This document shows positions 1-64,000 of a stretch of DNA of 64,000 nt, piece after piece. How positions within the stretch are numbered: the first letter of the stretch is position 1; the number at the start of each line of letters is the position of its first letter. Source of the stretch: Macrostomum lignano (taxonomy: Eukaryota); assembly GCA_002269645.1 (NCBI GenBank), contig NIVC01000931.1:62001-126000 (forward strand). The letters run 5' to 3'. Made by a program: the position numbers and the translations under genes. Under the pieces are notes generated by a model. The model saw nothing but the letters and a program-made list of their open reading frames with translations. It had not been told where the DNA came from and searched no databases.

Positions 1-222
1 ATGCTGAGCAGTGTGCCTGACTCTCCCAGTCTGCAGAGCTGTTTGATGCTGAGCAGTGTGCCTGACTCTCCCAGTCTGCAGAGCTGTTTGATGCTGAGCA
101 GTGTGCCTGACTCTCCCAGTCTGCAGAGCTGTTTGATGCTGAGCAGTGTGCCTGACTCTCCCAGTCTGCAGAGCTGTTTGATGCTGAGCAGTGTGCCTGA
201 CTCTCCCAGTCTGCAGAGCTGT
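1..222 (+). repeat. 45-bp minisatellite spanning an iGluR A splice acceptor
   Basis: Unit ATGCTGAGCAGTGTGCCTGACTCTCCCAGTCTGCAGAGCTGTTTG, 5 copies visible, truncated by the window start. Confidence 0.97.
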
Positions 223-3200
223 GTCGTCGCTGCCACCGGACGCTCACCTGCTGGCTGTATCGGGCTCGGGATTCCATCCGGCCCTGAACAGCTTCTGCCT
301 CGCCTTCAACGTCACCTGCATCTTCTTGGACGCACTGGAGGGCGAACGAGTCCCCGACGACTGGCTGCACAACGCCATCCGCTTCTTCCCGGCGCCAGAG
401 CTGCGCAGCCGATCGATTTCTGATTACGTCATTTGGTCGATGTGGGGAGAGTTTATCGTTTTCTACAGTAACTTTGACAGTGAGTTGGTCTCAAGGCTGG
501 GTGTCCCATTTTTCTATGCATGTTTGTGTTGCCCACTTTAAAACAAGTTCTCAATCACCCTCATCACAAATAAAAAAGCACATTTCACCCAACGCCCGAA
601 TAAAGACCTTGAAAAGGTGCAGACGCTGCTCAACTACCCGCTGGGGCCGGTGCTGTTTCGACCGCTGGACATGAGCAGGCCTAGTAAGGCGCTGTACCAG
701 CTGCACCGACTCAAACGGAGCACTCTGCACCGGTTTGTCGTGGACATGCCGATTCGTAGCCTGCCAAACTTCTTTAAATTGGTTAGTAAGAGATGCATTT
801 TATTATTTTCCACAGTGGCCGCAGTGCCTACTTATATAATATGCATAGTGAGGAGTTTGATATCTCGGAAGACAACACTATGCAATGCAGCGTTCCTCGA
901 TACTTATTTCCAGGCCAAAGCGGCGGGCCTCAACGGAATGGCGCACAGCTTCCTTCTGATTTCTGAGGTGGTAATTTTAGCAAAACAGTGTGCTCGCTTT
1001 GCAAGATTGCAACTGACATATAGCCGCCTGATTTCTGCTTTTAGTTGAGCGAAGCATTCTTTGGTCGTCACGTGGCGCCAAGGCTGAACAACGGAGTGAA
1101 TTTCACAACGCACCAACTAGGCGGCGTCCGGTTCATCGGCGAGAGCATCGATAGCGTTCGTGACTTTTTTCGAACCTTTCAAAGCCATGTTGCAAGGCCA
1201 TAGACACAAAACCATAGATTCAAGGCCATAGATGCAAAGCCATAGACACAAAACCATAGATTCAAGGCCATAGATGCAAAGCCATAGACACAAAACCATA
1301 GATTCAAGGCCATAGATGCAAAGCCATAGACACAAAACCATAGATTCAAGGCCATGTTGCAAGGCCATAGACACAAAACCATAGATACAAGGCCATAGAT
1401 GCAAGGCCTATATACACAATAGACACATAGACACTATATACACATAGACACAAAACCATAGATTCAAGGCCATAGATTCAAAGCCATAGACACAAAACCA
1501 TAGATTCAAGGCCATGTTGCAAGGCCATAGACACAAAACCATAGATACAAGGCCATAGATGCAAGGCCATAGACACAAAACCATAGATTCAATGCCATAG
1601 ATGCAAAGCCATAGACACAAAACCATAGATTCAAAGCCATGTTGCCAGGCCATAGACACAAAACCATAGATTCAAACAAAGCCATGTTGCAAGGCCATAG
1701 ACACAAAACCATAGACTCAATGCCATAGATGCAAGGCCATAGACACAAAACCATAGATTCAAAGCCATGTTGCAAGGCCATAGACACAAAACCATAGATT
1801 CAATGCCATAGATGCAAGGCCATAGACACAAAACCATAGATTCAAAGCCATGTTGCAGGGGGCCGTAGCCCAGCGGTCTAACGCAGGCTCTGGTGTGCCA
1901 GCGACCCAGGCTCGATTCCAAGTGCAGTCACATTAATTTGGGGCTGAATTGGAATCTCCGCTTGGCTCTGCTCATGCAATTAACGGCCTTGAGAGCCAAC
2001 CCCCCCAAGGCGCAGTGAAGTGTACATGCCTAGCTATAATATAAAGTTAGGGACGCTGTACACTCCTGTGTGAGTGTGTGCCTGCGTACGTATCCGCGCG
2101 CTTGTATGCCTGCTCAGGGGAGTCGGCGGAATGGGCAGTAATACCTCTCGCCGGTTGTGTGCCTATGTCGCTTAAAGTGCGCCAGGGTGCACACAACCCC
2201 GCTGCCTCTAATAAAAAAAGCCATGTTGCAAGGCCATAGACACAAAACCATAGATTCAAGGCCATAGATGCAAGGCCATAGATGTAAAGCCATAGACACA
2301 AAACCATAGATTCAAGGCCATAGATGTAAAGCCATAGACACAAAGCCATTAACTCCAAGCCCTCCCATTTCTTGCAGCCAACCCGATCTCGCGCTGAAGC
2401 CTTGGAACTTTTACTTGACGCTGCTTATGAAGCCTGGCGGACAGTCGCAGCTCCCATCGCTTTTACCGCTGAGAAAATCGGATTAGAAAGTTCGGTGCGG
2501 TGCCAGCCGCCTTTAACGACAAGAGTTGGAGAATTTCGACACGTTTTGGAGGTTGACTGATTTCGTCATTTATACCTCTGCTTCGATTTTTCGATTCAAT
2601 AGGTTGAGTTACAGCAAACGAACTATAAATCTGTACTTTGCTATTTTCAGAGCAAGATCCGAAATTGCCTTGGCGTTGTTCTACTCGACGGCGCGAAGTA
2701 CTACAACTTCTCCTTCGTCGTCAGGCACATGTCGCGGCACGAGGTTTGAGCACATTATCGATTAATCATGTGGCACATTCCCACACGGGGTAGGGCAACG
2801 TATGAGTGGGATTCAAAGTCAGGTAGTGGTAATCATTTCTGCTCTTATTTGATTGGACTGCGCTCCAAAATCCCGAAGTACATAGTTATGCAGACAGTTC
2901 AATCTTAACCGCTAGAATCCACAGATCTCCCGTGGTGACTTGTACTCAAAAACTCGGTGGCTACTCTTTATTAGCAACAGCTCTTACAAGTGAGCAGGTT
3001 CTCATGATATATCAATAGACTAGTCTGTTGGGATGTTGATGAAGTCACTCAGTCTTGTCGACTATCATGACTCTAACTCGTTTCTTTTTAATTAACGCTT
3101 CAAATTTCAGCTCGCCAACGGTTCGCGCCTGATTCAGAACATGAAGGCAAGTAAAATACTCGGTCTGGTAGTCTTGACAGGCATCAAAGTCTCGAATCAC

Positions 3201-6200
3201 ATTCGCGTACCCGATTGCAGTTTGCCGAATGGAATCTGGACAGAGGCTACCGGGTCACACGTGTCGGCTCCAACATGGAGGAGCAACATTACAAACGGTC
3301 CATGAGCGGCTTGAACCTCACTGTTGCCACTGTCATCGACCCGCCGTTTAGTCTGGAGAGGGACTTTGACGCAGTTGGCAATCGCCTGATAGGAAACCAA
3401 CGATGGACTGGCATGGCTATCGAATTGTTTAAGGAGGCCGCTAAACGACTGAAAATTTCGTGAGTTTGAACTCTTCCTTGAGTTCTTTTTTAACTTCCTT
3501 TTTAAGTACTAAACTCTAACTAATATTTAGGAAAACTCTGAACACCTTTACATGTACTCCCCACTCATTAATCATATGCAATACGGTACTTGACACCAGT
3601 CTTAAATCCACGAATTTATTCAGTTCGCGACCGCTCTTGAACTTTAAGCTTGACTCTTCAACACAAGTCAGCTACTTGACTTCCAGTGCACGCTCTCTCT
3701 TCAACACAAGTCAGCTACTTGACTTCCAGTGCACGCTCTCTTTTCAACACAAGTCAGCTACTTGACTTCCAGTGCACGCTCTCTTATCAACACAAGTCAG
3801 CTACTTGACTTCCAGTGCACGCTCTTTCATCAACACAAGTCAGCTACTTGACTTCCAGTGCACGCTCTCTCATCAACACAAGTCAGCTACTTGACTTCCA
3901 GTGCACGCTCTCTCTTCAACACAAGTCAGCTACTTGACTTCCAGTGCACGCTCTCTCATCAACACAAGTCAGCTACTTGACTTCCAGTGCACGCTCTCTC
4001 TTCAACACAAGTCAGCTATTTGACTTCCAGTGCACGCTCTTTCATCAACACAAGTCAGCTACTTGACTTCCAGTGCACGCTCTCTCATCAACACAAGTCA
4101 GCTACTTGACTTCCAGTGCACGCTCTCTCATCAACACAAGTCAGCTACTTGACTTCCAGTGCACGCTCTCTCTTCAACACAAGTCAGCTACTTGACTTCC
4201 AGTGCACGCTCTCTCTTCAACACAAGTCAGCCACTTGACTCTGTCGAACGCGTCAAATGTCAAAGGCACACTTAAATTAATCTCTACGTCTTCTTGTTTT
4301 CAGCTACACGATTCAAGTCAGCTCGGACGGTCAGTTTGGCAGTCCGAAGTTAAACGAAGCCGGCGAGCAGGTTTGGTCCGGAGCGATCGGCGATTTGATA
4401 TCCGGCACAGCCGATGTGGCCGTTGGCACTCTAGTTATCACTTACGATAGAGAGCGGGTGGGTGCCTACTCCAAGAACACACTACTCGAATAAGTAGTGC
4501 TACAAGTATCAAAACTATCTGAATAAATTACTCATCTACGCAGGTCGTGGACTTCACGACACCTTTCATGGGTCTCGGCCTGAGCGTGATCATGAAGAAG
4601 CCGGAGCAGCAGACCGACCCGCTCCAGTTCATGCTGCCCTTCAGCGGTCGCGTGTGGACCTGCATGCTGCTGGCCTGGCTGCTCACCAGCCTGCTCATGC
4701 TAGTGTGCGCCAGGCTGAGTCCCTACGAGTGGTACTCGCACAATGACTGCGTGCCAGTTGTGGAAAACCAGTTTGGTGCACTGAACAGCATGTGGTTCAC
4801 CATTGGCTCCCTGATGCAGCAGGGTGAGTGGCAGAATCCTATATGAGCCGCCCTTGGTCTGCCTGACACAGTGGTTGTTGGCTGTTGGGTATCCGGGTTT
4901 CACGTCGTGTTCTCTGGAGCGGGAGTCCGTGAAGCTCTCCATGCGAGACAGACTACTTGAACAAAAAGCCTTAGCGCTGTATGCAGAAACCAGTAAATGC
5001 TTAAAACCAGTTTTAACAGTTTTACTGTAAACAGTTTTAACCAGTAAAATAATTTTCTAAACAAGGAAGCCTTGCAGTTTTACGGAATTCTAACAAGTTT
5101 TATTGACTATTGACTATGTTTATACTTGGACTGCCTCCCTGATGCAAAGCGAAAAGCCGATATTAAGAATATATTGAACACTTCGAAACTCGAAAGAGGG
5201 GGAGGGAGAGTTAGAGGGGGAGAGAGAGGGACAGGAAGAGAGGGAGAGGGAGAGAAAGAGAGGGAGAGACAGGGGGACAGGGAGAGAGTGAGAGGGAGAG
5301 GGGGAGAGGGGAAGTGCAGGGAAGCTGGGGCGCTGGCTTGGGTAAAAATGAAGGTGAGAGGCGGGCCCACAGCTAAGCAGTTCAGCCAGTTTTGCTGCCT
5401 TCCCAGACAGAGCGGCACAGTGCAGCGACCTGATGCACAATCGTATTGGCCCTCATCAGTTCTTCCTACTTCGAAACCTCAGGATCCGAACTGGCGCCCA
5501 GGGCCTCATCGACGAGGATGGTTGCGACAACCTGGTGGTTCTTCACCCTGCTGCTCATCAGCTCCTACACGGCCAACCTGGCCGCTTTTCTCACCACCAG
5601 CCGGCTCGGCAACATCGACAGCGTGGAAGCGCTGGCCAGCCAGAGCAAAGTGAAGTTTGGTTGTCCTGTTGGCGGGGCCATGTACAACTTCTTCAAGGTA
5701 AATTGGACTGACAGGTGTGAGCAGTGTGCACCTTCATCCTTTATTTGCTGAAGTACTGCTCTCAGCAGCCGTATGATACATGTAGGTGCGGTATGCACAC
5801 TCTTCAAGGTTAATCAGATTGCTGGTTGGCACATCGAGCAATCAAAATCTCTTCCGGGTAGATTAGAAATACGTTTGTGAAGGAAATTACTGGTTCAAAA
5901 ATTGTAAAATCCAGATTTTAACACTGCGAAGCATTCAAGTCTGGTGCGTAATGCTTTTGTTCGCTTTCAGAATTCCCGAATCCCACTTTACCGAAGAATG
6001 TGGGATTCCATGGTTTCTTGGAGCGCTAAAAACGAGTCGTTTGTCCGGAAAACATCGGAAGGAATCGGCCGGGTTCGGGAGGGAGGCTACGCCTACATCC
6101 TTGAGTCCACGTTTAACCAGTACTATCGAGAGAGAGACTGCGAGCTCACGCAGATTGGAGGCATCTTCAATCCCAGCAGCTACGCGTTCGCAGTACCGCA

Positions 6201-7133
6201 GGGCAGTGAGTGATCCCGATCCCAGATCCCGATCCCAGATCCCGATCCCAGATCCCGATCCCAGATCCCGATCCCAGATGATCTGTGATCTGTGATCGAT
6301 ATTCCATTCTTTCTTTTTCTTTCTTTTTCAGACGCGTTTCTCAAGGAGGAGCTTGGTGAGGTCATTCTTCAGCTGCACAAGGAGCAGTTCATCGAGGATC
6401 TGTCGAATGCCTGGATCAAGCGGTTCAACCTGACCGGGCCGCCGTGCAGCGAAGCAGTGGACGATGCATCTCCGACCGGCACCATGGAAGTGGCATCCTT
6501 CGGGGGCGTCTTCATCGCCCTGATGATCGGACTTGGCGTGGCTGTCCTACTTTGTTTTGTCGAACTGCTATGGCGCTGTCGCACCCTGGCCCTGAGAACC
6601 CGGGTGAGCCTTCGGATGTTGTACCCATTGATCAAGGATATCAGGTGTTTTAAGTGCACCGAGTGTCAATGTATCGAGCATGCAAACTTTCACTCGAATT
6701 TCAGCGACCATTCCTGGACTTGCTAATTGAGCACCTTCGTTTGGCAACGAAGCTGAACATTAACCAGAAGGAGATGTCGCCTGCGCCGCCTCCCTGCGCC
6801 TGCGTCTCCAATGCCAACTGGGACGCATTGCCCCTAGAAACCGACCACAATGATAATATGGACGCAGACCAGGCCTTAGCAACCACAGTAGGCGCACTAG
6901 TAATGGAGCATCCAGCCATAGCAACCGAGTCTCCAGCCATAGCAACCGAGTCTCCAGCCATAGCAACCGTGTCTCCAGCCATAGCAACCGATTCTTCAGC
7001 CATAGCAACTGAGCCTCCAGCCATAGCAACCGTGTCTCCAGCCATACCAACCGTGTCTCCAGCCATAGCAACCGAGTCTTCAGCCATAGCAACCAAGTCT
7101 TCAGTCATAGCAACCGAGTCCCCAGGCTATTGA
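210..7133 (+). CDS. Ionotropic glutamate receptor-family subunit, paralog A (5'-partial, 13 exons in window, about 900 codons)
   Basis: Predicted exons: 210-479, 606-781, 914-967, 1045-1155, 2378-2551, 2651-2743, 3221-3459, 4304-4457, 4544-4823, 5483-5697, 5971-6205, 6332-6603, 6705-7133. All have AG/GT boundaries and compatible phases, and 10 of 13 have the same length as the matching exon of paralog B. Motifs: S1 NLTVATVIDPPF and [12 protein letters not shown]; pore [11 protein letters not shown]; M3 gate SYTANLAAF; S2 [12 protein letters not shown]; M4 FGGVFIALMIGLG. Confidence 0.93.
1181..2350. repeat. Composite GCCATAG-based minisatellite in an iGluR A intron, interrupted by the SINE
   Basis: Alternating subunits AAGGCCATAGACACAAAACCATAGATTC, AAGGCCATAGATGC and AAAGCCATGTTGC. 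Confidence 0.93.
1858..2216 (+). mobile_element. tRNA-derived SINE, full length (copy 1)
   Basis: A-box-like TAGCCCAGCGG (1866-1876), B-box-like GGCTCGATTCC (1909-1919), A-rich tail, and target-site duplication AAAGCCATGTTGCA (1844-1857 and 2217-2230). Two more copies in the window. Confidence 0.8.
3655..4235. repeat. 43-44-bp intronic minisatellite (about 14 copies)
   Basis: Unit TCAACACAAGTCAGCTACTTGACTTCCAGTGCACGCTCTCTC(T/A). Confidence 0.95.
5215..5464 (+). repeat. Dispersed repeat: GA-rich tract plus 156-bp unique segment (copy 1, iGluR A intron)
   Basis: 5309-5464 matches 22671-22826 with one mismatch seen. Confidence 0.85.
6212..6276. repeat. 13-bp repeat GATCCCGATCCCA, 5 copies, just after the S2-exon donor of iGluR A
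   Basis: Five exact units counted. Confidence 0.95.
6909..7125 (+). repeat. 21-bp repeat inside the last predicted exon of iGluR A (PAIATES x about 10)
   Basis: Unit CCAGCCATAGCAACCGAGTCT, in frame up to the stop at 7133. Confidence 0.9.
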
Positions 7134-7196
7134 GGCTGAGGGACGCCAGCCGTGATCTGACAACAACACTAATTTAAGCGGAGATAGATTAGGCCA

Positions 7197-7731
7197 TCAT
7201 CTGACCATCTGACCATCTGACCATCTGATCATCTGACTATCTGACCACCTGACCACCTGACTATCTGACCACCTGACCACCTGACTATCTGACCATCTGA
7301 CCATCTGATCATCTGACCATCTGACCATCTGATCATCTGACTATCTGACCACCTGACTATCTGACCACCTGACCACCTGACTATCTGACCATCTGACCAT
7401 CTGATCATCTGACCATCTGACCACCTGACCACCTGACCATCTGACCATCTGATCATCTGACCATCTGACCATCTGATCATCTGACCATCTGATCATCTGA
7501 CCATCTGACCATCTGACCATCTGATCATCTGACCATCTGACCATCTGACCATCTGATCATCTGACCATCTGACCATCTGACCATCTGACCATCTGACCAT
7601 CTGATCATCTGACCATCTGACCATCTGACCATCTGATCATCTGACCATCTGACCATCTGACCATCTGACCATCTGACCATCTGACCATCTGACCATCTGA
7701 CCATCTGACCATCTGACCATCTGACCATCTG
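7197..7731. repeat. 8-bp repeat (CATCTGAC)n downstream of iGluR A
   Basis: Directly visible. Confidence 0.95.
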
Positions 7732-8529
7732 ACAATTTGACTAACTGACTACTGACTACTAAACTAAAAAATAAATAATCGGAGCACTTGCACGCAGACG
7801 GCCAGGCCAGAAAAGACTGCATGGGTTTAAGAACCCCCCGGCACGCGGCGGAGGGGGTGGGGCGGAGGAGAGGTGGGCGAAGGGGAGGGGTGGGGCGGAA
7901 GAGAGGTGGGGAAGGGGGGTGGTGGGGTTAACACATTTTACACTGAGGCCCACAGAGCAGGCATTAATCTAAAGTAGACATTAATCGTTCTCGAACACTG
8001 CTATACCAATCCTAATAAGAAATGCTACCAAAACCTACGCTATTAGTATTTACTTATTTCACTTAATTAATCTTTCTCTTATATCCCATACAACTAAGAA
8101 AAAGATATATTTCTATCAGGACGCTAATTAAATAGCATGAAATTCTCTGAAATAACAACACAGCAGAACAAATTCTCTAATGAGCATAGCAGCACTGCAT
8201 GCAGCTATCCGATGTTTGTGTACTTGTCTCGATGAAAGAAATATATAGATTGCGTATAAAGCTACGGGAATACTTGTAGAAAATGTCTTTCAATATTACT
8301 GATTAATGGTACTCGTATTTCAGAAAAAAACTTTTTGTTGACTTCTAAAAGAGGTTTTGCCAACTACGGAAGTGGCCTAGCGTTGAACGATTGTAAACAA
8401 TATTTTAAATGAAATTAAGTTGTCATGAAAACCTCGGAGAGATGTTGAAAAGAGTCGTCGGGTTCGTGAAACTCGGATGAGTGGGGATCACAGAGATTGA
8501 GGTGGTACCAATGAGATCAGAAAGATGCT

Positions 8530-8790
8530 GAAGAGCAGGGTGGGATCATAGAGAGCAGGGTGGGATCATAGAGATCAGGGTTGGGTCATAGAGAGCAGGG
8601 TGGGATCATAGTGAACAAGGTGGAACCATAGAGAGCAGGGTGGGATCATAGAGATCAGGGTTGGGTCATAGAGATCAGGATGGGATCATACTGAATGAGG
8701 TGGGATCGTAGAGATCAGGGTGGGATCAAATAGATCAGGGTGGGATCATAGAAATCAGGGTGGGATCATATAGAGAAGGGTGGGATCATA
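8530..8790. repeat. Degenerate 20-bp repeat GGGTGGGATCATAGAGATCA
   Basis: Directly visible, about 12 diverged units. Confidence 0.85.
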
Positions 8791-9107
8791 AAAAGATCAA
8801 TTGAAAATCACAGCTATCTAAAGGTTGGGGTCAGCGAGATGCGGTGTAGCTGAAATTTATGAAAATTGAAAAAAAATAGAGCAAAATGATAGATATTAAT
8901 TGTAGAGGATTAGCATCAATGCAGCTAAGATCATAAATATAAAATAATAATTTATGATGACAAATTCAGGGCACTTGAGCATCAAGACTGCAAGCTTGAG
9001 TTGATACCGTTGCTATTGAGACCGGGACTGCTGCTACTCACTGCTGTCATGGCAGATATGAACTGGATGCTTGGGAAAGTTATTTACTGAGGTACATCAG
9101 AAACCAA

Positions 9108-14537
<5,430 letters not shown>

Positions 14538-14709
14538 CTGAGAAACTATTGGCCAGATTATGTTTGCTGATCACTTCAGCACCAACAATTTTGAGTAGAG
14601 TTTGAGTAGCGGAACAGGTTAGCAAGTCTAAAGCTGTGTGCTTTCATGTTATGGTAATTCTCTTTGATCTCCGCCATTTGCTCTCTCCGGCTGTGCTTCA
14701 TCGGCCACC

Positions 14710-15305
14710 TCCCTGCCTCTCCTTGCCCCTCTCTCTTAATCTCTCCCTGCCCCTCTCTCTTAATCTCTCCCTGCCCCTCTCCCTTAATCTCTCCCTGCCC
14801 ATCTCCCTTAATCTCTCCCTGCCCCTCTCCCTTAATCTCTCACCCCTCGCCCTTAATCTCTCCCTGCCCCTCTCCCATAATCTCTCCCTGCCCCTCTCCC
14901 TTAATCTCTCCCTGCCCCTCTCCCTTAATCTCTCCCTGCCCCTCTCTCTTAATCTCTCCCTGCCCCTCTCCCTTAATCTCTCCCTACCCCTCCCTTAATC
15001 TCTCCCTACCCTTCTCTCTTAATCTCTCCCTGCCCTCCTCTCTTAATCTCTCCCTACCCCTCCCTTAATCTCTCCCTGCCCTTCTCTCTTAATCTCTCAC
15101 CCCCTCCCTTAATCTCTCCCTGCCCCCTCCCTTAATCTCTCCCTGCCCTCCTCTCTTAATCTCTCACCCCCTCCCTTAATCTCTCCCTGCCCCCTCCCTT
15201 AATCTCTCCCTGCCCCTCTCCCTTAATCTCTCACCCCTCTCCCTAAATCTCTCACCCCTCTCTCTTAATCTCTCCCTGCCCCCCTCCCTCTCTCTCTCCC
15301 TGCCC
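14710..15305. repeat. 24-bp CT-rich repeat CTCTCCCTTAATCTCTCCCTGCCC
   Basis: Directly visible. Confidence 0.92.
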
Positions 15306-15949
15306 CTATCCCTAAGTATTTCCCCAACAAATAAATCCCTAGCGCCATCAAGAAAGGCCCATGAGGTACTCATAAACAAGATAAGCAAACCTCCGGATGC
15401 GAAGCGAGCCAAGCCGCTGCTGTCTGTCGCGCCCATCACAGCGGAGCATTGGGATCTGGTCTGGGCCAGCAGCTGCCGCCGTCTCGCCAGCATGTGCCGT
15501 TTCGAAGTCGAAAATTGCCTGCCTGCGTCGAGGGCCGGGCCTGGAGCTGCTAGTCTCTCGGGTTGTAAACTATCTCAGGCTGAGAGGCGACTCGAGGGGG
15601 CAGGGCAGTTGGCTAAAAGCGGAAACCACTGTTGCCAGCTTCTTCTCTAAAGCCTTCATTTATTGCCGCAGTTCCCACACGGCCGGCGCTGCGGTTCGTT
15701 ACTAATTTTCCTGCATTAAGCCATGGAGATCCGCAGCCACAACTTGGATTGGCAACTCCTCCTTGAACAACCCCCCATTTTCCCCAATTTCACTTTGCTT
15801 CGGTTTCAGTACGAGTAGGTTGGTCTTTACAAAATTGGTCTCAGGTGAGAGCAGAATAAACTCTGCATATTTGAGTGAAATATCTTTGCATTCTCCGTGA
15901 AAAGTTTCGACAGTTGTTTTGAAATCCAATAAAAAGGTTGCAGGTATAT

Positions 15950-16500
15950 GGGAGAAGGAGAGAGGAACGGGGGGAGACAGGAGAGGGAAGAGAAGTAGAG
16001 ATTGATCGGAGAGATGAGAGACTAGAGACGAGAGAGGAGAGAGGAGAGAGGAGAGAGGAGAGAGGAGAGAGGGTAGAGGAGAGGAGATAGGAGAGGGGAG
16101 AGAGGAGAGAGGAGATGGGAGAGAGGAGAGAGGAGAGAGGAGAGAGGGTAGAGGAGAGGAGATAGGAGAGGGGAGAGGGGAGAGAGGAGATGGGAGAGAG
16201 GAGAGAGGAGAGAGGGTAGAGGAGAGGAGATAGGAGAGGGAAGAGAGGAGAGAGGAGATGGGAGAGAGGAGAGAGGAGAGAGGAGAGGCGAGAGAGAGAG
16301 ACAGTAGGAGAGTGAGAGGGAGAGAGGGAGAGGGGAGAGGGAGAGAGGGAGAGGGGAGAGGGAGAGAGGGAGAGGGGGAGAGGGAGAGAGGGAGAGGGGG
16401 AGAGGGAGATAGAGAGACGGACCGGGAGAGATGGAGCGAAGAGAGTGGAGTGAGGAGATGGGAGAGAGAGAGTAGAGAGAAAGGGAGAGAGGAGAAGCTG
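15950..16500. repeat. GA-rich low-complexity tract
   Basis: Directly visible. Confidence 0.9.
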
Positions 16501-17089
16501 AGTATCATTTTAATGGTAAAATAAACTATTCGCATTTGAGTGAAATATCACTGCATTCTGAGCCAGCTCAAATAACTGACAGAAGTTTTGAATTTTAATA
16601 AAAATTGATGCAGAAAGTTGCCTGTCATTTGTATTAAAACAGAGAGACAGCCGTCAGCCGAAAGTTGTCTGAAAATGGCTCGTTTAGGAAAGTGCTTCTA
16701 CTCCAGTTTCTGGTTCTGAGTCTCCATGATTCGGCCTCCGGGGGGTCCTTATTGGCTGACTGCCAGCTCTGAAGATGAGGGGCAGCTTGGCGATTCGTTA
16801 AACTTACGGGAAAAATTACGAAGAGGAGAGAATGATAACAGCTAGAATTCTCATGGATGTGGGGGGGCAGCCGCCTTGATACCGGGATGAACCATATCAA
16901 TCAATATCCCCAGTCAGGACTGTTGGCTCCGAGCCAGCACCAGCGGAACTGAAAGCCAAGCATCGGAAACTGAGAGGCATCGAGTCCCAAAGCTGAAAAA
17001 GCGGTGGCTGAACCGGTGGGTCAGGGACTGCGCGAACCTTTTTGTGTGGTGAATAGGCGACATGGGGTAGAGAGGGGAGGATACAGGAA

Positions 17090-19080
17090 AAGGTAAATGG
17101 GAGAGGGAGAGGGGAGAGAGTAGAGGGGAGAGAGGAGAGAGGCCAGAGAGGAGAAGGGAGGATAGAGAGGAAAGCGGAGAGGGTAGAGTGGAGAGTGGAG
17201 AGGGGAGAGAGGAGAAAGAAGAGGGAAAAGGGGAGAGAGAAGAGGGGAGAGGAAAAAGGGGAGAGTGGAGAGGGAAAAGGGGAGAGAGAGGAGAGGGAAA
17301 AGGGGAGAGAGAAGAGGGGAGAGGAAAAAGGGGAGAGTGGAGAGGGAAAAGGGGAGAGAGAGGAGAGGGAAAAGGGGAGAGAGAAGATGGGAGAGAGGAG
17401 AGGATGGTGGAACAAAAACATGAGATATGAGAATGGATAAAAAATATGGGGAGAGGGAGATGGAAAAGGGGAGAGAGAGATGGAAAAGGGGAGAGGGAGA
17501 TGGAAAAGGGGAGAGGGAGATGGATAAGGGGAAAGGGAAATGGAAAAGGGGAGAGTGGAGAGGGAAAAGGGGAGAGAGAGGAGAGGGAAAAGGGGAGAGA
17601 GAAGATGGGAGAGAGGAGAGGATGGTGGAACAAAAACATGAGATATGAGAATGGATAAAAAATATGGGGGAGAGGGAGATGGAAAAGGGGAGAGAGAGAT
17701 GGAAAAGGGGAGAGGGAGATGGAAAAGGGGAGAGGGAGATGGATAAGGGGAAAGGGAAATGGAAAAGGGGAGAGTGGAGAGGGAAAAGGGAGAGAGAGGA
17801 GAGGGAAAAGGGGAGAGAGAAGATGGGAGAGAGGAGAGGATGGTGGAACAAAAACATGAGATATGAGAATGGATAAAAAATATGGGGGAGAGGGAGATGG
17901 AAAAGGGGAGAGAGAGATGGAAAAGGGGAGAGGGAGATGGAAAAGGGGAGAGGGAGATGGAAAAGGGGAAAGGGAAATGGAAAAGGGGAGAGTGGAGAGG
18001 GAAAAGGGGAGAGAGAGGAGAGGGAAAAGGGGAGAGAGAAGATGGGAGAGAGGAGAGGATGGTGGAACAAAAACATGAGATATGAGAATGGATAAAAAAT
18101 ATGGGGGAGAGGGAGATGGAAAAGGGGAGAGAGAGATGGAAAAGGGGAGAGGGAGATGGAAAAGGGGAGAGGGAGATGGAAAAGGGGAGAGAGAGATGGA
18201 AAAGGGGAGAGAGAGATGGAAAAGGGGAGAGAGAGATGGAAAAGGGGAGAGGGAGATGGAAAAGGGGAGAGGGAGATGGAAAAGGGGAGAGAGAGATGGA
18301 AAAGGGGAGAGGGAGATGGAAAAGGGGAGAGGGAGATGGAAAAGGGGAGAGAGAGATGGAAAAGGGGAGAGGGAGATGGAAAAGGGGAGATGGAGATGGA
18401 AAAGGGGAGAGGGAGATGGAAAAGGGGAGAGGGAGATGGAAAAGGGGAGAGGGAGATGGAAAAGGGGAAAGGGAAATGGAAAAGGGGAGAGTGGAGAGGG
18501 AAAAGGGGAGAGAGATGGAAAAGGGGAGAGAGAGATGGAAAAGGGGAGAGGGAGATGGAAAAGGGGAGAGGGAGATGGAAAAGGGGAGAGGGAGATGGAA
18601 AAGGGGAGAGGGAGATGGAAAAGGGGAGAGGGAGATGGAAAAGGGGAGAGAGAGATGGAAAAGGGGAGAGGGAGATGGAAAAGGGGAGAGGGAGATGGAA
18701 AAGGGGAGAGGGAGATGGAAAAGGGGAGAGGGAGATGGAAAAGGGGAGAGGGAGATGGAAAAGGGGAGAGGGAGATGGAAAAGGGGAGAGGGAGATGGAA
18801 AAGGGGAGAGGGAGATGGAAAAGGGGAGAGGGAGATGGAAAAGGGGAGAGGGAGATGGAAAAGGGGAGAGAGAGATGGAAAAGGGGAGAGGGAGATGGTA
18901 AAGGGGAGAGGGAGATGGAAAAGGGGAGAGGGAGATGGAAAAGGGGAGAGGGAGATGGAAAAGGGGAGAGGGAGATGGAAAAGGGGAGAGGGAGATGGAA
19001 AAGGGGAGAGGGAGATGGAAAAGGGGAGAGGGAGATGGAAAAGGGGAGAGGGAGATGGTAAAGGGGAGAGGGAGAGGAAA
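17090..19080. repeat. GA-rich 20-bp repeat GGGAGATGGAAAAGGGGAGA with a 218-220-bp higher-order block
   Basis: The unique insert GATGGTGGAACAAAAACATGAGATATGAGAATGG recurs near 17403, 17621, 17839 and 18059. Confidence 0.93.
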
Positions 19081-19509
19081 GAACAGAAGAATCGCTCACA
19101 CGAAGAGAAGCAGAGTTCGCACAAAGTTCAGCGGGGTTGCGATTGAAAAGCATAAAAACAATTCAGTTCCTTGATGGCGCGGGCGCCAGGAAACCGAAAC
19201 CGGAGCTACCAAAGAGTGACAGCTCGGGAGGATTTAGTAAAAAGTCTGCGCGGAGGCAGAGAAATCGGTCAGCAGCGATTCTCTAGCCCGCAATCCCAAG
19301 GCAAAACCTGTGCCAAGAATCACCTGGATGAGTCACCCAACTACCAGGAAGAGGCGCTTGAAGCAGAGAGCGAGAGCGAAAGATAACGGATTTTCGGCTC
19401 CATTAGCGGCGGTTTTCTTTGGAGTTTTTGCCCTGATTGCCTTCGAGTTTTTCGCGAACCCCTTCTCGCACTTTTTCGATCCTTCAGCTGATTTCGGCAC
19501 TTAAAAGGG

Positions 19510-20110
19510 GGCCACGAAGCCCCGATAGATTTGGCGCCACGAAGCCCCGATAGATTTGGCGCCACGAAGCCCCGATAGATTTGGCGCCACGAAGCCCCGA
19601 TAGATATGGCGCCACGAAGACTCGATAGATATGGCGCCACGAAGACTCGATAGATATGGCGCCACGAAGACTCGATAGATATGGCGCCACGAAGACTCGA
19701 TAGATTTGGCGCCACGAAGACTCGATAGATATGGCGCCACGAAGACTCGATAGATATGGCGCCACGAAGACTCGATAGATATGGCGTCACGAAGACTCGA
19801 TAGATTTGGCGCCACAAGGACCCAGTAGATTTGGCGCCACAAGGACCCAGTAGATTTGGCGCCACAAAGACCCAGTAGATTTGGCGCCACAAAGACCCAG
19901 TAGATTTGGCGCCACAAGGACCCAGTAGATTTGGCGCCACAAGGACCCAGTAGATTTGGCGTCACAAGGACCCAGTAGATTTGGCGCCACAAAGCCCCAA
20001 TAGATATCGCGCCACAAGGACCCAGTAGTTTTAGCGCCACAAAGACCCGATAGATATGGTGCCAAAGGACTCAGTAAATTTAGCGCCACGAAGACCCGAT
20101 AGATATGACG
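19510..20110. repeat. 25-bp minisatellite GCCACGAAGACTCGATAGATATGGC
   Basis: Directly visible, with zones of different variants. Confidence 0.93.
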
Positions 20111-20595
20111 CTTAAAGGACGCGCAGTATGCCGACTCAGATCCCGGAGACAACAACCCTAGCACTACTCGTAAACTTATAAAAAGGGGAGTCTTACCCTG
20201 ATAAAATAAAATCCCAAACTCACTACCTCCAGGCCACTCATGCAGAGTTGCAGACTTTATTTCCAGCTCATGGCCATTTAGCTGCGAATTGCAGAACCGC
20301 CAAATTATTCTGATAAGAATGAATAAATTAAATGACTTTTGGATTTTTGGATTTTTTGTTTTTTATTTGATTTTTGGATTATTTAATACTTCAGGCAAGG
20401 AATTAGCGAACGAAGATTGCTGGGAGGTTTTGCTAGCAGACAAATCTAGCCAAAACAGGTTATTAATTCAATAATCCAACTGTGGCCTACGTAATGGATT
20501 TCTAAGCCTAGAGATCTAGACTGGAAACTGTCGGAACATGAACCCCTGACTGTGGCCCTTAATGTGATAATCGTATGTGGCCTTCTCTAGGCTTT

Positions 20596-20906
20596 GCCCA
20601 CACCCTTAGTTTAGTCTATGGTTAAAGCATGTGGGGCTTTTCTGGGCTTTGCCCACACCCTTAGTTTAGTCTATGGTTAAAGCATGTGGGGCTTCTCAGG
20701 TATTTGCCCACACCCTTAGTTTAGTCTATGGTTAAAGTATGTGGGGCTTCTCAGGTCTTGGCCCACACCCTTAGTTTAGTCTATGGTTAAAGCATGTGGG
20801 GCTTTTCTGGGCTTTGCCCACACCCTTAGTTTAGTCTATGGTTAAAGCATGTGGGGCTTCTCAGGTCTTTTCCCACACCCTTAGTTTAGTCTATGGTTAA
20901 AGCATG
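20596..20906. repeat. 55-bp tandem repeat (about 6 copies) with inverted arms
   Basis: Period 55 (20596, 20651, 20706, 20761). Each unit has CCCACA...TGTGGG. Confidence 0.93.
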
Positions 20907-21474
20907 TGGTTGTTTCGCCCTCACACGCCACAGTAAGCAGCGCTTACTATCTGAACTCTTCCATTAGTCAGTTTCAAAGCCAGATATTAATGCCACGCAG
21001 TCCATGCTCTGGCGGCACCAATACGAGTCTAAAAAGTCTACAAAGTCTACAGCAGTATAGTCGAGCTGCTTGCTGCCAAGGGTTCGGGGCAATTATAACC
21101 TTCTATCAGCCAAAAAACTAATTGCTTGCTCGGTTGTTGGGAAACTTGTTGCCAACCAAACCTGCTGTTAGGAGCAGGTCTCCCAACTGGCCAACCAGAC
21201 TGCTTGACCCTCGGATACGGCCCCTTGTTTTGTACAGGTTAAGGTGTACCTGAGGGCAGACATGTAACAGCAAACTTTATACTCGGATTTATTTGCGACT
21301 AAGTGTAAAGTGCTACTGGATACGCTAGTATTTTCTTGGCTGCATAATGCAAAAAAGTGTAATATTCTTTTGTAATTACACTTTGAACTTGGCTAGAGCT
21401 CAGGCCACATAACTGTGACTCGTACCTACATTATTAATTGCATAAATATGTGGACTTGTGTAAGCCATTTAGGT

Positions 21475-22826
21475 AGATAGAGAGGGAGAGAAAGAGGAAG
21501 TGAGAGATAGAGAGGGACAGGGAGAAGTGAGAGGGAGAGGGAGAGAGGCGAGCAGGGAGAGAGGGAGAGGGAGAGAGAGAGAGGGTGAGATAGAGAGAGA
21601 GAGGGTGAGAAAGAGAGAGAGAGAGGGGGACAGGGAGAGAGGGGGACAGGGAGAGAGGGGGACAGGGAGAGAGGGGGACAGGGAGAGAGGGGGACAGGGA
21701 GAGAGGGGGACAGGGAGAGAGGGGGACAGGGAGAGAGGGAGACAGGGAGAGAGGGGGACAGGGAGAGAGGGGGACAGGGAGAGAGGGGGACAGGGAGAGA
21801 GGGGGACAGGGAGAGAGGGGGACAGGGAGAGAGGGGGACAGGGAGAGAGGGGGACAGGGAGAGAGGGAGAGGGTGAGAAAGAGAGGGAGAGAGGGGGACA
21901 GGTAGAGAGGGAGAGGGTGAGAAAGAAAGGGAGAGAGGGGACAGGGAGAGAGTGAGAGGGAGAGAGGGGAACAGGGAGAGAGTGAGAGGGAGAGAGGGGG
22001 ACAGGGAGAGAGGGAGAGGGAGAGAGGGGACAGGGAGAGAGTGAGAGGGAGAGAGGGGACAGGGAGAGAGTGAGAGGGAGAGAGGGGGACAGGGAGAGAG
22101 TGAGAGGGAGAGAGGGGGACAGGGAGAGAGGGAGAGGGAGAGAGGGGACAGGGAGAGAGTGAGAGGGAGAGAGGGGACAGGGAGAGAGAGAGAGGGAGAG
22201 AGGGGACAGGGAGAGAGGAGACAGGGAGAGAGGGGACAGGGAGAGAGTAAGAGGGAGAGAGGGGACAGGGAGAGAGGGGACAGGGAGAGAGTGAGAGGGA
22301 GAGAGGGGGACAGGGAGATAGTGAGAGGGAGAGAGGGGACAGGGAGAGAGTGAGAGGGAGAGAGTAAGAGGGAGAGAGGGGACAGGGAGAGAGTGAGAGG
22401 GAGAGAGGGGACAGGGAGAGAGGGGGACAGGGAGAGAGTGAGAGGGAGAGAGGGGACAGGGAGAGAGGGGACAGGGAGAGAGGGGGACAGGGAGAGAGGG
22501 GGACAGGGAGAGAGGGGACAGGGAGAGAGGGGACAGGGAGAGAGGGGGACAGGGAGAGAGTGAGAAGGAGAGAGGGGACAGGGAGAGAGGGGACAGGGAG
22601 AGAGGGAGAGGGTGAGAAAGAGAGGGACTGAGGGGACAGGGGGAGAGGGAGAGGGAAAGGGAGAGGGAGAGGGAAGTGCAGGGAAGCTGGGGCGCTGGCT
22701 TGGGTAAAAATGAAGGTGAGAGGCGGGCCCGCAGCTAAGCAGTTCAGCCAGTTTTGCTGCCTTCCCAGACAGAGCGGCACAGTGCAGCGACCTGATGCAC
22801 AATCGTATTGGCCCTCATCAGTTCTT
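21475..22826 (+). repeat. Dispersed repeat copy 2, with GA-rich (GGGACAGGGAGAGA-type) head expanded to about 1.2 kb
   Basis: Purine-rich array 21475-22670 followed by the same 156-bp segment as 5309-5464. Confidence 0.85.
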
Positions 22827-23259
22827 GCTGCGATCTAAATCACGGGGATTTGACCCAGGGTCTGGGAGGATGTGCCTGGATAGAAAAAGGTTTGGCAGCT
22901 TATTCCGACACAACAGTGGTTGATAGTTCACAAGTATCTTATTTGGCTATACTGTCGGCTGCTTGTATAAGTACAATCGCTCGATTATGGTGAAGTGGTA
23001 ACTAAATTGAGAAAAAGTTAAGAATATGAATGTAGTTTATTGAATCCATAGTTTAAATACTTACTTAAATTTAGCTAATTTGGAAATACAATATCATTTA
23101 TGCTTCAATTTTCTATTAAAAATATAACGCAACTGACTACTACCAGTAGATGTTCGGGGAAACAAATAATTTGTTAAACTTTTTATTGGGCTTAATTTTG
23201 AGTTGCTTAAGGTTAGGCTTAATGACTAAATGGGAATTGCTGACACGCTAGTGCTCACG

Positions 23260-24055
23260 GGGAATTGCTGAGAGGCCAGTGCTCATGGGGAATTGCTGAG
23301 AGGTCAGTGCTCACAGGGAATTACTGAGAGGCCAGTGCTCATGGAGAATTGCTGAGAGGTCAGTGCTTAAAGGGAATTGCTGAGAGGTCAGTGCTTAAAG
23401 GGAATTGCTGAGAGGTCAGTGCTTAAAGGGAATTGCTGAGAGGTCAGTGCTTAAAGGGAATTGCTGAGAGGTCAGTGCTTAAAGGGAATTGCTGAGAGGT
23501 CAGTGCTTAAAGGGAATTGCTGAGTGGTCAGTGCTTAAAGGGAATTGCTGAGAGGTCAGTGCTTAAAGGGAATTACTGAGTGGTCAGTGCTTAAAGGGAA
23601 TTGCTGAGAGGCCAGTGCTCATGGGGAATTGCTGAGAGGTCAGTGCTTAAAGGGAATTGCTGAGAGGCCAGTGCTCATGGGGAATTGCTGAGAGGTCAGT
23701 GCTTAAAGGGAATTACTGAGAGGCCAGTGCTCATGGGGAATTGCTGAGAGGCCAGTGCTCATGGGGAATTGCTGAGAGGTCAGTGCTTAAAGGGAATTGC
23801 TGAGAGGTCAATGCTTAAAGGGAATTGCTGAGAGGCCAGTGCTCATGGGGAATTGCTGAGTGGTCAGTGCTTAAAGGGAATTGCTGAGAGGTCAGTGCTT
23901 AAAGGGAATTACTGAGAGGCCAGTGCTCACGGGGAATTGCTGAGAGGCCAGTGCTCACGGGGAATTGCTGAGAGGCCAGTGCTCACGGGGAATTGCTGAG
24001 AGGTCAGTGCTCAAAGGGGAATTGCTGAGAGGCCATGGCTCACGGGGAATTGCTT
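23260..24055. repeat. 28-bp minisatellite GGGAATTGCTGAGAGGTCAGTGCTTAAA
   Basis: Directly visible. Confidence 0.95.
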
Positions 24056-25025
24056 TTTATCGAAACACATTAATCTGACTTAAAAAACAGTGACTACGAT
24101 AGGTGTACATGGCTTTCGTTAGGTACATAATTTTTTCTCGAAAAAAAGTAATATTATTTTCTTTGTTGCCTCCTCAACTGGGGGCAAAGACTGGGGTGTT
24201 TTAGTCTGGGGGTGACGCGGCTCAGATCTCGGCCTCTGCACCGGGTTCTCTCTCGCCATTTTTAAAAAAATAAGATGCTTGGCGGTCCCTGGCACGCCTA
24301 GCAACAATGAGAACGCATCATTAAGAGCGGTTGGCAGCCTCCCCAGCTCCTTCCGATACTCTGACAGGCTTGTGGGCGATGCTTTTGGCAGGCAAGAGAG
24401 TCGCGGTTTCTTTCAATTATTTCTGCTTCAAGCCAAACCGTCAAGCCCTAGTTCATCGAGCAGCAGGCCTTAGAATTCACGGCATAACTTATTTTAGCTC
24501 TGTATATTTTTCTTTTTATTCTTTGCAATGGTTTGCAATGGAGGCGCTGCGCTAGGCAAGCATTTGGGGGGGGGGGGCGGGGTGCAGGTTGTGTCAGCAG
24601 GTAATGGCTCCAGAAGCCTTTAGCTATAGACTTTCAATTCATTTTTTTTTCGCGAGAGCAACCCCGCTCTCAGCCTGAGTAATACCTGCCGAGAGGTAAG
24701 AGTGGCACCTTGATAAGCGGCAGCAGCTGGAGAGATAATCTAAATTGAAACAGAAACAGATAAGTTTGAAGTATTTGATTGGATGGCCGCCCCCACCGGT
24801 CCGCTCCAGCCCTCTGCCGTCCTTCGCTCTGTGCGTCTCTCTCTCATTTTTATGCGAGTTTAAATTCCAAGCTGTCGACAGAGGCCATTGTTGCCAGAGG
24901 GCTTTCTGCTAACGTTTGCAAAGAAGAAGAACTCTTCTTATTCATCTTCTCTGAATTGAAGAAAGCAAAAATAACTGCGGCTTGAAAGAGTAGGGCAGAG
25001 AGAGAGAGAGAGAGTGAGGCACGAG

Positions 25026-28000
25026 ATGGCTGATCTCAGCAAATTCGACCAGGGTCTGGTGGCCGAGTACAGGGAAGCATTCGCTCTGTTTGACAAAGAC
25101 GGTGAGTTCTGATGCGATCTAGGCATGATCTATATGCGATTTGGGCATGATCTATATGCGATTTGGGCATGATCTATATGCGATTTGGGCATGCTCTATA
25201 TATGCGATCTAGGCATGATCTATATGCGATTTGGGCATGATCTATATGCGATTTAGGCATGCTCTATATATGCGATCTAGGCATGATCTATATGCGATCT
25301 AGGCATGATCTATATGCGATTTGGGCATGATCTGTATGCGATTTAGGCATGCTCTATATATGCGATCTAGGCATGATCTATATGCGATTTGGGCATGATC
25401 TATATGCGATTTAGGCATGCTCTATATATGCGATCTAGGCATGATCTATATGCGATCTAGGCATGATCTATATGCGATTTAGGCATGCTCTATATATGCG
25501 ATCTAGGCATGATCTATATGCGATCTAGGCATGATCTATATGCGATCTAGGCATGATCTATATGCGATTTAGGCATGATCTATATGCGATCTAGGCATGA
25601 TCTATATGCGATCTAGGCATGATCTATATGCGATCTAGGCATGATCTATATGCGATTTAGGCATGATCTATATGCGATCTAGGCATGATCTATATGCGAT
25701 CTAGGCATGATCTATATGCGGTCTAGGCATGATCTATATGCGATCTAGGCATGATCTATATGCAAAAAACAACAACAGAGTACGCTGCCAGATCACAAAA
25801 GCAGCGTCAGATGGCGCGCTTCCAAGCTTGGGCGCGAACAAAAGCCGCACCGCCGACAGAGTCCGGGGCGCCGGCGTCAGCCAGCAGACAGTCGACGTAG
25901 CGCCGAGTCCTCGCCTGTCCCCGCCGGTAGGGTGCCTGCAACGTAAGTAGCAGCACCTCCTGCACCGGCTCCGGGCAGTAGGCCTCGGCGCGGATGGCGT
26001 GGCCTGCCAGCTGGAGTCGCCGACGGCGCAGCAGATCGCTAGGACGGGCCAGGCCGGCGCGATGATAGAGCGCCGTGTTGGTGACTCGCTCGTTGCCGAT
26101 CTTGAAGGCGGCGCGCAGCAGGCCAGCGTGCGCCGCGTCGACTTGAGCCTCGAGCGAGTCTGTCAGCGTCCAGGTCTCGGCGTTGTATAACAGGACGGTC
26201 TCGATCACCGCCTGGAACAGCGCCGCCCTCTGGCGGTCCGGTAGGGCCTCGGACTGCAGGACTGACCTTATAGAACGAAAGGCAGCCCAAGCAAGTCCTC
26301 GGCGACGCCGCAGATCCTCGCGGACGTCGGGAACCAGACCGCCGAGGTAGACGAACTGCTGACATCTTGGAAGCTCACTCGCCTGTCCGTCAGCGCCTCG
26401 GCAGAAGATTGCAGCCTCGGTGTCGTCCGGCACGCATAGCACGACGGTCTTCTGCGTGTTGACCACCAGGCCGACGCTCGCCGCAACGGCAACCAGCCTA
26501 TCCAGCTGTCGTTGGGCGCCCTCGACGGTCGAGGACAGCAGGGCGAGGTCATCGGCGTAGCCAAGCACGCTGAGCCGTCTCTCCGGTTGGCGTCGACCCA
26601 CGCGTCGCCGCAGCAGGAAGCCGTCGTCGTTGGAAGGCAGAGCCTATAGGTCATCTATATGCGATCTAGGCATGATCTATATGCGATCTAGGCATGATCT
26701 ATATGCGATCTAGGCATGATCTATATGCGATCTAGGCATGATCTATATGCGATCTAGGCATGATCTATATGCGATCTAGGCATGATCTATATGCGATTTG
26801 GGCATGATCTATATGCGATTTGGGCATGATCTATATGCGATTTGGGCATGATCTATATGCGATTTAGGCATGCTCTATATACGCGATCTAGGCATGATCT
26901 ATATGCGATTTGGGCATGATCTATATGCCATCTAGCAAAACCGTGTCTCCTCTACCAGTGTCCTGACGGTGTCCTAAACCGTCTTATAAAATGTGAGCAG
27001 TGATTGAAAAAAGTCCCTTGAAAAACTCTTCGCAATCGTCATGCACTCCCAAGACAGCTCATTGTACACTGCGCAAGTAGAACGCCGTGCAAGACAACAG
27101 TGAGTATTATTCTTCATTCACAGCTCAAGTTTTATTGCTAGTGAAAGAAGGCTGTAAAACGTGGGCCACGGTGCTGAGTTCAAGTGTTTTCTGAGTGAGG
27201 CGCTTCTAAAATACTACGCATTAATCTGAAACATCATCATAAATGAATCCAGAATGCATTTAGTTCGAGGTGAAAGAAAGTAAAGTTCCAATTTGTCGCT
27301 CTCCAATGATACGTTCTCAAACTTTTTAAAACGAACTTTGGAATGAGAAAGCTCTTGGAATGAGAGAGCAGACTCTCGCCTGACTCTCGCCTGACTCTCG
27401 CCTGACTCTCGCTTGACTCTTGCCTGACTCTCAGCTGACTCTCAGCTGACTCTCATCTGACTCTCACCTGACTCTCACCTGACTCTCGCCTGACTCTCAC
27501 CTGACTCTCGCCTGACTCTCGCCTGACTCTCGCCTGACTCTCGCCTGACTCTCGCTTGACTCTCGCCTGACTCTCGCCTGACTCTTGCCTGACTCTCGCC
27601 TGACTCTCGCCTGACTCTCATCTGACTCTCATCTGACTCTCGCCTGACTCTCAGCTGACTTTCATCTGACTCTCGCCTGACTCTCACCTGACTCTTGCCT
27701 GACTCTCGCCTGACTCTCGCCTGACTCTCGCCTGACTCTTGCCTGACTCTCGCTTGACTCTTGCCTGACTCTCGCCTGACTCTCAGCTGACTCTCGCCTC
27801 GCCTGACTCTCGCTTGACTCTTTCCTGACTCTCACCTGACTCTCGCCTGACTCTCAGCTGACTCTCATCTGACTCTCATCTGACTCTCGCCTGAATCTCG
27901 CCTGACTCTCAGCTGACTCTCATCTGACTCTCGCCTGACTCTCGCCTGACTCTCGCTTGACTCTTGCCTGACTCTCACCTGACTCTCAGCTGACTCTCAT

Positions 28001-31000
28001 CTGACTCTTGCCTGACTCTCGCCTGACTCTCGCTTGACTCTTGCCTGACTCTCGCCTGACTCTCAGCTGACTCTCATCTGACTCTCGCCTGACTCTCGCT
28101 TGACTCTTGCCTGACTCTCGCGTGACTCTCGCTTGACTCTTGCCTGACTCTCGCGTGACTCTCGCTTGACTCTTGCCTGATTCTCGCCTGACTCTCAGCT
28201 GACTCTCATCTGACTCTCATCTGACTCTCGCCTGACTCTCGCCTGACTCTCAGCTGACTCTCATCTGACTCTCGCCTGACTCTCGCCTGACTCTCGCTTG
28301 ACTTCTGCCTGACTCTCGCCTGACTCTCACCTGACTCTCGCCTGACTCTCACCTGACTATCACTTGACTCTCGCTTGACTCTCGCCTGACTCTCACCTGA
28401 CTATCACCTGACTCTCGCCCGACTCTCATCTGCCTCTCATCTGACTCTCGCCTGACTCTCATCTGCCTCTCATCTGACTCTCACCTGACTCTCACCTGAC
28501 TCTCACCTGACTCTCGCCTGACTCTCACCAACAGCATTGGTGCGCTTGTTTGGGCCCATCGGAGTCAGTGGAACGGGCAGAATTGCCTTGGCGCTGCTGG
28601 ATGTTGGGATGATGTCGCCGAAGGCTTGTGCCTGTGTGCCTGCAGCCCTCCTGCAAACATTATTAGTATTTTTACTTCATTTGGAATTTTAAATCCAGAA
28701 GGTGAAAGATTGCGAACTCAGTGCCAAAGCACTAAAAACTTCCTATTAAATTCGCATGATTTTCAAGTGCAAAGTCAGATCTCAGTTGTCCTCGGGCCCA
28801 CCATGCCTAAATGAGGCTCATTGAGAGCTGGTGCTGTCTCGTGCTCAACCTTTCTTCTCCCGGCTGTCAATTCTTGGCCTATAAGTGTTGGTGCACTTCT
28901 GCATGCAGACAAGAAGTCTGAGCCCGGACTGAGCAGGATGAGCTCAAATATAAGTGTTCCTAGACCTGCTTCTCTCTTCCTTCCGAGTACTTAGAAGCAA
29001 AAAAGCTGGATTAGCATGGATAATGGAGAAGTACAGCCTCCTAGGATCATGCGGGGATGATTGTCCCATTGTGTCAACCGTGGCAGCTTTGTGCGCACCA
29101 CGAGCTGCTTCCGGAAATCCTGTCTCTTTCTGCTAGTTGACACTAAAGCTTTGTTTTACAAGGCTTAGAAGCAATCCTAATTCTCAGTTCCTGGGCAGCT
29201 AGCTCACTGCTCAGTAAGCCTTGTTTGCCACCAAGCTAAACATGGTTGTGAAACTTCCCTAAGCTAACTTCCCCGTCAGGAAGTCCTACTAGCTATCCAT
29301 CAATAAAGACTCTTCGACAAAGAGACTATTTTTTGCTACCTGCCCCGTCTGTAGCTGAGCTTATTTGCTAATCTTAAAGCGAGCTACTTAAAGTAGTCTT
29401 GTCCAACTTAGATTGCTTAAAAAATGGTTATTATTGCTACATATTGTGAGATACATATTGACAGAACTACATGACGCTGTCTCTCAGTGAGCATGCTCAG
29501 GTACTTCATTTAGCATGCCCTAGTTACCTCAGTGAGCATGCCTTAGTTACCTCAGTGAGCACGCCCTAGTTACCTCAGTGAGCATGCCTTAGTTACCTCA
29601 GTGAGCACGCCCTAGTTACCTCAGTGAGCATGCGTTATAGTTACCTCAGTGAGCATGCCTTAGTTACCTCAGTGAGCACGCCCTAGTTACCTCAGTGAGC
29701 ACGCCTTAGTTACCTCAGTGAGCATGCCTTAGTTACCTCAGTGAGCACGCCCTAGTTACCTCAGTGAGCACGCCTTAGTTACCTCAGTGAGCATACCTTA
29801 GTTACCTCAGTGAGCACGCCCTAGTTACCTCAGTGAGCATGCGTTATAGTTACCTCAGTGAGCATGCCTTAGTTACCTCAGTGAGCATGCCCTAGTTACC
29901 TCAGTGAGCACGCCCTAGTTACCTCAGTGAGCATGCCCTAGTTACCTCAGTAAGAATGCCCTAGTTACCTCAGTAAGAATGCCCTAGTTACCTCAGTAAG
30001 AATGCCCTAGTTACCTCAGTAAGAATGCCCTAGTTACCTCAGTAAGAATGCCCTAGTTACCTCAGTAAGAATGCCTTAGTTACCTCAGTAAGAATGCCCT
30101 AGTTACCTCAGTAAGAATGCCCTAGTTACCTCAGTAAGAATGCCCTAGTTACCTCAGTAAGAATGCCCTAGTTACCTCAGTAAGAATGCCCTAGTTACCT
30201 CAGTAAGAATGCCTTAGTTACCTCAGTAAGAATGCCCTAGTTACCTCAGTAAGAATGCCCTAGTTACCTAAGTGAGCATGCCCTAGTTACCTCAGTAAGA
30301 ATGCCCTAGTTACCTCAGTGAGCATGCCCTAGTTACCTAAGTGAGCATGCTCAGATACTTCATTGAGAATGCCTTAGTTACCTCAGTGAGCACGTCCTGG
30401 TACTTCAGTGAGCCTGCCCTGGTACTTTAGTGAGCATGTCCTAGTTACCACAATGAGCATGCTAAACAGCTCAAACGGTCAAACAGCTCAAATGCTCAAA
30501 CAGCATTCAAGACTGGAGATTAAGAAGAATGCAGGTCTTACAGAGACAGTAGGTGCAAAGGTGAAACTGGTGCAAAGCGAATGGTGCAGAATGCTGCAAT
30601 TGATCCGGTTCTGAACGAACTGATAGAATAAGCATGAGCGAGAAGAAGCAGCCGATCTCAGTGACACTGAGTCTCATGTGACACTTAATTAATGCACACT
30701 GGATCGGATTACAATGAGAACTAAAACTCATATTTAGACTACATATCTGTAAATATAAAATGCCAGCAGGGTGCCAGGTTATTTTTTTCACTCCCTTCGA
30801 TCAGATACGACAGGTAGCTTCTAAAGCTTCCTCACACCCAAATTTTCCCACTCCTGAAGGTGACGGTTGCATCACCACGAAGGATCTCGGCCGGGTGATG
30901 CGCAGCCTGGGCCAGGAGATGCCGGATTCGCAGCTCCAGGCCATCGGGGCCGTCGCCAACGCCAGACGAAATGTCGCTGACAAGGTGATAATCAGGTCTT

Positions 31001-32211
31001 CGATATTTCCGTGTTTTTAGTGAAAACTTCCTATAGTTGTAGAACTGAATTACAAATCTAGTCTAAATTTGCTCTTATTGCTCTTCTGAAGCACTGCTTT
31101 TAAGTGCTCAGAAACTCCAAACTTCAAAAGCCCCGAGCGTCACAAGTTCCAAACTTCAAAAGCCCCTAGCGTCAAAAGTAAAAAGGGCTCAAATCTGACA
31201 CGTCACAAGCTCCACGGACAACAAGGTTTAAACAAGATTAGGGACGATTCTGAACTTTCGAGCTGGTCCTATGCATGATTTACACCGTTAGCTATTTTGA
31301 AAAATACAAAGTGATTCGCTATAATGTCGTCGTAACCAGGATGGCCGAAATCAACGCTCCGACAAGCGCAGCGGTTCAATCGATTTCTCCGAATTCGTGG
31401 CCCTGATGGAGACTCGAAAGACTGAAGATGAACTCAGATCTGAAATACAAGAAACATTCAAGGTGTTCGACAGAGACCAGGATGGGTGAGGGCTGACTCA
31501 GTTTCGGGGAGAAAGTGAGCAGAGAAGTGATGGGTGACGGAATGAGATGGGTGGCGGAGTGAGGTGGGTGGCGGAGTGAGGTGGGTGGCGGAGTGAGGTG
31601 GGTGGCGGAGTGAGGTGGGTGGCGGAGTGAGGTGGGTGGCGGAGTGAGGTGGGTGGCGGAGTGAGGTGGGTGGCGGAGTGAGGTGGGTGGCGGAGTGAGG
31701 TGGGTGGCGGAGTGAGGTGGGTGGCGGAGTGAGGTGGGTGGCGGAGTGAGGTGGGTGGCGGAGTGAGGTGGGTGGCGGAGTGAGGTGGGTGGCGGAGTGA
31801 GGTGGGTGGCGGAGTGAGGTGGGTGGCGGAGTGAGGTGGGTGGCGGAGTGAGGTGGGTGGCGGAGTGAGGTGGGTGGCGGAGTGAGGTGGGTGGCGGAGT
31901 GAGGTGGGTGGCGGAGTGAGGTGGGTGGCGGAGTGAGGTGGATGGTGAAGTGCGGTCTATGGCGGAGTGAGGTGGATGGGCATGCAAGAGTGGAGCTTTC
32001 AAACCATGCAGACACTCTGACACCCCAATCCAGATTTATCAGTCCTCTGGAACTGCGGCACGTGCTGAGCAATCTGGGCATCAAGCTGTCCGAACGTGAG
32101 GCGGCCGACATGATCGCGGAGGCGGACTTCAACAAGGACGGGCTGGTGGACTTCGAGGAATTCTACCGAATGATGACGGCGAGGAACGCCGCCAGCAAGC
32201 AGAGGAAGTGA
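25026..32211 (+). CDS. Calmodulin-like EF-hand protein (174 aa, 4 exons)
   Basis: Exons 25026-25101, 30860-30984, 31340-31485, 32034-32211 total 525 nt in one frame: [43 protein letters not shown]...IDFSEFVALM...[25 protein letters not shown]...ADFNKDGLVDFEEFYRMM. EF-hands 1, 3 and 4 are canonical; EF-hand 2 carries an insertion. Confidence 0.9.
25112..26935. repeat. 22-bp minisatellite ATGCGATCTAGGCATGATCTAT in calmodulin-like intron 1, split by the LINE
   Basis: Starts about 10 nt after the exon-1 donor and resumes at 26653. Confidence 0.95.
25764..26652 (-). mobile_element. 5'-truncated non-LTR retrotransposon (LINE, RTE-like RT C-terminus) in intron 1 of the calmodulin-like gene
   Basis: Open frame LSVLGYADDLALL...GLVVNTQKT...FVYLGG...LLYNAETWTLT, stop at 25807. 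3' tail is TGTTGTTGTTTTTT. Flanked by a duplicated ATCTATATGC (25754-25763 and 26653-26662) that breaks the phase of the host array. Clade assignment is tentative. Confidence 0.88.
27366..28530. repeat. 11-bp minisatellite CCTGACTCTCG
   Basis: Directly visible, about 105 units. Confidence 0.95.
29490..30440. repeat. 22-23-bp minisatellite GCATGCCCTAGTTACCTCAGTGA
   Basis: Directly visible; the variant GAATGCCCTAGTTACCTCAGTAA dominates 29950-30300. Confidence 0.95.
31545..31975. repeat. 17-bp repeat GGGTGGCGGAGTGAGGT in calmodulin-like intron 3
   Basis: Directly visible; a related shorter unit occurs at 32540-32700. Confidence 0.95.
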
Positions 32212-32985
32212 ATGCCACAAGCTGCCACAAGCCACAAGCTGCTGCGCGCTTTCTCACTGCTCGATTGATTTGTTCATAATTTTGCAACAGATTTTTTATT
32301 TAAGGTATTCGCTCTTCTGGTAGTTCAAAGCATTCTGTATCGCCGAAGTGTTACTGTGAATAAGGTGTACATACTAAGCCTGTGCTATCACGGAGACAAG
32401 TTCTGTACAGTACGAATCCCGAGCGCAAGTTTTGCTTTGCGCTTGAATTAAAAAATATAAAGAGCCACCACGTGAGTAGGTATGCCTTCATTTGGCAGCT
32501 AAGCATCCGCTTTTGCAACTCTGAGCTAACTCTCTCTGTGAGGTGGGCGGAGTGAGGTGGGCGGAGTGAGGTGGGCGGAGTGAGGTGGGCGTGGGCGGAG
32601 TGAGGTGGGCGGAGTGAGGTGGGCGTGGGCGGAGTGAGGTGGGCGGAGTGAGGTGGGCGGAGTGAGGTGGGCGGAGTGAGGTGGGCGGAGTGAGGTAGGT
32701 GGAGTGGAGTGATCTGTCCTTAGGTGAAGTACTATTAATTTTAATCTTAAGACTATCTTTCCACATCAGCTCCTGCCAGTTTTTGCGCATTTAAAAATTG
32801 TCTTCCACGGATAATTGCTCCGCGCCGCCGCAGCTCTCCCGCTGCGGGTCGGCGACTCAAACGGAAAGCCCAAGCTGGAGAGAAATTCACCTGTTTTTCC
32901 AGTGCAATTCATGCTTCCTAAACACTGCCAACTCTCTCGGATAATTTGCTTTCGGATAGGAGGAACCTTGCATGCAGAAAATTGC

Positions 32986-34212
<1,227 letters not shown>

Positions 34213-34391
34213 ACAAAGGCAATTGTTGATCAAAACTTGATTTTTATTGACTTCAGAGTATTCCACAACTGCAGTAAAGCTTTTAAGAAGTTCCGCACTA
34301 TCATGGGTGCTTGCGCTGCTACACAACAACGAGTTCAATAAACCAGTGAACTCAGCTCCACGCGCATAAAAGTGCATCTTTAACCAAAGAG

Positions 34392-35006
34392 TCACGTGAT
34401 GCTTCGTCGCTGCTTTAAAATTGAAACCCTGCTGCGCCGGGCGGCCGCCTGCGATGGCGGCTCCCCTCGGCCACTTCCGTTGGCGGCATCGGCGCCAGCG
34501 GCGGCTGCCCGCAGATCCTCCTCGACAATCTCGGCGCTGATTTGGCGGTAGGACTTCAGCGGCAGCAGGCCGGACTTCACCATGCCCCGCAGCAGCATTA
34601 CCTCGCGTCTGGCCGCCTCGGAGACGCCGTCGGGCAGGTCGCCGAACATTTCCCGATCGGCGATGGACGGACAGCGGAACAGAGACTTCTTGCGGCTCGG
34701 CGGCGGCTGCTCGGTGGCGGCCGGCTGCTGCTGCTGCTGCGACTTCCTGTGACTGCGGAGGCTGCCCGAGAGGCCGACGACTGGCTCAGCCGGTGGCTCC
34801 GTCGACGACTTCAGCGACTGCCCAACGGCCGTGGACTCCAGCTGTATGGCGGCGACTTCAGAGGCCAGTTTTTCGTCGCCGTTGTCAACCGAGGAGGTCT
34901 TGGCTGCCAAGCAGATTTGGCCCATGCTGCCGGAGGCTCGCCATGGGGGCATCAGCGGCAGCGGGACGCGCTTATGTAGCCGGGGCCGCTGACCAATCAG
35001 CGCCAA
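34392..35006 (-). CDS. Orphan GC-rich ORF/exon; likely start MGQIC at 34925; product unknown
   Basis: 204-codon non-repetitive GC-rich ORF with Gln/Ala/Pro-rich segments like the other exons here. It ends at a possible donor (AC|GTGACT), with a possible phase-compatible terminal exon at 32874-32766. No family recognised. Confidence 0.45.
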   Translation of the reverse strand: MALIGQRPRLHKRVPLPLMPPWRASGSMGQICLAAKTSSVDNGDEKLASEVAAIQLESTAVGQSLKSSTEPPAEPVVGLSGSLRSHRKSQQQQQPAATEQPPPSRKKSLFRCPSIADREMFGDLPDGVSEAARREVMLLRGMVKSGLLPLKSYRQISAEIVEEDLRAAAAGADAANGSGRGEPPSQAAARRSRVSILKQRRSIT

Positions 35007-35010
35007 TCAG
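34991..35010. promoter_or_regulatory. Tandem CCAAT-box-like motifs upstream of the MGQIC start of the orphan ORF
   Basis: GACCAATCAG CGCCAATCAG about 70-85 nt upstream of ATG 34925. Motif match only. Confidence 0.25.
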
Positions 35011-36823
35011 CCGCGGCGACTTTTCCCCATTCATCGCCGCGTGCTCGAAAACAAACGTGACTGAGCGCTCATTTTCTCTCTGAGTCTCCCGCTGTTTCAC
35101 TTTGCTGTTTTTTACGCTTGCACAGCAGATTAACGAAGCCAAATAAGGCAGTGCTGGCGAACTAACTGAATATTTATATGCATAATTTCACTAAAAATAG
35201 CCAGTTTGAGGGCTGCTGTAGATCCGGACTGCGTAGCGCATTCTGAGACTAAACTTAGCAATAAGTTCAGATTCAGCTAACGCCTTGATTTGTGCTTGGC
35301 TAGACTAGCAATCCATTCTATTCCTGCATCCTTGTGGGCTAGATTAGCAATCCATTCTATTACTGCATCCATGTATTGGCTAGATTAGCAATCCATTCTA
35401 TTCCTGCATCCATGAATTGGCTAGATTAGCAATCCATTCTATTCCTGCACCCATGTATTGGCTAGATTAGCAATCCATTCTATTCCTGCATCCATGCATT
35501 GGCTAGATTAGCAATCCATTCTATTCCTGCACCCATGCATTGGCTAGATTAGCAATCCATTCTATTCCTGCATCCATGCATTGGCTAGATTAGCAATCCA
35601 TTCTATTCCTGCATCCGTGTATTGGCTAGATTAGCAATCCATTCTATTCCTGCATCCATGCATTGGCTAGATTAGCAATCCATTCTATTCCTGCACCCAT
35701 GTATTGGCTAGATTAGCAATCCATTCTATTCCTGCATCCGTGTATTGGCTAGATTAGCAATCCATTCTATTCCTGCATCCGTGTACACATGTATTGGCTA
35801 GATTAGCAATCCATTCTATTCCTGCATCCGTGTATTGGCTAGATTAGCAATCCATTCTATTCCTGCATCCATGCATTGGCTAGATTAGCAATCCATTCTA
35901 TTTCTGCATCCGTGTATTGGCTAGATTAGCAATCCATTCTATTTCTGCATCCGTGTATTGGCTAGATTAGCAATCCATTCTATTTCTGCATCCGTGTATT
36001 GGCTAGATTAGCAATCCATTCTAGCTCGTATTCCTGCACCCATGCATTGGCTAGATTAGCAATCCATTCTATTCCTGCATCCGTGTATTGGCTAGATTAG
36101 CAATCCATTCTATTTCTGCATCCGTGTATTGGCTAGATTAGCAATCCATTCTATTCCTGCATCCGTGTATTGGCTAGATTAGCAATCCATTCTATTCCTG
36201 CATCCGTGTATTGGCTAGATTAGCAATCCATTCTATTCCTGCATCCATGCATTGGCTAGATTAGCAATCCATTCTATTCCTGCACCCATATATTGGCTAG
36301 ATTAGCAATCCATTCTATTCCTGCATCCATGCATTGGCTAGATTAGCAATCCATTCTATTCCTGCATCCATGTATTGGCTAGATTAGCAATCCATTCTAT
36401 TCCTGCACCCATGAATTGGCTAGATTAGCAATCCATTCTATTCCTGCATCCGTGTATTGGCTAGATTAGCAATCCATTCTATTCCTGCACCCATGAATTG
36501 GCTAGATTAGCAATCCATTCTATTCCTGCACCCATGAATTGGCTAGATTAGCAATCCATTCTATTCCTGCATCCGTGTATTGGCTAGATTAGCAATCCAT
36601 TCTATTCCTGCACCCATGAATTGGCTAGATTAGCAATCCATTCTATTCCTGCATCCGTGTATTGGCTAGATTAGCAATCCATTCTATTCCTGCATCCATG
36701 TATTGACTAGATTAGCAATCCATTCTATTCCTGCATCCGTGTATTGGCTAGATTAGCAATCCATTCTATTCCTGCACCCATGAATTGGCTAGATTAGCAA
36801 TCCATTCTATTCCTGCATCCGTG

Positions 36824-39800
36824 TGTAGTGATTGACGCGAGAGACAGAAGTTTAGATGAACCAAAAGCTTACAGCCCCGACTTGGGCGTGGGGTGCTATT
36901 ATATATTTGAGCTCAAAGCTCTGTAATCGATTGCTCTAGAGTAAGTGTACATCTATGATGCAATGTACACAGGAGTTAAAATCAACGTGCCGAGAAAGGG
37001 GGGGGCAGAGTACAACATCTTTCCCCTTCACGGAGATTAACGGATTAAAAAAAAATGAATGTCATGCGCAAAAAAAGCAAAAAGAGGTTTATAGGTTCGT
37101 CAGTTTTGCACGAAAAAAATCAGGTCCTATAATTGGGATGCGGTAGTTTGCAGCTTCTTGGATGCGGACGGTTCGCGATTGGCAGCTCCCCCGCACCGGC
37201 GGCGGCCGGCGGCTCCGCGGGGCCGAAGCGGCCGTCGGGTCGCCTTCTGGACTGCCGGTCTCGTCTGGTCCGTCTCCTGTTGGCCGCTCTGGCAGTCGCT
37301 TAACGTCGCTGGCGTGGCGCATGCAGTTGCTGCCGCCCATGCTCTCCAGGATGACAGAATCGCCTTTGACCTCCGTGACTGTCCAAGGCTGAATTTCAAA
37401 TGGCGTATCCGTTTTCGATGGCTGGATTTTTCTGCGGAGGACTTTATCGCCAGCTTGGATGCGATGCTCTGCGGCTGATCTTGTCGCGTCGGCGTAGTGC
37501 TTCATGGCGGCTTTGTACTGACGGTCTCTGTTCCTGACCGTCTTTGCTGCAGCCTGCGGCTTGACTCCTGGAATGCAGTCTTGGACTGGTCTCCCGAACA
37601 TCAGGTCGGCTGGGGCGACTCCTTGTGGCCGTGTGCGGAGTGCTGCGGTACGCGGCGAGCCACTCCTGCAATGCCGTCCTCCAGTCGGTTCCTTGGGCGT
37701 TGGAGATGCGGAGCAGCTTGTTCAGGGACCTGTTGATTCGCTCGGTAATGCCATTGGCCTCGGGATGGTACGGTGTGATGCGCCGGTGGCTGATTCCGTG
37801 GCTTGTGACGAAACTCCTGAAGGCTTCTGATGTGAATGTCGGACCGTTGTCCGTCACGATTTGCTGGGGAATCCCGAAGGTCGCGAAGACCTGCTGTAAC
37901 TGTCTGGTGGTGCGGTCAGCTGTGATCGACTTCATCGCCACGACGATGGGGTAGCGCGAGTAGTGGTCTATGATCACCAGGAAATGTCGACCGTTGGCAG
38001 GTCCAAGAAAGTCGATGCCGATAGTGGACCAGGCAGACTCTGGCAGCTCAGTCGGTTGCAGTGGGGCTGCCGAAACTTCCGCTTGATGGTTAGTGGCCGC
38101 ACATTCCAGGCACTGTGCCACCAGTTGCTTGGCCTCAGCTGACATTCCGGGCCACCAGACCTTGGAGTTGAGTCGGCGCAGTGTTTTGGTCTCGCCTTGA
38201 TGTCCTTGATGAGCCAGCTGCAGGACAACGGGCCGCTGGGCTTTTGGGATTACCAATCTTTGGTCTCGCAGCAGAACGCCAGAAGCCTCGGTCAACTCGT
38301 GCCTGGCGGCGTGCAGTCGTCGGATGCTGTCGTCCCGCAGATCCCAATTGCCTGTTCTCAACGATGACAGCACAGTCGATAGAATGGCATCACGGGCCGT
38401 GGCTTCCCGGACTTGCTGCAGGGACAGGCCTCTCGGCGTCGCCGCTTGCGCGATGCTGCCGATGAAGTTTGTGTCCAGGATCTCGCCGATGTTGATCGAT
38501 GTCGGAGCGGGCTCTGGCTGCCGGCTGAGGATGTCGCTCGGGTTGAACGGGCCTGGCCGATAGATGACGCTGAACTGCATGTCCTGGATGCTGAGCGCCA
38601 TGCGCTCGATGCGTGGAGGTGGGCGCGAGCCGGGCTTGAGCATGAAGGTCAGCGGCTTGTGGTCGGTGACGACAGTAAAGTTGGCGGCGCCGCTGAGATA
38701 GTGTCGAAATTTCAGGCAGTCGAACTTGATTGCGAGAGCCTCCCGTTCCGTCTGTGAGTACCTCGACTCGACTGCCGATAGGGCTCTGCTTGCGAATGCA
38801 ACCGGCTTGGATGAGCCGTCGGACTGAATCTGGCAAAGAATGGCGCCGAGTCCGATGGGGCTGGCGTCGACAACGAGTTCGGTATGCCGGTGCTTGTCGA
38901 AGAAGACCAGTGTGCTGTCGACTGCGATGCGATCTCGGACTTCTTGAAAAGCCTTGGCCTGCTGCTCGCCCCACTGCCAGCTTGCACTCTTCTTGGTCAG
39001 GTCCCGCAACGGCTTCGTCATGTCCGCCAGGCCTGGCATGAAGCGACTGACAAACGTAACCAGACCGAGGAAGGAGCGGACTTCCGAGGCGTTCGTTGGC
39101 TCTTTGAAGCTTTTGATCGCCGACACCTTGGCTTCAGCTGGCTGGATCCCTTTTGCCGACAGTCGCATGGCCAGGAAGTTGACCTCCGGCACCGCAAATT
39201 TGCACTTGGACGGGTTGAGAGTCAGGCCGTGTCCCTGAAGACGCTGAAGGCAGCTGACTAGGCGACTGTTGTGCTCCTGGATGTCCCGGGCATACACAAT
39301 GATGTCGTCGTGCACCCATCTCACTCCTGGCAGGCCGCTGAGTACTGTAGACATCACACGCTGTAGAATTTCTGAAGCCGACGTGAAACCCATACAGAGG
39401 CGCGTGAGCCTCATTAAGCCCAGTGGTGTCGAGAAGGTCAGAAACTTGCGTGACTCCTGATCGACCTTGATTTGGTGAAAGGCTTTATTGATGTCTAGCT
39501 CCGAGAAGAAGTGTGAACCGGCCATTTCGTCTGTGACCTCTTCAAAGGTCGGAATCGGCTGCTTCTCCGGCACTACGTATTGATTGAGGTCTCGAAGGTC
39601 TTGGGTGATTCGCACCTGGTTCGGATTGCTTTTTGGTACCACTACCATTCTAGCGACCCATTCGGAAGGCTCAGATACTCGCTCGATGATGCCTTCGCTG
39701 AGCTGGGCGTCGAGCTCTTTGATGGCTGCGTCTCGTAGGTGGATTGGCACTCGGCTAGGCGGGTGGCACACTGGGATAGCGTTGTCCTTGAGTCGGATGC

Positions 39801-41377
39801 TCACTTCGACGTCCTTGACGCAGCCAACTCCTTGGAAGAGCGCCCGGTGCTTTTTGAGGATGTTATCAAGCTGGAGGTTTGCTGGAAGGTTAGCTGAGTT
39901 GGCCTCCGGACTCGAGGACTCCATTGCCTTTGCCTTGTCGGCACTCCCGATGCTGTTGATGCGAGTTTCCGGCGCCGGACCCACTCGTAGTACTCTGAAC
40001 TTCTCGCTCGTTGCCCTTCCGAGAATGGTGACGCCCGGGTCTTGCACTACTGTGAAGTCCACTACTTCCTCGAGACCGCTGATTTTGACAAGGAGCTCAG
40101 CTCTGCCGGCGGTCGCCAGTGGTGTCTTCGAGCCGAACGGGTACAGCTGCCGTGCTGATCGAAGCAGTGGCGTTTTGGCTGTTTTGAGATCTTGAAAAGT
40201 CGCCTGGTCGATGACATTGCAGCTGGCGCCACTATCGATGAGCGCCTCGACCCGCTTACCGTTGATAGAGATGCTCATCAGCGGCAGCTTGTTCGCAGTC
40301 AGGCAGAAGACCTCCCCTTCGTCGCTTGGTGACTTGCTGGATTCTTCCGGGTGTTGATGCTGACCGCCAATGGTGTGCACGCGGTCTCTGGAGTTGCCCT
40401 TAGACATACAGGCCTTCGCCAGGTGGCCCACCTTTTTACAGATGTTGCATGTTTTGCCTTTGGCCGCGTCGCAGCTACGGTGCCCGGTTTCTCCGCATCG
40501 GTAGCACTTGGACTTGCTGCCAGGCTTGTACGATGGTCCGTCTTGTTGCTCACCTCTGGTGCGCCTCATTGAGTTGACTGTCTCGTCGCGGCGTGACTCC
40601 ATGGCCGCTGACTGGTAGCTAGCGGCTTCGAAGGCTCGGCACAGCTGCAGTGCATCCTGCAAGTTGATGTTGGCGGTCTGCAGTAGCCGTCTTCTGAGTT
40701 GCTCGGTGTTGCATCCGGCGACAATCTGGTCGCGGATGAGGGAGTCGCGCAAATTGTCGAAGTCGCAGCTTTCTGCGGCCTTGTATAGCTGACTGACCCA
40801 TGCGTCGATGCTCTGGCCTGGTTGCTGCGTGCAGTTTCGGAACTCGTATCTTGAGAACACCACGCACCTGCGGCCTGTGAAGTGATCCTTGAAAGCCTTG
40901 ATGAGTTCTTCGACTGTGTTTCCGCTGTTGGTCAGCTGTTTGTATAGCTCGGCCAGCTCCCTCCCGCCTGTGTAGAGCAGGACTTGTCTCTGCTGGGCCG
41001 GATCCTTGACTCCGGAGGCGTGGATGAAGCACAGAAAGCGCGACGACCAATCTTCCCACCGTGATGACAGTGCGTGTGCTTCTTGGTTGACGTTGAATGG
41101 CTCAGGTGGAGGCAGTTGCAGTTGAACAACGTTGCGTGTCTGGCCACTGTTTTCAGTAGACATAGCTTAGCTTGCGACGCCAGTGTAGTGATTGACGCGA
41201 GAGACAGAAGTTTAGATGAACCAAAAGCTTACAGCCCCGACTTGGGCGTGGGGTGCTATTATATATTTGAGCTCAAAGCTCTGTAATCGATTGCTCTAGA
41301 GTAAGTGTACATCTATGATGCAATGTACACAGGAGTTAAAATCAACGTGCCGAGAAAGGGGGGGGCAGAGTACAACA
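36824..41377 (-). mobile_element. Ty3/Gypsy LTR retrotransposon, 4554 bp, single gag-pol ORF
   Basis: Identical 194-bp LTRs at 36824-37017 and 41184-41377 (TG...CA). PBS-like TGGCGTCGCAAG from 41182; polypurine tract GAAGGGGAAAGA next to the 3' LTR. Domain order is Gypsy-type: CCHC knuckle (CNICKKVGHLAKAC), protease (LIDSGAS), RT (ELDINKAFHQI, VHDD), RNase H (VDASPIGLG, YSQTEREALA), integrase (IDFLGP, TDNGP, NGITER). Confidence 0.97.
37089..41163 (-). CDS. Gag-Pol polyprotein of the LTR element, with one frameshift near the integrase C-terminus
   Basis: ORF 41163-37444 shifts frame at about 37623-37624. Removing one base restores ...YRSTPHTAT-GVAPADLMFGRPVQ..., continuing into ORF 37601-37089. 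Confidence 0.9.
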
Positions 41378-44204
41378 GAGTGCAATCCATTCTATTCCTG
41401 CATCCGTGTATTGGCTAGATTAGCAATCCATTCTATTCCTGCATCCGTGTATTGGCTAGATTAGCAATCCATTCTATTCCTGCATCCGTGTATTGGCTAG
41501 ATTAGCAATCCATTCTATTCCTGCACCCATGAATTGGCTAGATTAGCAATCCATTCTATTCCTGCACCCATGTATTGGCTAGATTAGCAATCCATTCTAT
41601 TCCTGCATCCATGCATTGGCTAGACTAGCAATCCATTCTATTCCTGCACCCATGCATTGGCTAGATTAGCAATCCATTCTATTCCTGCACCCATGCATTG
41701 GCTAGATTAGCAATCCATTCTATTCCTGCATCCGTGTATTGGCTAGATTAGCAATCCATTCTATTCCTGCATCCATGTATTGACTAGATTAGCAATCCAT
41801 TCTATTCCTGTATCCATGTATTGGCTAGATTAGCAATCCATTCTATTCCTGCATCCATGCATTGGCTAGATTAGCAATCCATTCTATTCCTGCATCCGTG
41901 TATTGGCTAGATTAGCAATCCATTCTATTCCTGCACCCATGCATTGGCTAGATTAGCAATCCATTCTATTCCTGCATCCGTGTATTGGCTAGATTAGCAA
42001 TCCATTCTATTCCTGCACCCATGAATTGGCTAGATTAGCAATCCATTCTATTCCTGCACCCATGCTTTGGCTAGATTAGCAATCCATTCTATTCCTGCAT
42101 CCATGCTTTGGCTAGATTAGCAATCCATTCTATTCCTGCATCCATGTATAGGCTAGATTAGCAATCCATTCTATTCCTGCATCCGTGTATTGGCTAGATT
42201 AGCAATCCATTCTATTCCTGCATCCGTGTATTGGCTAGATTAGCAATCCATTCTATTCCTGCATCCGTGTATTGGCTAGATTAGCAATCCATTCTATTCC
42301 TGCATCCGTGTATAGGCTAGATTAGCAATCCATTCTATTCCTGCATCCGTGTATTGGCTAGATTAGCAATCCATTCTATTCCTGCATCCGTGTATAGGCT
42401 AGATTAGCAATCCATTCTATTCCTGCATCCGTGTATAGGCTAGATTAGCAATCCATTCTATTCCTGCATCCGTGTATTGGCTAGATTAGCAATCCATTCT
42501 ATTCCTGCATCCATGCTTTGGCTAGATTAGCAATCCATTCTATTCCTGCATCCATGTATAGGCTAGATTAGCAATCCATTCTATTCCTGCATCCGTGTAT
42601 TGGCTAGATTAGCAATCCATTCTATTCCTGCACCCATGTATTGACTAGATTAGCAATCCATTCTATTTCTGCATCCATGTATTGACTAGATTAGCAATCC
42701 ATTCTATTCCTGCACCCATGTATTGACTAGATTAGCAATCCATTCTATTCCTGCATCCGTGTATTGGCTAGATTAGCAATCCATTCTATTCCTGCACCCA
42801 TGAATTGGCTAGATTAGCAATCCATTCTATTCCTGCATCCATGCATTGGCTAGATTAGCAATCCATTCTATTCCTGCACCCATGTATTGACTAGATTAGC
42901 AATCCATTCTATTCCTGCACCCATGTATTGACTAGATTAGCAATCCATTCTATTCCTGCATCCATGCTTTGGCTAGATTAGCAATCCATTCTATTCCTGC
43001 ATCCGTGTATAGGCTAGATTAGCAATCCATTCTATTCCTGCATCCGTGTATTGGCTAGATTAGCAATCCATTCTATTCCTGCACCCATGCATTGGCTAGA
43101 TTAGCAATCCATTCTATTCCTGCACCCATGCATTGGCTAGATTAGCAATCCATTCTATTCCTGCATCCGTGTATTGGCTAGATTAGCAATCCATTCTATT
43201 CCTGCATCCATGTATAGGCTAGATTAGCAATCCATTCTATTCCTGCACCCATGTATTGGCTAGATTAGCAATCCATTCTATTCCTGCACCCATGCATTGG
43301 CTAGATTAGCAATCCATTCTATTCCTGCACCCATGCATTGGCTAGATTAGCAATCCATTCTATTCCTGCATCCGTGTATTGGCTAGATTAGCAATCCATT
43401 CTATTCCTGCATCCATGTATTGACTAGATTAGCAATCCATTCTATTCCTGCATCCATGTATTGACTAGATTAGCAATCCATTCTATTCCTGCACCCATGT
43501 ATTGGCTAGATTAGCAATCCATTCTATTCCTGCACCCATGTATTGACTAGATTAGCAATCCATTCTATTTCTGCATCCATGTATTGACTAGATTAGCAAT
43601 CCATTCTATTCCTGCACCCATGTATTGACTAGATTAGCAATCCATTCTATTCCTGCATCCATGCTTTGGCTAGATTAGCAATCCATTCTATTCCTGCATC
43701 CATGCTTTGGCTAGATTAGCAATCCATTCTATTCCTTGTACTTTAAAGCGATCTGGTCAAAATCTTCAGATCCGAGAGAAAAGTGCAAGCATTCTCTATT
43801 TCATTCCCTCTCAAACGCAGCTGCAGGTGACAGACAATATTTGCTCTGCTTGTTCGCACAAGTTTCCCACTGCATCTGCCTACCTGTCACTGCACAGGAC
43901 AGCTATCCGATAACTCCTTGAGCTAAGCTTATCGAATCAAAAAGGAAATAAATGACGGATCTCATGAGCTCGGCAGCGTTAAGAAAAAAGTTTCATGAGC
44001 TCCAAAGAATTCTGCAAAGAGTTTGTTTATTGCTTGAATACCTTTGATGCTGTAATAGTGGCGGTCATCATTGCCGTTTGAAAAGCATGGGATCTTTCAG
44101 ATGCTTGGGATAACTATCTTGTGGGCTAACTAGTGTCCGGGCCACGGCATAGATAGTATCAAGTGATCATAATGGCAATTTTCTAGCAGAATGACAAACT
44201 CTCA

Positions 44205-44390
<186 letters not shown>

Positions 44391-44392
44391 GT

Positions 44393-47300
44393 TCACAGTC
44401 GGGTGTCCGCAGCCACTGCCATGGAAGTCTCGCCGTACCCATTTCCGCTGTCGTCGCTGCCACCAATCGACGGCTCTCTCTTTGGCGACTTCGACGGCTG
44501 CGGCAGTTGCAGCGATACCATCGGTCGCGGCGGCGGCAGCGCCGGAGAGCTCTTCACTGGCGGCGACTTGCGGTTGACGGCCAGATGGAAGGCGAGCCGC
44601 AGCTGTTCGATGCACAAATCCGCGAAGCTTCGCTGCGGAGCGGCGGGAAGTCTCGGGATGAGTTGGCGCAACCTTCAGCCTTCAAACTCCAAGTTTCTTC
44701 GCGTAAACTCCAAGCAAACAGAATTTTCTTATGACTCCACTGTACACTTAATCACACCAATCCAGGTGATGATGGAATCCAGGTGATGATGGAATCCAGG
44801 TGATGATGGAATCCAGGTGATGATGGAATCCAGGTGATGATGGAATCCAGGTGATGATGGAATCCAGGTGATGATGGAATCCAGGTGATGATGGAATCCA
44901 GGTGATGATGGAATCCAGGTGATGATGGAATCCAGGTGATGATGGAATCCAGGTGATGATGGAATCCAGGTGATGATGGAATCCAGGTGATGATGGAATC
45001 CAGGTGATGATGGAATCCAGGTGATGATGGAATCCAGGTGATGATGGAATCCAGGTGATGATGGAATCCAGGTGATGATGGAATCCAGGTGATGATGGAA
45101 TTCAGGTGATGATGGAATCCAGGTGATGATGGAATCCAGAGGATGACAACTGAATCTATTTCTAATGAATGACACCTGCCGATTGAGTAATAAAGTCATC
45201 AGCTCACTTGAGTTCTCATCGCCAAGGTAGCGCTGCGCCACATCAGCTCGATGAAGCACAGCAGCACCGCGACTCCCAGTCCGACCAGCATTGAGACAAA
45301 AACTCCGCCGAATGAGGCGACGTCCAGGGTGCCGTCTGGGGTGGATCCTGTGTGCACCTCGCTGCACGGCGGCCCGGTCAGGTTGAACCGCTTGATCCAG
45401 GCATCAGACAGGTCCTCGATGAACTGCTCCTTGTGCAGCTTCAGAATCACCTCGCTCAGCTCGTCTCGAAGTAGTACGTCTTGGAAGTGCAACGTGCGAC
45501 AAAAGTGAGTCCTGATAGAGTGAAGAATGTCTGAAGCCCAATTCTGAATCACTTACTCTGGGATCGGGATCTGGGATCGGGATCTGGGATCGGGATCTGG
45601 GATCGGGATCTGGGATCGGGATCTGGGATCGGGATCTGGGATCGGGATCTGGGATCGGGATCTGGGATCGGGATCTGGGATCGGGATCTGGGATCGGGAT
45701 CTGGGATCGGGATCTGGGATCGGGATCTGGGATCGGGATCTGGGATCGGGATCTGGGATCGGGATCTGGGATCGGGATCTGGGATCGGGATCTGGGATCG
45801 GGATCTGGGATCGGGATCTGGGATCGGGATCTGGGATCGGGATCTGGGATCGGGATCTGGGATCGGGATCTGGGATCGGGATCTGGGATCGGGATCTGGG
45901 ATCGGGATCTGGGATCGGGATCTGGGATCGGGATCTGGGATCGGGATCTGGGATCGGGATCTGGGATCGGGATCTGGGATCTGGGATCGGGATCTGGGAT
46001 CGGGATCTGGGATCGGGATCTGGGATCGGGATCTGGGATCGGGATCTGGGATCGGGATCTGGGATCGGGATCTGGGATCGGGATCTGGGATCGGGATCTG
46101 GGATCGGGATCTGGGATCGGGATCTGGGATCGGGATCTGGGATCGGGATCTGGGATCGGGATCTGGGATCGGGATCTGGGATCGGGATCTGGGATCGGGA
46201 TCTGGGATCGGGATCTGGGATCGGGATCTGGGATCGGGATCTGGGATCGGGATCTGGGATCGGGATCTGGGATCGGGATCTGGGATCGGGATCTGGGATC
46301 GGGATCTGGGATCGGGATCTGGGATCGGGATCTGGGATCGGGATCTGGGATCGGGATCTGGGATCGGGATCTGGGATCGGGATCTGGGATCGGGATCTGG
46401 GATCGGGATCTGGGATCGGGATCTGGGATCGGGATCTGGGATCGGGATCACTCACTGCCCTGCGGTACTGCGAACGCGTAGCTGCTGGGATTGAAGATGC
46501 CTCCAATCTGCGTGAGCTCGCAGTCTCTCTCTCGATAGTACTGGTTAAACGTGGACTCAAGGATGTAGGCGTAGCCTCCCTCCCGAACGCGGCTGATTCC
46601 TTCCGATGTTTTCCCGACAAACGACTCGTTTTTAGCGCTCCAGGAAACCATGGAGTCCCACATCCGCCGGTAGACGGTAATCTTCGAGTTCTGAAATTCG
46701 TAGGAACAAAACGAATTTTACACGTAGAAATATTCGTCGTTGTTTACAAATCATACATTGATGAAGGTGCACACTGCTCACACCTGTCAGTCCAATTTAC
46801 CTTGAAGAAGTTGTACATGGCCCCGCCAACGGGACAGCCGAACTTCACTTTGCTCTGGCTGGCCAGCGCTTCCACGCTGTCGATGTTGCCAAGCCGGCTG
46901 GTGGTGAGAAAAGCGGCCAGGTTGGCCGTGTAGGAGCTGATGAGCAGCAGGGTGAAGAACCACCAGGTTGTCGCAACCATCCTCGTCGATGAGGCTCTTG
47001 GGGCCAAATCGGATCCTGAGGTTTTGGGATGTTACCGGGATATTAAATCTTAAGTACTTAATTACTTAATTGTACGTAGGCTATCGTGGCTACCTAACCC
47101 ACCCAGTCCATCCTGCGTCCATCCCGACACTGCCTAACACGTCTCACCACCCCTGTTCTTCTATTGACTCATCGACATTCTAAATTTGGTTAAAAATACT
47201 CAACATCGAAAGCCGTTGCCTTACTGAAAGGAAATATGAGAACTTGGCTTGAATAAAATAAAAAATCGACCCCAATCAACAACCGCAACTGACCCACCGA

Positions 47301-50300
47301 ATACCGCGTCTCCACAGTCAAATGAAATCGGGTTTTTTGGAGAGCTTCACGGACTCCGAATTGAAGGTCGTGGGTTCGATTCTCGATCCACTCAGAACAA
47401 TAAGTGTCCTTGAGCAAGACACATACCTCAGCATTGCTTCAGTTCACCCAGCTGTAAAATGGGTGCCAGAACTAGCTGGGGTAATTGAGGGTGTGTGTGG
47501 CGACCCCCCCCCAGTCCTTGGACTGAACAGCCGTACGCAGCTTTCAGATGCGCCGCTCAATAGCTGCGGCTGAGCTGTCGGTTGCACATCTGGTCCAATT
47601 GGGACAGGTGTAATCGATTATTATTAACATTCACGGACTCCCACTCCAGAGAACACGACGTGGACCCCGGATACCCAACAGCCAACAACCACTGTGTCAG
47701 GCAGACCAAGGGCGGCTCATATAGGATTCTGGCACTCACCCTGCTGCATCAGGGAGCCAATGGTGAACCACATGCTGTTCAGTGCACCAAACTGGTTTTC
47801 CACAACTGGCACGCAGTCATTGTGCGAGTACCACTCGTAGGGACTCAGCCTGGCGCACACTAGCATGAGCAGGCTGGTGAGCAGCCAGGCCAGCAGCATG
47901 CAGGTCCACACGCGACCGCTGAAGGGCAGCATGAACTGGAGCGGGTCGGTCTGCTGCTCCGGCTTCTTCATGATCACGCTCAGGCCCAGGCTTGTGTACG
48001 GAGTGGTGAAGTCCACGACCTATTGATGGATTAGAGCCTCATTGCTTTAACGTGACTCAAATTTTGAGAATGAGTGTAAGTAGCATGCTGTGCAGCTCTC
48101 ACGCGCTCCCTGTCGTAGGTGATGACTAGAGAGGCCACGGCCACATCGGCTGTGCCGGCCATCAATTCGCCGACTGTTCCTGACCAAACCTGCTCATCTG
48201 AGTCGTTCTCAACCAGGCCGCCGAATTGCCCGTCTGAGCTGACTCGAATTGTGTAGCTGAAGCGGAATTTGTACCGATGGTCCAGTTACCAGATGATGGT
48301 TTGAATACGCCTGACTCACTGCAAGATGGTCAGGTGTTCAGAAACCGGCACAGAAGTTTTGAGACCCGACCCAGCTCACATCTGCTACTCCATCACAGCG
48401 GGGTGACTCCCTCATAGTGGCTGCTTCAAGGGGTGACGCTCTAAACCATAAACACTGAGACACTAAAGGCACTAATACGCGCCCAGACTCACGTCAAATT
48501 GAGCACAGAAGCCACCCGCTTGAACAGCTCGATAGAGAAGCCGGTCCACCTGTCGTTGCCATACAATCGATTTCCGTTGTCGTCGAAATCGCGCTCGAAG
48601 CTGAACGGCGGATCGATGACGGTGACCACCGTGAGGTTCAGCTCGTTCATGAACTCGCGAAAGTGCCGCTGATGCCGGTTGCTGGCTCCTGGGGCCATGA
48701 CGAATCCCTTTTGCGCCGTCCAGGTGGCAAACTGAAGCGCGGTGAATGCATTCCAGCCTTCAGTCTTATTTAATGAGTCTAATCGGCAGTGACAGTGATG
48801 AACTATCAAGCTAATGCTTCTCGCACATTTAAGCTTAGCGGTAAGTTCCACTAAATCAAGCAGTGCGGGCATACAAAAATAAAAATGTTGGTATTGATTT
48901 TCAGTTAAAATGCATTCAAGGTTCAGCATTTAGGGCGGTTTTTTTATTAGAAGCAGGGGGGTTGTGTGCACCCTGGCGCATTTTAAGCGACATTGGCACA
49001 CAACCAGCGAGAGGCATTACTGCCCATTCCGCCGACTCCCCTGAGCAGGCACACAAGCGCGCGGATACATACGCAGGCACACACTCACACAGGAGTGTAC
49101 AGCGGCCCTAACTTTATATTATAGTTAGGCATGTACACTTCACTGCGCCTTGGGGGGGTGGCTCTCAAGGCCGTTAATTTCACGAGCAGAGCCAAGCCGA
49201 GATTCCAATTTAGTCCCAAATTAATGTGACTGCACTGGGAATCGAGCCTGGGCCGCTGGCACATCAGACCACTGGGCTACGGCCTCCCCCTTCGACACGA
49301 TGCAAGATGTCTTTGTTCAGAAGCAAGAATTGTCTGTTATTCTTGGTTCTTTTAGTCCCCCAACCAATGACTTGTGCGCGCATTTATCATCGCTGAGTAA
49401 AAAAGCATTCAATAGCTACGGCTCGTACTTTAAGTAGTTTAAAACAGACGATCCAAGCAAACAAGCTGTAAATATATTATCTTTCTCTACTGAGCAGCTT
49501 ATTCACCATGCAAAAATGCGAAATTAATTTACTGTGTGGATAATTGAAATGTTATTTAGCGGTTGCTGAAAAATAAAGTCATGCAATCTAAGCTAAATCA
49601 AAGTGACTGCTGCGCCAAAGCAGATTAGCGATAGGCAAGATTACATCGTTCATCTCCTTCAGGTTCTCTTTGGTCTGAAAGTTTTTGCAACAAAATATTG
49701 ACGAGTATAGCAGTTAACCGTGGGTCGTGAAATTGGTGAGCCCTGCTGAACTGCTAGCTTACCTCGGGATCCCGCTCCGTGTACATGTGGTACACGCTGA
49801 ATGAGAAGTTGTACAACCGTTTTCCATCGATCATTACCGTGCCCACTTGCTGTTCGATTTGCTTCTGCAGGTTTTCAGATTGGAACAGGCAGCTGTTCGT
49901 TTGGTGTGCATCTTGGATTGGTGATTTTGTGACATTCGCTGTATCCACTGTTTATTCGCATCTCTAATCAGAATTCTACTTCAAAAGAGTTCAAACTTCT
50001 GCGGGTGACGTGAAGAGGCAACCTTTTTTTACCCTCGAACGATTAGGTCAACCCTCTATGACCCTTGATAGGAGGTAAAGTCAACCCTCTATGACCCTTG
50101 ATGGGGTAAGGTCAACCCTCTATGACCGTTGATAGGGGGTAAGGTCAACCCTCTATAAGGTCAACACTGCAAAACAGACACGCTGCAACTCGCCTCCAGC
50201 AGTTGACGAAACTCCCCAGCGGCTGGGTGAACGCGGCCTCCTAGCGAGCCGCACCGCTCCCACGCGCCCGCCCGGTTCTTGAAGCCAGCTCGAAGCGCTC

Positions 50301-52886
50301 CGCCCGCCGATGCCCACCTGCTGAGCCAATAGGAGTGCGCCGCATTCATCAGCAACTCCAGCGCTGAAGTCTTGTTGCGCCTCTGTCGGTAGGAATGTTC
50401 CAGGCCGAAATAAAAAGACGCGATGCTCTTTCTCTCTACTGACAAAGAGGTAGCATAACTTGAATGCGAATGCAATTAATTATGAAAAATATGAAATAAT
50501 CGTTCAAAACGAAACGCTAGCTTGCTCCAATTGACTCAAAGTATTACCGCATTAACCTGATGATTCGTTGTGCGGACGCTCAGGTGGTAAAGCAGTCGAT
50601 TAAATAATCATGAATGCATTTTCATATCATGTACTTTTTAAAATACTTTTTATACTCGTACACACAAATTATAAATACACCTAAGTTGAAGCTTCTGTTG
50701 CACAAAGCCAGTGCAGGTTTCTTTAAAAACAGCCAAATAGAATGCTTTTTTTGAAGGCAAGCATCGATAAATACCACGTTACACGTAACAAAATTTTGCA
50801 ATATTCACTAGAATAACTTCTAGTGGTCCTTGACTCAAAGGTGTAAACTTAACTAAGATTAGATGGAATTGAGGCAGTGTCCGTCTCATTAGCTCACCTG
50901 ACGAGGCTCGTCTCCAACAAATTCGACTCCATCAAACAGGTGCGAGGTGAAGTTCATGCCGGCCCAGACTCTGCTAGCCATCTGCTCCTTGAAGAAGGTG
51001 CTGTTAATCTGCAGGAGGAAATGCGTTGAAAAAGGGCTACAGAAAAGCATTAAAGCTCGTTGAGAACAGATTTGACGGACAGACAGTAAGCGAGAATTCG
51101 CGCAAACTATGAGAGTTGCTTTCGATATTGAGATGCTCGAGGCGTCAATCATCACTGTACCCTCACCTCCCGGATCAGAAGGAAGCTTCTAGCCAGCCCC
51201 TTCAAATTTGCTTCGCTAGCCTGAAATTGTCGCAAGATTGCATCGCGTTCTTTAACTCAATAGTGGATAAAACTAAAAACACTACTAATCTAATAGGAGA
51301 AAGTACCAGCTTTAGAAACTTGAGAATCTGGCTGTGCGGCATGTCCAGAATGAAATTGTTGATTGTGGACAGTTTCAGTTGACGCAGCACGCTCTGTGTG
51401 CCGTGAGCATCGTCCAGGTCGAGGTGCCGAAACAGTACGGGGCCCATAGGATAGTTGAACACGCTGTGGATGCTTTCCAGGTCTGGAGTTGGAAGGCGAG
51501 AGAGAAACTTAAACTCTGCACTGCTGACACAGAAAGTGCACAATGTCTCACTGTGAAAGTCGCAGTAGAGAACTACAAAATTGGTCCACATGGCCCAGGT
51601 GATGTACTCGTAAACCGATTGGCTGCGCAGCTCTGGTGCCGGGAAGAAGCGGATGGCGTTGTGCAGCCAGTCGTCGGGGACTCGTTCGCCCTCCAGTGCG
51701 TCCAGAAAGACGCAGGTGACGTTGAAGGCGAGGCAGAAGCTGTTCAGGGCCGGGTGAAATCCGGAGCTCGACGCAGCCAGCAGGTGAGCGTCGGGTGGCA
51801 GCGACGACACAGCTCTGCAGACTGGGAGAGTCAGGCACACTGCTCAGCATCAAACAGCTCTGCAGACTGGGAGAGTCAGGCACACTGCTCAGCATCAAAC
51901 AGCTCTGCAGACTGGGAGAGTCAGGCACACTGCTCAGCATCAAACAGCTCTGCAGACTGGGAGAGTCAGGCACACTGCTCAGCATCAAACAGCTCTGCAG
52001 ACTGGGAGAGTCAGGCACACTGCTCAGCATCAAACAGCTCTGCAGACTGGGAGAGTCAGGCACACTGCTCAGCATCAAACAGCCCTGCAGACTGGTAGAG
52101 TCAGGCACACTGCTCAGCATCAAACAGCCCTGCAGACTGGGAGAGTCAGGCACACTGCTCAGCATCAAACAGCTCTGCAGACTGGGAGAGTCAGGCACAC
52201 TGCTCAGCATCAAACAGCTCTGCAGACTGGGAGAATCAGGCACACTGCTCAGCATCAAACAGCTCTGCAGACTGGGACAGCACGAGTAGCTGCTAACACA
52301 GAAAAGTACATTCAGCGTGTCCGAGTCAGCTGAATCACTCACTGGCCTCTCTGGCTTTCTCTTCATCAGCCGGCAGAGTCTCCATAGTGTCGGCTGGTGG
52401 GCCCACCGGGCCCGCCGGACCCCCTGCGGGAAGGGGCGGAAGCGACGCTCTGGCGTGGGATGCGGATGGGTGAAATAAAAAGATCTGCCCCCCCCCCCCA
52501 ATTTCCCTAAAAGCAGAAGCGACGCTGGGGCTGCAGTTTCTGCTTGAATTTATGAATTTCTAATTGCAGTGCAGCAGCCGGCTGGTGCATTGAGAATCTC
52601 AATAATTTATTGCCTTGTTTATGCTTTGAAAAGATTTTCGATGGACAGCTAAACCTGTTGCTTCCATTTCTGATTAGCCTTTCACTTGCTAGCGGCTCTC
52701 CATCCTTTCCAGCTTTGACTTTCTGCGACAAACAAAAACCAGAGCAAAAACTTTGGCAGCCGAGCGCTCACACGCGTGCGGCCTCCATGCAACTCTGCCG
52801 GTGGCATCCGACACTTCGCTTCCAGCGACTCCCGGTAGCAGCAACGGTGACAGCAGAAGCAGAAATTTAAGTGCGCGCAGAAACAT
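44393..52886 (-). CDS. Ionotropic glutamate receptor-family subunit, paralog B (apparently full length, 15 exons, about 910 aa)
   Basis: Predicted exons (minus strand): 52886-52772 (signal peptide [22 protein letters not shown], tentative), 52423-52343 (tentative), 51821-51552, 51482-51307, 51220-51167, 51008-50898, 50382-50194 (GC donor), 49864-49763, 48731-48493, 48256-48103, 48019-47740, 47015-46801, 46690-46456, 45479-45208, 44632-44393. Sum is 2733 nt = 911 codons. Same S1, pore, [10 protein letters not shown]2 and M4 motifs as paralog A. Confidence 0.92.
44758..45138. repeat. 17-bp repeat CAGGTGATGATGGAATC in the last intron of iGluR B
   Basis: Directly visible, about 22 units. Confidence 0.96.
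45559..46449. repeat. Same 13-bp repeat, about 68 copies, just after the S2-exon donor of iGluR B
   Basis: (TGGGATCGGGATC)n on the plus strand, 891 bp. Confidence 0.97.
47335..47520 (+). mobile_element. Second SINE type with tRNA-like head and CORE-like central domain
   Basis: B-box GGTTCGATTC (47373-47382), then GTGTCCTTGAGCAAGACAC...CAGTTCACCCAGCTGTAAAATGGG (47404-47463), resembling the CORE-SINE domain from memory. Boundaries approximate. Confidence 0.5.
48939..49290 (-). mobile_element. Same SINE family, near full length (copy 3), in an intron of iGluR paralog B
   Basis: Reverse complement reads GGCCGTAGCCCAGTGGTCT...GGCTCGATTCCC...GGGTGCACACAACCCC...CTAATAAAAAAA. No target-site duplication recognised. 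Confidence 0.78.
50045..50160. repeat. Short ~30-bp repeat GGTCAACCCTCTATGACCCTTGATAGG (about 4 copies)
   Basis: Directly visible. Confidence 0.85.
51809..52277 (-). repeat. Same 45-bp minisatellite at the homologous position of iGluR B
   Basis: Copies of CAG|TCTGCAG at exact 45-bp spacing from 52271 to 51821 (11 junction copies). Confidence 0.97.
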
Positions 52887-53051
52887 GAGTGTTGGAGTTG
52901 GGCGCAGGTCACAGCGGATGGCCCCGCACTTGTGCATACCGAATCTCTAGGGAATATGGAGAAAGTCACTTTCTGCGATAATTTCTGGTTTACAACTCAG
53001 CCGATTTCTGCTTCATCAGCTCTGTAGAGACAGAGAGACAAACATACACCA

Positions 53052-54058
<1,007 letters not shown>

Positions 54059-54884
54059 AGGCAAACAGTCAAGGAGACAATGGCAATCGAGAAGCAAACC
54101 AAGCGGGAGCCATTTACCAATTCCCTGCTCGATTGTGCGTTCGTCACCAGCTGATGCACTCGTATCTGCAAACTGGGCTTCAAGCTGCAGCAGCTCCAGC
54201 CAGCTTCCGCCGGTTATGCAGAAGCACTTTTTTATTTTTCTACTTTCCCATTTCAAGAGTCTCGCGCAGTCATTGGCTGTCAGTTCTGCCACCCGTTTCT
54301 CTCTCTGCCTTTCCAGACTATTTTTCTGTCACTCTCAAACTCGCTTCGCGATCACTATTGAGGCTGAGGCTCACATGTCTGCTCCGGGAGTGCCCGGCGA
54401 GGCAGCTGCGATGGATGAAGCTGCATGGGCTGCTTTAGTGCGATGGCGGGTGGATCCGACCGTGATGCAGTCAGCCGTGAGGCTGGTTTTCCCAGTCGGA
54501 TAGGGAGCCCAGCGACTTGTCAGACTATTAAATGGTGCATTTTTCGTCAAACGCAGCTGAGTTCACTTTGGGAGATTGTATTTTGCTGAGCAGTGAAGGG
54601 ACCTTCTGACCCTCTTACTCACACATCCCGCTGGTTGGCAGTTTTATCTCCAACGCTCATTAATAGAGAGCCGGCTGCACAGCCCCGAGGGGAGGCAGTT
54701 CTTTATGGACTTTTCTCTATTTGAACCTACTCAGTTTGCATTCCGTATATGACCCACTATAACCTCAATAATATTGATGGTTCCAGGCCCTATGAGCACT
54801 TACACGCGCAGATATAATGAATACAATGAGAGGAAACATTCCGTTGCCTGGTAAATTGGTAGATCGACTGAGGTAGCAACTACG

Positions 54885-56205
54885 TCTCTGAAGTGTCGCT
54901 TGATGAGTGAAGTTGTTTGGTCTCTGAAGTGTCGCTTGATGTGTGAAGTTGTTTGGTCTCTGAAGTGTCGCTTGATGAGTGAAGTTGTTTGGTCTCTGAA
55001 ATTTCGCTTGATGAGTGAAGTTGTTTGGTCTCTGAAGTGTCGCTTGATGTGTGAATTTATTTGGTCTCTGAAATTTCGCTTGATGAGTGAAGTTGTTTGG
55101 TCTCTGAAATTTCGCTTGATGAGTGAAGTTGTTTGGTCTCTGAAGTGTCGCTTGATGAGTGAAGTTGTTTGGTCTCTGAAGTGTCGCTTGATGAGTGAAG
55201 TTGTTTGGTCTCTGAAGTGTCGCTTGATGAGTGAAGTTGTTTGGTCTCTGAAGTGTCGCTTGATGAGTGAAGTTGTTTGGTTTCTGAAGTGTCGCTTGAT
55301 GTGTGAAGTTGTTTGGTCTCTGTAGTGTCGCTTGATGAGTGAAGTTATTTGGTCTCTGTAGTGTCGCTTGATGAGTGAAGTTGTTTGATTTCTGAAGTGT
55401 CGTTTGATGAGTGAAGTTGTTTGGTCTCTGTAGTGTCGCTTGATGAGTGAAGTTATTTGGTCTCTGTAGTGTCGCTTGAGGAGTGAAGTTGTTTGATTTC
55501 TGTAGTGTCGCTTGATGAGTGAAGTTGTTTGGTCTCTGTAGTGTCGCTTGATGAGTGAAGTTATTTGGTCTCTGTAGTGTCGCTTGATGTGTGAAGTTGT
55601 TTGGTCTCTGTAGTGTCGCTTGATGAGTGAAGTTATTTGGTCTCTGTAGTGTCGCTTGAGGAGTGAAGTTGTTTGATTTCTGAAGTGTCGCTTGATGAGT
55701 GAAGTTGTTTGGTCTCTGTAGTGTCGCTTGATGAGTGAAGTTATTTGGTCTCTGTAGTGTCGCTTGATGAGTGAAGTTGTTTGGTCTCTGTAGTGTCGCT
55801 TGATGAGTGAAGTTATTTGGTCTCTGTAGTGTCGCTTGATGAGTGAAGTTATTTGGTCTCTGTAGTGTCGCTTGATGAGTGAAGTTGTTTGGTCTCTGTA
55901 GTGTCGCTTGATGAGTGAAGTTGTTTGGTCTCTGTAGTGTCGCTTGATGAGTGAAGTTATTTGGTCTCTGTAGTGTCGCTTGATGAGTGAAGTTATTTGG
56001 TCTCTGTAGTGTCGCTTGATGAGTGAAGTTGTTTGGTCTCTGTAGTGTCGCTTGATGAGTGAAGTTGTTTGGTCTCTGTAGTGTCGCTTGATGAGTGAAG
56101 TTATTTGGTCTCTGTAGTGTCGCTTGATGAGTGAAGTTGTTTGGTCTCTGTAGTGTCGCTTGATGAGTGAAGTTATTTGGTCTCTGAAGTGTCGCTTGAT
56201 GAGGT
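54885..56205. repeat. 36-bp minisatellite GTGTCGCTTGATGAGTGAAGTTGTTTGGTCTCTG(A/T)A
   Basis: Period 36, about 36 copies; explains ORF 54800-56347. Confidence 0.96.
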
Positions 56206-56807
56206 CAACGAGTGAATCTCTGAAGTTTTGCTTGATGAGGGTGGAAACCGATTTAATGTTAAACGGGTTTTTAGTCGGATTCGGGATGTACGCTCGTAAG
56301 AGTGAAAGCTTGAATGAAAAATGAAGCAATAAATCATGACATAGCACAGTACTGCGGCATATAGTTTTGGGATAATGAAATAAAATCTAATTACTTCTAT
56401 CTATTTATCCAACTCGCATGTTTTTGCATAAGGCGCAGAGACAATAGGTAAAAATTATTAGGTTATAAATCAAAATGAACTTTTCTCGTTCACTCCTTCA
56501 GAAATTGGGGTTATTTGAGGTAATGGTTGAAATCTACAGTGCGTTATTATTAAGGCGTCCAACCCTCCGTCCGAGTGCCCTGGTTCGATTTCGTTATATT
56601 ATTCCCGGTTGACGCTCGAAATCTTGAGGCTGGTGTGATCTACCCTAAACTGCCACCATCAATGTGTCAGACATTGTGACATGCATTAATTACAAGAATA
56701 GAGAACTGCATGTATAAAAAATTCAGAACTGTAGTGCTTTAAGTTTGATGTAATCGATGCTAAAAAGGGTGCTTCATCACGATCGCTATGCGGGACTGCG
56801 GACAAGT

Positions 56808-59800
56808 TCAGTCACACGACAGCCGGGCCCTGCCGGTCCCAGCTGACGCCGCTAGACGAAGCGGCTGCAACGCTGGCGTGGCAGTTTTTGGCAACGAACG
56901 CAGCAGCTCCGCATCCATCGCCATCGTCCCCGTCGTTGCCGATCTCGTCTGCGCCGCCACCGCCGACGCCACAGCAGTTCTTGGATCGACGCTGCCGCCG
57001 CTTCTGCGTCCGTTTGGATCGATTGACTCGCCCATCGGCGACCTCAAGCTGCGGCTGACGGCTGTCCATGGCGACCACGTCGCGACTATAGCTGTGGATG
57101 AAGGACTCGTCCTGACCTTCATCGCCCAGCAGCAGCAGCCGCCGCCTCCGCCTCCATTCACGCCACCGCTGATTCCAACTCTGGTCAAGCCGACTGGCTC
57201 CGACATCTCAACCAGCAGCTCTCGATGGGTCCGCTCCATCTCGATGCTCATCCTGGCAAGAAACTCGGGCAAGTTGTCCGCCTCGGCCTGCGGCTGCGGC
57301 TTGGTCTTCATGTCGGGCAGCTTGAAGTCGAATGGGAACATCATCTCATCGGCTGAGGCTGAGCGACGGGATATCTGGCGTGATATTCGGGCTATTCATT
57401 CATGATAACGCAATGCTAACGCGATGCTAACGCGATGCTAACGCGATGCTAACGCGATGCTAACGCGATGCTAACGCGATGCTAACGCGATGCTAACGCG
57501 ATGCTAACGCGATGCTAACGCGATGCTAACGCGATGCTAACGCGATGCTAACGCGATGCTAACGCGATGCTAACGCGATGCTAACGCGATGCTAACGCGA
57601 TGCTAACGCGATGCTAACGCGATGCTAACGCGATGCTAACGCGATGCTAACGCGATGCTAACGCGATGCTAACGCGATGCTAACGCGATGCTAACGCGAT
57701 GCTAACGCGATGCTAACGCGATGCTAACGCGATGCTAACGCGATGCTAACGCGATGCTAACGCGATGCTAACGCGATGCTAACGCGATGCTAACGCGATG
57801 CTAACGCGATGCTAACGCGATGCTAACGCGATGCTAACGCGATGCTAACGCGATGCTAACGCGATGCTAACGCGATGCTAACGCGATGCTAACGCGATGC
57901 TAACGCGATGCTAACGCGATGCTAACGCGATGCTAACGCGATGCTAACGCGATGCTAACGCGATGCTAACGCGATGCTAACGCGATGCTAACGCGATGCT
58001 AACGCGATGCTAACGCGATGCTAACGCGATGCTAACGCGATGCTAACGCGATGCTAACGCGATGCTAACGCGATGCTAACGCGATGCTAACAAGTTGCAT
58101 TGAATATTTAAAAAAAAGTCAATAAAATTTTAACAAAACCGACTCACCTCCAAGTTGTAGTCCAGAATCTCCGAGGTTTGAAAGTCTTCATCGTCATCGC
58201 CAAACGGGTTCATGACGCACATGGCGACCTTGAGCCAGCCCATGAGGAACAGGAACTGAAAGATGGTGAAAATTGGCACGAAAAAGTCGATTGTGGAGTC
58301 CGGCTTAGAACAGCCGCAGCTGCGATTCACGGCTCCCATGGCGGTCTCTTCAGTGAGCGGTGCTCGAATAAACTGTGCGGAGAACAGTTGCAGAAGAAAG
58401 TAGGAGTAGACCGCAATGATCACAACCTGAAATGCGCAACATAGTTTAGTCTGTGTAGTCTGTTGCGATCTGCTTAGCAAACACCTATATATCAGCTTTT
58501 TGCAAGGCTCATTCCACAAAGCACTTGTCGGGCAAGTTACAAGCGACAAGTGGCAAGCAAAATTGACAAATTACAAGCGCTCTTTCAGGATTTTCTACCA
58601 TAGACATGCTCTAAGATCAACGCCTGTGGTATTTACAACCATAGAAATAATAAATTCGAGTTATTTTTTCCACGAGTTCCCCAATGTTTATGAATGTAAG
58701 TTGAAATTTGAAAGTCCAGAAGTTGAGCTATTGGGAATCTGAACTGAAAACTCTCTAATCCCCAGTGGAGCGTTTTTTTGCAAAAAATACTAACTAAAGA
58801 AAAATTAAGTTGTTTATGAGTATGAATATAAAATAAATAGAAAAAAACATGAAGCACCTAGACGAGGCGAGGCATACGAGTTTCAAAACAACATCATAAA
58901 AACGTCTTGAATTTGTTTTTTTTGAGGCTGATTAATTACCAACTTTATCTAAGAAGGGTTTCGAATAGAAATTTTTCACTGAAAAACCATGATTTACAAG
59001 TCTTTCTAGACACATTCCAGTCTAGTGTTTTCCTGTATATAATTTTGTTACTTTATTTTTTAACTTGCTTCATTAATCTTGATTTTTTACTGTGTCTTTT
59101 TACTGTGTCTCTTTGATGACTCGTGTCGACAGACCGTTCTAAAAATAGCTCAGCATAGACATGTATGTACTTATAATCCCATAGACAAGCGTCTTCCAGA
59201 TCTAAAAATAGCTCTTCGATGACTCATGTAGAAAAATCGTTCTAAAAATAGCACAGGATAGACATCTACAATATATACGCGTGGAAAATTGACACAGCGG
59301 ATTTACGGGCTCGTAGCTAACTGATATTGATAAATATAATTGAATTTCCTACCTGCGTGTAAACCAGCGGAATCATGACGTCATTGTAAATCACTAAAGT
59401 GTGCATCTGGTTTCGCATTTTGTCCACCTGAAATTTTTGCGTACAATAATAAATATGTTTAAAATACTAGCTTGTAGATTTGTCATCAACATCCTGGATA
59501 CTTTGTGAATGCAAGATGGTACATTTTTCACAGCAATGGCCAGGGATGTCGCCACGGATTTTATGGTGGGGGGAGGGACATAGCCAAGAATTATACATGT
59601 ACATTATTTTCAGAATCTGTGTTGTCAGCGCCCATTTTGACTCTTGTTTTAGCGCCGCAGGCACTCATTTTAGCGCCGTAGGCACTCATTTTAGCGCTGC
59701 AGGCACTCATTTTAGCGCCGTGGGCACTCATTTTAGCGCTGCAGGCACTCATTTTAGCGCCGTGGGCACTCATTTTAGCGCCGTGGGCACTCATTTTAGC

Positions 59801-62800
59801 GCCGTGGGCACTCATTTTAGCGCCGTGGGCACTCATTTTAGTGCTGCAGGCACTCATTTTAGCGCCGTGGGCACTCATTTTAGCGCCGTGGGCACTCATT
59901 TTAGCGCCGCAGGCACTCATTGTAGCGCCGCGGGCACTCATTTTAGCGCTGCAGGCACTCATTTTAGCGCCGTGGGCACTCATTTTAGTGCTGCAGGCAC
60001 TCATTTTAGCGCCGTGGGCACTCATTTTAGCGCCGTGGGCACTCATTTTAGCGCCGTGGGCACTCATTTTAGCGCCGCAGGCACTCATTTTAGCGCCGTG
60101 GGCACTCATTTTAGCGCCGCAGGCACTCATTTTAGCGCCGTGGGCACTCATTTTAGCGCCGTGGGCACTCATTTTAGCGCCGCAGGCACTCATTTTAGCG
60201 CCGTGGGCACTCATTTTAGCGCCGTGGGCACTCATTTTAGCGCCGCAGGCACTCATTTTAGCGCCGCAGGCACTCATTTTAGCGCCGCAGGCACTCATTG
60301 TAGCGCCGCGGGCACTCATTTTAGCGCTGCAGGCACTCATTTTAGCGCCGTGGGCACTCATTTTAGCGCCGTGGGCACTCATTTTAGTGCAGCAGGCACT
60401 CATTTTAGCGCCGTGGGCACTCATTTTAGCGCCGTGGGCACTCATTTTAGCGCCGTGGGCACTCATTTTAGCGCCGCAGGCACTCATTTTAGCGCCGCAG
60501 GCACTCATTTTAGCGCCGTGGGCACTCATTTTAGCGCCGTGGGCACTCATTTTAGCGCCGTGGGCACTCATTTTAGCGCCGCAGGCACTCATTTTAGCGC
60601 CGTGGGCACTCATTTTAGCGCCGTGGGCACTCATTTTAGCGCCGTGGGCACTCATCTTAGCGCCGTGGGCACTCATCTTAGCGCCGTGGACACTCATTTT
60701 AGCGCCGTGGGCACTCATTTTAGTGCAGCAGGCACTCATTTTAGCGCCGTGGGCACTCATTTTAGCGCCGTGGGCACTCATTTTAGCGCCGTGGGCACTC
60801 ATTTTAGCGCCGTGGGCACTCATTTTAGCGCCGTGGGCACTCATTTTAGCGCCGTGGGCACTCATTTTAGCGCCGCAGGCACTCATTTTAGCGCCGCAGG
60901 CACTCATTTTAGCGCCGTGGGCACTCATTTTAGCGCCGCAGGCACTCATTTTAGCGCCGTGGGCACTCATTTTAGCGCCGTGGGCACTCATTTTAGCGCC
61001 GTGGGCACTCATTTTAGCGCTGCAGGCACTCATTTTAGCGCCGTGGGCACTCATTTTAGCGCCGTGGGCACTCATTTTAGCGCCGTGGGCACTCATTTTA
61101 GCGCCGTGGGCACTCATTTTAGCGCCGTGGGCACTCATTTTAGTGCTGCAGGCACTCATTTTAGCGCCGTGGGCACTCATTTTAGCGCCGTGGGCACTCA
61201 TTTTAGCGCCGCAGGCACTCATTGTAGCGCCGCGGGCACTCATTTTAGCGCTGCAGGCACTCATTTTAGCGCCGTGGGCACTCATTTTAGTGCTGCAGGC
61301 ACTCATTTTAGCGCCGTGGGCACTCATTTTAGCGCCGTGGGCACTCATTTTAGCGCCGTGGGCACTCATTTTAGCGCCGCAGGCACTCATTTTAGCGCCG
61401 TGGGCACTCATTTTAGCGCCGCAGGCACTCATTTTAGCGCCGTGGGCACTCATTTTAGCGCCGTGGGCACTCATTTTAGCGCCGCAGGCACTCATTTTAG
61501 CGCCGTGGGCACTCATTTTAGCGCCGTGGGCACTCATTTTAGCGCCGCAGGCACTCATTTTAGCGCCGCAGGCACTCATTTTAGCGCCGCAGGCACTCAT
61601 TGTAGCGCCGCGGGCACTCATTTTAGCGCTGCAGGCACTCATTTTAGCGCCGTGGGCACTCATTTTAGCGCCGTGGGCACTCATTTTAGTGCAGCAGGCA
61701 CTCATTTTAGCGCCGTGGGCACTCATTTTAGCGCCGTGGGCACTCATTTTAGCGCCGTGGGCACTCATTTTAGCGCCGCAGGCACTCATTTTAGCGCCGC
61801 AGGCACTCATTTTAGCGCCGTGGGCACTCATTTTAGCGCCGTGGGCACTCATTTTAGCGCCGTGGGCACTCATTTTAGCGCCGCAGGCACTCATTTTAGC
61901 GCCGTGGGCACTCATTTTAGCGCCGTGGGCACTCATTTTAGCGCCGTGGGCACTCATCTTAGCGCCGTGGGCACTCATCTTAGCGCCGTGGACACTCATT
62001 TTAGCGCCGTGGGCACTCATTTTAGTGCAGCAGGCACTCATTTTAGCGCCGTGGGCACTCATTTTAGCGCCGTGGGCACTCATTTTAGCGCCGTGGGCAC
62101 TCATTTTAGCGCCGTGGGCACTCATTTTAGCGCCGTGGGCACTCATTTTAGCGCCGTGGGCACTCATTTTAGCGCCGCAGGCACTCATTTTAGCGCCGCA
62201 GGCACTCATTTTAGCGCCGTGGGCACTCATTTTAGCGCCGCAGGCACTCATTTTAGCGCCGTGGGCACTCATTTTAGCGCCGTGGGCACTCATTTTAGCG
62301 CCGTGGGCACTCATTTTAGCGCCGCAGGCACTCATTTTAGCGCCGTGGGCACTCATTTTAGCGCCGTGGGCACTCATTTTAGCGCCGCAGGCACTCATTT
62401 TAGCGCCGTGGGCACTCATTTTAGCGCCGTGGGCACTCATTTTAGCGCCGCAGGCACTCATTTTAGCGCCGCAGGCACTCATTTTAGCGCCGCAGGCACT
62501 CATTGTAGCGCCGCGGGCACTCATTTTAGCGCTGCAGGCACTCATTTTAGCGCCGTGGGCACTCATTTTAGCGCCGTGGGCACTCATTTTAGTGCAGCAG
62601 GCACTCATTTTAGCGCCGTGGGCACTCATTTTAGCGCCGTGGGCACTCATTTTAGCGCCGTGGGCACTCATTTTAGCGCCGCAGGCACTCATTTTAGCGC
62701 CGCAGGCACTCATTTTAGCGCCGTGGGCACTCATTTTAGCGCCGTGGGCACTCATTTTAGCGCCGTGGGCACTCATTTTAGCGCCGCAGGCACTCATTTT

Positions 62801-63733
62801 AGCGCCGTGGGCACTCATTTTAGCGCCGTGGGCACTCATTTTAGCGCCGTGGGCACTCATCTTAGCGCCGTGGGCACTCATCTTAGCGCCGTGGACACTC
62901 ATTTTAGCGCCGTGGGCACTCATTTTAGTGCAGCAGGCACTCATTTTAGCGCCGTGGGCACTCATTTTAGCGCCGTGGGCACTCATTTTAGCGCCGTGGG
63001 CACTCATTTTAGCGCCGTGGGCACTCATTTTAGCGCCGTGGGCACTCATTTTAGCGCCGTGGGCACTCATTTTAGCGCCGCAGGCACTCATTTTAGCGCC
63101 GCAGGCACTCATTTTAGCGCCGTGGGCACTCATTTTAGCGCCGCAGGCACTCATTTTAGCGCCGTGGGCACTCATTTTAGCGCCGTGGGCACTCATTTTA
63201 GCGCCGTGTGCACTCATTTTAGCGCCGCAGGCACTCATTTTAGCGCCGCAGGCACTCATTGTAGCGCCGCGGGCACTCATTTTAGCGCTGCAGGCAGTCA
63301 TTTTGGCGCCCTGAAGCAAAATTATTGATTTCAATAACGGGCCACAAGGTTGGGTGGGGGTGGGGGGACAAAGCATTGGCATGTCCCCCATAGCTTTTAC
63401 TGGGGGGGGGGGCATGTCCCCCTGTCCATCCGGTGGGACGCCCCTGGCAATGGCCACGTCGAACTCGATGCAATTATAGGATCTGCAGCCAATGCTCACC
63501 TCATCCAGCAAGTACATCATGCTCCTTGGATCCGGGATGTAGCCGTGTAGGAAGGCCTTCTTGATAAGCCGCGACGCCCACACCAGCGGCACCCAGTACT
63601 CGCACTCGTACCTACGGCCGTACGTAGCCTTAAACTGGTCGGCCAGGCGCTGGAATGCTCCGATTTCAGAATTGGTGATCATCTTGGTGAAGTTTAGCCG
63701 CACCACCGGGTCAGAATTCAGGTTTTTCAGCAT
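56808..63733 (-). CDS. Bestrophin-family anion channel, 3' half (gene continues beyond the window)
   Basis: Exons about 63733-63500 (EYWVPLVWASRLIKKA; acceptor uncertain), 59427-59353 (VDKMRNQMHTLVIYNDVMIPLVYTQ), 58426-58148 (VVIIAVYSYF...GWLKVAMCVMNPFGDDDEDF...YNLE), 57374-56808 (ISRRSASADEM... low-complexity tail). IPLVYTQV and NPFGxDDxDF are bestrophin hallmarks. All junctions are phase 0. Confidence 0.9.
57412..58091. repeat. 11-bp perfect repeat GATGCTAACGC in a bestrophin intron
   Basis: Directly visible, about 61 units. Confidence 0.98.
59628..63310. repeat. 21-bp satellite GGCACTCATTTTAGCGCCGTG (about 175 units) with higher-order structure, in a bestrophin intron
   Basis: Directly visible; explains three ORFs longer than 1100 aa. 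Confidence 0.98.
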
Positions 63734-63975
63734 CTGATTTGGTGGAATGTGACGAAATTCTGGTTAATAAGCATCTGGTTTGGTGAAATGTGACGAAATT
63801 CTGGTTTATAAGCATCTGATTTGGTGGAATGTGACGAAATTCTGGTTGATAAGCATCTGATTTGGTGGAATGTGACGAAATTCTGGTTGATAAGCATCTG
63901 ATTTGGTGGAATGTGACGAAATTCTGGTTGATAAGCATCTGATTTGGTGGAATGTGACGAAATTCTGGTTGATAA
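63731..63975 (-). repeat. 41-bp repeat (about 6 copies) overlapping a predicted bestrophin splice acceptor
   Basis: Minus-strand unit CTTATCAACCAGAATTTCGTCACATTCCACCAAATCAG|ATG. Confidence 0.9.
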
Positions 63976-64000
63976 GTGTAGTTATCCGCTAGTTTGGTGT

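Follow-up and report, generated by a model that had tools for sequence, protein, structure and literature searches.

Two iGluR genes of the flatworm Macrostomum lignano lie in opposite orientation in a stretch of 64,000 nucleotides (assembly GCA_002269645.1, contig NIVC01000931.1, positions 62,001 to 126,000 of the forward strand), hereafter referred to as the window, to which all coordinates refer. Segments that are identical or nearly identical as DNA alternate along these genes with exons that are diverged even as protein and with introns that cannot be aligned, which raises the question of how some parts of the two genes came to be so alike and others so different. A reading of the window from its letters alone (the sequence-only reading) had attributed the pattern to non-allelic gene conversion.

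The gene pair

Genes A and B are two old kainate-type iGluR paralogs, arranged convergently (tail to tail) with about 38.6 kb between them. Gene A (217-6603, forward strand) has 11 exons with AG/GT junctions and an open frame of 697 aa: E1-E4 at 217-479, 606-781, 914-967 and 1045-1155, E5-E7 at 2651-2743, 3221-3459 and 4304-4457, E8 (end of S1, M1 and M2) at 4544-4823, E9 (M3) at 5483-5697, E10 (S2) at 5971-6205 and E11 (end of S2, M4) at 6332-6603. Its 5' exon or exons lie outside the window, and the exons delimited at the C-terminal side end with E11; downstream of exon 11 there is no detectable similarity between A and B. Gene B (45208-51814, reverse strand) likewise has 11 exons with AG/GT junctions and an open frame of 700 aa, with E1-E4 at 51814-51552, 51482-51307, 51220-51167 and 51008-50898, E5-E7 at 49864-49763, 48731-48493 and 48256-48103 and E8-E11 at 48019-47740, 47015-46801, 46690-46456 and 45479-45208. 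The exons of the two genes are colinear and of equal length in 10 of 11 cases. Both genes appear to be functional, as judged from their intact frames, canonical splice sites and dN/dS values below 1 in the diverged exons.

The Pfam families Lig_chan, Lig_chan-Glu_bd and SBP_bac_3 are matched by A and B alike, the first two above the Pfam thresholds in both (135-136 and 98-104 bits, respectively), and the nearest named homologs in protein searches are of the kainate type. Among solved structures the best relative of B is GluK2 (B residues 220-694 against GluK2 386-848, E 1e-102), with which M1, the M2 pore loop, M3 and M4 are colinear; the motifs MQQG and SYTANLAAF are present. The N-terminal region of about 260 aa has no Pfam match to ANF_receptor and shows weak colinear matches only, one to P0024 at E 0.019 and an insignificant 1.7-bit stretch against the GluK2 ATD.

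The M. lignano predictions P0001, P0002 and P0004 map onto gene A. All M. lignano predictions retrieved by a protein search with exons 6-11 of B were A-like (75-77% identity), and the diverged N-terminal half of B gave one match, the mis-fused M. lignano prediction P0208, in which a B-type exon 1 is linked with the same bestrophin gene upstream and which is the sole independent trace of copy B. No B-like protein or contig for the exons of tracts 1-3 (see below) is on record, exact-ORF look-ups were empty for exon 8 of A and for exons 8 and 10 of B, and no orthologs from other species fell between the M. lignano matches and generic kainate receptors of about 45% identity in the protein search. 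A candidate first coding exon of B (52774-52886, reverse strand), signal-peptide-like and ending in an in-phase GT donor, may precede exon 1; if real, it would place the 45-bp array described below in intron 0. As for exon 1 being a trans-spliced first exon, no upstream in-frame start is visible, and each array unit carries a TGA in the exon-1 frame.

Divergence outside the shared tracts

Synonymous divergence between A and B was computed per segment by the Nei-Gojobori method. Outside the shared tracts, dS ranges from 0.7 to above 2 or saturation: the remainder of exon 1 (E1b) 0.70, E2 1.29, E3 1.98, E4 saturated, E5 1.37, E6 1.46 to saturated, E7 0.72, the first part of exon 8 (E8a) 1.59, the first parts of exons 9 and 10 (E9a, E10a) saturated and E11 1.24. 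The dN/dS ratio in the unconverted exons is 0.15-0.5, and the N-terminal exons share 34-67% protein identity. The segment LSEAFFGRHVAPRL of A, which the sequence-only reading had set against its B counterpart as an example of exons diverged even as protein, belongs to exon E4 and indeed retains 39% amino-acid identity. Its description of most introns as unalignable also agrees with the data, the alignment of A and B introns beyond the tracts being at the level of shuffled sequence.

Tracts of near-identity

Four tracts, at A 1-410, 4577-4941, 5503-5738 and 5998-6279 (tracts 0 to 3), show 97-100% identity against 50-77% in the other exons; their lengths are at least 237 to 365 nt and every one of them spans an exon-intron border. 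The dS values within them are 0.18 (E1a), 0 (E8b), 0.09 (E9b) and 0.07 (E10b). Identical third codon positions form runs of up to 84; none of 100,000 shuffles reached this value, the maximum among them being 58.

Tract 0 in A (1-410, forward strand) opens with a 45-bp array, truncated by the start of the window (1-222), and continues through the E1 acceptor into the 5' part of E1; in B (51621-52277, reverse strand) it consists of 10.4 units of the 45-bp array (51809-52277) together with the 5' portion of E1. The 4.9 units of A correspond to the last 5 units of B, so that the array is shared as had been noticed, and the first 200 nt or so of the first N-terminal exon reported as common to both amount to about 190 nt of E1, with 11 mismatches in 217-410. 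Counted over the whole tract, mismatches are absent from 1-237 and number 7 in 238-277 and 4 in 278-410 (A coordinates). The dS of 0.18 compares with 0.70 in the remainder of E1.

Tract 1 (A 4577-4941, forward strand; B 47338-47986, reverse strand, split by a 272-nt SINE-like insertion) covers most of exon 8 and part of intron 8. The 254-nt identity that drew attention to the locus was recovered as a maximal exact match, A 4577-4830 being the reverse complement of B 47986-47733, and it takes in 7 nt of intron 8. The reported continuation into the intron holds as well, with 4 mismatches (4831, 4898, 4900 and 4920) up to 4933, and it reaches 4941, i.e. over 111 intronic nt, once the insertion in B is taken out. 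Within exon 8, dS is 0 over the 82 tract codons against 1.59 in the first 11 codons.

Tract 2 (A 5503-5738, forward strand; B 46760-46995, reverse strand) runs from nt 21 of exon 9, which encodes M3 with SYTANLAAF, through the first 41 nt of intron 9; as noticed for the M3 exon and its intron, there are only 4 differences, all synonymous (5607, 5658, 5661 and 5667), the 41 intronic nt are identical, and the tract ends abruptly at 5738. Tract 3 (A 5998-6279, forward strand; B 45557-46663, reverse strand) runs from nt 28 of exon 10 (S2) through the donor into a 13-bp array, GATCCCGATCCCA, present in about 5 copies in A and grown to 69 copies in B (45557-46449). Most of the S2 exon and the repeat downstream of it are thus common to both genes, with 5 differences, of which 3 are synonymous and 2 are not. 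The downstream intron contained in tracts 1-3 amounts to 111, 41 and at least 74 nt, respectively, at 96-100% identity. The tracts have a somewhat raised GC3 (0.68-0.87, compared with 0.58-0.80), an excess that is too confounded with exon conservation to serve as a sign of biased conversion.

Tracts 1-3 each begin 20-33 nt into an exon, and the exon start before each remains fully diverged; the 5' patches of exons 9 and 10 carry 5 mismatches in 13 nt and 13 in 25 nt. The 45-bp and 13-bp tandem arrays occupy homologous positions in A and B. As the tracts carry introns and tandem arrays beside exons, their identity resides in the DNA and is not due to protein constraint. Their edges track DNA geometry, namely the 3' part of an exon with the proximal part of the downstream intron, and not domain boundaries. 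The view of a homogenised channel core with divergent extracellular parts, put forward earlier, holds only in part. M1-M3 are shared, but exon 11, which carries the channel segment M4, is unconverted and diverged (dS 1.24, 70% amino-acid identity), exon 10, which encodes most of the extracellular ligand-binding lobe S2, is homogenised, and so is half of the first N-terminal exon.

Insertion, dispersed repeat and inverted similarity

The insertion in B intron 8 (47358-47629, reverse strand, 272 nt) is flanked by a 12-nt target-site duplication, GGAGTCCGTGAA, at 47630-47641 and 47346-47357. This duplication, a T-arm-like motif and an (ATT)n tail suggest a SINE-like retroposon; ARAGORN and Rfam searches of the insertion for a tRNA or known RNA family were negative. 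Its position inside tract 1, together with the private differences of the two copies, indicates that A and B evolved separately after conversion.

A block shared between A 1889-2219 and B 49268-48939 (94% identical) was considered as a fifth tract and rejected as a dispersed repeat. A third copy is present at 10185-10421, and the position of the block differs between the genes (intron 4 in A, intron 5 in B), which points to independent insertion and not to conversion; the block is conserved in all three frames. Inverted similarity is confined to short blocks in the gene bodies, six in number, all within A and B, one of them being a dispersed repeat. A palindrome with arm-to-arm conversion was likewise rejected, the flanks and the spacer sharing nothing.

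Origin of the tracts

The tracts are very probably the result of non-allelic (interlocus) gene conversion between A and B, as the sequence-only reading had proposed for these old inverted paralogs: dS is non-uniform along the genes, at 0-0.18 in the tracts against 0.7 to saturated elsewhere, exon-intron borders are crossed and the flanking intron is unalignable. The silent sites of the two genes would first have diverged to saturation, and short stretches of one copy would later have overwritten the homologous stretches of the other, a break in one copy being repaired from the other as template by a non-crossover route, with at least four tracts as the outcome; crossing over between copies in inverted orientation would merely invert the spacer. 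Repair of this kind is what we infer from the pattern, with several events probably involved and not one, and the most conserved exons may go on converting because they are still similar enough to pair. The geometry of tracts 1-3, which start in an exon and stop abruptly in non-homologous intron, is left unexplained by such a simple conversion model.

That geometry would follow from a more specific form of conversion, which we regard as rather unlikely, in which recurrent, polar and one-sided repair is seeded by breaks in intronic tandem arrays. Breaks would occur in the 45-bp array before exon 1, in the 13-bp array after exon 10 and in a GA-rich repeat in intron 8 of A; the conserved exon would serve as the homology anchor, synthesis would extend beyond it into intron of the donor, and end joining would close the other end. 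Three consecutive tracts starting 20-33 nt inside exons and stopping abruptly in non-homologous intron would be expected from such repair, as would the presence of an array in two of the four tracts. A weaker addition to this proposal is that co-assembly of A and B in one tetramer might lead selection to maintain the identity of M1-M3 and S2. Were seeding by arrays true, the satellite-rich genome of M. lignano would be a naturally occurring case of concerted evolution of neighbouring exons driven by tandem repeats.

Conversion in several events has to be weighed against a single replacement, either a partial re-duplication of recent date or a single long conversion over about 4577-6280, with the introns scrambled later by indels and repeat turnover. 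Tracts 1-3 are adjacent, of the same polarity and only 0-4% diverged, and introns here quickly acquire insertions and arrays. However, mismatches, synonymous sites included, make up 38-52% of the first 13-25 nt of exons 9 and 10, too many to have accumulated since a recent event, and these diverged patches separate the tracts and so rule out a single long event with later decay. Between the tracts, moreover, both copies contain several hundred nt of intron that cannot be aligned with each other, and tract 0 is situated more than 4 kb away, beyond fully diverged exons, which makes a single event very improbable. An artefact of assembly or polishing, in which reads of the paralogs corrected one another or a local collapse or chimeric consensus arose, is considered very improbable. 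The window is highly repeat-rich (46% tandem repeat), frameshifts abound in earlier gene predictions for M. lignano, no independent record of copy B covers the exons with tracts 1-3, and short-read polishing could remove the last differences from sequence that was already near-identical, so that the two copies may be less alike than the perfect 254-nt match implies. On the other side, private differences are kept in every tract (11, 4, 4 and 5 in tracts 0 to 3), as is the insertion found only in B with its target-site duplication, and copy-paste correction would erase such marks; no flaw in reading frame or splice sites is seen at the tract edges of either copy, and B-type exon 1 variants within tract 0 recur in the independent prediction P0208. 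Cross-mapping requires prior near-identity and the flanks are saturated; such an artefact could therefore sharpen the tracts but not create them.

Conservation across exon plus intron is found at the Q/R editing sites of vertebrate AMPA and kainate receptors, and ancient constraint at the nucleotide level, from exon-intron RNA duplexes for ADAR editing or from splicing control elements, might be invoked for tract 1, which spans the M2 codons MQQG, aligned with the GluK2 Q/R position, and about 118 nt of downstream intron. The exon-intron tracts, however, fold no more stably than their shuffles (z = +0.38, +0.13 and -1.49), and none of the predicted RNA folds of these tracts contains an exon-intron duplex at the QQ codons. 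Constraint of this kind would neither keep the 45-bp and 13-bp arrays unit for unit nor leave the adjoining 11 codons of exon 8 at a dS of 1.59, and it is extremely improbable as an explanation of the tracts.

Comparison with known systems

Interlocus conversion is known from the inverted duplicates Hsp70Aa/Ab and Amy-p/Amy-d of Drosophila, primate gamma-globin, the human red and green opsins and RHD/RHCE. The present pair resembles these textbook cases in being old paralogs with short mosaic tracts that ignore exon-intron borders, with heterogeneous silent divergence and with diverged exons that escape; as in the inverted textbook pairs, conversion without crossover leaves the locus intact. 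It differs from them in its flatworm host, in concerning kainate-type iGluRs, in the association of tracts with intronic tandem arrays and in the common polarity of the tracts, and it is known here from one genome. Large palindromes such as those of the human Y chromosome undergo arm-to-arm conversion, and share with A and B the inverted copies on one chromosome and their intrachromosomal homogenisation; unlike them, A and B are without long identical arms, the similarity being limited to a few hundred nt in the genes and the rest saturated or unalignable. Vertebrate GRIA2 and GRIK genes contain ultraconserved editing cassettes of exon plus intron, with the Q/R site and an intronic editing complementary sequence. 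The receptor family, the exon (M2) and the extension of identity into the downstream intron are the same here, but no duplex is predicted and the identity is between paralogs of one genome and includes tandem arrays.

Within the iGluR superfamily, conversion has been detected with GENECONV in orthogroups of the Drosophila ionotropic receptors (IRs) (PMC4122928). The superfamily and the process are the same, and in both cases parts of paralogs resemble one another more closely than expected from the genes as a whole (PMC4122928). That study made a statistical inference from coding alignments and treated conversion as a nuisance factor for birth-death rates (PMC4122928), whereas here the tracts are directly visible, introns included, in canonical kainate-type receptors.

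Implications

The process is already well known, and the case is clear but ordinary, useful rather than surprising. It provides a clean and directly visible instance of interlocus conversion in a flatworm model with a genome dominated by tandem repeats. In iGluR trees, ortholog calls and duplication dates based on M1-M3 and S2, A and B look very recent, whereas the other exons show them to be ancient. In the two subunits the pore (M1, M2 and M3) is identical and most of S2 is shared, whereas S1, M4 and the N-terminal region are different. As a natural chimera pair they could be used to separate the regions that govern gating from those that confer ligand or assembly specificity.

Structure of the two receptor genes

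In a protein search, the conserved-block query was 86-87% identical to predictions from Macrostomum lignano, the next-best matches being kainate-type glutamate receptors of other animals (~45% identity). Copy A (+ strand, 217-6603) corresponds residue for residue to the M. lignano predictions P0001, P0002 and P0004, which are riddled with frameshifts; P0001 continues past A into 9.6-15.7 kb of the window. Eleven colinear exons with AG/GT at all junctions were delimited in A and in its paralog B (- strand, 51814-45208), with equal exon length in ten of the eleven and open reading frames of 697 and 700 aa, respectively. The genes form a convergent pair, their exon 11 ends lying 38.6 kb apart.

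Both proteins carry the Pfam domains Lig_chan, Lig_chan-Glu_bd and SBP_bac_3, and residues 220-694 of B align with GluK2 residues 386-848 (E 1e-102). From this alignment, exon 8 was assigned the end of S1, M1 and M2 (including MQQG), exon 9 M3 (SYTANLAAF), exon 10 most of S2, and exon 11 the end of S2 and M4. The ANF_receptor domain was not recognised by Pfam in the N-terminal ~260 aa of either protein and the colinear matches of this region to known amino-terminal domains are weak; the label 'ATD' is thus plausible but unproven. Given the intact frames and dN/dS values of 0.15-0.5 in the unconverted exons, both copies look functional. In exon 11 (A 6332-6603, B 45208-45479), the B protein is nearer than that of A to P0095, the next M. 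lignano paralog, in stretches such as NV.LRD, ILKL, TGTLDV and CFIEL, which suggests faster evolution of A in this exon.

Near-identical tracts and silent-site divergence

Comparison of the window with itself returned few inverted matches: A 1-484 with B 52030-51547 (93.2% identity), A 1889-2219 with B 49268-48939 (94.3%), A 4299-4933 with B 48261-47630 (85.8%), A 5474-5738 with B 47024-46760 (96.6%), A 5989-6279 with B 46672-46382 (97.3%) and A 6212-6609 with B 45623-45202 (74%). Limits of the four near-identical tracts (0-3; + strand in A) were drawn from ungapped mismatch maps. Tract 0 (A 1-410) covers the first ~200 nt of the first N-terminal exon and the upstream 45-bp array, which the sequence-only reading had correctly described as common; the array of A matches the last five units of B without a difference, and identity extends to 237, followed by a patch of 7 mismatches (238-277) and 4 further mismatches to 410. 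The 254-nt identity noticed earlier between A 4577-4830 and the reverse complement of B 47986-47733 is exact and is the maximal exact match; it opens tract 1 (A 4577-4941), where the ~100 nt of intronic similarity proposed to follow it amount to 111 nt with 4 mismatches. Tract 2 (A 5503-5738), the M3 exon with ~40 nt of intron in that reading, has 4 differences, all synonymous, intron 9 being identical over its first 41 nt. Tract 3 (A 5998-6279), comprising most of the S2 exon as also anticipated, has 5 differences and extends via the donor into a 13-bp array common to both copies (~5 copies in A versus 69 in B).

Tandem arrays are thus included in two of the four tracts. Tracts 1-3 are alike in geometry, starting just inside an exon and ending abruptly 41 to >118 nt into the downstream intron, with no A/B homology in the intron beyond. 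The first 20-33 nt are unhomogenised in every converted exon; exons 9 and 10 open with densely diverged patches (5 of 13 and 13 of 25 nt differing) that part the tracts.

Synonymous divergence, calculated per segment as had been proposed, is 0-0.18 within the tracts versus 0.70 to saturated outside. In exon 1, dS is 0.18 over 218-406 and 0.70 over 407-478, followed by 1.29 (exon 2), 1.98 (exon 3), saturation (exon 4), 1.37 (exon 5), 1.46 to saturated (exon 6) and 0.72 (exon 7). It falls from 1.59 in the first 11 codons of exon 8 to 0 in the remaining 82, from saturation in the first 6 codons of exon 9 to 0.09, and from saturation in the first 9 codons of exon 10 to 0.07, and is 1.24 in exon 11. 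At silent and intronic sites the tracts differ by 0-4%, counts so small that they fit a single burst as well as several events. Most introns had been called unalignable, and outside the tracts they indeed align at the level of shuffled sequence (e.g. intron 7, 0.566 versus 0.534 for shuffles). Across exons 7-11, up to 84 consecutive third codon positions are identical, a run length reached in none of 100,000 shuffles (maximum 58).

The earlier description of a homogenised channel core with divergent extracellular parts is only partly right: the M4 exon is fully diverged, homogenisation includes the extracellular S2 exon and half of the first N-terminal one, and the converted exons open with diverged sequence.

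Origin of the mosaic

Non-allelic gene conversion, as first suggested, is very probably the source of this mosaic, since the tracts cross exon-intron borders while silent sites and introns are saturated elsewhere. Protein-level selection is ruled out, as the saturation is interrupted solely by short blocks that run across these borders and carry tandem arrays along. A recent duplication cannot account for the pattern because the rest of both genes and their introns are ancient, and the densely diverged patches opening exons 9 and 10 exclude one long event followed by decay. Reciprocal exchange would have swapped the segments rather than equalised them, and a large palindrome is excluded as self-comparison of the window found nothing common outside the two genes. 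ADAR editing duplexes are a real phenomenon in the glutamate-receptor gene family, but nucleotide-level constraint of this kind finds no support: the predicted RNA folds of the exon-intron tracts are not more stable than those of shuffled sequence (z = +0.38, +0.13 and -1.49), and in them the QQ codons do not pair with the intron. An assembly or polishing artefact is very improbable. Cross-correction presupposes near-identity and could therefore merely sharpen pre-existing tracts, and the private differences and the B-only insertion within them would not survive it; locus B moreover has one independent trace, P0208, a prediction from another assembly with B-type exon 1 variants.

What remains is non-reciprocal transfer, i.e. 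interlocus gene conversion, which between inverted copies keeps the locus intact. Since conversion the copies have diverged again, as shown by a small number of private substitutions and by the insertion confined to B. In line with established models for duplicates that diverge while still converting, the simplest reading is that slowly evolving exons would remain similar enough for pairing and be converted repeatedly, while those drifted beyond the pairing threshold would escape. The tract edges agree with DNA geometry, not with domain borders. We conjecture that the geometry of tracts 1-3 would suit a one-sided repair event, anchored in the exon and sealed on the intron side by end joining; the initiating break may have occurred in an intronic array.

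Interlocus conversion between duplicated genes, inverted pairs included, is textbook knowledge, and the present pair is an unusually clean new example of it. A literature search for conversion in Macrostomum iGluRs found nothing; in the Drosophila ionotropic receptors, of the same superfamily, it has been inferred statistically (PMC4122928). The mosaic chiefly calls for caution when these genes are used in phylogenies or their duplication is dated, and the two copies also offer a natural chimera pair for receptor physiology.

Insertions, repeats and neighbouring genes

Tract 1 is broken in intron 8 of B by a 272-nt insertion (47358-47629, - strand) absent from A, with a target-site duplication of 12 nt, GGAGTCCGTGAA, perfect on both sides (whole span 47346-47641). 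Past it, another 8 nt agree with A; the insertion entered sequence already common to both copies. The duplication, a tRNA T-arm-like GGTTCGATTC and an (ATT)n-like tail suggest a 5'-truncated SINE, unrecognised by ARAGORN and Rfam. A dispersed repeat of ~330 nt occurs at 1889-2219 (+), 48939-49268 (-) and 10185-10421 (+), the third copy being 82% identical and those in A and B 94%; the latter occupy non-homologous positions (intron 4 of A, intron 5 of B) and are thus independent insertions, not a conversion tract. A GA-rich repeat (GGGAGA-type) in intron 8 of A (5180-5310) is of one family with the large arrays at 15951-22674 (75-90% identity).

Each unit of the 45-bp array (1-222 in A, 51809-52277 in B) duplicates the exon 1 3' splice site, CTCTCCCAGTCTGCAG/AGCTGT, giving 5 tandem candidate acceptors in A and 10 in B; as each unit brings a TGA into the exon 1 frame, no acceptor but the last can be productive. 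Gene B has a candidate first coding exon at 52774-52886 (- strand), with a signal-peptide-like start and a GT donor whose phase suits exon 1; if real, the N-terminal domain would be ~100 aa shorter than that of GluK2. Upstream of B lies a bestrophin-family exon (56811-58570, - strand; Pfam Bestrophin, E 4.5e-25). P0208, a UniProt M. lignano entry, joins this exon (58133-58570) to exon 1 of B; it is a mis-prediction, yet confirms the bestrophin/B gene order in another assembly.

Tandem repeats make up ~46% of the 64-kb window (35 arrays, periods 4 to 250 bp), including a 3.7-kb satellite of 21 bp (59647-63310). An apparently intact Ty3/gypsy-type gag-pol ORF (37447-41166, - strand, 1,240 aa) encodes zinc knuckle, protease, RT, RNase H and integrase domains; one 41-bp satellite lies on both sides of it (35296-36824 and 41382-43736; region 35296-43736), and either the element inserted into the satellite or the arrays are part of its ends. 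A LINE-like reverse-transcriptase fragment with a YADD motif is found at 25810-26643 (- strand). Residues 266-320 of P0024, a published M. lignano iGluR prediction, match 25813-25977 at 73%, so that P0024 probably contains a piece of this LINE-like repeat.
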